Below, one piece after another: positions 1 to 64,000 of a stretch of 64,000 nt of DNA. This stretch comes from Escherichia coli (GTDB taxonomy: Bacteria > Pseudomonadota > Gammaproteobacteria > Enterobacterales > Enterobacteriaceae). The stretch is from the NCBI RefSeq assembly GCF_051903065.1, contig NZ_CP178438.1; one strand, given 5' to 3'. Below the pieces are notes generated by a model. The model worked only from the letters and a program-made list of their open reading frames with translations, searched no databases and was not told the origin of the DNA. Each line of letters starts with the position of its first letter. The stretch's first letter is position 1. Position numbers and translations under genes: made by a program.

Positions 1-500
<500 letters not shown>

Positions 501-506
501 TCACAC

Positions 507-572
507 AACATACGAGCCGGACGCATAAAGTGTAAAGCCTGGGGTGCCTAATGAGTGAGCTGACTCACATTA
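507..572 (-). promoter_or_regulatory. lac promoter (-10 at 507..512, -35 at 531..536) with CAP/CRP site at 549..572
   Basis: aacata is the reverse complement of TATGTT and tgtaaa of TTTACA; taatgagtgagctgactcacatta matches the CRP site palindrome with one substitution relative to the K-12 sequence as recalled. Confidence 0.8.
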
Positions 573-584
573 ATTGCGTTGCGC

Positions 585-1667
585 TCACTGCCCGCTTTCC
601 AGTCGGGAAACTTGTCGTGCCAGCTGCATTAATGAATCGGCCAACGCGCGGGGAGAGGCGGTTTGCGTCTTGGGCGCCAGGGTGGTTTTTCTTTTCACCA
701 GAGAGACGGGCAAAAGCTGATTGCCCTTCACCGCCTGGCCCTGAGAGAGTTGCAGCAAGCGGTCCACGCTGGTTTGCCCCAGCAGGCGAAAATCCTGTTT
801 GATGGTGGTTAACGGCGGGATATAACACGAGCTGTCTTCGGTATCGTCGTATCCCACTACCGAGATATCCGCACCAACGCGCAACCCGGACTCGGTAATG
901 GCGCGCATTGCGCCCAGCGCCATCTGATCGTTGGCAACCAGCATCGCAGTGGGAACGATGCCCTCATTTAGCATTTGCATGGTTTGTTGAAAACCGGACA
1001 TGGCACTCCAGTCGCCCTCCCGTTCCGCTATCGGCTGAATTTGATTGCGAGTGAGATATTTATGCCAGCCCGCCAGACGCAGACGCGCCGAGACAGAACT
1101 TAATGGGCCCGCTAACAGCGCGATTTGCTGGTGACCCAATGCGACCAGATGCTCCACGCCCAGTCGCGTACCGTCTTCATGGGAGAAAATAATACTGTTG
1201 ATGGGAGTCTGGTCAGAGACATCAAGAAATAACGCCGGAACATTAGCGCAGGCAGCTTCCACAGTAATGGCATCCTGGTCATCCAGCGGATAGTTAATGA
1301 TCAGCCCACTGACGCGTTGCGCGAGAAGATTGTGCACCGCCGCTTTACAGGCTTCGACGCCGCTTCGTTCTACCATCGACACCACCACGCTGGCACCCAG
1401 TTGATCGGCGCGAGATTTAATCGCCGCGACAATTTGCGACGGCGCGTGCAGGGCCAGACTGGAGGTGGCAACGCCAATCAGCAACGACTGTTTGCCCGCC
1501 AGTTGTTGTGCCACGCGGTTGGGTATGTAATTCAGCTCCGCCATCGCCGCTTCCACTTTTTCCCGCGTTTTCGCAGAAACGTGGCTGGCCTGATTCACCA
1601 CGCGGGAAACGGTCTGATAAGAGACACCGGCATACTCTGCGACATCGTATAGCGTTACTGGTTTCAC
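585..1667 (-). CDS. lacI: lactose operon repressor LacI
   Basis: ORF 585..1676 translates to the LacI sequence (KPVTLYDVAEYAGVSYQTVSRVVNQ...LESGQ); the annotated GTG start is at 1667. Confidence 0.95.
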   Translation of the reverse strand: MKPVTLYDVAEYAGVSYQTVSRVVNQASHVSAKTREKVEAAMAELNYIPNRVAQQLAGKQSLLIGVATSSLALHAPSQIVAAIKSRADQLGASVVVSMVERSGVEACKAAVHNLLAQRVSGLIINYPLDDQDAITVEAACANVPALFLDVSDQTPINSIIFSHEDGTRLGVEHLVALGHQQIALLAGPLSSVSARLRLAGWHKYLTRNQIQPIAEREGDWSAMSGFQQTMQMLNEGIVPTAMLVANDQMALGAMRAITESGLRVGADISVVGYDDTEDSSCYIPPLTTIKQDFRLLGQTSVDRLLQLSQGQAVKGNQLLPVSLVKRKTTLAPKTQTASPRALADSLMQLARQVSRLESGQ

Positions 1668-1702
1668 ATTCACCACCCTGAATTGACTCTCTTCCGGGCG
1701 CT

Positions 1703-1741
1703 ATCATGCCATACCGCGAAAGGTTTTGCGCCATTCGGCGG
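1703..1741 (-). promoter_or_regulatory. lacI promoter (-10 CATGAT, -35 GCGCAA) embedded in the 3' end of the upstream AraC-family gene
   Basis: Reverse complement contains GCGCAAAACCTTTCGCGGTATGGCATGATAG, matching the K-12 lacI promoter as recalled. Confidence 0.5.
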
Positions 1742-2657
1742 GGCTGACGCCGAAGTGAGATTTAAAATGCTGACGCCAGGTCACAGGTGAGAGAAAACCC
1801 ACCTCAGCCGCTATCCGCTCAACGGGCAACTGACTGGATCCCAACAGTTCCTGGCTACGGCGTAAGCGTTCAGTAATGAGCCATTCGGCGATACTCGAAC
1901 CGGTCGCTTTCATAAAATGGCGAGTTAATGTGCGGCGACTCATCATTACTCGCTGCGCCAGCGAGTCGAGATCATGCTGTTGCGCAATGTTTTGCCGCAG
2001 GTAATCCAGCAGGAGGTTTATGCGTTCATCATGGGTATTTTTCGGCACCGGTTGCTCAATAAACTGCGCCTGACCGCCGGTGCGATATGGCGGTACGACC
2101 ATCCGTCGGGCAATATGGTTAGCATAGTCGCTGCCAAAATGTTGCCGAACAATATACAAACAGCAATCCAGCGCCGCGGCAGTACCGGCAGAGGTAATAA
2201 TGCCGTCATCGTCTACGTACAACGCGTTAATATCCAGATGTGTTTGTGAAAAACGTGCCTGAAATTCACGCTCGAACTCCCAGTGCGTGGCGGCACGCTT
2301 ATTTTTCAGTAAACCTGCATAGCCGAGCACAAACGTGCCCAGGCAAAGCCCGACAATCTGTGCGCCGTTATCCCGTGCGGTCGTTAAGGCTTCCAGCAGT
2401 TTTTGTGGCGGTTTTTGTGTAATTGTTCCCCAGTAAGGAATTATCACAATATCCGCCTGGATGACTGCGGTATAGTCATGGGTGGCGGTTACGGAAAACC
2501 CATCGGCAGAGTCCACGTTTCCCGGCTTTTCAGCGCAGATAATTACGTGAAAGTGTTTTTTCTCCGCCATTTTTTCGCTAAATACGATAAACGGTACGGA
2601 AAGGTGAAAAGGACTAAAACCGGCAACGGCGATAATGGCAACAGTTAGCGGGCGCAT
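1704..2657 (-). CDS. AraC-family transcriptional regulator with N-terminal DJ-1/PfpI (class I glutamine amidotransferase-like) domain
   Basis: 317-aa ORF; the N-terminus (VAIIAVAGFSPFHLSVPFIVF..., a conserved Cys in GLCLGTFVL) looks DJ-1/PfpI-like and the C-terminus has an AraC-type HTH (RRTLTRHF...IAAEVGF). Not present at this position in K-12 as I recall it. Confidence 0.85.
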   Translation of the reverse strand: MRPLTVAIIAVAGFSPFHLSVPFIVFSEKMAEKKHFHVIICAEKPGNVDSADGFSVTATHDYTAVIQADIVIIPYWGTITQKPPQKLLEALTTARDNGAQIVGLCLGTFVLGYAGLLKNKRAATHWEFEREFQARFSQTHLDINALYVDDDGIITSAGTAAALDCCLYIVRQHFGSDYANHIARRMVVPPYRTGGQAQFIEQPVPKNTHDERINLLLDYLRQNIAQQHDLDSLAQRVMMSRRTLTRHFMKATGSSIAEWLITERLRRSQELLGSSQLPVERIAAEVGFLSPVTWRQHFKSHFGVSPAEWRKTFRGMA

Positions 2658-2676
2658 AACACTCTTTATCTCCGAA

Positions 2677-3453
2677 TTAGAATGTCAACGTTTCACCATC
2701 TTCTGGTACGTTCACAAATTCGATAATTTGATTATCTCTGGCGTATTCCTTGAGCGCATCACGCGTCAGCAAACAGTGGTTTACGGCCTCCATATGTGTC
2801 GCGACAATTTGCGCTTCTGGCAGGGTAAAATGTGTTTTGAGAATATCTTCTGCTCCCATAATTATCGCGCCATGCCCCAGAACATGCGCAAATCCGGCAT
2901 TCAACACAACCACTTCTGGTTGGAAAGTTAGCATTGTAACCTCGACGTCGTCACGCCAGAGGGTATCGCCAGCGAGATAGAGCGTTTTCTCTGTCGGGTG
3001 CTGGAAAACAACGCCGCAGGCTGCGCCTAAACGCTTCGCCATAGCCGGGTCGGCATAGGTGCGATCGGAGCCGTGCTGCCCTGTCGTTTTATGCAGAGTA
3101 ATATCGCCAAATTTAGTCTCGTCGGTAAGTACGGTAAGATGCGTAAATCCTTGTTTATTCAGTGATTCAGCATCTTGCTCATTTTGCACATAAATCGGTT
3201 TATCTTTAGGGACGACGCGGGAGGCTGTTTCGTCCCAGTGATCTTCATGCAAATGGGTCACGATTAGGGCGTCAACGTTGAGTAACGTTGTTAAATCGCA
3301 CGGTAATTCTACCGTTGGATTGCGGATTTCTGCGCGTGCCGTTCCGGCAAAACCCGGATAACTTCCTTTAGGCGCAAGTAACGGGTCGATAAGAAATGTT
3401 TTGCCAGCGTATTGGATAATTTGGGTGGCATTACGAATTTGCGTAATTTTCAT
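2677..3453 (-). CDS. MBL-fold metallo-hydrolase (beta-lactamase superfamily)
   Basis: ORF with the HxHxDH-type motif (THLHEDHWDE); probable ATG at 3453 preceded by GGAG (the ORF track extends to 3465). Its stop is 20 bp from the AraC-family start, suggesting co-transcription. Confidence 0.8.
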   Translation of the reverse strand: MKITQIRNATQIIQYAGKTFLIDPLLAPKGSYPGFAGTARAEIRNPTVELPCDLTTLLNVDALIVTHLHEDHWDETASRVVPKDKPIYVQNEQDAESLNKQGFTHLTVLTDETKFGDITLHKTTGQHGSDRTYADPAMAKRLGAACGVVFQHPTEKTLYLAGDTLWRDDVEVTMLTFQPEVVVLNAGFAHVLGHGAIIMGAEDILKTHFTLPEAQIVATHMEAVNHCLLTRDALKEYARDNQIIEFVNVPEDGETLTF

Positions 3454-3567
3454 GATTTGCTCCACATCACAGTATTGATGTCATTAGCGTAGCGTGCAGC
3501 CCGTACTGTGCATGTGGGCAAATGGGCGAATAACGATGAGAATGGGCCAAATTACACATTGGCGTAA

Positions 3568-4401
3568 CTAGCGTAAATGCACGCCGCTTCGCCGTCCGGC
3601 CACCAGAATAGCCTGCGATTCAACCCCTTCTTCGATCTGTTTTGCTACCCGTTGTAGTGCCGGAAGATGCTTTTCCGCTGCCTGTTCGATGGTCATTGCG
3701 CTCGCCATATACACCAGGTTCAAACAGCCAATCACCCGTTGTTCACTGCGCAGCGGTACGGCGATAGAGGCGATCTTCTCCTCCTGATCCCAGCCGCGGT
3801 AGTTCTGTCCGTAACCCTCTTTGCGCGCGCGCGCCAGAATGGCTTGCAGCTTTAACGGTTCTCGTGCCAGTTGATAGTCATCACCGGGGCGGGAGGCTAA
3901 CATTTCGATTAATTCCTTGCGTTCTTGTTCCGGGCAAAAGGCCAGCCAGGTCAGGCCCGAGGCGGTTTTCAGAAGCGGCAAACGTCGCCCGACCATTGCC
4001 CGGTGAAAGGATAAGCGGCTGAAACGGTGGGTGGTTTCGCGTACCACCATTGCATCAACATCCAGCGTGGACACATCTGTCGGCCATACCACTTCGCGCA
4101 ACAGATCGCCCAGCAGTGGGGCCGCCAGTGCAGAAATCCACTGTTCGTCACGAAATCCTTCGCTTAATTGCCGCACTTTGATGGTCAGACGAAAACTATC
4201 ATCGGAGGGACTACGCCGGACATATCCCTCTTCCTGCAGCGTCTCCAGCAGTCGCCGCACAGTGGTGCGATGCAGGCCGCTGAGTTCCGCCAGCAGCCCG
4301 ACGCTGGCACCGCCGTCAAGTTTATTTAACATATTTAATAACATTAGACCGCGGGTTAAGCCGCGCACGGTTTTGTATTCCGTCTGCTCATTGTTCTGCA
4401 T
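3568..4401 (-). CDS. mhpR: IclR-family activator of the mhp operon, MhpR
   Basis: Translation from the ATG at 4401 (MQNNEQTEYKTVRGLTRG...) gives the 277-aa MhpR; divergent from mhpA. Confidence 0.93.
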   Translation of the reverse strand: MQNNEQTEYKTVRGLTRGLMLLNMLNKLDGGASVGLLAELSGLHRTTVRRLLETLQEEGYVRRSPSDDSFRLTIKVRQLSEGFRDEQWISALAAPLLGDLLREVVWPTDVSTLDVDAMVVRETTHRFSRLSFHRAMVGRRLPLLKTASGLTWLAFCPEQERKELIEMLASRPGDDYQLAREPLKLQAILARARKEGYGQNYRGWDQEEKIASIAVPLRSEQRVIGCLNLVYMASAMTIEQAAEKHLPALQRVAKQIEEGVESQAILVAGRRSGVHLR

Positions 4402-4434
4402 ATTAATTGACATTTCTATAGTTAAAACAACGTT

Positions 4435-4449
4435 GTGCACCTGGTGCAC
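4435..4449. promoter_or_regulatory. Palindrome GTGCACCTGGTGCAC in the mhpR-mhpA divergent region (candidate MhpR operator)
   Basis: 15-bp palindrome seen directly in the sequence; I recall an MhpR operator of this form but could not verify it. Confidence 0.45.
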
Positions 4450-4591
4450 ATTCGGGCATGTTTTGATTGTAGCCGAAAACACCCTTTCTATACTGAGCGC
4501 ACAATAAAAAATAATTTACATGTTTTTAACAAAATAAGTTGCGCTGTACTGTGCGCGCAACGGCATTTTGTCCGAGTCGTGAGGTACTGAA

Positions 4592-6256
4592 ATGGCAATA
4601 CAACACCCTGACATCCAGCCTGCTGTTAACCATAGCGTTCAGGTGGCGATCGCTGGTGCCGGTCCGGTCGGGCTGATGATGGCGAACTATCTCGGCCAGA
4701 TGGGCATTGACGTGCTGGTGGTGGAGAAACTCGATAAGTTGATCGACTACCCGCGTGCGATTGGTATTGATGACGAGGCGCTGCGCACCATGCAGTCGGT
4801 CGGCCTGGTCGATAATGTTCTGCCGCATACTACGCCGTGGCACGCGATGCGTTTTCTCACCCCGAAGGGCCGCTGTTTTGCTGATATTCAGCCAATGACC
4901 GATGAATTTGGCTGGCCGCGCCGTAACGCCTTTATTCAGCCGCAGGTCGATGCGGTGATGCTGGAAGGGGTGTCGCGTTTTCCGAATGTGCGCTGCTTGT
5001 TTTCCCGCGAGCTGGAGGCCTTCAGTCAGCAAGATGACGAAGTGACCTTGCACCTGAAAACGGCAGAAGGGCAGCGGGAAATAGTCAAAGCCCAGTGGCT
5101 GGTGGCCTGTGATGGTGGGGCAAGTTTTGTCCGTCGCACCCTGAATGTGCCGTTTGAAGGTAAAACTGCGCCAAATCAGTGGATTGTGGTAGATATCGCC
5201 AACGATCCGTTAAGTACGCCGCATATCTATTTGTGTTGCGATCCGGTGCGCCCGTATGTTTCTGCCGCGCTACCTCATGCGGTACGTCGCTTTGAATTTA
5301 TGGTGATGCCAGGAGAAACCGAAGAACAGCTGCGTGAGCCGCAAAATATGCGCAAGCTGTTAAGCAAAGTGCTGCCTAATCCGGACAATGTTGAATTGAT
5401 TCGCCAGCGTGTCTACACCCACAACGCGCGACTGGCGCAACGTTTCCGTATTGATCGCGTACTGCTGGCGGGCGATGCCGCGCACATCATGCCGGTATGG
5501 CAGGGGCAGGGCTATAACAGTGGTATGCGCGACGCCTTTAACCTCGCATGGAAACTGGCGTTGGTTATCCAGGGGAAAGCCCGCGATGCGCTGCTCGATA
5601 CCTATCAACAAGAACGTCGCGATCACGCCAAAGCGATGATTGACCTGTCCGTGACGGCGGGCAACGTGCTGGCTCCGCCGAAACGCTGGCAGGGTACGTT
5701 ACGTGACGGCGTTTCCTGGCTGCTGAATTATCTGCCGCCAGTAAAACGCTACTTCCTCGAAATGCGCTTCAAGCCGATGCCGCAATATTACGGCGGTGCG
5801 CTGGTGCGTGAGGGCGAGGCGAAGCACTCTCCGGTCGGCAAGATGTTTATTCAGCCGAAAGTCACGCTGGAAAACGGCGACGTGACGCTACTCGATAACG
5901 CGATTGGCGCGAACTTCGCAGTAATTGGCTGGGGATGCAATCCACTATGGGGGATGAGCGACGAGCAAATCCAGCAGTGGCGCGCGTTGGGCACACGCTT
6001 CATTCAGGTGGTGCCGGAAGTGCAAATTCATACCGCACAGGATAACCACGACGGCGTACTACGCGTGGGGGATACGCAAGGTCGCCTGCGTAGCTGGTTC
6101 GCGCAACACAATGCTTCGCTGGTGGTGATGCGCCCGGATCGCTTTGTTGCCGCCACCGCCATTCCGCAAACTCTGGGCAAGACCCTGAATAAACTGGCGT
6201 CGGTGATGACGCTGACCCGCCCTGATGCCGACGTTTCTGTCGAAAAGGTAGCCTGA
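4592..6256 (+). CDS. mhpA: 3-(3-hydroxyphenyl)propionate hydroxylase (FAD monooxygenase)
   Basis: 554-aa ORF with the FAD-binding GxGxxG motif ([18 protein letters not shown]); first gene of the mhpABCDFE order. Confidence 0.95.
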
Positions 6257-6257
6257 T

Positions 6258-7202
6258 ATGCACGCTTATCTTCATTGTCTTTCCCACTCGCCGCTGGTGG
6301 GGTATGTCGACCCGGCACAAGAGGTACTCGATGAGGTCAATGGCGTGATTGCCAGCGCCCGCGAGCGTATTGCGGCTTTCTCCCCTGAACTGGTGGTGCT
6401 GTTTGCGCCAGATCACTACAACGGCTTTTTCTATGACGTGATGCCACCGTTCTGTTTAGGCGTTGGAGCGACGGCAATTGGTGATTTCGGCAGTGCGGCA
6501 GGAGAGCTGCCCGTGCCTGTGGAGCTGGCGGAGGCCTGTGCGCATGCCGTCATGAAGAGCGGGATCGATCTTGCCGTTTCTTACTGTATGCAGGTGGACC
6601 ACGGGTTCGCACAGCCGCTGGAGTTCCTGCTCGGTGGGCTGGATAAGGTGCCAGTTCTGCCTGTGTTCATCAACGGTGTCGCCACGCCGCTGCCCGGTTT
6701 CCAGCGTACCCGCATGTTGGGTGAAGCCATTGGACGTTTCACCAGCACTCTCAATAAACGCGTGCTGTTCCTGGGTTCCGGTGGGCTTTCCCATCAGCCG
6801 CCGGTGCCCGAACTGGCGAAAGCCGATGCCCATATGCGCGACCGTCTGTTGGGGAGCGGGAAAGATTTACCCGCCAGTGAGCGCGAATTGCGTCAGCAAA
6901 GGGTGATTAGCGCCGCTGAGAAGTTTGTTGAGGATCAGAGAACTCTGCATCCGCTCAACCCGATTTGGGATAACCAGTTCATGACTTTGCTGGAGCAGGG
7001 ACGCATACAGGAACTGGATGCCGTCAGTAACGAAGAGCTTTCCGCCATTGCCGGAAAGTCGACACATGAAATCAAAACCTGGGTCGCCGCTTTTGCCGCT
7101 ATTTCTGCATTTGGCAACTGGCGTAGCGAAGGGCGTTATTACCGCCCAATCCCGGAGTGGATTGCCGGATTTGGCTCGTTAAGCGCCAGAACAGAGAACT
7201 GA
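6258..7202 (+). CDS. mhpB: 2,3-dihydroxyphenylpropionate 1,2-dioxygenase (extradiol)
   Basis: 314-aa ORF ([16 protein letters not shown]...) directly after mhpA. Confidence 0.95.
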
Positions 7203-7219
7203 ATATGCAGGAGAAGATG

Positions 7220-8086
7220 ATGAGTTATCAGCCACAAACCGAAGCCGCCACCAGCCGTTTTCTGAATGTAGAAGAAGCGGGTAAAACGCTGCGCATCCAT
7301 TTTAATGACTGCGGACAAGGCGACGAAACCGTTGTCCTGCTGCATGGTTCCGGCCCGGGTGCTACTGGCTGGGCGAACTTCAGCCGCAATATCGATCCGC
7401 TGGTAGAGGCGGGCTATCGGGTGATCCTGCTGGATTGTCCGGGTTGGGGCAAGAGCGATTCGATCGTTAATAGTGGTTCGCGATCGGATCTTAATGCACG
7501 AATCCTGAAAAGCGTGGTGGATCAACTGGATATCGCCAAAATCCACCTGCTGGGCAACTCGATGGGTGGCCATAGTTCTGTGGCGTTCACCCTTAACTGG
7601 CCGGAGCGCGTCGGCAAACTGGTGCTGATGGGCGGCGGTACGGGCGGCATGAGTTTGTTTACGCCGATGCCAACCGAAGGTATTAAGCGACTGAATCAGC
7701 TTTATCGTCAGCCGACTATCGAAAACCTGAAGCTGATGATGGATATCTTCGTTTTTGATACCAGCGATTTGACCGACGCCCTGTTTGAAGCGCGCCTGAA
7801 TAATATGCTGTCGCGCCGCGATCACCTGGAAAATTTCGTTAAGAGCCTGGAAACTAATCCGAAACAGTTCCCGGATTTTGGCCCACGTCTGGCGGAAATC
7901 AAAGCGCAAACCCTGATTGTCTGGGGGCGCAACGACCGCTTTGTGCCGATGGATGCGGGTCTGCGTCTGCTGTCCGGCATTGCCGGTTCTGAACTGCATA
8001 TCTTCCGCGACTGTGGTCACTGGGCGCAGTGGGAACATGCCGACGCTTTCAATCAACTGGTGCTGAATTTCCTCGCACGTGCTTAA
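7220..8086 (+). CDS. mhpC: 2-hydroxy-6-ketonona-2,4-dienedioate hydrolase (alpha/beta hydrolase)
   Basis: ORF with the GNSMGG nucleophile motif; the start is placed at the MSYQPQ ATG (7220), with alternative in-frame ATGs at 7205 and 7217. Confidence 0.9.
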
Positions 8087-9848
<1,762 letters not shown>

Positions 9849-9852
<4 letters not shown>

Positions 9853-10862
9853 ACGGTAAAAAACTTTATATCTCGGACGTCACGTTGCGTGACGGTATGC
9901 ACGCCATTCGTCATCAGTATTCGCTGGAAAACGTTCGCCAGATTGCCAAAGCACTGGACGATGCCCGCGTGGATTCGATTGAAGTGGCCCATGGCGACGG
10001 TTTGCAGGGGTCCAGCTTTAACTATGGTTTCGGCGCACATAGCGACCTTGAATGGATTGAAGCAGCGGCGGATGTGGTGAAGCACGCCAAAATCGCGACG
10101 TTGTTGCTGCCAGGAATCGGCACTATTCACGATCTGAAAAATGCCTGGCAGGCTGGCGCGCGGGTGGTTCGTGTGGCAACGCACTGTACCGAAGCTGATG
10201 TTTCCGCCCAGCATATTCAGTATGCCCGCGAGCTCGGAATGGACACCGTTGGTTTTCTGATGATGAGCCATATGACCACGCCGGAGAATCTCGCCAAGCA
10301 GGCAAAGCTGATGGAAGGCTACGGTGCGACCTGCATTTATGTGGTGGATTCTGGCGGTGCGATGAACATGAGCGATATCCGTGACCGTTTCCGCGCCCTG
10401 AAAGCAGTGCTGAAACCAGAAACGCAAACCGGCATGCACGCTCACCATAACCTGAGTCTTGGCGTGGCGAACTCTATCGCGGCGGTGGAAGAGGGCTGCG
10501 ACCGAATCGACGCCAGCCTCGCGGGAATGGGCGCGGGCGCAGGTAACGCGCCGCTGGAAGTATTTATTGCCGCCGTGGATAAACTGGGTTGGCAGCATGG
10601 GGCCGATCTCTATGCGTTAATGGATGCCGCTGACGACCTGGTGCGTCCGTTGCAGGATCGACCGGTACGAGTCGATCGCGAAACGCTGGCGCTGGGATAC
10701 GCTGGTGTTTACTCCAGCTTCCTGCGTCACTGTGAAACGGCGGCGGCGCGTTATGGCTTAAGCGCGGTGGATATTCTCGTTGAGCTGGGCAAACGCCGGA
10801 TGGTTGGCGGCCAGGAGGATATGATCGTCGACGTGGCGCTGGATCTGCGCAACAACAAATAA
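9849..10862 (+). CDS. mhpE: 4-hydroxy-2-oxovalerate aldolase
   Basis: 337-aa ORF ([25 protein letters not shown]...); 4-bp overlap with mhpF. Confidence 0.95.
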
Positions 10863-10899
10863 TGATGACTGCCGAGAACGTGCATTTTGTATACCCATC

Positions 10900-11062
10900 C
10901 CAGCACGACTGCCGGATGCGGCGTGAACGCCTTATCCGGCCTACGGGTGGCGTGAGAATTTGTAGGCCTGATAAGACGCGCAAGCGTCGCATCAGGCATC
11001 TGCACACGACTGCCGGATGCGGTAAACGTCTTGTCCGGCCTACATTTCGCCCGTAGGCAGTC
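10900..11062. repeat. REP/BIME cluster (about three REP units in alternating orientation)
   Basis: Repeated gccggatgcggcgtgaacgccttatccggcctac-type palindromic units between mhpE and mhpT. Confidence 0.85.
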
Positions 11063-11136
11063 ATTAAATAGTTCTGATTACGCGGCTGGCAATGTATCAG
11101 TCGCGATTCACCTGCACTCGCAACGAGGTTCATCTT

Positions 11137-12348
11137 ATGTCGACTCGTACCCCTTCATCATCTTCATCCCGCCTGATGCTGACTATCGGGCTTTGTTTTT
11201 TGGTCGCTCTGATGGAAGGGCTGGATCTTCAGGCGGCTGGCATTGCGGCGGGTGGCATCGCCCAGGCTTTCGCACTCGATAAAATGCAAATGGGCTGGAT
11301 ATTCAGCGCCGGAATACTCGGTTTGCTACCCGGCGCGTTGGTTGGCGGAATGCTGGCGGACCGTTATGGTCGCAAGCGCATTTTGATTGACTCAGTTGCG
11401 CTGTTTGGTTTGTTCTCGCTGGCAACGGCGATTGCCTGGGATTTCCCCTCACTGGTCTTTGCGCGGCTGATGACCGGTGTCGGGCTGGGGGCGGCGTTGC
11501 CGAATCTTATCGCCCTGACGTCTGAAGCCGCGGGTCCACGTTTTCGTGGGACGGCAGTGAGCCTGATGTATTGCGGTGTTCCCATTGGCGCGGCGCTGGC
11601 GGCGACACTGGGTTTCGCGGGGGCAAACTTAGCATGGCAAACGGTGTTTTGGGTAGGTGGTGTGGTGCCGTTGATTCTGGTGCCGCTATTAATGCGCTGG
11701 CTGCCGGAGTCGGCGGTTTTCGCTGGCGAAAAACAGGCTGCGCCACCACTGCGTGCGTTATTTGCGCCAGAAACGGCAACCGCGACGCTGCTGCTGTGGT
11801 TGTGTTATTTCTTCACTCTGCTGGTGGTTTACATGTTGATCAACTGGCTACCGCTGCTTTTGGTGGAGCAAGGATTCCAGCCATCGCAGGCGGCAGGGGT
11901 GATGTTTGCACTGCAAATGGGGGCGGCAAGCGGGACGTTAATGTTGGGCGCATTGATGGATAAGCTGCGTCCAGTAACCATGTCGCTACTGATTTATAGC
12001 GGCATGTTAGCTTCGCTGCTGGCGCTTGGAACGGTGTCGTCATTTAACGGTATGTTGCTGGCGGGATTTGTCGCGGGGTTGTTTGCGACAGGTGGGCAAA
12101 GCGTTTTGTATGCCCTGGCACCGTTGTTTTACAGTTCGCAGATCCGCGCAACAGGTGTGGGAACAGCCGTGGCGGTAGGGCGTCTGGGGGCTATGAGCGG
12201 TCCGTTACTGGCCGGGAAAATGCTGGCATTAGGCACTGGCACGGTCGGCGTAATGGCCGCTTCTGCACCGGGTATTCTTGTTGCTGGGTTGGCGGTGTTT
12301 ATTTTGATGAGTCGGAGATCAAGAATGCAGCCGTGTGCCGATGCCTGA
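11137..12348 (+). CDS. mhpT: 3-(3-hydroxyphenyl)propionate transporter (MFS)
   Basis: Translation from the ATG at 11137 (MSTRTPSSSSSRLMLTIG...) with GAGG upstream; 403 aa; the ORF track extends upstream to 11092. Confidence 0.9.
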   Translation: MSTRTPSSSSSRLMLTIGLCFLVALMEGLDLQAAGIAAGGIAQAFALDKMQMGWIFSAGILGLLPGALVGGMLADRYGRKRILIDSVALFGLFSLATAIAWDFPSLVFARLMTGVGLGAALPNLIALTSEAAGPRFRGTAVSLMYCGVPIGAALAATLGFAGANLAWQTVFWVGGVVPLILVPLLMRWLPESAVFAGEKQAAPPLRALFAPETATATLLLWLCYFFTLLVVYMLINWLPLLLVEQGFQPSQAAGVMFALQMGAASGTLMLGALMDKLRPVTMSLLIYSGMLASLLALGTVSSFNGMLLAGFVAGLFATGGQSVLYALAPLFYSSQIRATGVGTAVAVGRLGAMSGPLLAGKMLALGTGTVGVMAASAPGILVAGLAVFILMSRRSRMQPCADA

Positions 12349-12449
12349 CGCGCCTTATTAAGCAGGGGCGAAAGGGACTTGCCCCCAATACACCCACGGC
12401 GTTTACAGGTATACTCGCTAAAAATTATTCAGCGGGTTTGGAAACAAAG

Positions 12450-12989
12450 ATGGCAAAACTTACCTTACAAGAGCAGTTGCTCAAAGCAGGATTAGTCACC
12501 AGCAAAAAAGCGGCGAAGGTCGAGAGAACGGCGAAAAAATCGCGCGTTCAGGCGCGTGAAGCTCGGGCTGCGGTAGAAGAAAATAAAAAGGCACAGCTTG
12601 AGCGTGATAAACAGCTTAGCGAACAGCAAAAACAAGCGGTGTTGGCAAAAGAATATAAAGCTCAGGTGAAGCAGCTTATTGAAATGAACCGGATCACCAT
12701 TGCCAATGGCGATATTGGTTTTAACTTCACTGATGGCAATCTGATTAAGAAGATTTTTGTCGATAAGCTCACACAAGCGCAGTTGATTAATGGTCGTCTG
12801 GCGATTGCCCGCTTGTTGGTCGATAACAATAGCGAAGGTGAATACGCCATTATTCCCGCCAGCGTTGCCGATAAAATTGCTCAGCGTGATGCCAGCAGTA
12901 TTGTGTTGCACAGCGCGCTCAGTGCCGAAGAGCAGGATGAAGACGATCCGTATGCCGACTTCAAAGTGCCTGATGATTTGATGTGGTAA
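12450..12989 (+). CDS. yaiL: DUF2058 protein YaiL
   Basis: 179-aa product from the ATG at 12450 (MAKLTLQEQLLKAGLVTSKK...); the ORF track extends upstream to 12333. Confidence 0.85.
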   Translation: MAKLTLQEQLLKAGLVTSKKAAKVERTAKKSRVQAREARAAVEENKKAQLERDKQLSEQQKQAVLAKEYKAQVKQLIEMNRITIANGDIGFNFTDGNLIKKIFVDKLTQAQLINGRLAIARLLVDNNSEGEYAIIPASVADKIAQRDASSIVLHSALSAEEQDEDDPYADFKVPDDLMW

Positions 12990-13003
12990 ACATAGATAAG
13001 TCG

Positions 13004-13118
13004 TGCGCAGATGCCTGATGCGACGCTATGCGCGTCTTATCATGCCTACGGCCTGCTACGGTTTATGGGCGAAGTGTAGGCCGGATAAGGCGTTCACGCC
13101 GCATCCGGCAGTCGTGCA
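13004..13118. repeat. REP/BIME cluster
   Basis: Two REP-like palindromic units (gatgcctgatgcgacgc...; gtaggccggataaggcgttcacgccgcatccggca) between yaiL and frmB. Confidence 0.85.
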
Positions 13119-13124
13119 CTATTA

Positions 13125-13958
13125 TCAACGCATATTCAGTTTATTGGCGTGGTAGGCAATATGCTCGCCAATAAAACTGGAGACAAAATAATAGCTGTGG
13201 TCGTAACCCTCGTGATAACGGATTAACGTCTTGATATTCATCTCCTGGCAGATCTTTTCAAGATTTTGAGTCCGCAGCTGTTCTGCGTAAAAATCATCAC
13301 TCAACCCCTGATCAACCATGATTTCCGCAACGCGTTGACCTTGTGAAATAAGACTCACCGGATCGTAATCCAACCAGGCCTCTTTATTTTCACCAAGATA
13401 TGCGGCAAAGGCTTGCTGTCCCCACGGTACTTGCGATGGGGAGACAATGGGCGAAAACGCCGAGACGCTGACATATTCATCTGGGTTACGTAACGCCAGC
13501 ACCAGCGCGCCCAGCCCGCCCATAGAATGACCTGAGATAGACTTTCTGGTCGTTGCCGGAAAATGTTGCATCACTAAATCCGGCAGCTCGTTGCGGATAT
13601 AGTCATACATTTTGTAATGTTCATTCCACGGCGCTTGCGTCGCGTTCAGGTAAAACCCGGCACCTTGCCCGAGATCGTAACGGTCGGCATCTGCGACATG
13701 ACTGCCTCGCGGACTGGTGTCCGGCGCAACAATAATAATGTTGTGCTCAGCCGCGTAACGCTGCATCCCCGATTTAGTAATGAAATTCTGCTCATTGCAG
13801 GTCAGGCCCGAAAGCCAGTACAGCACCGGTAATTTTTCACCTGCAGCTTTTGGTGGGAGATAGACGGCGACATTCATTTCACATTTCAGTGATGCGGAAT
13901 AATGCCGATACACATTTTGCCAGCCGCCAAAGCTGGCATGTTTTTCAATGAGTTCCAT
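13125..13958 (-). CDS. frmB: S-formylglutathione hydrolase
   Basis: 277-aa ORF with the esterase GHSMGG motif; last gene of frmRAB. Confidence 0.93.
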   Translation of the reverse strand: MELIEKHASFGGWQNVYRHYSASLKCEMNVAVYLPPKAAGEKLPVLYWLSGLTCNEQNFITKSGMQRYAAEHNIIIVAPDTSPRGSHVADADRYDLGQGAGFYLNATQAPWNEHYKMYDYIRNELPDLVMQHFPATTRKSISGHSMGGLGALVLALRNPDEYVSVSAFSPIVSPSQVPWGQQAFAAYLGENKEAWLDYDPVSLISQGQRVAEIMVDQGLSDDFYAEQLRTQNLEKICQEMNIKTLIRYHEGYDHSYYFVSSFIGEHIAYHANKLNMR

Positions 13959-14050
13959 CAGTCATTATCTCACGGTTAATCCCCCGGACGGCTGCCCGGG
14001 GAGAGTATTAAGAACCCCGTCTGAAGTGGACGGGGTAAACCAGCGGGAAA

Positions 14051-15190
<1,140 letters not shown>

Positions 15191-15194
15191 TCAG

Positions 15195-15470
15195 CTATTT
15201 AAGATAGGCACGAACCAGTTCAATAGTGTCGTCAACGGATTGGCTGACTTCGCGGCTGTAGCAGTCATTTCGGTCAAACGTTTCCCGGATATGGCTTTCA
15301 AGCACTTCAGCCATCAGCCCGTTAGCCGCGCCCCGAACGGCAGCAATCTGTTGGAGTATGGCACGGCATTCGGCATCACCCTCCAGCGACCGTTCCAGAG
15401 CATCAATCTGCCCCCGAATACGACGAACTCGAGTAAGGACCTTTTTCTTCTCTTCCGGAGTACTGGGCAT
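15195..15470 (-). CDS. frmR: formaldehyde-responsive repressor FrmR (CsoR/RcnR family)
   Basis: 91-aa product from the ATG at 15470 ([30 protein letters not shown]...). Confidence 0.92.
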
Positions 15471-15496
15471 TTCGCACCTCATCATCTGCACGCAAT

Positions 15497-15545
15497 ATAC
15501 TATAGGGGGGTATGCTATATGTCAATGCATACCCCCCTATAGTAT
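15497..15545. promoter_or_regulatory. frmRAB promoter operator: inverted repeat with G6 and C6 tracts
   Basis: atactataggggggtat (15497..15513) and its reverse complement atacccccctatagtat (15529..15545) lie just upstream of the frmR start, the architecture typical of CsoR/RcnR-family operators. Confidence 0.7.
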
Positions 15546-15629
15546 ATAACACTGGAGAATAATTGTTGTCCGAAGCCTAACCAGGTGAACGGTCCCTCAA
15601 GACAGATGGGGACCGTTTATGTGCTATTT

Positions 15630-16676
15630 TTATGCCGCATCCGCTAAAACAAACATCCCGTAAGGATGGATTTCGAGGTAATAGTGCTCACCAATATCGG
15701 GCTGTAAACGGGTGGCGTTTACTTGTAATAAAATCTCCTGTCCATGCCACTCTACGGTCACTTCGTACTGCGGCCCCATGTAGGCGACATGGCGAATAAC
15801 ACAACGCTGACTCTCTTCGCCGTGATTGCTTAAGGTGATGGCTTCCGGGCGAACGCCGACGGTGCCGCTACCTTGCGCCGGGAAATGCGCCGCGCGCGGC
15901 AGGCGATAACCGTAGATATCGACATACTCTTCGCTAAAGTTCGCCGGGAACAGGTTGGCGTCGCCCATAAAACTTGCCATAAATCGGGAGGCTGGCTGAC
16001 GATAGAGATCCTGCGGTGAGCCAATCTGCATGATGTGACCTTTATTCATCACCAACACAGTGTCGGACACCGCGAAAGCTTCACTTTGATCGTGAGTGAC
16101 GTAGAGCGACGTGATATTAAACTGCTTTTGCAGCTCGCGGATCTTATCGCGCATACTGCGGCGCAGGTTGGCATCGAGGTTACTTAACGGCTCATCAAAC
16201 AGCAGCACCTTTGGCTTGAGGATCAACGCGCGGGCCAGTGCCACACGCTGTTGCTGACCACCGGAAATCTGATCGACATAGCGGTCCTCGAAGCCTTCCA
16301 GATCCACCATTGCCAGCGCCTCCTTCACCCGCTGTTTCACTTCGCTACGCGAGACGCCAAGCATCTTCAGCCCGTAGCCAACGTTTTCACCCAGCGACAT
16401 ATGCGGGAACAGAGCGTATGACTGAAACACCATGCAGATATCGCGCTGTTGAATGGAACGATGCGTGACATCTTCGCCATCAATAAAAATTTGCCCTTCG
16501 CTCGGTTTTTCCAGCCCGGCAACCAGACGCAAAATGGTGGTTTTGCCACAGCCGGAAGGACCGAGCAGCGTCACCATTTGCCCTTGTGGAATGGTGAGAT
16601 TGATATTGTCGATAACCGTATTACTGCCGAATCGTTTAGTGACGTTGCGCAGTTCAACAAAATTTTTCTGACTCAT
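15630..16676 (-). CDS. ABC transporter ATP-binding protein (AfuC/FbpC-like)
   Basis: Walker [10 protein letters not shown], signature [15 protein letters not shown], Walker B LLFDEP; start placed at the MSQKNF ATG (16676) preceded by GGAG, with an alternative ATG at 16688 overlapping the upstream stop. Confidence 0.85.
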
Positions 16677-16687
16677 AGTGCGCTCCA

Positions 16688-18766
16688 TTACGCCTGGTTT
16701 TTGGCTTTAGAACGGGAGATACGAGCTTCTCCGATCAGCCAGTCAAAGAGGAAAATAATCGCCAGCATCACCACGATCAGAATCGAACCATAGGCGATGG
16801 CTACGCCATATTCGCCGTCTTCAACGCGGTTAAGAATGTAGGCGGTTGCCACGCGGGTGTCCGGCGTGACGAGAAAGACGATGGCGCTGACCGTCGTGAT
16901 GGCCCGCACAAAGCTGTAGATCAGGGCCGAGAGAATGGCCGGACGCAGCAGTGGCAGTAAAATGTGGGTTATGGTTCGCAAGGAACCTGCGCGCAGGCTG
17001 AGTGAGGCTTCATCCAGCGATTTGTCGATCTGCCCCAGGCCTGCAATCCCGGCGCGAATACCCACCGGAACGTTACGCATCACCATCGAGATAATCACAA
17101 TTGCCGCCGTTCCGGTGAGATAAACCGGAGCGCTGTTAAAGGCAAGAATATACGAAACGCCCGCCACCGTACCCGGTACGGCAAAGCACAGCATGGTGGT
17201 GAACTCGATGGTCTTTTTGCCTTTGAATTGTTGACGCACCACCACCCAGGCGATGAGCAGGCCAAAGATAGCGGTAATGGGAGCGGCAATCCCGGCGTAG
17301 AGCAGGGTATCCAGCAGTGAAGGCCACGCGCCGTCGCTCATTCCCTGACCAAATAGCTTGATAAAGTTATCCAGCGTCAGGGTGTAGTCCACGCCCCAGT
17401 TCACCGTGAAGCTGCCGTAGAAAATGCTGCCGTAGAGCAGGGCGTTAAAGGCAATCCATATCGCAAGTATGGCGACCACGCTCCACACCAGGGTGACCGG
17501 TAGCGGCTGGACGTCGCCACGGTAGGATTTGCCGGAAACCGTGACGTAAGAGCGTTTACCAATCCACATATACTGGATGCAGAACACCAGCAGCGAGAAC
17601 AGCAGCAGGAAAGCGCCAAGGGTGCTGGCGGCCTGATAATCCAGCTGCGAGCCGGTAATATAGAAGTAAATTTGCGTCGCCAGTACGTCGAAGTTACCGC
17701 CAAGTACCAGCGGGTTACTGAAATCAGCCAGTGACTGTACCACGACGATTAAAAAGGCATTGGCGAGTGCGGGCTTCAACAACGGCACAAACACGCCGTT
17801 AAAGGTTTGCCAGCGGCTGGCGCGCAGGGTGTAGGAGGCCTCTTCCAGCGAGGGATGAATGGTTTTAATGGCCCCGTCGAGGATCATAAATGCCATTGGC
17901 GTGAATGCCAGAACCTGTGCCAGCCAGATCCCGGTAAAACCGTACAGCCAGTTGGTGTTGGTCAGCCCAAACCACTCCACCATAAATTCCGTAACATAGC
18001 CGGAGCGCCCCATCATGAGCGTCACGCCTAAGCCGACCACAAACGGTGGCGTAACGATGGGCAAAATGGAAAAGATGCGACCAATAATGGCGCTGCGTTT
18101 AGCGATGCGCGTGGTATAAATCGCCAGCACCAGGCCGAAGAAAGTACAGCCTATCCCCACCGCTATCGACAAGACGATAGAGTTGACGATCACCTGAACA
18201 ATATGTGCCTGCGAGAGCACGGTCATAAACGCCAGCGGGGCGAACTCTCCCGCGTCGTTGGTGAACATCGGGATAAAAATGGCGATGCTCGGCCAGACGA
18301 TAAAAATGCCAATCAGCGCCACAATCGCAATCAGTGAGCCGATCACGAAGCGGTCGCCACCCAGCCATTCGAGGCGGGTTAAGGCCAGCGTCATAATCGC
18401 GCCTAGTTCGACAAACAGCACGATGGCGGCGTAGCCTAAACCGCGTCCAACCACGGTGGCGCTGATGACGATAAACGCCATACAGAGCAATGCCCAGCCG
18501 GCATCGAAATAATGACGGCTACGTTGTTCGCGCGTGGCCTCACTAAACGGGCGGACCAGCAACAGGCTCGGGAGTAAATACCACAGCCAGCTGATATTAA
18601 AATGCGACCAGCCATAAGCCTCGAGGATCTCATCACTCGTGGACTCCAGCAGGCCATAATCGAGGCTCCAGCTCGGCAACAGTATAAATGCCAGCCAGCC
18701 CAGCAAAACCCAAAGGAAAATCGCATCCCGCTTTTTCACGGGATGGAGTGCAAGTGTCTGTGACAT
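16688..18766 (-). CDS. ABC transporter permease, two fused transmembrane domains (AfuB/FbpB-like)
   Basis: About 692-aa highly hydrophobic ORF; probable ATG at 18766 ([12 protein letters not shown]); the ORF track extends to a TTG at 18817. Confidence 0.82.
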
Positions 18767-18834
18767 AGTAGTTCCGGTATGGTTGGCCGGGGCAGGCGTT
18801 TGTGCTGCACCCGGCAAATACGCCTAATGCGGGT

Positions 18835-19866
18835 TTATTTACCCATCTTCACTTCGCTGACCCATTTATTAATCAATGCCTTACGAACATCCGTGGAACC
18901 ATATTTATCCATGTCGTAGTTGATTAATTTCAGGTCGTCGAGCTTCAGCGAATTTGGCGACGTTTCGGCGGTGGTATTGGTCAGGATCTGATAAGACTTC
19001 CCTTTCTTCCACGCCAGTTCCTGAGCTTCTTTTGATAATACCCAGTCCACAAACAGTTTGGCGTTGTCGAGGTTGCGCGCGCCTTTCAGAATGCTGACGC
19101 CGCCAATTTCGTAGCCCGTACCTTCACACGGGGAAATCAACTCCAGCGGCGCGCCCTGTTCTTTTTCCAGCGAGTAGTCATGCAGGAAGCCAATACCAAT
19201 CGCCGTTTCGCCACGGGCGGCGTTACGTGCCGGGGCTATGCCTGATTTGGTGTACTGAGAGACGTTGGCGTTCAGTTGTTTTAGATAATCAAAGGCCTGA
19301 TCTTCCCCCCACAGCTGCGCAAAAGTAGCCAGGGCGGTGTAGGCAGTACCGGAACTTTGCGGATCGGCAATTTGAATTTCGCCTTTATATTCCGGTTTGG
19401 TGAGATCTTTCCAGCACTTCGGCACCGGCAGGTTTTTCTCTTTCAGACGATCGGTGTTTACGCCAAAACCGAGGATCCCCACATAAACGGCAGAGGACAG
19501 ATTCCCTTTCACTTTTGCCGGATCGCGGAATTTCTCCATGATCTGCTCAAGGGTAGGGGATTTATACGCCTGTAGCAGGCCCATCTCGCCAGCCTGCGAT
19601 TGCGGGTCTAAAGTGCCGCCGTACCAGACGTCAGCCTGGGGGTTTTTCTTTTCAGCATCGACTTTTGCCAGGGTGCTTCCGGAACCGTTGCGGATAAACG
19701 AGGTTTTTACATCATATTTCTCGCCAAACGCTTTGGTTTCGGCCTCACACATTTCATTGGTGGCGCTGCAATAGACCACCAGCCGGCCTTTTGCCTGCGC
19801 GGCACCCGTTAAAGTCGCCAGCGCAACGGCAGAAGCAATCAGAGTAGAGGTAAAGGTCATTTTCAT
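18835..19866 (-). CDS. periplasmic substrate-binding protein (AfuA/FbpA-like, likely sugar-phosphate binding)
   Basis: Starts MKMTFTSTLIASAVALATLTGAAQA (signal peptide); the ATG at 19866 overlaps the stop of the upstream MFS gene (ATGA). The longer track ORF to 20193 is a frame artefact. Confidence 0.85.
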   Translation of the reverse strand: MKMTFTSTLIASAVALATLTGAAQAKGRLVVYCSATNEMCEAETKAFGEKYDVKTSFIRNGSGSTLAKVDAEKKNPQADVWYGGTLDPQSQAGEMGLLQAYKSPTLEQIMEKFRDPAKVKGNLSSAVYVGILGFGVNTDRLKEKNLPVPKCWKDLTKPEYKGEIQIADPQSSGTAYTALATFAQLWGEDQAFDYLKQLNANVSQYTKSGIAPARNAARGETAIGIGFLHDYSLEKEQGAPLELISPCEGTGYEIGGVSILKGARNLDNAKLFVDWVLSKEAQELAWKKGKSYQILTNTTAETSPNSLKLDDLKLINYDMDKYGSTDVRKALINKWVSEVKMGK

Positions 19867-21179
19867 TGTTTTATCCTTCGAGCGTGAGTGGTGGTGATGC
19901 CCGCCATCAGTAACGGCATCAGCAGTAAACCCATAAGTACTGCGGCGACCGAGAGTAAACTGAACATTCCCGGCCAGCCGTAGCGTTCGATGACCAGCGA
20001 CAGCGGCCAGCCTGCCAGCGCCGCGCCAAGGTAAGCGAACAGGCCGAGAAATCCGGTGATTGAACCCGCCGCAGCTTTGTGCCCACACTCCACCGCCGCA
20101 AGTCCAATCAGCATTTGTGGGCCAAAGACGAAAAAGCCCACGGTAAAAAAGCACACTGCCAGCAGAGCGTAGTGATGAACCGGTGCCAGCCACAGTGCGG
20201 CGACTGACACCATCAACCCCAACGTGAACAGCAAAATCATTGGCGCTCGTTGCCCGCTAAACAGCAAATCCGATCCCCATCCGGCAAATAACGCGCCGAG
20301 TAAGCCGCCCACTTCAAACAGCATTACCGTGGCGTTGGCGCTGAGCAGGTTGACACCGTGGCTTTCCGTCAGCCAGATATTGCCCCAGTCGTTAAGCGCA
20401 ATCCGGATCACATAAACCAGTACATAAGAGACGCCCAGTAGCCAGATCAGCGGATTTTGCAGCATGGTGGTGCGCAACATTTGCCACAGCCCCATCGGCG
20501 GACTTTGTTGTTCCTGACGTAACTCCAGCGGATCGTGACGCCAGTGACCAACTGTCGGTAATCCCTCTTCCTGGGGCGTGCCTTTGAGTTGTAGCGTTAA
20601 CCAGATCCCTAATGCCATGCTGATTATCCCCGGTGTCAGCATCGCGGCCTGCCAGCCCCACCAGTGGGCGGCAAAGGCGCTAATCAGCGGAATAATCGCT
20701 CCGCCAATGTTGATCGACATATTCCAGCAGCCCCACCAGAAACCGCGCTCATTGCGTGAGTACCAGTGGGTCAGCAAGCGGGCACACGGTGGCCATCCCC
20801 AGCCCTGAAAAAAACCGTTCAGTGTCCAGACCACAAGCAGAAGCGTAAGTGATTCGCCAAAGGCAAACACCACGTTCAATAACCCGGTGGCGAACAAGCC
20901 GACGCCCATAAAACCGCGTTGTCCGTGGCTGTCATGCCACAGTCCGGCGGTAAATTTCGACAATCCGTAGCTGAGATAAAACAGCGAACCCAGCAGGCCA
21001 ATGTCGCCTTTATCCAGTCCGAGGTCGGTTTGTAGCGCCGGAAGGACGTAATTCACGCTTTTTCGCGTCAGATAAAATGCGGCGTAGCCAATAATCATGC
21101 ACATCAGCAATCGCGGACGTAATGCCCGGTAGCATTGATTAATTTCTCTCGCTGAACGCGCGTGCATGGTTGTCTCCAT
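19863..21179 (-). CDS. UhpC-like MFS sugar-phosphate sensor/transporter (organophosphate:phosphate antiporter family)
   Basis: 438-aa ORF with 12-TM MFS character and clear similarity to UhpC as recalled (GYAAFYLTRKS, FQGWGWPPCARLLTHWYSRNERG); an alternative ATG lies 4 codons downstream. Confidence 0.82.
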   Translation of the reverse strand: METTMHARSAREINQCYRALRPRLLMCMIIGYAAFYLTRKSVNYVLPALQTDLGLDKGDIGLLGSLFYLSYGLSKFTAGLWHDSHGQRGFMGVGLFATGLLNVVFAFGESLTLLLVVWTLNGFFQGWGWPPCARLLTHWYSRNERGFWWGCWNMSINIGGAIIPLISAFAAHWWGWQAAMLTPGIISMALGIWLTLQLKGTPQEEGLPTVGHWRHDPLELRQEQQSPPMGLWQMLRTTMLQNPLIWLLGVSYVLVYVIRIALNDWGNIWLTESHGVNLLSANATVMLFEVGGLLGALFAGWGSDLLFSGQRAPMILLFTLGLMVSVAALWLAPVHHYALLAVCFFTVGFFVFGPQMLIGLAAVECGHKAAAGSITGFLGLFAYLGAALAGWPLSLVIERYGWPGMFSLLSVAAVLMGLLLMPLLMAGITTTHARRIKQ

Positions 21180-21251
21180 GTTGCTGACTATATGAAAATG
21201 AAAGTGAAAGGGGATGAGAGAAAATCCGGGATACCTAAGACTTTTTCCTGG

Positions 21252-22793
21252 TTATCCGGCGATTTGTTGCAAAAATGTGGGCAAGTTAACAATTACCCGC
21301 GTGCCGTGCTGTTTTTCGAGCGTTAAGTCGCCGCCCAGGGCGCTGACGCGCTCACGCATCCCCTGAATGCCAAATCCGGCCATTTTCCCGCTGGCGATCC
21401 CCACACCGTTGTCGCTGACCTCCAGATGCAATACCTCTCCCTGCTGGCGCAGGATAATCGTCACTTCGCTGGCTTCGGCGTGTTTACAGACGTTATTGAG
21501 CAACTCCTGCAATAACCGATACAAGGTAAAGCGCACCGTTTCGTTTTCTGGTGTGGAGTTCAGTTGATAGGCAAACTGGCAATGAATGCCGCGTTCACCA
21601 AAGGCAAATTCATTAATCAGATGCAACAACGCTTCGCGAAATGTCAGTTCATCAAGCGCGGGAGGCCGCAACTGGCGCAGCAATTGGCGGGTGGAGAGAT
21701 GAATGCGGCGGGCGAGCTCATTGATTTGGCTGGCTGCGGATTGAATTTGCGCCGGATCACGCGCCCGCTTCACCAGTTGCGACTGGATCTGAATGGCGGT
21801 GATGTTCTGACCGATTTCGTCGTGCAGCTCTCGCGCCAGGTTTTTTCGCGTGTCCTCCTCGGTGTGGATCAACTTTTCCGCCAATGCCCGCCGCGCTGCC
21901 AGCTCGGCCTCCAGCCGTTGTCGGTAATGGTGCAGGTTTAGCGCCAGATGTTGCTGGCGACTGATGGCAATGCCCAGGCCAATTCCCAGCAAGGCCTGGG
22001 TCGCGAGGAAAATCTCCAGCTCCACCAGGTTACTAAAGCCCACGCCAATCTGGCGGGCGATGGTGATCATCATGCTGCCCAAAAGCCCGGAGAGTACGCC
22101 ACCTTGCCAGCCAAATTTCCACGCCATCACCACATTGGGCAAAAAGACCACGATCAACAGCAGACGCTCAATTTCAGGTGACAGCACCATCTGAGTGCCG
22201 ATACCAATGATAAAAAACAGGCTACACCAGATGATTAAAGAGGTACGCAAGGGGGGATTATGCGTATCGAGTCCCAGGAGCTGGTAGCGATGCTGCTGGC
22301 GCAGAAACTCAAAGATAAGATAGACAAACGGCGTCAGTAATACGCCGCCGGTAAATGAGGTCAAACCCGGCAGCATTATTGGGCCTGACATAAAAGGGGA
22401 GAGCAGGGCGGTATTCAACAATGAAGCTGCCGTGACAGTGGCTAACAGCAACGTCAGACGCTGCCAGTAAAGTGGAAAACGGTGCCAGAAGTTTTGCGCA
22501 AGGAGGACAGGAAACAGGCTAATAACCGGCGTTGCCAGCATGAGATAACCGTTCAATAGCTGCTCACTATGGAGCCAGAACATCATCAGCAAAGGGGGGA
22601 GTACCAACGCAGGCCAGTAGCGGCGAGAGAGCAAAATAACAAGGGCGAGATAAACTCCCTGCGGGAGAAACAACACCGCCTGTTGACCGTTATTGGTCAG
22701 ATAAAAGCTGAGCGTCCACAGCATCAGCCAGCCGGTTCCCCAGGCCAACACAATAAACAGCGAAATCACCCAATGACGAAGATTGCGCGACAT
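21252..22793 (-). CDS. UhpB-like sensor histidine kinase (MASE1 membrane domain plus HisKA_3/HATPase)
   Basis: 513-aa ORF; the C-terminus has an H-box (RELHDEIGQNITAI) and ATPase motifs (DNGVGI, GFGIQGMRERV), similar to UhpB as recalled. Confidence 0.85.
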   Translation of the reverse strand: MSRNLRHWVISLFIVLAWGTGWLMLWTLSFYLTNNGQQAVLFLPQGVYLALVILLSRRYWPALVLPPLLMMFWLHSEQLLNGYLMLATPVISLFPVLLAQNFWHRFPLYWQRLTLLLATVTAASLLNTALLSPFMSGPIMLPGLTSFTGGVLLTPFVYLIFEFLRQQHRYQLLGLDTHNPPLRTSLIIWCSLFFIIGIGTQMVLSPEIERLLLIVVFLPNVVMAWKFGWQGGVLSGLLGSMMITIARQIGVGFSNLVELEIFLATQALLGIGLGIAISRQQHLALNLHHYRQRLEAELAARRALAEKLIHTEEDTRKNLARELHDEIGQNITAIQIQSQLVKRARDPAQIQSAASQINELARRIHLSTRQLLRQLRPPALDELTFREALLHLINEFAFGERGIHCQFAYQLNSTPENETVRFTLYRLLQELLNNVCKHAEASEVTIILRQQGEVLHLEVSDNGVGIASGKMAGFGIQGMRERVSALGGDLTLEKQHGTRVIVNLPTFLQQIAG

Positions 22794-23422
22794 TAATGCC
22801 CCGCCAGCAGATGGTGGTCGAGCGCAAAATGTACCAGTTCAATGGTGCTATGGCAGTTCAGTTTTCCCAGCACATTGGCGCGATGCACATGTACCGTTTT
22901 ATGACTGAGTTCGAGTTTAAAGGCGATCTCTTTAACGCTGTCTCCTTTGACCAGTAAATCAAACACTTCACGTTCTCGTGGGGTGAGAATTTCCAGCGCC
23001 TGGGCGGGTTGCCCGCCGCCGCGTAAAGCCCGAATCGCATCGGCACAGAGATAATGCCCGCCCAGCCCGACCGAGCGCACCGCCTGTACTAACTCTTCCG
23101 GCCCACAGCGTTTGGTTAAATACCCGCTGGCACCGGCATCCAGCGCGCTTTGCACAAAGGTTGGCGCGTCATAAATGCTAAGAATAATGGCGCGAAATTG
23201 CGGTTTTTGTGCACGCAGGCGCTTAAGCAAACTGAGGCCGTTTTCGTCCGGCATGGCAATATCAATGACGGCAACATTGACGTCATCACGGATTAATGCC
23301 GACCATGCCTGCGCGGCACTACTGTACTGACCAATGACCTCCAGATCGTCTTCCAGAGAGAGTAATTGTGCGAAGCCAGAGCGCACCACCACATGGTCAT
23401 CCACCAGCACTACCCGAATCAT
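22793..23422 (-). CDS. UhpA-like response regulator (NarL/LuxR family)
   Basis: 209-aa ORF (MIRVVLVDDHVVVRSGFAQLL...) with a C-terminal LuxR HTH (LTPREREVFDLLVKGDSVKEIAFKLELSHKTVHVHRANVLGKL); 1-nt TAATG overlap with the kinase gene. Confidence 0.88.
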   Translation of the reverse strand: MIRVVLVDDHVVVRSGFAQLLSLEDDLEVIGQYSSAAQAWSALIRDDVNVAVIDIAMPDENGLSLLKRLRAQKPQFRAIILSIYDAPTFVQSALDAGASGYLTKRCGPEELVQAVRSVGLGGHYLCADAIRALRGGGQPAQALEILTPREREVFDLLVKGDSVKEIAFKLELSHKTVHVHRANVLGKLNCHSTIELVHFALDHHLLAGH

Positions 23423-23724
23423 ACTTTTCTTCTCTTATTATCTAATTCTCCTATCATGCATCACGGCGCGGCGCTGGCAATCAACCAGCGACAGATATGG
23501 AATGGATGTAACAAAATGGCAATAATTTGCCGGAGCGCGCACATCTTATCTGGCTTGTGAACCGGCGGGATACGTTCGCCAAAACCGCAAAATGCGCAAA
23601 CTCGCTAACCATTGCCGATTTTTTTCTAAAAACGCTTTGTTCTTAACAAGACCTTTTAATTCCTTTATCAAACTGACCCGCAACGAAATACTGCTCCCAT
23701 AACAAGACAGGGGAGCAGACAATC

Positions 23725-24687
23725 ATGGCAATTTCATCGCGTAACACACTTCTTGCCGCGCTGGCATTCATCGCTTTTCAGGCACAGGCGGTGAACGTCA
23801 CCGTGGCGTATCAAACCTCAGCCGAACCGGCGAAAGTGGCTCAGGCCGACAACACCTTTACTAAAGAAAGCGGAGCAACCGTGGACTGGCGTAAGTTTGA
23901 CAGCGGAGCCAGCATCGTGCGGGCGCTGGCTTCAGGCGACGTGCAAATCGGCAACCTCGGTTCCAGCCCGTTAGCGGTTGCAGCCAGCCAACAGGTGCCG
24001 ATTGAAGTCTTCTTGCTGGCGTCAAAACTGGGTAACTCCGAAGCGCTGGTGGTAAAGAAAACTATCAGCAAACCGGAAGATCTGATTGGCAAACGCATCG
24101 CCGTACCGTTTATCTCCACCACCCACTACAGCCTGCTGGCGGCGCTGAAACACTGGGGCATTAAACCCGGGCAAGTGGAGATTGTGAACCTGCAGCCGCC
24201 CGCGATTATCGCTGCCTGGCAGCGGGGAGATATTGATGGTGCTTATGTCTGGGCACCGGCGGTTAACGCCCTGGAAAAAGACGGCAAGGTGTTGACCGAT
24301 TCTGAACAGGTCGGGCAGTGGGGCGCGCCAACGCTGGACGTTTGGGTGGTGCGCAAAGATTTTGCCGAGAAACATCCTGAGGTCGTGAAAGCGTTCGCTA
24401 AAAGCGCCATCGATGCTCAGCAACCGTACATTGCTAACCCAGACGCGTGGCTGAAACAGCCGGAAAACATCAGCAAACTGGCGCGTTTAAGCGGCGTGCC
24501 TGAAGGTGACGTTCCGGGGCTGGTGAAGGGGAATACCTATCTGACGCCGCAGCAACAAACGGCAGAACTGACCGGACCGGTGAACAAAGCGATCATCGAC
24601 ACCGCGCAGTTTTTGAAAGAGCAGGGCAAGGTCCCGGCTGTAGCGAATGATTACAGCCAGTACGTTACCTCGCGCTTCGTGCAATAA
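23725..24687 (+). CDS. tauA: taurine ABC transporter periplasmic binding protein
   Basis: 320-aa ORF with signal peptide; first gene of tauABCD. Confidence 0.93.
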   Translation: MAISSRNTLLAALAFIAFQAQAVNVTVAYQTSAEPAKVAQADNTFTKESGATVDWRKFDSGASIVRALASGDVQIGNLGSSPLAVAASQQVPIEVFLLASKLGNSEALVVKKTISKPEDLIGKRIAVPFISTTHYSLLAALKHWGIKPGQVEIVNLQPPAIIAAWQRGDIDGAYVWAPAVNALEKDGKVLTDSEQVGQWGAPTLDVWVVRKDFAEKHPEVVKAFAKSAIDAQQPYIANPDAWLKQPENISKLARLSGVPEGDVPGLVKGNTYLTPQQQTAELTGPVNKAIIDTAQFLKEQGKVPAVANDYSQYVTSRFVQ

Positions 24688-24699
24688 AAGGAGGCGCAG

Positions 24700-25467
24700 A
24701 TGCTGCAAATCTCTCATCTTTACGCCGATTATGGCGGCAAACCGGCACTGGAAGATATCAACCTGACGCTGGAAAGCGGCGAGCTACTGGTGGTGCTGGG
24801 GCCGTCCGGCTGCGGTAAAACCACCCTGCTGAATCTGATTGCCGGTTTTGTGCCTTATCAGCATGGCAGCATTCAACTGGCGGGTAAGCGTATTGAGGGA
24901 CCGGGAGCAGAGCGTGGCGTAGTTTTTCAGAATGAAGGGCTACTACCGTGGCGCAATGTGCAGGACAACGTGGCGTTCGGCCTGCAATTGGCAGGTATAG
25001 AGAAAATGCAGCGACTGGAAATCGCGCACCAGATGCTGAAAAAAGTGGGGCTGGAAGGCGCAGAAAAACGCTACATCTGGCAGCTTTCCGGTGGTCAACG
25101 TCAGCGGGTGGGCATTGCCCGCGCGCTGGCGGCGAATCCCCAGCTGTTATTACTCGACGAACCGTTTGGTGCGCTGGACGCCTTCACCCGCGACCAGATG
25201 CAAACCCTGCTGCTGAAACTCTGGCAGGAGACGGGCAAGCAGGTGCTGTTGATTACCCACGATATAGAAGAAGCGGTGTTTATGGCGACTGAACTGGTTC
25301 TGCTTTCATCCGGCCCTGGACGTGTGCTGGAGCGGCTGCCGCTCAACTTTGCTCGCCGCTTTGTTGCGGGAGAGTCGAGCCGCAGCATCAAGTCCGATCC
25401 ACAATTCATCGCCATGCGCGAATATGTTTTAAGCCGCGTATTTGAGCAACGGGAGGCGTTCTCATGA
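24700..25467 (+). CDS. tauB: taurine ABC transporter ATP-binding protein
   Basis: 255-aa ORF with Walker [10 protein letters not shown] and signature [15 protein letters not shown]. Confidence 0.93.
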
Positions 25468-26291
25468 GTGTGCTCATTAATGAAAAACTGCATTCGCGGC
25501 GGCTGAAATGGCGCTGGCCGCTCTCGCGTCAGGTGACCTTAAGCATTGGCACGTTAGCGGTTTTACTCACTGTATGGTGGACGGTGGCGGCGCTGCAACT
25601 GATTAGCCCGCTGTTTTTGCCGCCGCCGCAACAAGTACTGGCAAAACTGCTCACCATTGCCGGACCGCAGGGATTTATGGACGCCACGCTGTGGCAGCAT
25701 CTGGCAGCCAGCCTGACGCGCATTTTGCTGGCGCTACTCGCGGCGGTGTTGATCGGCATTCCGGTCGGGATCGCCATGGGGCTAAGCCCGACGGTGCGCG
25801 GCATTCTGGATCCGATAATCGAGCTTTATCGTCCGGTGCCGCCGCTGGCTTATTTGCCGCTGATGGTGATCTGGTTTGGTATTGGCGAAACCTCGAAGAT
25901 CTTACTGATCTATTTAGCGATTTTTGCGCCGGTGGCGATGTCGGCGCTGGCAGGGGTGAAAAGCGCGCAGCAGGTTCGCATTCGTGCCGCCCAGTCGCTG
26001 GGTGCCAGCCGTGCGCAGGTGCTGTGGTTTGTCATTTTGCCCGGCGCGCTGCCGGAAATCCTCACCGGATTACGTATTGGTCTGGGTGTGGGCTGGTCTA
26101 CGCTGGTGGCGGCGGAGCTGATTGCCGCGACGCGCGGTTTAGGATTTATGGTTCAGTCAGCGGGTGAATTTCTCGCGACTGACGTGGTGCTGGCGGGGAT
26201 CGCGGTGATTGCGATTATCGCCTTTCTTTTAGAACTGGGTTTGCGCGCGTTACAGCGCCGCCTGACGCCCTGGCATGGAGAAGTACAATGA
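25464..26291 (+). CDS. tauC: taurine ABC transporter permease
   Basis: 275-aa hydrophobic ORF; 4-bp overlap with tauB. Confidence 0.93.
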
Positions 26292-27139
26292 GTGAACGTC
26301 TGAGCATTACCCCGCTGGGGCCGTATATCGGAGCACAAATTTCGGGTGCCGACCTGACGCGCCCGTTAAGCGATAATCAGTTTGAACAACTTTACCATGC
26401 GGTACTGCGCCATCAGGTGGTGTTTCTGCGCGATCAAGCCATTACGCCGCAGCAGCAACGCGCGCTGGCCCAGCGTTTTGGCGAACTGCATATTCACCCT
26501 GTTTACCCTCATGCCGAAGGGGTTGACGAGATCATCGTGCTGGATACCCATAACGATAATCCGCCAGATAACGACAACTGGCATACCGATGTGACATTTA
26601 TTGAAACGCCACCCGCAGGGGCGATTCTGGCAGCGAAAGAGTTACCTTCGACCGGCGGCGATACGCTCTGGACCAGCGGTATTGCGGCCTATGAGGCGCT
26701 CTCTGTTCCCTTCCGCCAGCTGCTGAGCGGGCTGCGTGCGGAGCATGATTTTCGTAAATCGTTCCCGGAATACAAATACCGCAAAACCGAGGAGGAACAT
26801 CAACGCTGGCGCGAGGCGGTCGCGAAAAATCCGCCGTTGCTACATCCGGTGGTGCGAACGCATCCGGTGAGCGGTAAACAGGCGCTGTTTGTGAATGAAG
26901 GCTTTACTACGCGAATTGTTGATGTGAGCGAGAAAGAGAGCGAAGCCTTGTTAAGTTTTTTGTTTGCCCATATCACCAAACCGGAGTTTCAGGTGCGCTG
27001 GCGCTGGCAACCAAATGATATTGCGATTTGGGATAACCGCGTGACCCAGCACTATGCCAATGCCGATTACCTGCCACAGCGACGGATAATGCATCGGGCG
27101 ACGATTCTTGGGGATAAACCGTTTTATCGGGCGGGGTAA
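26288..27139 (+). CDS. tauD: taurine dioxygenase (alpha-ketoglutarate dependent)
   Basis: 283-aa ORF ([38 protein letters not shown]...); 4-bp overlap with tauC. Confidence 0.95.
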
Positions 27140-27149
27140 TACGAGAGTG

Positions 27150-27240
27150 GACGGTCCCCTCGCCCCCTTGGGGAGAGGGTTAGGGTGAGGGGGCGTTCAC
27201 CGTGCTTTCAACAGGTTAACTCCCCCTTTCTGAGAGGAAA
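27150..27240. other. G/C-rich structured intergenic element between convergent tauD and hemB (probable bidirectional terminator)
   Basis: cccctcgccccc...ggggagagggttagggtgaggggg is capable of stable hairpins; recalled as resembling a recurrent E. coli intergenic motif, unverified. Confidence 0.35.
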
Positions 27241-27245
27241 CAAAA

Positions 27246-28220
27246 TTAACGCAGAATCTTCTTCTCAGCCAAATCCAGCGCAAAGTAGCTGAAAATCAGA
27301 TCCGCACCCGCACGCTTAATCGAACCTAAGCTTTCGAGCACCACTTTCTCTTCATCTATAGCACCCGCCAGCGCGGCGAACTTAATCATCGCATACTCAC
27401 CGCTCACCTGATACGCGCCAATCGGCAATTCAGTACGTTCACGCAGCTCACGCACGATGTCGAGGTACGCTCCAGCAGGTTTAACCATCAGGCAGTCTGC
27501 GCCCTGGGCTTCATCCAGCAGTGATTCACGAATCGCCTCGCGACGGTTCATTGGGTTCATCTGATAGCTTTTGCGGTCGCCTTTTAATGCGCTTCCGGCA
27601 GCTTCACGGAACGGACCATAAAAGGAAGAGGCGAACTTGGTCGAATACGACATAATCGCCGTATCTTTAAAGCCCGCAGCGTCCAGCGCCTGACGAATCG
27701 CCTGTACCTGGCCATCCATCGCGGCGGAAGGGGCGATGAAGTCTGCACCTGCAGCAGCTGCAACCACGGCTTGCTTGCCTAAATTTTCCAGAGTCGCGTC
27801 GTTGTCGACGCCATGCTCGCACAGCACACCGCAGTGACCGTGAGAAGTGTATTCACAGAAGCAGGTGTCTGACATGACAATCATTTCTGGCACGGTCTGC
27901 TTGCAGATGCGCGACATACGCGCCACCAGTCCATCTTCCCGCCAGGCATCGCTGCCGGTTTCATCGGTATGGTGAGAGATGCCGAAAGTCATCACGGAAC
28001 GAATACCGGCGTTGGCGATGCGTTCAATTTCGCGTGCCAGATGTTTCTCTGGAATGCGCATCACGCCAGGCATGGCTTCAACGGCTTTGTAGTCGTCAAT
28101 TTCTTCTTCAACAAAGATCGGCAACACCAGGTCGTTAAGGCTAAGTGTTGTCTCTTCAAACATAGCGCGCAGCGCAGGAGATTTGCGCAGGCGACGAGGG
28201 CGTTGGATTAAGTCTGTCAT
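27246..28220 (-). CDS. hemB: porphobilinogen synthase (delta-aminolevulinic acid dehydratase)
   Basis: 324-aa product from the ATG at 28220 ([37 protein letters not shown]...). Confidence 0.95.
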
Positions 28221-28745
28221 GGTCTGCCTGATGTTTGTGGAATTAAGGTGCACAGTATACCTGAAGCGGGGCAGGAGTGTTTTACGAAAGTTGTCACGAT
28301 GTTGACAAGAAGAGAATGAAAGAGAGACCAGGGCATCTTTGTAATAGAAATAGCAATAACTTCATATTCACTGAAAATATTTTTTAATTTTTATTTATAG
28401 GTGCTGGTTATTATTTTTGCCAATTTGGTTGAACTGTCAAAAATTGAATTACTTAAAGTTCATTGCTTATTGATACATTATTTGTCTGATTTGTTGTTTT
28501 GGTATTTTTAGGATCTATAATTCAAAATTAATGATTTCATTAACGTGTTGAAATGCAGTGTTTTTGTCAACTTATTCTTTGTGCGTATAGATATTTTTAT
28601 ATATGTCCGCAATCGGACTTAGGGGAAAGAATAATTGAACCATTCCTCTATAACGCCGCATAATCGTCAACGCGAAACATAAGATGTTTTCTATGCATTG
28701 ATAATTGATGGATCAACTTATTACGTCCCTGAGGAGGGATGACAA

Positions 28746-31688
<2,943 letters not shown>

Positions 31689-31710
31689 TATTCTTCACTC
31701 CGAAGAAATA

Positions 31711-32399
<689 letters not shown>

Positions 32400-33557
32400 T
32401 CAGGATGCGGGGATAACCAACGGTTTATTCCCGCTTAGCTCGGTCACCAGATCATTGATGCCATCGCTCATATTTTTAAAGCGCGTCAACGGCGAACGAG
32501 TGACCACCACAAACGCGCCAATATTCTTCTGCGGGATCATCGCCATATAGGTAATGAAACCGCCACCACCACCTGTCTTCTGAATAATCCCCGGACGACC
32601 CTCTTTCGGGGCCATATATACCCAGCCTAAACCAAGCGCATCCGCTTTGCCGGGGACATCCATGCCAATCACTTTCGTAAACTGCGCGCGCTGATAAATC
32701 AACGTCTGCATGCGATCTGCCTGGTTACTGCGCTGATAAAAATCAGATGACAAATACTGCTGCATCCAGCGCATCATATCGCCAGGCGTGGAATAGACGC
32801 CGCCGCTGCCAATTGCCGCCAGCGTGTTATTGCACGGACTGGCACCGCGCTCTGCAACCATTAAACGGCGGCACTGATCCGGTGAGGGGGTGTAGGTGGT
32901 GTCTTTCATCCCCAATGGACGGGTAATCTGCTCTTCAAACAACTGGGTATAAGGCTTGCCGGACGCATTCGCCAGTGCATCTGCCAGCAGGTCGAACGCA
33001 AGGTTAGAGTACGCCGCCTGACTGCCTGGCGCGGCTTTCAGCTTCGCCGTAGAAAGGTATTTCCAGCGTTGCTCGCGCGTTGGCCAGACAAACACCGGAC
33101 GATGTGCCGCGCCACCGGGCTGTTCACGGGGCAGGGCGCTGGTATGGGTTGCCAGATTGACCAGCGTAATGGGCGTCCCATTGTAGGTTGGCACGCATGC
33201 GCCTGGCGGAGCATATTTACTTAGCGGATCGTTTAACTTCACGGTCCCCTGGTCGAGCAATTTCACCAGCATCTCACTGGTCATTAGCTTGGTGAGGGAA
33301 GCAATACGCACGACCGAATCCAGCTGCGGGCGAACGTTATTACCAGGTCGCGTTTCGCCATAACTGCGAAAGACGCGCTGGTTACCGTCGATAACAACCA
33401 GCGCCATCCCCGTGGCACCGCTGCCGTAAAAAATATGATCGGCATAACGATCAACAATATCAGAAGCGAACTCCGGTTCAGTGATCGGCTGTGCCGCATG
33501 GACGGAGGTCAATGACGCCGCACACAGCACGGCAGAAAAAAGCAGACTACGTTTCAA
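32400..33557 (-). CDS. ampH: D-alanyl-D-alanine carboxypeptidase/endopeptidase AmpH (class C beta-lactamase-like penicillin-binding protein)
   Basis: 385-aa ORF with signal peptide and the SxxK motif (ASLTK); apparent TTG start. Confidence 0.92.
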   Translation of the reverse strand: MKRSLLFSAVLCAASLTSVHAAQPITEPEFASDIVDRYADHIFYGSGATGMALVVIDGNQRVFRSYGETRPGNNVRPQLDSVVRIASLTKLMTSEMLVKLLDQGTVKLNDPLSKYAPPGACVPTYNGTPITLVNLATHTSALPREQPGGAAHRPVFVWPTREQRWKYLSTAKLKAAPGSQAAYSNLAFDLLADALANASGKPYTQLFEEQITRPLGMKDTTYTPSPDQCRRLMVAERGASPCNNTLAAIGSGGVYSTPGDMMRWMQQYLSSDFYQRSNQADRMQTLIYQRAQFTKVIGMDVPGKADALGLGWVYMAPKEGRPGIIQKTGGGGGFITYMAMIPQKNIGAFVVVTRSPLTRFKNMSDGINDLVTELSGNKPLVIPAS

Positions 33558-33908
33558 CGGTGGTGTCCATAAATTGAATGAAGGTAACTGAGCGTATTTA
33601 TACTACTCATTGATGGATTGCAAAGGGCGAATTAGTGCAATAATAGTGTTAAAAACGTAACGGCGCGTAAACACGATCTTTTTCCTGCTCACCAATGCCT
33701 GCATTTGTGATCCTGCGCGTGTTAATCCGCTTATGTAAACAATCTTTGGTTTGTGAAATCCGTCGAAACAATTCTTATGGTCAGGCTGGCGAACTAAGCG
33801 CCTTGCTATGGGTCACAATGGGCGGTTTCATTTGGCTGACGCTTTGTAGCGGTCATGCGGTTAATACACAGCAGTTGTTAAAACGATAAGAAGTTAGCAG
33901 GAGTGCAT

Positions 33909-35129
33909 ATGTTTAAGTCTTTTTTCCCAAAGCCGGGAACGTTTTTTCTCTCGGCCTTTGTTTGGGCATTGATTGCCGTTATCTTCTGGCAAGCCGGTGG
34001 GGGTGACTGGGTGGCGCGTATCACCGGCGCTTCCGGGCAGATCCCGATTAGCGCCGCGCGTTTCTGGTCGTTGGATTTCCTGATTTTTTACGCTTACTAC
34101 ATTGTTTGCGTAGGACTTTTTGCATTGTTCTGGTTTATCTACAGCCCGCATCGTTGGCAATACTGGTCAATACTCGGTACTGCGCTGATTATCTTCGTCA
34201 CCTGGTTTTTGGTGGAAGTCGGGGTTGCCGTCAACGCCTGGTATGCGCCGTTCTATGATCTGATTCAAACCGCGCTAAGTTCGCCGCATAAAGTCACCAT
34301 CGAACAATTTTACCGCGAAGTGGGCGTCTTTCTGGGGATTGCGCTGATCGCGGTAGTGATCAGTGTGCTGAATAACTTCTTTGTCAGTCACTACGTGTTC
34401 CGCTGGCGTACGGCGATGAACGAATATTACATGGCGAACTGGCAACAACTGCGTCATATCGAAGGCGCCGCACAGCGTGTGCAGGAAGACACCATGCGTT
34501 TTGCTTCAACGCTGGAGAATATGGGTGTCAGTTTTATCAACGCCATCATGACGTTGATCGCCTTCCTGCCGGTGCTGGTAACGCTCTCCGCGCATGTGCC
34601 GGAGCTGCCGATTATCGGGCACATTCCGTATGGTCTGGTGATTGCCGCTATCGTCTGGTCGCTGATGGGGACCGGATTGCTGGCAGTGGTAGGGATCAAA
34701 CTGCCGGGGCTGGAGTTTAAAAACCAGCGAGTAGAGGCTGCCTACCGTAAAGAGCTGGTTTATGGTGAAGACGATGCCACGCGCGCGACGCCGCCTACGG
34801 TACGCGAGCTGTTTAGCGCCGTACGGAAAAACTATTTCCGCCTCTATTTTCACTATATGTATTTCAACATCGCTCGCATTCTCTATTTGCAGGTCGATAA
34901 CGTTTTCGGTTTGTTCTTGCTGTTTCCGTCAATTGTTGCCGGTACGATTACGCTCGGCCTGATGACGCAGATTACCAACGTTTTTGGTCAGGTTCGCGGT
35001 GCTTTCCAGTACCTGATTAACTCATGGACCACACTGGTTGAGTTGATGTCTATCTACAAACGTCTGCGCAGCTTTGAACATGAGCTGGATGGTGACAAAA
35101 TTCAGGAAGTAACCCATACCTTGAGCTAA
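33909..35129 (+). CDS. sbmA: peptide antibiotic/antimicrobial peptide transporter SbmA
   Basis: 406-aa product from the ATG at 33909 ([28 protein letters not shown]...). Confidence 0.95.
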
Positions 35130-35141
35130 AAAGGAGAAGTA

Positions 35142-36236
35142 ATGTCGCGCGTCAATCATCTATCTTCGCTGTCATTGTTGGCGGTTCTGGTTTTAGCGGG
35201 GTGCAGTAGTCAGGCTCCGCAACCGTTGAAAAAGGGCGAAAAAGAGATAGATGTGGCGAGCGTCGTGCGGCAGAAGATGCCTGCGAACGTGAAAGACCGT
35301 GATGCCTGGGCAAAAGATCTCGCCACCACCTTTGAAAGTCAGGGGCTGGCACCGACGCTGGAAAACGTCTGCTCGGTGCTGGCGGTGGCGCAGCAGGAGT
35401 CAAATTATCAGGCAGATCCGGCCGTTCCGGGCTTAAGCAAAATCGCCTGGCAAGAGATTGACCGTCGTGCTGAACGGATGCACATTCCTCCTTTTCTGGT
35501 TCATACCGCGCTAAAAATCAAATCGCCAAACGGCAAAAGTTATAGCGAACGGTTAGATTCGGTGCGTACAGAAAAGCAATTGAGCGCGATTTTTGACGAT
35601 CTGATCAGCATGGTGCCAATGGGGCAGACGCTGTTTGGTTCGCTTAATCCGGTGCGCACCGGTGGGCCGATGCAGGTCAGCATTGCTTTTGCCGAACAGC
35701 ATACCAAAGGGTATCCGTGGAAAATGGACGGTACAGTCCGTCAGGAAGTCTTTAGTCGCCGCGGCGGGTTGTGGTTTGGTACTTACCATTTACTGAATTA
35801 TCCCGCCAGTTATAGCGCACCGATATACCGTTTTGCTGATTTTAACGCTGGCTGGTACGCCAGCCGTAATGCCGCGTTTCAGAACGCGGTCAGTAAGGCC
35901 AGCGGCGTGAAGCTGGCACTGGACGGTGATTTAATTCGTTACGACAGTAAAGAACCCGGGAAAACCGAACTGGCAACGCGCAAACTGGCGGCAAAACTGG
36001 GGATGAGCGACAGCGAAATTCGTCGTCAGCTAGAGAAAGGTGACAGCTTCTCTTTTGAGGAGACGGCGCTGTACAAGAAAGTTTATCAACTTGCCGAAGC
36101 GAAAACGGGTAAATCACTCCCCCGCGAAATGTTGCCTGGCATTCAACTGGAAAGCCCGAAAATCACCCGCAACCTGACTACGGCCTGGTTTGCGAAGCGC
36201 GTAGACGAACGGCGGGCGCGTTGTATGAAACAGTGA
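35142..36236 (+). CDS. yaiW: lipoprotein YaiW
   Basis: 364-aa ORF with a lipobox (LAVLVLAGCSSQ) immediately downstream of sbmA. Confidence 0.92.
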   Translation: MSRVNHLSSLSLLAVLVLAGCSSQAPQPLKKGEKEIDVASVVRQKMPANVKDRDAWAKDLATTFESQGLAPTLENVCSVLAVAQQESNYQADPAVPGLSKIAWQEIDRRAERMHIPPFLVHTALKIKSPNGKSYSERLDSVRTEKQLSAIFDDLISMVPMGQTLFGSLNPVRTGGPMQVSIAFAEQHTKGYPWKMDGTVRQEVFSRRGGLWFGTYHLLNYPASYSAPIYRFADFNAGWYASRNAAFQNAVSKASGVKLALDGDLIRYDSKEPGKTELATRKLAAKLGMSDSEIRRQLEKGDSFSFEETALYKKVYQLAEAKTGKSLPREMLPGIQLESPKITRNLTTAWFAKRVDERRARCMKQ

Positions 36237-36253
36237 TCAAACAGGAATGTCAT

Positions 36254-36284
36254 GCCAGATAAGGCGTTTTAGGCCGTATCTGGC
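36254..36284. terminator. hairpin between convergent yaiW and yaiY (candidate bidirectional terminator, REP-like)
   Basis: Inverted repeat gccagata...tatctggc. Confidence 0.4.
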
Positions 36285-36294
36285 AACGTAAATC

Positions 36295-36603
36295 TTACTG
36301 GCGGCGATGTCGCCAGTGCAGCCATAGCGCCACCACTGCAAAAATGAGGCAGCCTACTAAAAACGGGATCAGCCCGAAAATGGTGCCGACACCTAAACCA
36401 ATTTCCACCCGTGGGCGACCTGTTTCCTGGACCTGCATTAAACGCTCATAGACGCCGGGCGCATGCACTAACAGGTTCAGCAATTGCGCCCCAGCCCAAA
36501 AGCAAAACAGCACAAACAACGCATAGGCAATGTTGCCAGGCGTTGAAGAGGCATTGCGATATTTTCCGCTAAACAGCGATTTTGACAGGGTGAAATCAGC
36601 CAT
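36295..36603 (-). CDS. yaiY: inner membrane protein YaiY
   Basis: 102-aa hydrophobic ORF ([36 protein letters not shown]...). Confidence 0.9.
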
Positions 36604-36862
36604 AAAAACCTCCGGAAGTCATCTGCTTCTCTTCTGGTGTGATACCAGCGGCTTATGGCAAGTCTGACAGGTCATTTAGATTGTCAATATCAGAATCATG
36701 GTAAATTGATGTTGGGAATATTCCCGAAGCGTGAATCTTCGCTGCGAGTCACAAAATAGCAACTTTAAGTTAAATTTATTAACAATTGCGAAAATGTTGT
36801 CTACACCACAGACGGTTGTTGCAGAATATGCAAGGATGTTGTTTTTCGTTAACGGAGCAGCC

Positions 36863-37075
36863 ATGAATCTGCCTGTAAAAATCCGCCGTGACTGGCACTA
36901 CTATGCGTTCGCCATTGGTCTTATATTCATTCTTAATGGCGTGGTGGGGTTACTGGGATTTGAAGCAAAAGGTTGGCAGACCTATGCCGTCGGTCTGGTG
37001 ACATGGGTGATTAGTTTCTGGCTGGCGGGGTTGATTATTCGTCGTCGCGATGAAGAAACTGAAAACGCCCAATAA
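36863..37075 (+). CDS. yaiZ: small membrane protein YaiZ
   Basis: 70-aa product from the ATG at 36863 (MNLPVKIRRDWHYYAFAIGLIFILNGVVG...); the ORF track extends upstream to 36731. Confidence 0.85.
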   Translation: MNLPVKIRRDWHYYAFAIGLIFILNGVVGLLGFEAKGWQTYAVGLVTWVISFWLAGLIIRRRDEETENAQ

Positions 37076-37098
37076 GAATATTATCGGGCGTTAAAATA

Positions 37099-38193
37099 TT
37101 ACATTGTGGTTTTCAATGCGTTATCCGCAGCGTGACGCTCCAGCGCCAGCTCAATCAAACGTGTGATCAGATCGGTGTAACCCAGACCGCTGGCTTGCCA
37201 CAGCTTCGGATACATACTGATGTTGGTGAAGCCAGGCAGTGTGTTGATCTCGTTGATCACCACTTCGTTCTCTGGGGTTAAAAACACGTCTACACGTGCC
37301 ATGCCTGCGCATCCCAACGTCTGATAAGCTTGAACGGCAATCGCCCGGATCTTATCGTTGATTTCTGGCGCAATGGCTGCCGGAACTACCACTTTCGCGC
37401 CATCTTCGTCAATGTACTTGGTGTCGTAGGCATAGAAATCGCTGGTGAGTACGATCTCACCACAGGTGCTGGCTTGCGGATTGTCGTTGCCCAGAACTGC
37501 GCATTCGATCTCACGACCTTTGATCCCTTGCTCAACGATCACTTTATGATCGAACTCGAACGCCAGATCGACGGCAATTGCGTACTGTTCTTCACTGGTT
37601 ACTTTGCTGACACCAACAGAAGAGCCCTGATTAGCCGGTTTTACAAACAGTGGTAACCCCAGTTTAGACTCCACTTCGGCAAAACTAATGTTGTGACGAT
37701 TAGCGCGCGTCAGGGTAATAAATGGCGCAATGTTCAGCCCGGCATCGCGTAGCAGACGTTTGGTGACATCTTTGTCCATACAGGCTGCTGAAGCCAGAAC
37801 ATCAGAACCTACAAACGGTAAATTGGCGACCCGCAGCATTCCCTGCAAGGAACCATCTTCGCCCAGCGTACCGTGGACAATCGGGAAAATGACATCCACC
37901 GTCGGCAACGGCTGACCGTTTTGCGCGTCGATAAGCTGATGCTCATGTTTACCTGGCACCTGGGCGAGGCTGGTCGCCGAAGGGCGCAACGCAATATGGG
38001 CAGGATCGTCTGCATTTAGCAGATAATTGCTGGCATCGCTGACGTGCCATTGCCCTTGTTTATCAATGCCCAGCAGCACAACGTCGAAGCGACTTTTATC
38101 AATGGCATCGACAATGTTTTTTGCCGATTGCAGAGACACTTCATGTTCCGCTGATTTACCACCAAAAACGATTCCTACCCGCAGTTTTTCCAT
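37099..38193 (-). CDS. ddlA: D-alanine--D-alanine ligase A
   Basis: 364-aa ORF ([51 protein letters not shown]...). Confidence 0.95.
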
Positions 38194-38655
38194 CTTAAAA
38201 ACCTATCCCGTCTAACACAAAGTGCATACATTACCACGACAAAACGGGGGATTCGCGGCCTTCTGAAAGATTGTTGCAATCTTCTGCTGACAAAGCGTGC
38301 AACGTACTGGTGAAGAAAGTGCGTTATCTCAAAGATGTGCGCAAGATCACAAAAATGATGAACGGGAAGCTAATTTATTCCTGGCTTAAATGGCCATGCG
38401 GTGAGTTTTTTTCTCTTAATTATAAGTTAACGAAGAGAATATATTTCATAACTTTTATTTATAATAAAGGTTGATAATTAAAAGCCTATATTTTGTGTGG
38501 ATAATTATTTAAATAAGAGAAACGTTTCGCTGGTAATCAAACAAAAAATATTTGCGCAAAGTATTTCCTTTGTCATAAAAATAATACTTCCAGACACTAT
38601 GAAGTTGTGAAACATAATGTTAACTTCTCCATACTTTGGATAAGGAAATACAGAC

Positions 38656-38916
38656 ATGAAAAATCTCATTGCTGAGTTGTTATTTAAGCTTGCCCAAAAA
38701 GAAGAAGAGTCGAAAGAACTGTGTGCGCAGGTAGAAGCTTTGGAGATTATCGTCACTGCAATGCTTCGCAATATGGCGCAAAATGACCAACAACGGTTGA
38801 TTGATCAGGTAGAGGGGGCGCTGTACGAGGTAAAGCCCGATGCCAGCATTCCTGACGACGATACGGAGCTGCTGCGCGATTACGTAAAGAAGTTATTGAA
38901 GCATCCTCGTCAGTAA
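38656..38916 (+). CDS. iraP: anti-adapter protein IraP (stabilises RpoS)
   Basis: 86-aa ORF ([40 protein letters not shown]...). Confidence 0.93.
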
Positions 38917-38936
38917 AAAGTTAATCTTTTCAACAG

Positions 38937-38954
38937 CTGTCATAAAGTTGTCAC
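38937..38954 (+). promoter_or_regulatory. Pho box of the phoA promoter (PhoB binding site), with -10 TATAGT at 38965..38970
   Basis: ctgtcataaagttgtcac: two CTGTCAT-like 7-bp direct repeats with 4-bp spacing, upstream of the phoA start. Confidence 0.85.
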
Positions 38955-39016
38955 GGCCGAGACTTATAGTCGCTTTGTTTTTATTTTTTAATGTATTTGT
39001 ACATGGAGAAAATAAA

Positions 39017-40432
39017 GTGAAACAAAGCACTATTGCACTGGCACTCTTACCGTTACTGTTTACCCCTGTGACAAAAGCCCGGACACCAGAAATGCCTGTT
39101 CTGGAAAACCGGGCTGCTCAGGGCGATATTACTGCACCCGGCGGTGCTCGCCGCTTAACGGCTGATCAGACCGCCGCTCTGCGTGATTCTCTTAGCGATA
39201 AACCTGCAAAAAATATTATTTTGCTGATTGGTGATGGGATGGGGGACTCGGAAATTACTGCCGCACGCAATTATGCCGAAGGTGCGGGCGGCTTTTTTAA
39301 AGGTATCGATGCCTTACCGCTTACCGGGCAATACACTCACTATGCGCTGAATAAAAAAACCGGCAAACCGGACTACGTCACCGACTCGGCTGCATCAGCA
39401 ACCGCCTGGTCAACCGGTGTCAAAACCTATAACGGCGCGCTGGGCGTCGATATTCACGAAAAAGATCACCCAACGATTCTGGAAATGGCAAAAGCCGCAG
39501 GTCTGGCGACCGGTAACGTTTCTACCGCAGAGTTGCAGGATGCCACGCCCGCTGCGCTGGTGGCGCATGTGACCTCGCGCAAATGCTACGGTCCGGGCGC
39601 GACCAGTGAAAAATGTCCGGGTAACGCTCTGGAAAAAGGCGGAAAAGGATCGATTACCGAACAGTTACTTAACGCTCGTGCCGACGTTACGCTTGGCGGT
39701 GGCGCAAAAACCTTTGCTGAAACGGCAACCGCAGGTGAATGGCAGGGAAAAACGCTGCGTGAACAGGCACAGGCGCGTGGTTATCAGTTGGTGAGCGATG
39801 CTGCCTCACTGAATTCGGTGACGGAAGCGAATCAGCAAAAACCCCTGCTTGGCCTGTTTGCTGACGGCAATATGCCAGTGCGCTGGCTAGGACCGAAAGC
39901 AACGTATCACGGTAATATTGATAAGCCCGCAGTCACCTGTACGCCTAATCCGCAACGTAATGACAGTGTACCGACCCTGGCACAGATGACCGACAAAGCC
40001 ATTGAATTGTTGAGTAAAAATGAGAAAGGCTTTTTCCTGCAAGTTGAAGGTGCGTCAATCGATAAACAGGATCATGCTGCGAATCCTTGTGGGCAAATTG
40101 GCGAGACGGTCGATCTCGATGAAGCCGTACAACGGGCGCTGGAATTCGCCAAAAAGGATGGTAACACGTTGGTCATAGTCACCGCTGATCACGCCCACGC
40201 CAGCCAGATTGTTGCGCCGGATACCAAAGCTCCGGGCCTCACCCAGGCGCTAAATACCAAAGATGGCGCAGTGATGGTGATGAGTTACGGGAACTCCGAA
40301 GAGGATTCACAAGAACATACCGGCAGTCAGTTGCGTATTGCGGCGTATGGCCCGCATGCCGCCAATGTCGTTGGACTGACCGACCAGACCGATCTCTTCT
40401 ACACCATGAAAGCCGCTCTGGGGCTGAAATAA
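39017..40432 (+). CDS. phoA: alkaline phosphatase
   Basis: GTG start at 39017 ([21 protein letters not shown] signal peptide); 471-aa precursor; active-site DSAAS present. Confidence 0.95.
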
Positions 40433-40437
40433 AACCG

Positions 40438-40476
40438 CTCCCGGCAGTGAATTTTCGCTGCCGGGTGGTTTTTTTG
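40438..40476 (+). terminator. rho-independent terminator after phoA
   Basis: Hairpin cccggcag...ctgccggg followed by a T run (tggttttttt). Confidence 0.85.
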
Positions 40477-40550
40477 CTGTTAGCAACCAGACTTAATGGC
40501 AGATCACGGGCGCATACGCTCATGGTTAAAACATGAAGAGGGATGGTGCT

Positions 40551-40871
40551 ATGAAAATAACATTACTGGTTACCTTGCTTTTCGGTCTGGTTTTTTTAAC
40601 CACCGTCGGCGCTGCCGAGAGAACTTTAACCCCACAACAACAGCGTATGACCTCCTGTAATCAGCAGGCGACGGCGCAGGCGTTGAAAGGGGATGCTCGT
40701 AAGACCTACATGAGTGATTGCCTGAAGAACAGCAAGTCTGCGCCTGGCGAAAAAAGTTTGACGCCACAGCAGCAAAAGATGCGCGAATGTAATAATCAAG
40801 CAACGCAACAATCTCTGAAAGGTGATGATCGTAATAAGTTTATGAGTGCCTGCCTCAAGAAAGCCGCCTGA
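40551..40871 (+). CDS. psiF: phosphate starvation-inducible protein PsiF
   Basis: 106-aa product from the ATG at 40551 (MKITLLVTLLFGLVFL...) with an internally duplicated LTPQQQ...CN.QAT...LKGD motif. Confidence 0.92.
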   Translation: MKITLLVTLLFGLVFLTTVGAAERTLTPQQQRMTSCNQQATAQALKGDARKTYMSDCLKNSKSAPGEKSLTPQQQKMRECNNQATQQSLKGDDRNKFMSACLKKAA

Positions 40872-40972
40872 CACCTGATAGTGCTAACGGGTGAGCTACG
40901 AAAATGGCTCACCCGAAATTTCATACTTCTGCCTTTAGCTCCGTCTCTATAATTTGGGAAAATTGTTTCTGA

Positions 40973-42088
40973 ATGTTCCCAAAAATAATGAATGATGAAA
41001 ACTTTTTCAAAAAAGCGGCGGCGCACGGGGAGGAACCTCCTTTAACTCCTCAAAACGAACATCAGCGGTCCGGGCTGCGCTTCGCCCGTCGCGTCAGACT
41101 ACCCCGTGCGGTTGGCCTGGCTGGCATGTTCTTACCGATTGCTTCAACGCTGGTTTCACACCCGCCGCCGGGCTGGTGGTGGCTGGTGTTGGTCGGCTGG
41201 GCGTTCGTCTGGCCGCATTTAGCCTGGCAGATAGCGAGCAGGGCCGTCGATCCGCTTAGCCGGGAAATTTACAACTTAAAAACCGATGCAGTATTAGCGG
41301 GAATGTGGGTAGGCGTAATGGGCGTAAACGTGCTGCCTTCCACCGCGATGTTGATGATTATGTGTCTGAATTTGATGGGGGCAGGCGGCCCCCGTCTGTT
41401 TGTCGCGGGTCTGGTGTTGATGGTGGTTTCCTGCCTTGTCACCCTCGAGCTGACGGGCATTACCGTGTCGTTCAATAGTGCGCCGCTGGAATGGTGGCTC
41501 TCCCTTCCCATTATTGTCATTTATCCTCTGCTGTTTGGCTGGGTCAGCTACCAGACGGCAACCAAACTGGCGGAACATAAACGCAGGTTGCAGGTCATGA
41601 GTACACGCGACGGCATGACGGGCGTGTATAACCGACGTCATTGGGAAACTATGTTACGCAATGAATTTGATAACTGTCGGCGACATAATCGCGATGCAAC
41701 GTTACTGATTATCGATATCGACCATTTCAAGAGCATCAACGATACCTGGGGCCATGATGTGGGCGATGAAGCGATTGTGGCGCTTACCCGACAGTTACAA
41801 ATTACCCTGCGTGGTAGCGATGTGATTGGTCGGTTTGGCGGCGATGAGTTTGCAGTAATCATGTCCGGTACGCCAGCTGAGAGCGCCATTACCGCCATGT
41901 TACGAGTGCATGAAGGATTAAATACGTTACGCCTGCCGAATACGCCGCAGGTGATGTTACGGATTAGTGTGGGGGTTGCGCCGCTGAACCCACAAATGAG
42001 TCACTATCGTGAGTGGTTGAAATCGGCAGATTTGGCGCTCTACAAAGCAAAGAAAGCCGGACGTAACCGCACCGAAGTGGCGGCCTGA
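40973..42088 (+). CDS. dgcC: diguanylate cyclase DgcC (AdrA/YaiC)
   Basis: 371-aa ORF with an N-terminal membrane (MASE2-like) region and a GGDEF domain (RFGGDEFAV). Confidence 0.93.
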   Translation: MFPKIMNDENFFKKAAAHGEEPPLTPQNEHQRSGLRFARRVRLPRAVGLAGMFLPIASTLVSHPPPGWWWLVLVGWAFVWPHLAWQIASRAVDPLSREIYNLKTDAVLAGMWVGVMGVNVLPSTAMLMIMCLNLMGAGGPRLFVAGLVLMVVSCLVTLELTGITVSFNSAPLEWWLSLPIIVIYPLLFGWVSYQTATKLAEHKRRLQVMSTRDGMTGVYNRRHWETMLRNEFDNCRRHNRDATLLIIDIDHFKSINDTWGHDVGDEAIVALTRQLQITLRGSDVIGRFGGDEFAVIMSGTPAESAITAMLRVHEGLNTLRLPNTPQVMLRISVGVAPLNPQMSHYREWLKSADLALYKAKKAGRNRTEVAA

Positions 42089-42104
42089 CGTCCGGCGAAA
42101 GTCA

Positions 42105-42914
42105 TCAGGATTTGCTGAGTTTTTCTGATTTTTCCATACACTTCGTCATCGCTTCGATCACTGCAGCACGGAAGCCTTTCTCTTCCAGTACGCGTACCGC
42201 TTCAATGGTGGTGCCTCCCGGTGAGCAGACCATATCTTTCAGTGCCCCTGGATGTTCTCCCGTTTCCAGCACCATTTTTGCGGAACCCATTACCGCCTGA
42301 GCGGCAAATTTATACGCCTGGGCGCGTGGCATCCCGCCCAGCACGGCGGCGTCGGCCATCGCTTCGATAAACATAAATACGTAGGCTGGCGAAGAACCGC
42401 TCACACCGACCACCGGGTGGATCATCGGCTCAGCAATTACTTCCGCTTCGCCAAAGCAGCGGAAAATATTCAGCACATCAGCGGTATCTTCTGGGGTTAC
42501 CAGCGCGTTTGGCGTTACGGAGGTCATCCCGGCATTAACCAGCGCGGGAGTGTTCGGCATGGCGCGGATAATTTTCCGGTCATGGCCCAGCGCGCGGGCA
42601 AGCTGGTCGAGCGTGACACCTGCAGCAATAGAAACGACCAGAGAGTCTTTATTGAGGCTGGAGGTGATTTCGCTAAGCACTTTAATCATGATGCCAGGTT
42701 TAACGGCGGCAAAAATGATGTCGGCGATTTGCGCCACTTCTTGCGCCGATTCTGCGGCGTTGATGCCGAACTGGTCATGCAGGGCGGCGACTTTATCCGG
42801 GGAGGGGGTGTATACCCAGATTTGCCCTGGAAGCACCTGACCGCTGGCAATCAGACCGCCGAGAATGGCTTTTCCCATATTGCCGCAGCCAATAAAACCG
42901 ATTTTCTTTTCCAT
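42105..42914 (-). CDS. proC: pyrroline-5-carboxylate reductase
   Basis: 269-aa product from the ATG at 42914 ([21 protein letters not shown]...); the ORF track extends to 43022. Confidence 0.95.
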
Positions 42915-43033
42915 TGCCTCACTCCTGCCGTGAAATTCATTGTTTTGATAATCGCTGGCAGAAGCATAAACAGAACTATGCCGGAAGGCAAAAGCGCGAC
43001 ACAATAGAGGATTACCCAACAAAGGATGACTTT

Positions 43034-43492
43034 ATGACAATTTGGGTGGATGCCGACGCGTGTCCCAATGTAATTAAAGAGATTTTGTATCGCGCGGCGG
43101 AACGTATGCAGATGCCGCTGGTACTGGTAGCAAACCAGAGTTTACGCGTGCCGCCATCGCGATTTATTCGTACGCTGCGCGTCGCGGCAGGTTTCGACGT
43201 TGCCGATAACGAAATTGTCCGGCAGTGTGAAGCGGGCGATTTGGTGATCACCGCAGATATACCTTTGGCTGCTGAAGCCATCGAGAAAGGCGCTGCGGCG
43301 CTTAATCCGCGCGGTGAACGTTACACGCCAGCGACCATTCGTGAGCGCCTGACGATGCGCGATTTTATGGATACCTTACGTGCCAGTGGGATCCAGACCG
43401 GCGGACCAGATAGCCTTTCACAACGTGACCGCCAGGCATTTGCCGCGGAGCTGGAGAAGTGGTGGCTGGAAGTGCAACGTAGTCGTGGCTAA
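43034..43492 (+). CDS. yaiI: UPF0178 protein YaiI
   Basis: 152-aa product from the ATG at 43034 ([24 protein letters not shown]...); divergent from proC. Confidence 0.9.
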
Positions 43493-43493
43493 A

Positions 43494-43617
43494 TGTAATT
43501 TATTATTTACACTTCATTCTTGAATATTTATTGGTATAGTAAGGGATGTATTGAGATTTTCACTTTAAGTGGAATTTTTTCTTTACAATCGAAATTGTAC
43601 TAGTTTGATGGTATGAT
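43494..43617 (+). promoter_or_regulatory. aroL promoter region: TyrR boxes (43494..43511, 43570..43587), TrpR half-site (43598..43606), -10 TATGAT (43612..43617)
   Basis: tgtaatttattatttaca and tggaattttttctttaca fit TGTAAA-N6-TTTACA; gtactagtt fits the TrpR operator half-site. Confidence 0.7.
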
Positions 43618-43674
43618 CGCTATTCTCATGACACCGGCTTTCGCCGCATTGCGACCTATTGGGGAAAACCCACG

Positions 43675-44199
43675 ATGACACAACCTCTTTTTCTGATTGG
43701 GCCTCGGGGCTGTGGTAAAACAACGGTCGGAATGGCCCTTGCCGATTCGCTTAACCGTCGGTTTGTCGATACCGATCAGTGGTTGCAATCACAGCTCAAT
43801 ATGACGGTCGCGGAGATCGTCGAAAGGGAAGAGTGGGCGGGATTTCGCGCCAGAGAAACGGCGGCGCTGGAAGCGGTAACTGCGCCATCCACCGTTATCG
43901 CTACAGGCGGCGGCATTATTCTGACGGAATTTAATCGTCACTTCATGCAAAATAACGGGATCGTGGTTTATTTGTGTGCGCCAGTATCAGTCCTGGTTAA
44001 CCGACTGCAAGCTGCACCGGAAGAAGATTTACGGCCAACCTTAACGGGAAAACCGCTGAGCGAAGAAGTTCAGGAAGTGCTGGAAGAACGCGATGCGCTA
44101 TATCGTGAAGTTGCGCATATTATCATCGACGCAACAAACGAACCCAGCCAGGTGATTTCTGAAATTCGCAGCGCCCTGGCACAGACGATCAATTGTTGA
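43675..44199 (+). CDS. aroL: shikimate kinase II
   Basis: 174-aa ORF with P-loop GPRGCGKTT. Confidence 0.95.
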
Positions 44200-44239
44200 T
44201 TTTCGAGCGCCTATACTTAACGTTCATCCCGTGAAATAA

Positions 44240-44440
<201 letters not shown>

Positions 44441-44697
44441 CCGCATCAGACTGCTCGGAAGGGATTCTGAGTGCCACTACAAGGGATCTGCGTCACATTT
44501 TTCATAATTCATGTTTTTCAAATAATTAGAATATTAAACAATAACAATCCATTACTGGAATCATTTGGAATCTTTACATTATGCCGTGCACGTCTGCTGC
44601 TACGCTTTTTGTCATTTGTAGCACAAGTAAGTGTCAGCAGTGGTGCTTAACACTTGCCCGGTAATTAACGACGAAATAAAAGTAAGGTGGAAGAACA

Positions 44698-45375
44698 ATG
44701 AGTGCGTCGTTGGCGATTCTAACCATCGGCATTGTACCTATGCAGGAAGTTTTGCCGCTCCTGACAGAATACATTGACGAAGATAATATTTCCCATCATA
44801 GCCTGCTGGGGAAGTTAAGCCGCGAAGAAGTGATGGCGGAGTACGCGCCAGAAGCAGGCGAAGACACAATTCTCACATTATTAAATGACAACCATTTGGT
44901 CCATGTTTCGCGTCGCAAAGTAGAGCGTGACCTGCAAGGTGTGGTTGAAGTGCTCGATAATCAGGGCTACGACGTCATTATATTAATGAGTACGGCAAAC
45001 ATTAGTAGTATGACTGCGCGTAATACGATCTTTCTTGAGCCGTCGCGGATATTGCCACCGCTGGTTTCCTCTATTGTTGAAGATCATCAGGTGGGGGTTA
45101 TCGTACCGGTTGAGGAGTTGCTGACCGTTCAGGCGCAAAAATGGCAAATTTTGCAGAAACCGCCGGTATTTTCATTGGGTAACCCCATTCATGATTCAGA
45201 ACAAAAAATCATTGATGCCGGGAAAGAATTACTGGCGAAAGGCGCAGATGTCATCATGCTGGATTGTTTGGGATTTAACCAGCGTCATCGCGATTTACTG
45301 CAAAAACAGCTCGATGTTCCTGTCTTGCTCTCTAACGTATTGATTGCACGGCTGGCTGCGGAATTACTGGTGTAA
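44698..45375 (+). CDS. aroM: AroM family protein
   Basis: 225-aa ORF ([30 protein letters not shown]...). Confidence 0.92.
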
Positions 45376-45446
45376 TTTTGCGTGACAGCCAGCGCATCTG
45401 GCCCCTATAGTGAAGTAGATGTTCAACTACCAGACAGGGCCAGTTT

Positions 45447-45731
45447 ATGCTTCAAAGTAATGAGTACTTTTCCGGCAAAGTGAAATCGATCGGCTTTTCC
45501 AGCAGCAGCACTGGTCGCGCCAGCGTGGGTGTTATGGTTGAAGGCGAATACACCTTCAGCACCGCTGAGCCGGAAGAGATGACGGTAATCAGTGGCGCGC
45601 TGAATGTGTTACTGCCTGACGCGACCGACTGGCAAGTGTATGAAGCCGGTTCGGTGTTTAATGTTCCCGGTCACAGTGAGTTTCATCTGCAAGTTGCCGA
45701 ACCCACCTCTTATCTGTGCCGCTATCTGTAA
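45447..45731 (+). CDS. ppnP: pyrimidine/purine nucleoside phosphorylase PpnP (YaiE)
   Basis: 94-aa ORF ([37 protein letters not shown]...). Confidence 0.92.
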
Positions 45732-47065
45732 TTCCTCGCCTTCCCCTTGAACGGGAGGGCATTTTTCTGAAATATCCTCTCTTTAACCCATAATAATATT
45801 TCCTTTGCTGCGATTTTTTCAATTTCCGATATATTCATAATTCATCAAGGTTGATATCAATATCATTGAAGATTATGAATAGAATTAATATATTGGTCAT
45901 CTGTATGGTCGTGTTTTTTATGACTGGCAATGCATGTGCCACAGAGTGGATCAGTAGCGAGGACCTTATCACCTCTGACTTTCATCTTATGACGGCAGAT
46001 GAGCGCAACGTGGTTAAAGCGGCAACCGACGATAGTATGGAAGCTGCTTATATGCTAAAAGATAATATCCGCTGGTATTATCATAATGGTAACCTATCAT
46101 TACCCGCTAACTTCAGCAATCAAAATAAACTGGTGGTGAACGGTAATTTAACGATTTCCGGCGATTATGATGATTATCTGTCAGGTAATGGTCATCTGAT
46201 TGTATTAGGTAATGTTATTGTCGATAACTTTATTAATCATGATTTCGCGTATGTCAAAGGACAGATGACAGCGAAAGGTTTAGTTTATGCTGATTACAAT
46301 GATCACAACTTTGAAGTGATGAAGGGAATTAGCGCGCGAGGCATTATTGTTTCCGATAAAGCAACGCAATTTGAGGTCATCAAAGCTGAGTTTTATATCA
46401 ATGAAGATGAAAGCGGTGAAGGATATAACTGGGATGAGAATATTCAAAAAGCCTATTCACTGGTGACTGCCGATCTTTATGATCACACTGAAATCGAAAC
46501 CGATAACATTTCCAATGCGTATCCTGACTATGATAGCGTCGCAGACAACATCGTTCAGGGTTTACCTCTTTTTTGCGATAAAGCCGCTCCTGAAATTAAT
46601 GAGAAATTAAAATGGATTGAAACGGGGAAACTCGATAATTTCCCAGCGAATAAAATAAAGCATCAAGATCCACTGGTGGCACGTTTTCTGACTCATACAG
46701 AGAGTTTATCACCCGCCGTTATGCTGCAACTGTTACAGCACCCCGATGACCAGACGCGTGAATCGATGGCGCAGTCCTGGCCCGCTCAACAGATGCATTT
46801 GCTTACCGATGAATTAATTAAAGATGAGGCTGTTGCCAGAGGGCTGGTTAAAAACAGTAATATTTCCGCCGATGTGAATAAAAAATTAATGTCTGTACCC
46901 GTCGAGAGCGTACAGCTGGAGCAGGCCAGACAGGATAATCTTTCTCCAGATATTGTTGCGTCGTTAAGTCATAGCCCCTTTCTCAGTGTACGCAAGACAT
47001 TACTCAGCCAGGTGATGCTGCCAACTTACTGATTTAGTGTATGATGGTGTTTTTGAGGTGCTCCA

Positions 47066-47341
47066 GTGGCTTCTGTTTCTATCAGCTGTCCCTCCTGTTC
47101 AGCTACTGACGGGGTGGTGCGTAACGGCAAAAGCACCGCCGGACATCAGCGCTATCTCTGCTCTCACTGCCGTAAAACATGGCAACTGCAGTTCACTTAC
47201 ACCGCTTCTCAACCCGGTACGCACCAGAAAATCATTGATATGGCCATGAATGGCGTTGGATGCCGGGCAACAGCCCGCATTATGGGCGTTGGCCTCAACA
47301 CGATTTTACGTCACTTAAAAAACTCAGGCCGCAGTCGGTAA
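47066..47341 (+). CDS. insA: IS1 protein InsA
   Basis: 91-aa ORF ([43 protein letters not shown]...) at IS1 positions 56..331. Confidence 0.95.
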
Positions 47342-47763
47342 CCTCGCGCATACAGCCGGGCAGTGACGTCATCGTCTGCGCGGAAATGGACGAACAGTGG
47401 GGCTATGTCGGGGCTAAATCGCGCCAGCGCTGGCTGTTTTACGCGTATGACAGGCTCCGGAAGACGGTTGTTGCGCACGTATTCGGTGAACGCACTATGG
47501 CGACGCTGGGGCGTCTTATGAGCCTGCTGTCACCCTTTGACGTGGTGATATGGATGACGGATGGCTGGCCGCTGTATGAATCCCGCCTGAAGGGAAAGCT
47601 GCACGTAATCAGCAAGCGATATACGCAGCGAATTGAGCGGCATAACCTGAATCTGAGGCAGCACCTGGCACGGCTGGGACGGAAGTCGCTGTCGTTCTCA
47701 AAATCGGTGGAGCTGCATGACAAAGTCATCGGGCATTATCTGAACATAAAACACTATCAATAA
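47260..47763 (+). CDS. insB: IS1 InsB (transposase made as an InsAB' fusion by -1 frameshift at the A6C motif near 47317..47323)
   Basis: 167-aa ORF in the -1 frame relative to insA; the aaaaaac slippery site is present in the overlap. Confidence 0.93.
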
Positions 47764-48927
47764 GTTGGAGTCATTACCACTCAGCCATTACGATTACGCC
47801 TGGCTGGTTCCGACTGCAGTGGCCGATGAGTTGATAAATAACGAAGACCCGGAGTTACGTGAAAGAATTACCGGAGCAGATTTAACCGCACAACAAGCAG
47901 TGATGTTGAGTAAAGATAAATCACTGAAAGTTCGTGAAGCATTAGCCCGGACGCTTACTGAATTAAAAATTACCCAACTGTCAGCAACCCTGCGTACAGA
48001 GGATATTGAACGTATCGCAGAACAAATGTATCTGGATAATAAAGAAAATAAAAATATCGTAAAAGCGTTATTGATAGCGTTGCCGGAGATGCGTCAACTG
48101 TCTCTGGCAAAAGAAGATGTGCACAATTTGCGCGAAGGTGCGCGTTATCTGACATCGAAGGACGTGATTAGTTATCTATTGACTCAGCATGATGTTCCCA
48201 CCGTCTGGGATGAGCTGGCACGCGATAAATTATTGCCGCTGGAATATAAGAAACAGTTATGGCAACGCACATTAAATTTAATGATGAGCAAACGGCAAGA
48301 AGATCAAGAGCAAGCCTACGAAGTACAGCTGGCGCTGATTGATAATGGTGTTGTTGACGAAGAGATGTTAAATAATGCCATTGATTTACTGGTTGATTTA
48401 CCCGCTGAATACCGCTATCGAATGCGTAACCAATTATTTGATAATAAAGATTTACCTTCCGGAATTATCAACAAACTCGATCAACAGTATCGCTTCAACT
48501 CTGACTGGGCGCTGTCTGTTGACAGTATGAAAAATAGCACCCGTAGGCAAAGTGAAAGAGGATTACACCGCTGGAACCGTGAGGATAGCGATATTTTTGC
48601 GGAACTGGCGACGATAAAAGATAAATCAGATGATGAATGGTGGCGTGCATTGCTGCAAAGTCGCAATGATCATTTGCGCCAAACGGCATTACGCAACGCA
48701 CATACCCCGGCGTCGTTGTTAACGACATTGACTGAGCCTCAGGATCGGTCGCTGGCTATTAATAATCCACAGCTGGCTGCCGATGTGAAAACGGCGTGGT
48801 TAAAAGAGGATCCATCATTACTCTTATTTGTCGAACAACCCGATCTTTCGCTGTTACGTGATTTAGTGAAAACCGGGGCAACGCGGAAAATTCGCAGTGA
48901 AGCGCGTCACCGGCTTGAGGAAAAACA

Positions 48928-49383
48928 ATGACACAACGTCCATGGAGCAAGTTACAGCGGGAGATCTATGACTTACTGACGCCAACGATCAACCTGCAAA
49001 TTCACTGTACCCGTTATCCCATGCGCAGCCAAAATGGTGGAAGCACCGATTTACCGCGTTATTGGATCACGTTGGATAAAAACGTGATCTGGGATTACCC
49101 GAAAGACTTTATTGCAGGTAACGGTGGAGTGCGTAATTTTCACGGTGAAACTTGCTGGTATCCTTACCTGACGGATATTTGTTCAATTTCTGATTTATTG
49201 CGTGAATATATTGATACCCCAAAAGCGGAGCTGTTAACAAAACAATTTACCAGCGATAAATGGGGGTTAGTGAATATTCTGCGTGCTGCTGACAGGCGAA
49301 TAGGGATGAGGCGATTAGATCAGTTACGGCGTAAAACGCATAATATTGCTGCGCTAAAAATTATTGCCCGCCGTAGCGAATAA
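48928..49383 (+). CDS. hypothetical 151-aa protein, translationally coupled to the upstream repeat-protein gene
   Basis: ATGA start/stop overlap at 48928..48931; no signal peptide; no family recognised. Confidence 0.6.
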
Positions 49384-49401
49384 TTATATCCCTGGTATGG
49401 C

Positions 49402-49446
49402 TTCGTACGCCGGATAAGACGCGGCAGGCGTCGCATCCGGCATTAA
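49402..49446. repeat. REP element
   Basis: gtacgccggataagacgcggcaggcgtcgcatccggcat palindromic unit before the rdgC 3' end. Confidence 0.8.
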
Positions 49447-49460
49447 AGGAAAATCAGCAA

Positions 49461-50372
49461 TTAACGTTGTGCTTCGCCACCTAATCCTTCAATCAGGTTT
49501 TGAATTAACGCTGCCAGTTCACCAGTCATCAGGATGAAATCGGCATCAAAACGCTGGGCGAAATCTTCACGGTCGATATCTTCGTTTTGATCGCGCAGCT
49601 CGTCGCAGAACTTCAGACGCTTGAGCGAACCATCGTCGCACATCACAAACTGAATGCGCTGCTGCCAGTCGAGCGCCAGTTTAGTCACCACTTTTCCGGC
49701 TTCAATGTGATTGGTGATCTCTTCGCTGGTCAGATCTTGTTTCTTCGCGCGGATCACTCCGCCATCTTCCAGCAACGATTTCAGCTCGGCTTCATCAAGC
49801 AGCTGGAAGCCCTGTGCCGCACTACCGGAACGTACCCATTCGGTCAGCGTCAGTTCAATCGGGTTTTCCATGCTCAATGGTACAACCGGTAACGACCCCA
49901 GGCTTTTACGCAGCAGTGCCAGCGTATCTTCCGCTTTTTTGGCACTGGCGCAGTCCACCATAATCAAACCGTTAACCGTGTCGATCCACATCATTGTCTG
50001 GCTAAAACGGCTGAAAGCACGCGGCAACAGAGAGTGCAGCACTTCGTCTTTCAGCGAATCTTTTTCGGTTTTCTTCAGCTTACGCGCCTGTTCCGCTTCC
50101 AGTTTGGCGATTTTCGCTTCCAGCGCCTGTTTAATCACCGGAGACGGTAGGATTTTTTCTTCTTTGCGCGCGCAGATAACAATTTGACCATTGGCAACGT
50201 GCGTTAACGCATCGCTGTGCGATCCCATCGGAGGAACCCAGCCCATCTTCGCCATGTCCTGGCTGCCGCATGGGGTAAATGCCATCGAGGCTAGCTGTTT
50301 TTCCATCTCTTCTGCACGCAGCGAAATCTCGCGGCTAAGACGGTAAACCATTAAATTTTTGAACCACAGCAT
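49461..50372 (-). CDS. rdgC: recombination-associated protein RdgC
   Basis: 303-aa product from the ATG at 50372 ([37 protein letters not shown]...). Confidence 0.95.
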
Positions 50373-50496
50373 GATAATTTCCACGGCCTTGTCGTTAAAT
50401 TTAGCGGGCATGATAACGAATTGTCGGCGGCCTTGCATTGCCAATCCGGTTGTCCGTCTCTACGCTATTGATATTGAAAAAAATAAGGAGAGTACC

Positions 50497-51405
50497 GTGC
50501 GTATAGGTATCGATTTAGGCGGCACCAAAACTGAAGTGATTGCACTGGGCGATGCAGGGGAGCAGTTGTACCGCCATCGTCTGCCCACGCCGCGTGATGA
50601 TTACCGGCAGACTATTGAAACGATCGCCACGTTGGTTGATATGGCGGAGCAGGCGACGTGGCAGCGCGGAACGGTAGGTATGGGCATTCCTGGCTCAATT
50701 TCGCCTTACACCGGTGTGGTGAAGAATGCCAATTCAACCTGGCTCAACGGTCAGCCATTCGATAAAGACTTAAGCGCGAGGTTGCAGCGGGAAGTGCGGC
50801 TGGCAAATGACGCCAACTGTCTGGCGGTTTCAGAAGCAGTAGATGGCGCGGCAGCGGGAGCGCAGACGGTATTTGCCGTGATTATCGGCACGGGATGCGG
50901 CGCGGGCGTGGCATTCAATGGGCGGGCGCATATCGGCGGCAATGGCACGGCAGGTGAGTGGGGACACAATCCGCTACCGTGGATGGACGAAGACGAACTG
51001 CGTTATCGCGAGGAAGTCCCTTGTTATTGCGGTAAACAAGGTTGTATTGAAACCTTTATTTCGGGCACGGGATTCGCGACGGATTATCGTCGTTTGAGCG
51101 GACATGCGCTGAAAGGCAGTGAAATTATCCGCCTGGTTGAAGAAAACGATCCGGTAGCGGAACTGGCATTGCGTCGCTACGAGCTGCGGCTGGCAAAATC
51201 GCTGGCACATGTCGTGAATATTCTCGATCCGGATGTGATTGTCCTGGGGGGCGGGATGAGCAATGTAGACCGTTTATATCAAACGGTTCCGCAGTTGATT
51301 AAACAATTTGTCTTCGGCGGCGAATGTGAAACGCCGGTGCGTAAGGCGAAGCACGGTGATTCCAGCGGCGTACGCGGCGCTGCGTGGTTATGGCCACAAG
51401 AGTAA
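50497..51405 (+). CDS. mak: fructokinase / manno(fructo)kinase Mak (ROK family)
   Basis: GTG start at 50497 preceded by AAGGAG; 302 aa ([36 protein letters not shown]...). Confidence 0.92.
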
Positions 51406-51424
51406 AAAACCCAGGCAATTGGCG

Positions 51425-51525
51425 CATCATGCCTGATGCGACGCTTGCCGCGTCTTATCAGGCCTACAAAATGTGCCAGAACCGCGTAGGGCGGATAAGG
51501 CGTTCACGCCGCATCCGGCAATAAG
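51425..51525. repeat. REP/BIME cluster (two REP units)
   Basis: catgcctgatgcgacgcttgccgcgtcttatcaggcctac and gtagggcggataaggcgttcacgccgcatccggca between mak and araJ. Confidence 0.85.
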
Positions 51526-51547
51526 CAACGCGCTCCGTGACTGCAAT

Positions 51548-52732
51548 CTACCCCAGAGGTTTCGCCAGCACCGGAGTATCCGCCGCTTGCTGGCGCTTAT
51601 AGCGACCATACAGCAGCAATGATGACATCGCAGCAAACGAAAGCAGGGCGGCAGGCAGCGCCACGTAATTATATGCCAGCCCCAGCGTCAGCATCATACC
51701 TCCGCAATATGCGCCGACGGCGCTACCGAGGTTAAACGCTATTTGCCCACCTGCGGCACCTAATAACTCTCCGCCTTTGGCATTTTGCAGTAACAATATT
51801 TGCAGAGGTGCTGAAAGGGCAAATAATCCCGCGCAACAAATAAAAGCAAAAATAAGCGACGTTGTTTTCATGCCGCCGCAGAAAAAGAGCATCAGCAGTG
51901 CCAGTACAATGATAAAGTCAGTCACTGCTGCAATGCGCAGTGGTGAATAACGTCCTGAAATCCTGCCACTTAGCATATTTCCCAGCACCATCCCTAGCCC
52001 AACTAACATCATAATAAAGGTCATCGCCGTTTCCGAAAAACCGGAAATAAACATCATGTATGGCTTTACGTAGCTGAACCAGGCAAATACACCTGCGTTG
52101 CCAAACATGGTGGCGGCGAAAATTAACCACGGGGCCGGGCTGCGCAAAAAGTGAAATTGTTCGCGCAGCTTTCCTTTCGCCTCGTCGCGAATATCCGGCA
52201 CCCAAAAATAGACCGATGCCATCACCGCAATATTAAAAACAGCGATCAATAAAAAGGTGTAACGCCAGCTAAATTCCTGACTTAAATACGTTCCCAGCGG
52301 AATGCCCAGCAAATTGGCGACTGTCATCCCGGAAACCATCCCCGCCACGGCGGCGGTGACTTTTCCGGGTTTGATAATTTTTGATAACACGATCGCTCCG
52401 ACGCCAAAAAATGCGCCATGCGGAAAGCCGGAAACCAGGCGACCAATGGCAAGCATCAGGTAAGACGAAGAGAGCGTGAACATGGCGTTGCCAATGACGC
52501 ACAACGCCACCAGAAACAACAAGATATGTTTGAGTGAGTAGCGGCTGGAAAAGAGTGCGATTATTGGCGCACCGACCACCACCCCCAGCGCATAATACGA
52601 GATCATATGCCCGGCAGCAGGAATCGAAATTCCTACGTTATGCGCCAGCTCCGTGAGCACGCCCATAATGCCAAATTCGGCCATCCCCAAACCAAACGTG
52701 CCCAGAGCCAAAGATAAAATGACTTTTTTCAT
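51548..52732 (-). CDS. araJ: MFS transporter AraJ
   Basis: 394-aa product from the ATG at 52732 (MKKVILSLALGTFGLGMAEFGIMGVLTELAHNVG...); the ORF track extends to 52861. Confidence 0.92.
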   Translation of the reverse strand: MKKVILSLALGTFGLGMAEFGIMGVLTELAHNVGISIPAAGHMISYYALGVVVGAPIIALFSSRYSLKHILLFLVALCVIGNAMFTLSSSYLMLAIGRLVSGFPHGAFFGVGAIVLSKIIKPGKVTAAVAGMVSGMTVANLLGIPLGTYLSQEFSWRYTFLLIAVFNIAVMASVYFWVPDIRDEAKGKLREQFHFLRSPAPWLIFAATMFGNAGVFAWFSYVKPYMMFISGFSETAMTFIMMLVGLGMVLGNMLSGRISGRYSPLRIAAVTDFIIVLALLMLFFCGGMKTTSLIFAFICCAGLFALSAPLQILLLQNAKGGELLGAAGGQIAFNLGSAVGAYCGGMMLTLGLAYNYVALPAALLSFAAMSSLLLYGRYKRQQAADTPVLAKPLG

Positions 52733-52857
52733 ACCACCATCACAACCACCAGAACGGCTACCAATCACCGTAGCCAATAAAGTGATAGCTTGCAGGATAA
52801 CGACCAGCAAGGCCAAGAGATAATTCGCCCCTCTGTATTCATTATTCTGCTGAATAG

Positions 52858-55800
52858 TCATTTCACCGCAAACGCGCTTTCCAGTTTGCTGTAGCCCAGA
52901 CCGTTGATCTTTTTCACTTTGATCTGCACCGGAATACGCTCTTTCATCGCTTCTACGTGGCTAATCACACCGATGGTTTTGCCACTGGCGTTCAGGGCAT
53001 CCAGCGCATCAAGGGCGGTATCCAGCGTTTCGCTATCCAGCGTGCCAAAACCTTCATCAAGGAACAGCGAGTCAATACGTGTTTTATGGCTGACCAGATC
53101 CGAAAGCGCCAGCGCCAGCGCCAGACTAACGAGGAAACTTTCGCCGCCGGAAAGGGTACGGGTATCGCGTACCGCATCTGCCTGCCAGGTATCAACAACC
53201 TCGACTTCCAGCGCCTCGCTGGCTTTGCGCTGTAACAGATAGCGCCCGTGCAGCCGGGTAAGTTGCTGATTAGCGAGATGGACTAAATTATCCAGCGTCA
53301 GCCCCTGGGCAAACTTGCGGAATTTATCGCCCTCTTTGGAACCTATTAGCGAATTCAGATATCCCCAGTCCTCAACCTGCTGCGTCATTTGAGCAATTTG
53401 CTGCATTAAGGTTTGTTGTTGCTGACGGTTATCTGCATCTTGCTTCAGCTGCTGGCGAATCTCGCCTTGACTCGTGGTGTTTTCACGCAACTTTTGGTGA
53501 GTTTGCGCTAACTCTTGCTGAATCTGCTCCACCGTCACAGTGAGAGCCAACCCGTCAGGTCGGTGTTGCTGATGCTGTGCCAGCGTTTCTGCTGTCTGAG
53601 TGACCAGCGTTTGCGCCTGACGGCGCTGGTTTTCCAGATTCTGCTTGAGCTGTTCCAGCTGCGTTAGTGTTTGTTCATCCATTAGCGCCGCAAGGAACGC
53701 CTGCTGATCGTCAAAGACGCTGGCCTGTAGCGCGGTGTCAAACTGCGCCTGGGCTTTTTGCAGACTTTGCGCCGCCAGAACGTCCTGTTGCTGTAATGTC
53801 TGCTGCTGGCTGTGTAATGCGAGACATTGTTCATGTACCTGCCGCCAGTTTTCCAGTACCACAGTTTCTTCGCAGTGCGGGAGTTCATCACTTTGCGGCA
53901 GCGTTTCCAGAATTGGCGTCAACTGCTGAATACGGTTTTGCAACTCGGTTAATTCGTTCTGGCGTAGTTGCCAGCTATGGGCTTCTTGCTGGCGCGCCGA
54001 CAACCAGCTCTCTTCTTCATCTTCCTGTGGCACTGTCAGTGCATAACCCGCCAATGCCGTTAAGAGCTGCTGCTGGCGTTGTTCAATTTGCTGTTGATAC
54101 TGGATAATTTGCTGATTATGCGCGGCAATCTGCCCTTGTAATTCATGTCGTTGGCTGAGTAACCGCAGCTGGCGTTCGTGCTCATCTTGTGCATCCAGCC
54201 ACGGTTGAATATCGTCCTGTGGCTGCAACGTGATATTGAGGCTGGCCGTGACGGCTTGCCATTGTTGAGTAAGTGCTTGCTCATCTTGTCGGAGGCTTTG
54301 CGCTTCGTTTTCATCACGCTGAAGCTGCTTTGTTAAGGCGTCCAGTTGCCCACGTAGCGTCGCACCTTCTTCACCGAGCTTTTTAACTTCGTTTTCCAGC
54401 GCCAGTAATCGAGACTGATTAACACCAGGCTCCAGCGCCTGATACGCCTCGACCGCCGGGTGGCTGGTGGAACCACAAAGTGGGCAAGGCTGACCCGCCT
54501 GTAACTGTGCACGTTGAGCTTCCAGCGTTTTGATGCGCGCTTCCTGCTCGCAAATGGTTTTGACATCGGCAAGTTGCTGCGTCTTTTCTTTATAACGCTG
54601 GCGCATTTCGTTAAGTGCGGCATTACGTTGCGTCTGTTCCAGAGTGACATTCTGGATAGTGACCATTAACTGCGCCAGACGTTTTTGTTGGGGAACAATC
54701 TGCCCATGCAGCGCGACCAGGCGCTGACGCAGTGGGCGTTGCTCGGCATGTTGCGCCAGGGCGCTAGCAACTTCATCGGCGGTTAACGTCAACGTGATCG
54801 CCGCAAGCGTATTAAGTTTTTGCTCAGCATGGGTTAACTGTTGCTGCCATTGCCGCAGATGCTCGCGATCGCTGGTTTGTTGGGAGAACTGCGCACGCCA
54901 ACCCGCCAGTTCGTTGTTCCACTGACGGAAGCGGTCGTGTTCCTGTAACCAGGTATTCAGGCTTTGTTGCTGCTGCTGTAATTCTGCTGACTGCTTCGCC
55001 GCGTGGTGGCGAATGCTCGCGCGAAGCGCCATTGTGCTCTGTAAGCGAGTATTTACTTCTTCAATCTGCTGGCGAGTATGCGCCAGCGCCGCGCTGTGTT
55101 CTGCGATGCGTTCCCAGTGCGGACGAAGATTTCGTGCCGGTTGTGCCAGACTGAGCGCCGCCAGTTGAGGTTGCGCTTTTTCTTCTTCGGCTAACGCCTG
55201 TTGCAAGGCCTGCTGACGGCGGCTGGCTTCTTGCTGCAATTCGTCCAGACGCGTTAACCAGTTTAGTGATTGTTGTTCTTGCTGCTGCGCGGTAATTAAC
55301 TGTTTTTCTTCGTCAGTAAGTACCTGCAAACTCGCTGTCAGCGATTGCACTTGTTCTGGCGTGAGCAACGCGACGCCGCTGGCCTGCGCTTGCAGCTTCT
55401 CCAGCTCAGTGCGGGCCGATTTGTGCTGCTCAAAAACCATCGCCGAGATTTGCCCGTAGATTTCAGTGCCGGTTAACTCCTCGAGCAATTCCGCGCGTTC
55501 TTTGGGTTTGGCATTCAGGAAGGCAGCAAATTGCCCCTGCGAAAGCAGCATCGAACGGGTGAAGCGCCCGTAATCCAGCCCGGTTAACGTCGCTGTCAGT
55601 TCCAGCTTATCTTTCACTTTGTCGGCGAGAATTTTGCCGTCGGCGCAGCGCGCCAGCTCTACGCGTGGCACCTGCAAATTACCGTCGGGTTGGTTACGCG
55701 CCCGATTCTGGCTCCAGAACGCGCGATACGCTTCACCTTTCACTTCAAACTCCACCTCCGCCAGACATTCGGCGGTATCGCGGGTCATGAGATCATTTTG

Positions 55801-56001
55801 CGATTGTGAAACGTTAGAGAGACGCGGAGTTTCGTGATACAGCGCCAGACAAATGGCGTCCAGCAGGGTGGTTTTCCCCGCACCGGTTGGGCCGGTAATG
55901 GCAAACAGCCCGTTGCTGGCGAACGGCTCGCGGGTGAAATCAATCTTCCATTCGCCTTTTAATGAGTTCAGGTTTTTCAGGCGCAGGCTGAGAATTTTCA
56001 T
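52858..56001 (-). CDS. sbcC: DNA repair exonuclease SbcC (SMC-like ATPase subunit of SbcCD)
   Basis: 1047-aa ORF with N-terminal Walker A (GPTGAGKTT), long Gln-rich coiled coil, CxxC hook (CPLCGS) and C-terminal signature/Walker B ([26 protein letters not shown]). Confidence 0.95.
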
Positions 56002-57200
56002 GCTTCGTGTTCTCCGGCGAGGGTATGCAACGTCGTGGTGAAAAGATGCTGCAGACGTTGCTGCTGCGATTCATCCAGTTCTTCCAGTGCCAGACGGCGA
56101 TTGAACACCTCTTCGACGCTGAGTTCGCTGAGGGTTTCACGCTGTTGGCTGGCTAACACACGCTCGCGCTGTTCACGACTCCGGCGTACCAGCAATACTT
56201 CAACAGGCAATGATTCGGTTAATGCCTGGATTTTGCGCTGAATATCATGCAGATACTCATCAGTAGTGATTTCGATATCCAGCCAGACAGGCGGCTCCTG
56301 TGATACATCGCGCCACTGTTCCAGCTGTGCGGTAATCGACGCCAGATCGCCTTTCAGTACCGCCATGGGTTGCGTTACCGGTACGTTCAGGTTTTCCACG
56401 CTCTCTAATTTGCCGTTTGAAAATGTCACCAGATGGACATATTTACTCTTTCCGCATTCATCAAAACTCAGTGGAATGGGGGAGCCGCAATAGCGAACAT
56501 GTTCCATGCCGCCAATAATCTGTGCGCGGTGAATATGCCCGAGCGCGATGTAGTCGGCTGGTGGAAAGTTTTGTGCCGGAAACGCGTCCAGCGTGCCAAT
56601 ATAAATGTCACGCACGGCGTCACTTTTACTGGCCCCCACGGTCGTTAAATGTCCCGTGGCGATGATGGGCAGAGGCTGATCGCCGCGCAGTTTGCAGGCA
56701 TCGGCATAGTGTTGTTGGTAATAATCGGTAATCGCTGCCAGTAAATGCTGCTGTTTTTCAATACCGTTAAGCCCCGCCTGGCTGGTAATAATGTCACGCG
56801 GACGTAAAAACGGAATGGGGCACAGCACTACGCCTGGCGTCCCGTCGCGACGAGGCAAGATTTGCGGCGCATGTCCGGCGCTGGCGACCACGGTCGTATT
56901 GAGGAACGCCATGATATCGCGCGATTCATTCAGCGTGGCGACCGAGTCATGGTTTCCTGCCAGTACCACCAGATGACAGCCAGTTTGCTGTAAATTGACA
57001 ACAAAACGGTTGTATAACGTGCGGGCGTAACTGGGCGGCGAGCCGGTATCGAAAACATCACCAGCAACAATAATCGCATCCACCTGATGGGTTTGTGCTG
57101 TCTCCAGCAGCCAGTCAAGAAAAGCCTGATGTTCAGCTTCGCGGCTTTTACTGTAGAAGTTCTGGCCGAGATGCCAGTCTGAGGTGTGAAGAATGCGCAT
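55998..57200 (-). CDS. sbcD: DNA repair nuclease SbcD (Mre11-like phosphoesterase)
   Basis: 400-aa product from the ATG at 57200 ([31 protein letters not shown]...); 4-bp overlap with sbcC. Confidence 0.95.
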
Positions 57201-57308
57201 AACGGTTCCCTGGCGAAAAAGCATGGGCGCGATTATACCCAAACAGATGTGCCATTTGCTTTTTTCTGCGCCACGGAAATCAATAACCTGAAGATATGTG
57301 CGACGAGC

Positions 57309-57339
57309 TTTTCATAAATCTGTCATAAATCTGACGCAT
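57309..57339 (+). promoter_or_regulatory. Pho boxes of the phoB promoter
   Basis: ttttcataaatctgtcataaatctgacgcat contains tandem CTGTCAT-type repeats upstream of the phoB start. Confidence 0.8.
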
Positions 57340-57389
57340 AATGACGTCGCATTAATGATCGCAACCTATTTATTACAACAGGGCAAATC

Positions 57390-58079
57390 ATGGCGAGACG
57401 TATTCTGGTCGTAGAAGATGAAGCTCCAATTCGCGAAATGGTCTGCTTCGTGCTCGAACAAAATGGCTTTCAGCCGGTCGAAGCGGAAGATTATGACAGT
57501 GCTGTGAATCAACTGAATGAACCCTGGCCGGATTTAATTCTCCTTGACTGGATGTTACCTGGCGGCTCCGGTATCCAGTTCATCAAACACCTCAAGCGCG
57601 AGTCGATGACCCGGGATATTCCAGTGGTGATGTTGACCGCCAGAGGGGAAGAAGAAGATCGCGTGCGCGGCCTTGAAACCGGCGCGGATGACTATATCAC
57701 CAAGCCGTTTTCGCCGAAGGAGCTGGTGGCGCGAATCAAAGCGGTAATGCGCCGTATTTCGCCAATGGCGGTGGAAGAGGTGATTGAGATGCAGGGATTA
57801 AGTCTCGACCCGACATCTCACCGGGTGATGGCGGGCGAAGAGCCGCTGGAGATGGGGCCGACAGAATTTAAACTGCTGCACTTTTTTATGACGCATCCTG
57901 AGCGCGTGTATAGCCGCGAGCAGCTGTTAAACCACGTCTGGGGAACTAACGTGTATGTGGAAGACCGCACGGTCGATGTCCACATTCGTCGCCTGCGTAA
58001 AGCACTGGAGCCCGGCGGGCATGACCGCATGGTGCAGACCGTGCGCGGTACAGGATATCGTTTTTCAACCCGCTTTTAA
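57390..58079 (+). CDS. phoB: phosphate regulon response regulator PhoB
   Basis: 229-aa ORF ([42 protein letters not shown]...). Confidence 0.96.
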
Positions 58080-58136
58080 CGCCTTGCTCATCGGACGCAG
58101 AGCAGGGCTTATGATTTCTTAACTGGAGTATCTTAC

Positions 58137-59432
58137 GTGCTGGAACGGCTGTCGTGGAAAAGGCTGGTGCTGGAGCTGCTACTTTGCTGCCTCCCGGCTT
58201 TCATCCTGGGTGCATTTTTTGGTTACCTGCCCTGGTTTTTGCTGGCATCGGTAACGGGACTGCTTATCTGGCATTTCTGGAATTTATTGCGCCTTTCATG
58301 GTGGCTGTGGGTGGATCGTAGTATGACCCCGCCACCGGGGCGTGGTAGCTGGGAACCGCTACTATACGGCTTACACCAGATGCAGCTGCGAAATAAAAAA
58401 CGCCGCCGTGAACTGGGCAATCTGATTAAACGCTTTCGTAGCGGCGCGGAGTCGCTGCCCGACGCAGTGGTGCTGACCACGGAAGAGGGCGGTATTTTCT
58501 GGTGTAACGGTCTGGCGCAACAGATTCTTGGTTTGCGCTGGCCGGAAGATAACGGGCAGAACATCCTTAACCTGCTGCGTTACCCGGAGTTTACGCAATA
58601 TCTGAAAACGCGTGATTTTTCTCGCCCGCTCAATCTGGTGCTCAACACCGGGCGGCATCTGGAAATTCGCGTCATGCCTTATACCCACAAACAGTTGCTG
58701 ATGGTGGCGCGTGATGTCACGCAAATGCATCAACTGGAAGGGGCGCGGCGCAACTTTTTCGCCAACGTAAGCCATGAGTTACGCACGCCATTGACCGTGT
58801 TACAGGGTTACCTGGAGATGATGGATGAGCAGCCGCTGGAAGGCGCGGTACGCGAAAAAGCGTTGCACACCATGCGCGAGCAGACCCAGCGGATGGAAGG
58901 GTTGGTGAAGCAATTGCTGACGCTGTCGAAAATAGAAGCCGCACCGACGCATTTGCTCAATGAAAAGGTTGATGTGCCGATGATGCTGCGCGTTGTTGAG
59001 CGCGAGGCTCAGACTCTGAGTCAGAAAAAACAGACATTTACCTTTGAGATAGATAACGGCCTCAAGGTGTCTGGCAACGAAGATCAGCTACGCAGTGCGA
59101 TTTCGAACCTGGTCTATAACGCCGTGAATCATACGCCGGAAGGCACGCATATCACCGTACGCTGGCAGCGAGTGCCGCACGGTGCCGAATTTAGCGTTGA
59201 AGATAACGGACCGGGCATTGCACCGGAGCATATTCCGCGCCTGACCGAGCGTTTTTATCGCGTTGATAAAGCGCGTTCCCGGCAAACCGGCGGTAGCGGA
59301 TTAGGGTTAGCGATCGTGAAACATGCGGTGAATCATCACGAAAGTCGCCTGAATATTGAGAGTACAGTAGGAAAAGGAACACGTTTCAGCTTTGTTATCC
59401 CGGAACGTTTAATTGCCAAAAACAGCGATTAA
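58137..59432 (+). CDS. phoR: phosphate regulon sensor histidine kinase PhoR
   Basis: 431-aa ORF with H-box ([19 protein letters not shown]) and ATPase motifs ([34 protein letters not shown]). Confidence 0.96.
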
Positions 59433-59458
59433 TCCGCCTTTGTCATCTTTTATTGCCA

Positions 59459-59488
59459 TAAGCCAGCCGATGTTGGCTTATTTTCTTT
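59459..59488 (+). terminator. probable rho-independent terminator after phoR
   Basis: Hairpin taagcca...tggctta followed by ttttcttt. Confidence 0.6.
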
Positions 59489-59838
59489 GCAGTCAAAATA
59501 CGGGCGTTAGATTTTACAACGGTTGGTGATTTTTTGTTCGCATGATTAGCCATGTCTTTTTCACGGAAATAGTGTTTTATACTGGTTGGTGATTTCTTAT
59601 CGCTATATACCTCTGGTTTTTAGATCCCTCCTTGCTTTAAAACGTTATAAGCGTTTAAATTGCGCTTCAGGTGCTGTCATACTGACTGCATTAACGCGGT
59701 AAATCGAAAAACTATTCTTCGCCGCGCCTGGTTGGGAGTATTTCCCGCTAAAATTGTTTAAATATACCGCTGTATCATCCCCAGGGATTGGCACAAAAAT
59801 TTAACGTTACAACACCACATCCACAGGCAGTATGATTT

Positions 59839-61158
59839 ATGACCCATCAATTAAGATCGCGCGATATCATCGCTCTGGGCTTTATGACATTTGCGTTGTT
59901 CGTCGGCGCAGGTAACATTATTTTTCCTCCAATGGTCGGCTTACAGGCAGGCGAACACGTCTGGACTGCGGCATTCGGCTTCCTTATTACTGCCGTTGGT
60001 CTGCCGGTATTAACGGTAGTGGCGCTGGCAAAAGTTGGCGGCGGTGTTGACAGCCTCAGCACGCCAATCGGTAAAGTCGCTGGCGTACTGCTGGCAACGG
60101 TTTGTTACCTGGCGGTGGGGCCGCTTTTCGCTACGCCGCGTACAGCTACCGTTTCCTTTGAAGTGGGGATTGCGCCGCTGACGGGTGATTCCGCGCTGCC
60201 GCTGTTTATCTACAGCCTGGTCTATTTCGCTATCGTTATTCTGGTTTCGCTCTATCCGGGCAAGCTGCTGGATACCGTGGGCAACTTCCTTGCGCCGCTG
60301 AAAATTATCGCGCTGGTCATCCTGTCTGTTGCCGCGATTGTCTGGCCGGCGGGTTCTATCAGCACGGCGACTGAGGCTTATCAAAACGCTGCGTTTTCTA
60401 ACGGCTTCGTTAACGGCTATCTGACCATGGATACGCTGGGCGCAATGGTGTTTGGTATCGTTATTGTTAACGCGGCGCGTTCTCGTGGCGTTACCGAAGC
60501 GCGTCTGCTGACCCGTTATACCGTCTGGGCTGGCCTGATGGCGGGTGTTGGTCTGACTCTGCTGTACCTTGCGCTGTTCCGTCTGGGTTCAGACAGCGCG
60601 TCGCTGGTCGATCAGTCTGCAAACGGCGCTGCTATTCTGCATGCTTACGTTCAGCACACCTTTGGCGGCGGCGGTAGCTTCCTGCTGGCGGCGTTAATCT
60701 TCATCGCCTGCCTGGTAACGGCAGTTGGCCTGACCTGTGCTTGTGCAGAATTCTTTGCCCAGTACGTACCGCTCTCTTATCGTACGCTGGTGTTTATCCT
60801 CGGCGGCTTCTCGATGGTGGTTTCTAACCTCGGCTTAAGCCAGCTGATCCAGATCTCCGTACCGGTGCTGACCGCTATTTATCCGCCGTGTATCGCACTG
60901 GTTGTATTAAGTTTTACACGCTCATGGTGGCATAATTCGTCCCGCGTGATTGCTCCGCCGATGTTTATCAGCCTGCTTTTTGGTATTCTCGACGGGATCA
61001 AAGCATCTGCATTCAGCGATATCTTACCGTCCTGGGCGCAGCGTTTACCGCTGGCCGAACAAGGTCTGGCGTGGTTAATGCCAACAGTGGTGATGGTGGT
61101 TCTGGCCATTATCTGGGATCGCGCGGCAGGTCGTCAGGTGACCTCCAGCGCTCACTAA
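59839..61158 (+). CDS. brnQ: branched-chain amino acid transporter BrnQ
   Basis: 439-aa hydrophobic ORF ([40 protein letters not shown]...). Confidence 0.95.
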
Positions 61159-61179
61159 ATCACTGAACATTTGTTTTAA

Positions 61180-61209
61180 CCACGGGGCTGCGATGCCCCG
61201 TGGTTTTTT
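61180..61209 (+). terminator. rho-independent terminator after brnQ
   Basis: Hairpin ccacgggg...ccccgtgg followed by tttttt. Confidence 0.85.
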
Positions 61210-61233
61210 ATTGTGTTGATGGGTTAGGAATTG

Positions 61234-62607
61234 ATGGAAAGTAAGAACAAGCTAAAGCGTGGGCTAAGTACCCGCCACATACGCTTTATGGCACTGGGTT
61301 CAGCAATTGGCACCGGGCTGTTTTACGGTTCGGCAGACGCCATCAAAATGGCCGGTCCGAGCGTGTTGTTGGCCTATATTATCGGTGGTATCGCGGCGTA
61401 TATCATTATGCGTGCGCTGGGGGAAATGTCGGTACATAACCCGGCCGCCAGCTCTTTCTCGCGTTATGCGCAGGAAAACCTCGGCCCGCTGGCAGGTTAC
61501 ATTACCGGCTGGACCTACTGCTTTGAAATCCTAATTGTCGCCATCGCCGATGTGACCGCTTTTGGTATCTATATGGGTGTCTGGTTCCCGACGGTGCCGC
61601 ACTGGATTTGGGTACTGAGCGTGGTGCTGATCATTTGCGCCGTAAACCTGATGAGCGTGAAGGTATTCGGTGAGCTGGAATTCTGGTTCTCGTTCTTTAA
61701 AGTCGCCACCATCATCATCATGATTGTCGCTGGTTTCGGCATCATCATCTGGGGGATTGGCAACGGCGGGCAACCGACCGGTATTCATAACCTGTGGAGC
61801 AACGGCGGCTTCTTCAGTAACGGCTGGCTTGGGATGGTGATGTCGTTGCAAATGGTGATGTTTGCTTACGGTGGGATCGAAATTATCGGGATTACCGCCG
61901 GTGAAGCGAAAGATCCTGAGAAATCGATACCGCGTGCGATTAACTCCGTGCCGATGCGTATTCTGGTGTTCTACGTCGGTACGCTGTTCGTCATTATGTC
62001 TATCTACCCGTGGAATCAGGTTGGCACTGCCGGTAGCCCGTTCGTGCTGACGTTCCAGCATATGGGCATTACCTTTGCCGCCAGCATTCTTAACTTTGTT
62101 GTGCTGACTGCTTCGCTGTCGGCAATTAACAGTGACGTATTTGGCGTAGGCCGTATGCTCCACGGTATGGCAGAGCAGGGCAGCGCACCGAAAATTTTCA
62201 GCAAAACGTCGCGTCGCGGTATTCCGTGGGTTACGGTGCTGGTGATGACTACCGCGCTGCTGTTTGCGGTGTATCTGAACTACATCATGCCGGAAAACGT
62301 CTTCCTGGTGATCGCTTCGCTGGCAACCTTCGCCACGGTGTGGGTGTGGATTATGATCCTGCTGTCGCAAATTGCCTTCCGTCGCCGTTTGCCGCCAGAA
62401 GAAGTTAAGGCGCTGAAATTTAAAGTGCCGGGTGGGGTAGCAACGACCATCGGCGGGCTGATTTTCCTGCTCTTTATTATTGGGTTGATTGGTTATCACC
62501 CGGATACGCGTATCTCGCTGTATGTCGGTTTCGCGTGGATTGTTGTGCTGTTGATTGGCTGGATGTTTAAACGCCGCCACGATCGTCAGCTGGCTGAAAA
62601 CCAGTAA
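61234..62607 (+). CDS. proY: proline-specific permease ProY (APC family)
   Basis: 457-aa product from the ATG at 61234 ([42 protein letters not shown]...). Confidence 0.95.
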
Positions 62608-62765
62608 TACTTGCGTTCTGTAAGCCGGTTCAGGAGGAAATCCTGATCCGGCTATTCCGAAAGTTATCCGCCCCCGTCCTCCTCCCCCAAATATCCTTCA
62701 GATGATGAGTGATCCTGCATTAGGCTATGGCAAGGTGATCAGATTTTCATCACAGGGGAATTATG

Positions 62766-64000
62766 ATGTTAAATGCATGGCACCTGCCGGTGCCCCCATT
62801 TGTTAAACAAAGCAAAGATCAACTGCTCATTACACTGTGGCTGACGGGCGAAGACCCACCGCAGCGCATTATGCTGCGTACAGAACACGATAACGAAGAA
62901 ATGTCAGTACCGATGCATAAGCAGCGCAGTCAGCCGCAGCCTGGTGTCACCGCATGGCGGGCGGCGATCGATCTCTCCAGCGGACAACCCCGGCGGCGTT
63001 ATAGTTTCAAATTGCTGTGGCACGATCGCCAGCGTTGGTTTACACCGCAGGGCTTCAGCCGAATGCCGCCAGTACGACTGGAGCAGTTTGCCATCGATGT
63101 ACCGGATATCGGCCCACAATGGGCAGCGGATCAGATTTTTTATCAGATCTTCCCTGATCGTTTCGCCCGTAGTCTTCCTCGTGAAGCTGAACAGGATCAT
63201 GTCTATTACCATCACGCAGCCGGACAAGAGATCATATTGCGTGACTGGGATGAACCGGTCACGGCGCAGGCGGGCGGATCAACGTTCTATGGCGGCGATC
63301 TGGACGGGATAAGCGAAAAACTGCCGTATCTGAAAAAACTTGGCGTGACGGCGCTGTATCTCAATCCGGTGTTTAAAGCTCCCAGCGTACATAAATACGA
63401 TACCGAGGATTATCGCCATGTCGATCCGCAGTTTGGCGGTGATGGGGCGTTGCTGCGTTTGCGACACAATACGCAGCAGCTGGGAATGCGGCTGGTGTTG
63501 GACGGCGTGTTTAACCACAGTGGCGATTCCCATGCCTGGTTTGACAGGCACAATCGTGGCACGGGGGGGGCTTGTCACAACCCCGAATCGCCCTGGCGCG
63601 ACTGGTACTCGTTTAGTGACGATGGCACGGCGCTTGACTGGCTGGGCTATGCCAGCTTGCCGAAGCTGGATTATCAGTCGGAAAGTCTGGTGAATGAAAT
63701 TTATCGCGGGGAAGACAGTATTGTCCGCCACTGGCTGAAAGCGCCGTGGAATATGGACGGCTGGCGGCTGGATGTGGTGCATATGCTGGGGGAGGCGGGT
63801 GGGGCGCGCAATAATTTGCAGCACGTTGCCGGGATCACCGAAGCGGCGAAAGAAACCCAGCCAGAAGCGTATATAGTTGGAGAGCATTTTGGCGATGCAC
63901 GGCAATGGTTACAGGCCGATGTGGAAGATGCCGCCATGAACTATCGCGGCTTCACATTCCCGTTGTGGGGATTTCTTGCCAATACCGACATCTCTTACGA
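62766..64000 (+). CDS. malZ: maltodextrin glucosidase MalZ, 5' part only (continues beyond window end)
   Basis: Open frame to the window end beginning [37 protein letters not shown]...; an alternative ATG lies at 62763. Confidence 0.9.

Follow-up and report, generated by a model that had tools for sequence, protein, structure and literature searches.

A conserved hairpin in the 3' end of iprA as the probable transcript-end signal of the convergent gene ampH in Escherichia coli and related Enterobacteriaceae

Results

Organization of the iprA/ampH junction

We analyzed a window of 64,000 nucleotides of Escherichia coli DNA (NCBI RefSeq assembly GCF_051903065.1, contig NZ_CP178438.1), in which iprA (yaiV) and ampH are convergent (Table 1). 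The longest open reading frame of iprA begins at 31731, and RefSeq places the start at 31776. A winged-helix domain, HTH_46 (Pfam PF15977, E 5e-31), occupies residues 138-205 of IprA and reaches its C-terminus. AmpH is a DD-carboxypeptidase/endopeptidase of the class C beta-lactamase fold (PF00144, E 2e-67). The two coding sequences touch without overlapping, and the annotation of K-12 MG1655 is identical, with iprA at 394506..395129 (+) and ampH at 395130..396287 (-). The stop codon coordinates and the K-12 annotation thus confirm a preliminary description of this DNA, which had reported that the two genes abut without a spacer. Of 5426 complete E. coli genomes, 5409 matched a 111-nt junction probe at a coverage of at least 80%, and 4655 records showed an identity of at least 99%. 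The gaps of the eight convergent pairs in the window were 135, 106, 0, 58, 23, 16, 77, and 142 nt. Tight spacing is not unique to iprA/ampH within the window, and the abutment is an ordinary, already annotated arrangement of a known kind.

Table 1. Features at and around the iprA/ampH junction (window coordinates)
Feature	Position	Strand	Description
iprA (yaiV) coding sequence	31776..32399	+	207 aa; stop TAA at 32397-32399; RefSeq and K-12 annotation
U-rich tail	32347..32357	-	UUUAUUCAUUU; directly 3' of the embedded hairpin; iprA codons E191-K194
Embedded hairpin, ampH sense	32358..32386	-	GGCAAACGGUUG-AUAG-CGACC(A)GUUUGCC; iprA codons G195-P204
Junction	32397..32402	both	GAGTATTAATCAGGATGC; iprA TAA, then complement of ampH TGA; 0 nt spacer
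ampH coding sequence	33557..32400	-	385 aa; stop TGA, complement of 32400-32402; annotation and Pfam
Hairpin, iprA sense	32407..32434	+	GCGGGGAUAA-CCAACGGU-UUAUUCCCGC; about -14.6 kcal/mol; ampH codons S375-A384
C-rich, G-poor stretch	32560..32639	+	41% C, 16% G; untranslated iprA read-through RNA
proC terminator	42096..42056	-	inside the 3' end of adrA

The arrangement was compared among 57 Enterobacteriaceae species with convergent iprA and ampH. The stop-to-stop gap was 0 nt in 10 species, 1 nt in 10, 2 nt in 12, and 3-5 nt in 5. In 14 others it was -4, the stops being shared in TTAA (TAA/TAA); these are 4-nt overlaps of coding sequences in Kluyvera, Pseudocitrobacter, and some Enterobacter, Leclercia, and Huaxiibacter, unlike E. 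coli, where the coding sequences touch. Longer gaps were seen in the remaining species (13-14 nt in three, 35 nt in one, and 43-44 nt in two). The abutment had been described as possibly coincidental, and its conservation had been named as a check. The gap lay between -4 and +5 nt in 51 of the 57 species, which contradicts a coincidence of one genome.

A terminator-like hairpin past the ampH stop

The RNA of the ampH strand forms a hairpin within the 3' end of iprA, beginning 14 nt past the ampH TGA in E. coli. It consists of 12 pairs (7 of them G-C) with a 4-nt loop and one bulged A, has a folding energy of -15.3 kcal/mol, and can be extended by four A-U/G-U pairs to 32390..32354. Its edge at 32386 lies 11 nt before the iprA stop (32397), and together with the tail the hairpin falls within the last 17 codons of iprA (codons 191-204). 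It was present in both the MFE and the centroid structures, and the 141-nt region had a z of -2.2 against shuffles. In the other species, a downstream scan, judged by eye and untabulated, placed the stem similarly close behind the ampH stop. The tail of E. coli contains 8 U in 11 nt, the first three contiguous, and is thus an interrupted U tract; an intrinsic terminator would have a run of about 7-9 U directly behind its stem. The element has the G+C-rich stem-loop of an intrinsic terminator and lies on the same strand just past the ampH stop. From this anatomy, we propose that the hairpin and its tail are a predicted intrinsic terminator of ampH.

A window-wide scan for hairpins with T tails ranked the embedded candidate 18th of 293 with a tail score of 3.52, that is, of middle strength; the best-ranked candidates fell at real gene ends (proC, phoA, and brnQ). 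A separate terminator scan, whose number of candidates was no higher than in shuffles, returned only the inner 5-bp part (32379..32366) owing to the bulge and was not counted as evidence. No match to Rfam 15 was obtained at E <= 1 for either strand of 31000-34000.

Compensatory changes and conservation of the hairpin

Among the orthologous sequences, the eight core pairs were Watson-Crick in 465 of 480 cells (97%). The exceptions, read in the ampH sense, included 11 G-U and only 2 A-C cells, and both A-C cells belonged to lineages possessing an intergenic hairpin of their own. The pair of columns 21 and 39, which joins synonymous third positions of Arg CGN and Lys AAR, was A-U in 46 sequences, G-C in 12, G-U in 2, and A-C in none. 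The pair of columns 15 and 45 was A-U in 32 and G-C in 25, and in one species a C-G pair had become U-A by a double synonymous change (GGT/TTA). Double changes occurred at seven pairs of the embedded hairpin. The proportion of paired cells was 85%, against 80.2 +/- 0.6 in shuffles, and was reached by 0 of 500 shuffles, a count that is not a probability because the sequences are phylogenetically related. The compensatory changes went beyond coding constraint, as is the case in structured RNA under selection.

Of 60 distinct orthologous sequences, 40 carried a U-rich tail, and 39 had 6 or more U within 12 nt. In the other 20, from Enterobacter, Lelliottia, Leclercia, Silvania, and Huaxiibacter, the U tract was replaced by a CCGG/CCUG extension of the stem, leaving a conserved hairpin without a U tail. 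Since the tail is missing in these sequences, the hairpin conserved across the family may act in 3' stabilization or pausing and not as a classical terminator. In Kluyvera, the inner stem shifts its register and the pairing is kept. No such hairpin was found downstream of ampH in Klebsiella and most Raoultella, and the hairpin is therefore not indispensable.

Synonymous recoding, paralogues, and natural rearrangements

The peptide G-K-L...R-L-P of IprA encoded here is nearly invariant and part of the Pfam domain. Compared with synonymous recodings of the same peptide, the observed sequences folded far more stably (mean of -19.0 kcal/mol, with null averages between about -8 and -12), and 54 of 58 lay within the tail of at most 5% of recodings. 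The embedded hairpin is near-palindromic and folds on either strand, and the recoding test was equally significant on both; the strand was therefore assigned from three other features, namely the U tract, the excess of G-U over A-C cells, and where the hairpin lies with respect to the two stops. The peptide GKL..LP is also kept in iprA-like paralogues from three other genomic contexts; there the region folds weakly, at -5.7 to -9.1 kcal/mol, which lies within the recoding null (0.47-0.83). The embedded hairpin was absent from those paralogues, which do not adjoin ampH. A by-product of coding alone was rejected on the recoding null together with this paralogue control. A protein-binding DNA palindrome, GGCAAAC-N15-GUUUGCC, was also rejected as an explanation, given the one-strand tolerance of G-U, the inner stem that stays paired through register changes, and the loss in paralogues away from ampH.

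Several lineages have rearranged the junction. In Franconibacter, where the spacer is 35 nt long and has its own hairpin, the embedded stem is gone, and a fraction of 0.79 of the recodings fold equally well. Salmonella arizonae has a 43-nt spacer with its own hairpin followed by UUUUGUU, and its embedded stem is weakened. In three lineages (L008, L035, and L040), ehaB-iprA has been deleted and a 3' relic of iprA of 18, 32, or 34 codons is left between ampH and hemB. What each relic retains is exactly the hairpin and the U tract.

The 3' end of iprA

No canonical terminator was found for iprA. A hairpin on the + strand begins 8 nt past the iprA stop and is followed by the U-poor tail UUAGCUCGG; the + strand of 32400-33600 contained no other terminator-like site. 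Outside Escherichia and the Citrobacter freundii group, this hairpin was not conserved, and it was broken in Salmonella, Kluyvera, and Enterobacter. It was rejected as a conserved iprA terminator because of its U-poor tail and its restriction to these groups despite conservation of the AmpH peptide. It is possibly a weak or non-canonical 3' end of iprA. Judged by its base composition, the C-rich, G-poor stretch further into ampH might be a candidate Rho loading region.

Mapped 3' ends and transcript overlap

The Term-seq tables of Adams et al. 2021 (PMC7815308) contained no 3' end for ampH, yaiV, or iprA, nor one at 39507x-39509x. Inside ampH, at 395316, they list a Rho-dependent region of the - strand with a Rho score of 2.48 and low read counts, which suggests that Rho may act on the ampH strand too. 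Neither gene is mentioned in the supplements of TERMITe (PMC12207403) and SMRT-Cappable-seq (PMC6131387), and nothing on the junction was found in literature on iprA/yaiV together with ampH.

Because no canonical iprA terminator was found and the putative ampH terminator lies inside iprA, the transcripts must overlap by at least about 50 nt. The proposal that the two 3' UTRs overlap as antisense RNA is thereby upheld, since abutting genes require complementary mRNA 3' ends. Such overlap is common and is by itself no sign of regulation: Conway et al. 2014 (PMC4161252) counted it in 276 of 370 convergent E. coli operons, with a mean length of 286 nt. Those operons, of which the same study cites ilvA/ilvY as a classical case, resemble iprA/ampH in their complementary 3' transcript ends. 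They differ in that their overlap mostly reflects leaky termination across an intergenic terminator; at iprA/ampH, a terminator placed past the partner's stop codon would make some overlap inevitable.

Discussion

Terminators can function without intergenic space. The zero-length spacer at iprA/ampH is real, old, and stable, and it probably exists because the 3'-end signal of ampH sits in the neighboring gene, where the hairpin likely ends the ampH transcript. Transcription of ampH on the - strand would pass its stop and, 14 nt on, produce the 12-bp G+C-rich hairpin (32386..32358) and then UUUAUUCAUUU up to 32347, which in E. coli is the anatomy expected of a Rho-independent terminator. We infer that the hairpin terminates the ampH RNA rather than only stabilizing it. 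The predicted end of the ampH mRNA is about 50 nt into iprA antisense, at about 395079-395082 on the - strand of K-12. The same 40 nt encode the last strand-turn-strand (M-N-K-G-K-L-V-A-I-N-R-L-P) of the winged helix of IprA, and with this stretch doubly constrained, by protein and by hairpin, an intergenic spacer becomes dispensable. The iprA transcript most likely enters ampH antisense and may end inefficiently at the weak hairpin of 32407-32434, by Rho on the C-rich RNA, or by both.

The preliminary description had also held that the genes leave no room for terminators. This is refuted by the terminator-like hairpin and U tract inside the iprA 3' end, with its comparative signs of selection, and again by a second case in the window, the proC terminator inside the 3' end of adrA. 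In both cases, a G+C-rich hairpin and a U-rich tail lie a few nucleotides past the stop and are encoded by the last codons of the opposite gene, and the gap is too short to hold a terminator (16 nt at adrA/proC and 0 nt at iprA/ampH). The ampH element differs in lying wholly within the partner ORF, including the first base of the stem, and in its U tract, which is interrupted and which one clade lacks. The hairpin of proC is also much stronger (-26.7 vs -15.3 kcal/mol).

Overlapping bidirectional terminators between convergent gene pairs have reportedly been described by Ju, Li and Liu in 2019. The model requires a hairpin, and its model locus is ynaJ-uspE (Wang et al., bioRxiv 10.1101/2022.10.23.513370). 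If the iprA/ampH junction were of this type, hairpins would pause the RNA polymerases arriving from both sides, and head-on and trailing collisions would dislodge them; this mechanism would fix the 3' ends of both iprA and ampH and leave the U tract a secondary role. The pair is convergent, a hairpin sequence lies in the transcript overlap, and one gene is without a classical terminator; hairpins on both strands flank the stops, the embedded one folds on both strands, and the Enterobacter clade, which lengthens the hairpin and loses the U tract, fits a U-independent role. However, the embedded hairpin is not downstream of both stops but upstream of that of iprA, so that an iprA 3' end there would leave a non-stop mRNA, and the hairpin past the iprA stop is unconserved beyond Escherichia and the C. 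freundii group. The embedded hairpin was also kept where iprA had been deleted and ampH was without a convergent partner. The collision mode works better at highly expressed pairs (bioRxiv 10.1101/2022.10.23.513370), and the lack of a Term-seq end for either gene suggests low expression. Bidirectional terminators are described as intergenic and as unlike intrinsic terminators; the ampH side resembles a normal intrinsic terminator inside an ORF. We consider a bidirectional terminator unlikely at this junction.

It seems quite unlikely that the element has no RNA function, the repeat being a by-product of IprA peptide and codon usage or a protein-bound DNA palindrome, the absent spacer a neutral end-point of deletion bias, and the transcripts ending elsewhere by Rho or read-through. 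The near-invariant peptide within a Pfam domain, the Term-seq tables without a 3' end for either gene, the Rho-dependent region on the - strand, and the genera that manage without the hairpin are all consistent with such a view. Against it, synonymous recodings of the same peptide fold much worse in 54 of 58 cases, and paralogues with the same motif away from ampH lack the hairpin. Paired synonymous sites compensate with zero A-C intermediates, the asymmetry of G-U and A-C points to RNA of one strand, and relics persist after gene loss. The inner stem of Kluyvera re-registers yet stays paired, which a bipartite protein site does not predict. The preliminary description had further read the antisense overlap as possibly regulatory, in which case RNase III cleavage of the duplex or transcriptional interference would make the expression of iprA and ampH reciprocally dependent. 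Given the anatomy, the two transcripts must indeed overlap over some 50 nt or more, and the tight arrangement is widespread (51/57 species). We regard this coupling as very unlikely, because 75% of convergent E. coli operons overlap regardless (PMC4161252) and the tightness would be fully accounted for by the embedded terminator. In addition, Salmonella and Franconibacter carry insertions of 35-44 nt and several lineages have dropped iprA and kept ampH, which argues against an essential coupling.

Returning to an ampH signal within iprA, we lean toward the broader view that, throughout the history of the Enterobacteriaceae, one 40-nt stretch has done double duty, forming the C-terminal wing of IprA, a transcription factor, and supplying ampH on the opposite strand with its 3'-end hairpin or terminator, the two functions visibly co-evolving. 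The rare codons Leu TTG and Arg CGG are held through base pairing, and the synonymous sites of a pair switch together. The amino-acid changes K194R and S205T/A lengthen the stem in one clade, and the element outlasts iprA as a relic of 18-34 codons.

The practical importance of these findings is small. They correct the reasoning that a zero spacer means no terminator and hence a special coupling, as terminators are encoded in a convergent neighbor twice in this window. A caution for annotation and engineering is that Keio-type knockouts, codon-reassignment projects, and other changes that delete or recode the iprA/yaiV 3' end may remove the terminator of ampH. Its loss could send transcription into ehaB/yaiT antisense or, in the deletion strains, into hemB. 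For evolution, the locus is a tidy case of an RNA structure of the other strand shaping C-terminal synonymous sites and even amino-acid choices. If this is true, iprA would show neatly, in a natural setting, how the terminator of a neighbor can constrain the C-terminus of a protein.

Abutting stop codons at the iprA/ampH junction

The preliminary description had reported that the stop codons of iprA (then yaiV) and the convergent ampH touch. The open reading frames of the window bear this out, as do the annotation of K-12 MG1655, in which iprA and ampH meet between 395129 and 395130, and a 111-nt junction probe, which 5409 of 5426 complete E. coli genomes contain. The abutment is already present in public annotation. 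The 2.1 kb around the junction were 100% identical to strain 23CRST027, and matched 5420 of the 5426 genomes at 97–100% identity. iprA is annotated as a 'hydrogen peroxide resistance inhibitor' and also as a putative DNA-binding regulator. It is AT-rich (37–43% G+C) compared with the adjoining ampH (52–60% G+C), and the stretch between hemB and ehaB is richer still in A+T (Table). Such a step in composition would fit an acquired origin of the ehaB-iprA segment. The autotransporter gene ehaB, upstream of iprA, is intact here, and its K-12 MG1655 counterpart yaiT is an IS3-split pseudogene. Just one large difference separates the window from the 23CRST027 genome: an IS1 copy, with a 9-bp target duplication (ACTCAGCCA), that interrupts a DUF2773-domain gene intact in that otherwise near-identical strain.

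Features of the iprA/ampH junction, the wider window and loci fetched from other Enterobacteriaceae genomes (L-numbers; positions within the locus)
Feature	Position	Strand	Remarks
iprA (formerly yaiV)	31776 (RefSeq start)..32399	+	207 aa; stop TAA 32397-32399
ampH	33557..32400	-	penicillin-binding DD-carboxypeptidase/endopeptidase; stop TGA, complement of 32400-32402
Embedded hairpin GGCAAACGGUUG-AUAG-CGACC(A)GUUUGCC	32386..32358	- (ampH sense)	by folding
U tract UUUAUUCAUUU	directly after hairpin, to 32347	- (ampH sense)	
iprA-sense hairpin	32407-32434	+	about -14.6 kcal/mol; starts 8 nt after iprA stop
C-rich, G-poor stretch	32560-32639	+	41% C, 16% G
AT-rich stretch, hemB to ehaB	28200-28800		G+C 27-35%
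ehaB	28746-31688		980 aa
yaiZ/ddlA (convergent)	37076-37098		23 nt between stops
phoA terminator	40435-40468	both	A tract before, T tract after
proC terminator	42096..42056	-	-26.7 kcal/mol; tail UUUCUUUGCUUU
IS1 copy	47011-47778 (region 47002-47787)		768 bp; 23-bp terminal inverted repeats; insA/insB' ORFs
iprA relic, L008 (Citrobacter MAG)	4162-4215		18 codons
iprA relic, L035 (Kluyvera ascorbata)	4158-4253		32 codons
iprA relic, L040 (Leclercia MAG)	3955-4056		34 codons
Spacer, L081 (Franconibacter)	4159-4193		35 nt
Spacer, L010 (Salmonella)	4159-4202		
Spacer, L014 (Salmonella)	4159-4201		

We took the ampH locus from 80 species-level Enterobacteriaceae genomes and located both stop codons. 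iprA was convergent with and adjacent to ampH in 57 species, and the tight arrangement was conserved, with a gap of ≤5 nt in 51 of them. The gap was -4 nt (TTAA, shared stops) in 14 species, 0 nt in 10, 1 nt in 10, 2 nt in 12, 3–5 nt in 5, 13–14 nt in 3, 35 nt in 1 (Franconibacter) and 43–44 nt in two Salmonella subspecies. Although the exact value drifts across these genomes, such extreme tightness is a long-standing and stable trait of the locus. The eight convergent pairs of the window have gaps of 135, 106, 0, 58, 23, 16, 77 and 142 nt, and tight spacing is not unique to iprA/ampH.

A candidate ampH terminator inside iprA

Starting 14 nt past the ampH stop, the ampH-sense RNA is predicted to fold into a hairpin of 12 pairs (7 G-C; -15.3 kcal/mol), which together with the U tract is built like a Rho-independent terminator. 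The whole element lies inside iprA, with the stem on codons G195–P204 and the U tract on codons E191–K194, within the winged-helix domain HTH_46 (Pfam; residues 138–205). Both strands of the window were scanned for hairpins that have a closing G-C pair and lead into a T-rich tail, and coordinates were corrected for the window's IS1 before matching to gene ends. The ampH-side hairpin ranked 18th of 293 candidates; the top candidates coincided with genuine gene ends, those of proC, phoA and brnQ. Rfam returned no match for the embedded hairpin.

The missing spacer had been read as leaving no room for terminators. It does not imply this, because a terminator can be embedded in the convergent neighbor: the ampH candidate sits inside iprA, and the proC terminator provides a second example in the window. 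The latter, the best candidate of the scan, begins 9 nt after proC, is followed by a T tract (TTTCTTTGCTTT, to about 42044) and lies mostly within the final codons of adrA, which is convergent with proC at a gap of 16 nt. proC/adrA is the closest match, namely an ordinary intrinsic terminator located in the reading frame of the convergent neighbor, as proposed for ampH. The phoA terminator scored high on both strands and is a candidate bidirectional terminator.

Selection on the hairpin

In an ungapped alignment of 61 sequences (60 distinct), the eight core pairs were Watson-Crick in 465 of 480 cells. Non-canonical core cells were asymmetric between the strands: read as ampH-sense RNA they included 11 G-U and only 2 A-C, and both A-C cells belonged to lineages having their own intergenic hairpin. 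Two pairs have a third codon position as each partner and are therefore free of protein constraint. The pair of Lys196 (AAR) and Arg202 (CGN) was A-U in 46 sequences, G-C in 12, G-U in 2 and A-C in none, and that of Gly195 (GGN) and Leu203 (TTR) was C-G in 58 and U-A in 1 (GGT with TTA). The pair of columns 15 and 45 was A-U in 32 and G-C in 25. Leu203 was encoded by TTG in 57 of 60 sequences (A in column 20), pairing with Lys AAA. TTG is a minor leucine codon in E. coli, and this rare codon appears to be held in place by the pairing.

For each species, the last 15 iprA codons were replaced by synonyms sampled from the codon usage of its iprA and ampH. Real sequences averaged -19.0 kcal/mol, whereas the means of the recoded sets were about -8 to -12 kcal/mol (median z -2.6), and the real fold was in the lowest 5% of recodings in 54 of 58 sequences. 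Because the sequence is a near-palindrome, the opposite strand predictably gave an equally strong signal. The recoding test therefore shows selection for a hairpin, with the strand left unspecified.

The Franconibacter and Salmonella spacers carry a strong hairpin of their own, which on the ampH strand is followed by a U tail, and the embedded hairpin has decayed in L014 and L081. In Franconibacter the embedded stem is gone and 0.79 of recodings fold as well; in Salmonella arizonae, whose 43-nt spacer has a hairpin plus UUUUGUU, the stem has lost one G-C pair through Pro→Leu. The embedded stem is relaxed where a substitute spacer hairpin exists (Franconibacter, Salmonella arizonae). The 23 loci that have no full-length iprA are all missing the entire ehaB-iprA segment, with hemB co-directional after ampH, and three retain iprA 3' relics with hairpin and U tract. 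A closely similar hairpin (AAGGCAGRCGG...CCGYYUGCCUU), probably an iprA relic eroded further, occupies the relic position in two more Citrobacter and four Kosakonia-like genomes.

Some Citrobacter genomes (L085–L089) carry a second autotransporter and HTH_46 cassette in three contexts, none near ampH; these copies suggest a mobile two-gene cassette. The paralogues retain the peptide ...GKL.(A/T/G)(V/I).(H/Q)LP..Y, but the corresponding 45 nt reach only -5.7 to -9.1 kcal/mol, which is well within the recoding null (0.47–0.83). Since the peptide is kept without a stable fold, the hairpin tracks ampH adjacency, not the protein family.

Transcript ends and coupling

In 20 of 60 sequences, from Enterobacter, Lelliottia, Leclercia, Silvania and Huaxiibacter, Lys194 is replaced by Arg (CGG/AGG) and UUU by CCG, which pairs with the altered codon 205; the stem is longer (-22 to -26 kcal/mol) and there is no U tract. 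The family-wide conserved part is therefore the hairpin, which in this clade may act in polymerase pausing, 3'-end protection or together with collisions, rather than as a classical terminator. A scan after the ampH stop found no comparable hairpin in Klebsiella and most Raoultella. The lists of Adams et al. 2021 (PMC7815308), predicted coordinates included, contain no ampH or iprA 3' ends, and the TERMITe (PMC12207403) and SMRT-Cappable-seq (PMC6131387) data sets name neither gene. The lists of Adams et al. do contain a Rho-dependent region inside ampH at K-12 395316 on the - strand (window about 32586; Rho score 2.48), with low counts of 56/57 reads untreated and 98/247 with bicyclomycin (BCM); after BCM, downstream reads exceed upstream reads. 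This signal looks more like Rho-suppressed antisense transcription over AT-rich iprA/yaiT than ampH read-through, and leaves room for Rho action on the - strand.

The iprA-sense hairpin has a U-poor tail (UUAGCUCGG). Escherichia and the Citrobacter freundii group retain it with a few G-U adjustments. In Salmonella and Kluyvera, changes at synonymous sites break it despite the conserved AmpH peptide SGNKP..IPAS, and Enterobacter lacks it. No other terminator-like site was found on the + strand at 32400–33600. The C-rich stretch would suit Rho loading on untranslated iprA read-through RNA. We infer that iprA may lack a dedicated efficient terminator and end by the weak hairpin and/or Rho within anti-ampH RNA.

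The expected antisense overlap holds: an ampH RNA ending near 32350 would be perfectly complementary to complete iprA mRNA over at least about 50 nt, and over more if the iprA transcript reads on. Such overlap is unremarkable, since complementary 3' ends occur in 276 of 370 convergent E. coli operons, with a mean overlap of 286 nt (Conway et al. 2014, PMC4161252). Coupling of expression had been raised as a possibility; that it is essential is argued against by the 35–44-nt spacer insertions, by repeated iprA loss with ampH retained, and by retention of the hairpin alone. Overlapping bidirectional terminators (Ju et al. 2019; Wang et al.), which combine collisions with hairpins between convergent genes, resemble iprA/ampH in being convergent and in requiring a hairpin, but are defined by paired 3' ends, of which Adams et al. 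list none for either gene. We do not place the junction in this class because the hairpin that is conserved sits upstream of the iprA stop and cannot serve both genes.

A literature search found no paper describing the comparative signal of the embedded iprA/ampH hairpin. The junction is real, but its arrangement is ordinary in mechanism and was annotated before. What is usefully corrected is the view of the ampH terminator, whose candidate is embedded, not absent; the compensatory synonymous changes, the relics after iprA loss and the loss of the hairpin in paralogues are a neat but minor addition.

Follow-up and report, generated by a model that had tools for sequence, protein, structure and literature searches.

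The window, a stretch of 64,000 nucleotides of Escherichia coli DNA, contains a complete insertion sequence of the IS1A type that interrupts a gene for a protein of 759 amino acids and has the same orientation as that gene (Table 1). The gene is located between ppnP and rdgC on the E. coli chromosome and starts at position 45875; the ppnP terminator (45738-45760) and several promoter-like sequences precede it. Its product possesses the Pfam domain DUF2773 at the C-terminus, and the N-terminus resembles a signal peptide when judged by eye; Pfam returned no match for the N-terminal half of the protein. The insertion point falls in codons 376-378, and the 5' open reading frame as it now stands runs for seven codons into the left terminal inverted repeat (IRL) of IS1 where it ends at a TGA codon (47030-47032). 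A gene for a protein of the SF0329 family follows the DUF2773 gene. The ATG of this second gene and the stop codon before it overlap in an ATGA arrangement, and the second gene has its own Shine-Dalgarno motif, GAGG, at 48917-48920. Neither the DUF2773 protein nor the SF0329-family protein matched a defense system in PADLOC, and the latter gave no sequence match in the PDB. Most of both genes has been lost from K-12 by two deletions, and the remnants are ykiA and ykiD. The IS1 element is bordered on each side by a copy of the 9-bp sequence ACTCAGCCA, a duplication that was not mentioned in the original prediction for this DNA.

Table 1. Features of the IS1 element and of the interrupted locus, by position in the window.
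Feature	Position	Strand	Basis or remark
5' part of DUF2773 gene, 378 codons	45875..47010	+	ORF list
Left 9-bp target-site duplication ACTCAGCCA	47002..47010	.	Perfect direct repeat
Complete IS1, IS1A type	47011..47778	+	768 bp
IRL (left terminal inverted repeat) GGTGATGCTGCCAACTTACTGAT	47011..47033	+	Reference match, 0 mismatches
Promoter-like CTGCCA-16-TATGAT overlapping IRL	47018..47045	+	Consensus scan, 9/12
insA, GTG start, 91 aa	47066..47341	+	Repressor, also N-terminal part of transposase; ORF list
insB frame, 167 codons as ORF	47260..47763	+	Part of InsAB' after -1 shift; ORF list
A6C (-1) programmed frameshift motif AAAAAAC	47317..47323	+	IS positions 307-313; read from the sequence, identical in all K-12 copies
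IRR (right terminal inverted repeat) GGTAATGACTCCAACTTATTGAT	47756..47778	-	Reference match, 0 mismatches
Spurious fragment-ORF start, TTG + 4 IRR codons	47765..47779	+	No Shine-Dalgarno upstream
Candidate outward hybrid promoter TTGGAG (IRR, -35-like)-18-TACGAT (flank)	47765..47794	+	7/12, weak
Right 9-bp target-site duplication ACTCAGCCA	47779..47787	.	Perfect direct repeat
3' part of DUF2773 gene, 381 codons plus stop	47788..48931	+	Pfam DUF2773 at C-terminus
SF0329-family gene, 151 aa	48928..49383	+	PF25753 81.6 bits; NCBIfam SF0329_fam 94.6 bits

The anatomy of the element is that of a textbook IS1. It was proposed originally that both terminal inverted repeats are intact, that insA and insB are full length, and that the slippery A6C site for the InsAB' frameshift is present, and all three statements hold (Table 1). 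IRL and the right terminal inverted repeat (IRR) each occur once in the 64 kb, with zero occurrences expected by chance; 18 of their 23 positions are the same in both, which is true of every K-12 copy, and they are identical to the repeats of K-12 IS1A-E. A conceptual -1 shift on A6C yields a predicted InsAB' protein of 232 amino acids that is free of stop codons. The Pfam profiles Zn_ribbon_InsA and HTH_Tnp_IS1 were matched over their full length in the InsA region, and InsAB' scored 73.9 bits against PF03811, 98.4 bits against PF12759 and 260.7 bits against PF03400 (DDE_Tnp_IS1), covering positions 1-131 of the 131 in the last of these profiles. The score of InsAB' against the NCBIfam equivalog transpos_IS1 (NF033558) was 245 bits, the cut-off being 100. 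The element thus displays the hallmarks of the IS1 family: a length of ~768 bp with imperfect terminal repeats of ~23 bp that begin with GGT, overlapping insA and insB' frames with A6C near the end of insA at which frameshifting is predicted, an N-terminal zinc ribbon followed by a helix-turn-helix and an IS1-type DDE domain, and, at the target, a duplication that is 8 or 9 bp long in this family and 9 bp here. The weak IS1 promoter PIS1 is known to overlap IRL partly (PMC12428005). The promoter-like site listed in Table 1 sits in this place, and its identity to the corresponding sequence of IS1A and IS1E suggests that it functions likewise. An Rfam scan gave no match in or near the element. 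A blastn search of the whole window detected no second IS1 copy or fragment, and the possibility that the element is one arm of a composite transposon was rejected on this basis.

The six IS1 copies carried by K-12 MG1655 and the two carried by plasmid R100 were compared with the window copy. The latter differs from IS1A and IS1E at 1 of 768 nucleotides, and neither the repeats nor A6C are altered: IS position 444 is G in the window copy and T in IS1A/E, giving arginine and serine, respectively, at residue 130 of InsAB'. Eight nucleotides separate the window copy from IS1B and IS1C, in which InsAB' bears L81F and L217Q, and eight separate it from IS1D in which the changes are L81F and H193Y. 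The two R100 copies, which are identical to one another, differ from the window copy at six nucleotides with L81F as the only change in InsAB', and IS1F differs at 72 nucleotides and has an InsAB' shortened to 162 amino acids. Residue R130 is therefore common to the window copy, IS1B/C/D and both R100 copies, and is present in every K-12 type other than IS1A/E; the window copy retains L81, H193 and L217 as in IS1A/E. It is without the substitutions of the K-12 types that are almost immobile, except for the shared R130. The L81/R130 form is neither the sequence of K-12 IS1A/E nor that of the R100 element; judged from these alignments, both residues would have a precedent among elements considered active, L81 in IS1A/E and R130 in the R100 IS1.

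A perfect 9-bp duplication such as that in Table 1 is the mark left by simple insertion of IS1, and the uninterrupted site was found in three near-clonal genomes, 23CRST027, 23CRST031 and ECNB21-M121, whose sequences agree with the left flank (24.9 kb) and the right flank (16.2 kb) at 100.0% identity. The sequence ACTCAGCCA is present in a single copy at the empty site of ECNB21-M121, and in 23CRST027 the matches to the left and right flanks overlap by exactly 9 bp (729309-729317). When the junction-spanning 2 kb were searched by megablast, the same insertion was observed in 0 of 5,426 complete E. coli genomes. Moreover, the products of the split gene, calculated with three alternative starts, were absent from an index of 153 billion genes in an exact-product look-up. 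As the insertion is private and the site is empty in near-clonal genomes, the insertion is recent and simple, and came from an active IS1 pool. Removal of IS1 together with one copy of the duplication restores an open frame of 2280 bp that is 1 nucleotide off the gene of ECNB21-M121 (WP_157839818.1). Thus, the host gene has not decayed since the insertion, because the restored frame differs at one base only.

The exact 768-bp sequence is widespread. It was estimated to occur in roughly 500-650 E. coli records among the 9,596 that matched, a figure obtained from an evenly spread listing of 60 of the 9,596 records in which the first four entries were exact. Many genomes contain copies with 100% identity whose annotation reads 'IS1-like element IS1A family transposase'. 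IS1 is a well-known insertion sequence of E. coli, and the element represents a common natural variant. Four exact copies were fetched so that their insertion sites could be inspected. One interrupts aroM of E. coli C and is flanked by the 9-bp duplication GACTGCGCG, and another is in a capsule locus of ESY003, where the duplication measures 8 bp. The other two, of which one is chromosomal and one is on a plasmid, are without duplications, as expected after IS1-mediated rearrangement. Identical copies at independent sites, with duplications of their own, provide indirect natural evidence that this very sequence moves.

The relatives of the strain are rich in IS1. Places that match IS1 numbered 28 in ECNB21-M121 and at least 37 in 23CRST027/031, the median for the species being 11, and these near-clonal genomes differ from one another in the number of such places. 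The first 50-kb sample of 23CRST027 contained no IS1 and the second contained one, with a retron Ec67 gene on one side and betA on the other. This copy is the same variant as that in the window, with 767 of 768 positions identical; all that distinguishes it is the loss of 1 bp from a run of G residues, and it is annotated 'frameshifted'. Either this deletion is genuine and inactivates the copy, or it is a sequencing error in the homopolymer. Unless it is the latter, not all IS1 copies of the lineage are intact.

The structural features on which the original prediction relied are shared by elements that hardly move. More than 99.9% of the IS1 transposition events in strain BW25113 come from IS1A and IS1E (Smith et al., 2025; PMC12428005), to which demonstrated transposition in K-12 is confined, whereas IS1B, C, D and F move at ~1 per 10^10 cells (PMC12428005). 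An excess of InsAB' provided in trans is needed before the latter copies show appreciable movement (Ord et al., 2025; PMC12903888). Near-identical copies of intact appearance can be practically immobile, and genomic context alters the rate (PMC12428005). IS1B/C/D of K-12 share IRL and IRR with the window copy and possess a 91-residue InsA, a 232-residue InsAB' and A6C. Intact repeats, insA and insB frames and A6C therefore are necessary, but not sufficient, since IS1B/C/D have all of these and yet are almost immobile. The window copy also withstands a stricter comparison, as its sequence places it with the mobile type and it has none of the substitutions peculiar to the immobile ones. Taken with its occurrence at independent sites, its private insertion and its IS1-rich relatives, the sequence type upholds the original view that mobility has probably been retained, on stronger grounds than those first advanced. 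The copy most likely is transposition-competent, as it keeps every cis-acting and coding feature of the K-12 copies that transpose, and it would be expected to move at the usual very low rate that is limited by InsA and by frameshifting. For the combination of L81 and R130, competence is suggested by the natural insertions of the exact sequence and by the presence of each residue in an active element.

Transcription from the host gene may contribute to this activity. A terminator that blocked read-through from upstream lowered the transposition of IS1A/E in K-12 (PMC12428005). Read-through from the promoter of the DUF2773 gene likewise may feed transcription of insAB', because the element lies inside the gene and in the same orientation, like IS1E in yrhA.

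Downstream of the element, the open reading frame called from position 47765 had been dismissed in the original prediction, and rightly so: its TTG codon lies inside IRR, the first five codons belong to IS1, and what comes after them is the 3' portion of the disrupted gene. The frame is an annotation artefact that represents half of a pseudogene. It had also been suggested that transcription directed outward from IS1 could in principle express this fragment and the coupled 151-residue frame. The IS1 repeat is reported to contain an outward-facing -35 box, and hybrid promoters to arise only where a -10 box occurs at the right distance (PMC8764528). The effects of IS1 on downstream genes vary, with afaA raised by ~7 log2 units, ugd unchanged and osmB lowered (PMC8764528), and further examples of IS1 hybrid promoters have been compiled (PMC9330008). 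Promoter-like sites were sought with a standard threshold of 9/12 and a permissive threshold of 8/12; the best hybrid candidate, at the right junction, reached 7/12 (Table 1). Between IS1 and position 49383 there was no plus-strand promoter-like site that scored at least 9/12 with a spacer of 16-18 nucleotides. On this reading of the sequence, outward expression of the 3' fragment and the SF0329-family gene appears unsupported.

Several other interpretations of these data were weighed. The view that an IS1 sequence collapsed as a repeat was misplaced in a draft assembly, so that both junctions are false, draws on the absence of the insertion from the other genomes and the gene index that were searched. 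However, removal of IS1 restores an in-frame and otherwise intact host gene, and a perfect 9-bp duplication is placed exactly at the ends of the element; neither is expected of a chimeric join, which makes an assembly artefact barely credible. The copy alternatively might look intact and be practically immobile in the manner of IS1B/C/D, with R130 or the genomic context blocking either synthesis of the transposase or assembly of the transpososome. Those three elements also carry G444, and thus R130, and are almost immobile despite intact repeats, open frames and A6C; moreover, context is capable of shifting the rate of IS1, by about 2- to 3-fold. Nevertheless, R130 is found also in both R100 copies, and in IS1B/C/D the residue is accompanied by L81F with L217Q or by L81F with H193Y, which the window copy does not have. 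The exact sequence furthermore is present at several independent sites with fresh target duplications, and the window copy itself has just inserted where it now resides. Immobility of this kind consequently is unlikely.

The remaining alternatives concern the consequences of the insertion. The element might act as a mobile promoter that maintains or raises expression of the SF0329-family gene, either by pairing the -35 box of IRR with a -10 box in the flank or by read-through from the IS1 promoter. The capacity of the outward -35 box to build hybrid promoters, exemplified by the increase of ~7 log2 units at afaA (PMC8764528), is in line with this proposal, as are the TTGGAG-18-TACGAT sequence that spans the right junction, the Shine-Dalgarno motif of the SF0329-family gene, and transcripts that extend to the stop codon of insB in lacZ operon fusions. 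The hybrid site falls below both scan thresholds, however, and no better plus-strand site follows it before the end of the SF0329-family gene. The reduced transcription of osmB and the unaltered transcription of ugd when IS1 is located 5' of these genes (PMC8764528) also speak against a general activating effect, and the proposal is improbable overall. A more elaborate version is that the L81/R130 element is especially active and drives an ongoing expansion in the lineage, in addition to rewiring the SF0329-family gene via the hybrid promoter formed by IRR and the flank. That combination is quite improbable. IS1 insertions in operons are classically polar, which also argues against a promoter function of the element. 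Reduced expression downstream is the likelier outcome in view of this established polarity, and the SF0329-family gene probably is expressed less as a result of polarity from IS1.

The best overall explanation is a recent insertion of an IS1A-type element that split the host gene and left a copy which most likely is still competent for transposition. The probability of this reading is placed at about 0.85, and the residual doubt of ~15% concerns whether a copy with exactly this L81/R130 sequence reaches a normal transposition rate where it now lies. In this course of events, a single IS1A-type IS1 transposed recently into codons 376-378 of the DUF2773 gene, creating the usual 9-bp target duplication and dividing the gene of 759 codons in two. 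The insB frame, joined to insA by the -1 shift at A6C, would yield the 232-residue InsAB' transposase of the DDE type, with InsA serving as repressor. For the host, the consequences are inactivation of the DUF2773 gene and, probably, diminished expression of the overlapping SF0329-family gene. The insertion marks a very recent transposition of IS1 in an IS1-rich E. coli lineage and is of local importance only, inactivating a gene without an assigned function in a locus that also is deleted from K-12. The methodological point is broader: intact ends, open frames and A6C alone do not show that an IS1 element is active, and the discriminating evidence is comparison with the mobile and immobile K-12 types combined with inspection of empty sites in close relatives.

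The known copies of IS1 resemble the window element to different degrees. IS1F (type IV) belongs to the same family and has the same length and A6C motif, but its terminal repeats are altered and its insB frame is shortened. IS1B and IS1C (type II) and IS1D (type III) are closer: they too are 768 bp long, with the same IRL and IRR, intact insA, insB and A6C, and R130, and are set apart by private substitutions that are absent from the window copy. The R100 element, which we take to be the classical active IS1R, has the same length, ends and R130 and an InsAB' that is the same at all but one residue, with F81 there and L81 here; the differences lie at IS positions 262, 298, 301, 304, 393 and 396. 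The closest counterparts are IS1A and IS1E (type I, the 'consensus' of PMC12428005). These occupy insertion sites unlike that of the window copy, but 767 of the 768 nucleotides are the same, including the repeats, the promoter region, insA, A6C and all that follows up to position 443, and IS1E lies inside yrhA in the orientation of that gene just as the window copy lies in its host gene.

The substitution L81F in the frameshifted transposase InsAB' has been proposed as one cause of the immobility of the K-12 copies IS1B, IS1C and IS1D (PMC12428005). This change also proved to be the sole amino-acid difference between the window IS1 and both copies of the element on plasmid R100. Private alterations in InsAB' are present in the K-12 elements, namely L217Q in IS1B and IS1C and H193Y in IS1D. 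As L81F alone distinguishes the window copy from the R100 copies, L217Q and H193Y look like better candidates from sequence comparison for the cause of immobility.

Features discussed, with locations (IS positions are numbered within the 768-bp IS1)
Feature	Location	Strand	Remarks
InsAB' residues 81, 193, 217	IS positions 298, 631, 704		Compared in K-12 and R100 copies
Sibling IS1, 23CRST027	NZ_AP045789.1 639660..640426	-
Two-gene module (759-aa DUF2773 protein gene, 151-aa SF0329-family gene)	window 45875..49383		Between ppnP and rdgC
naRNA4 / CssrE (Rfam RF02564)	window 10965..11040	-	68.6 bits; gathering score 59.5

The near-clonal strain 23CRST027 possesses a sibling IS1, adjoining betA and a retron Ec67-family reverse transcriptase gene, which differs from the window copy by a single 1-bp deletion in a GGGG run (IS 498-501) and is labeled 'frameshifted' by PGAP. 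Either the base is truly missing, which would inactivate the sibling copy, or its absence is a homopolymer sequencing error. The exact IS1 variant of the window was found in no phage record: the nearest records were SfIV, a P1 isolate and phi456 (99.7% identity), and reference P1 (NC_005856) shared 99.0% identity. In ECNB21-M121, which also is near-clonal, window 22100..47010 matched NZ_CP083585.1 3625793..3651903 in two pieces, and the matching span was ~1.2 kb longer than that of the window. ECNB21-M121 therefore has an additional insertion of ~1.2 kb within the interval, a size that would be compatible with IS5.

RF02564 was the sole Rfam family detected in a scan of the 64 kb.

Neither the DUF2773 protein nor the SF0329-family protein of the ppnP-rdgC module produced sequence matches in PDB or matches in PADLOC. 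The module is interrupted by IS1 in the window. The corresponding region of K-12 (NC_000913.3 408609..409030) has undergone two deletions, with the equivalents of window 45874-48589 and 48960-49321 missing, such that K-12 retains ykiA/ykiD as remnants. Thus, the module has been lost by two independent routes: deletions in K-12 and splitting by IS1 in the window.
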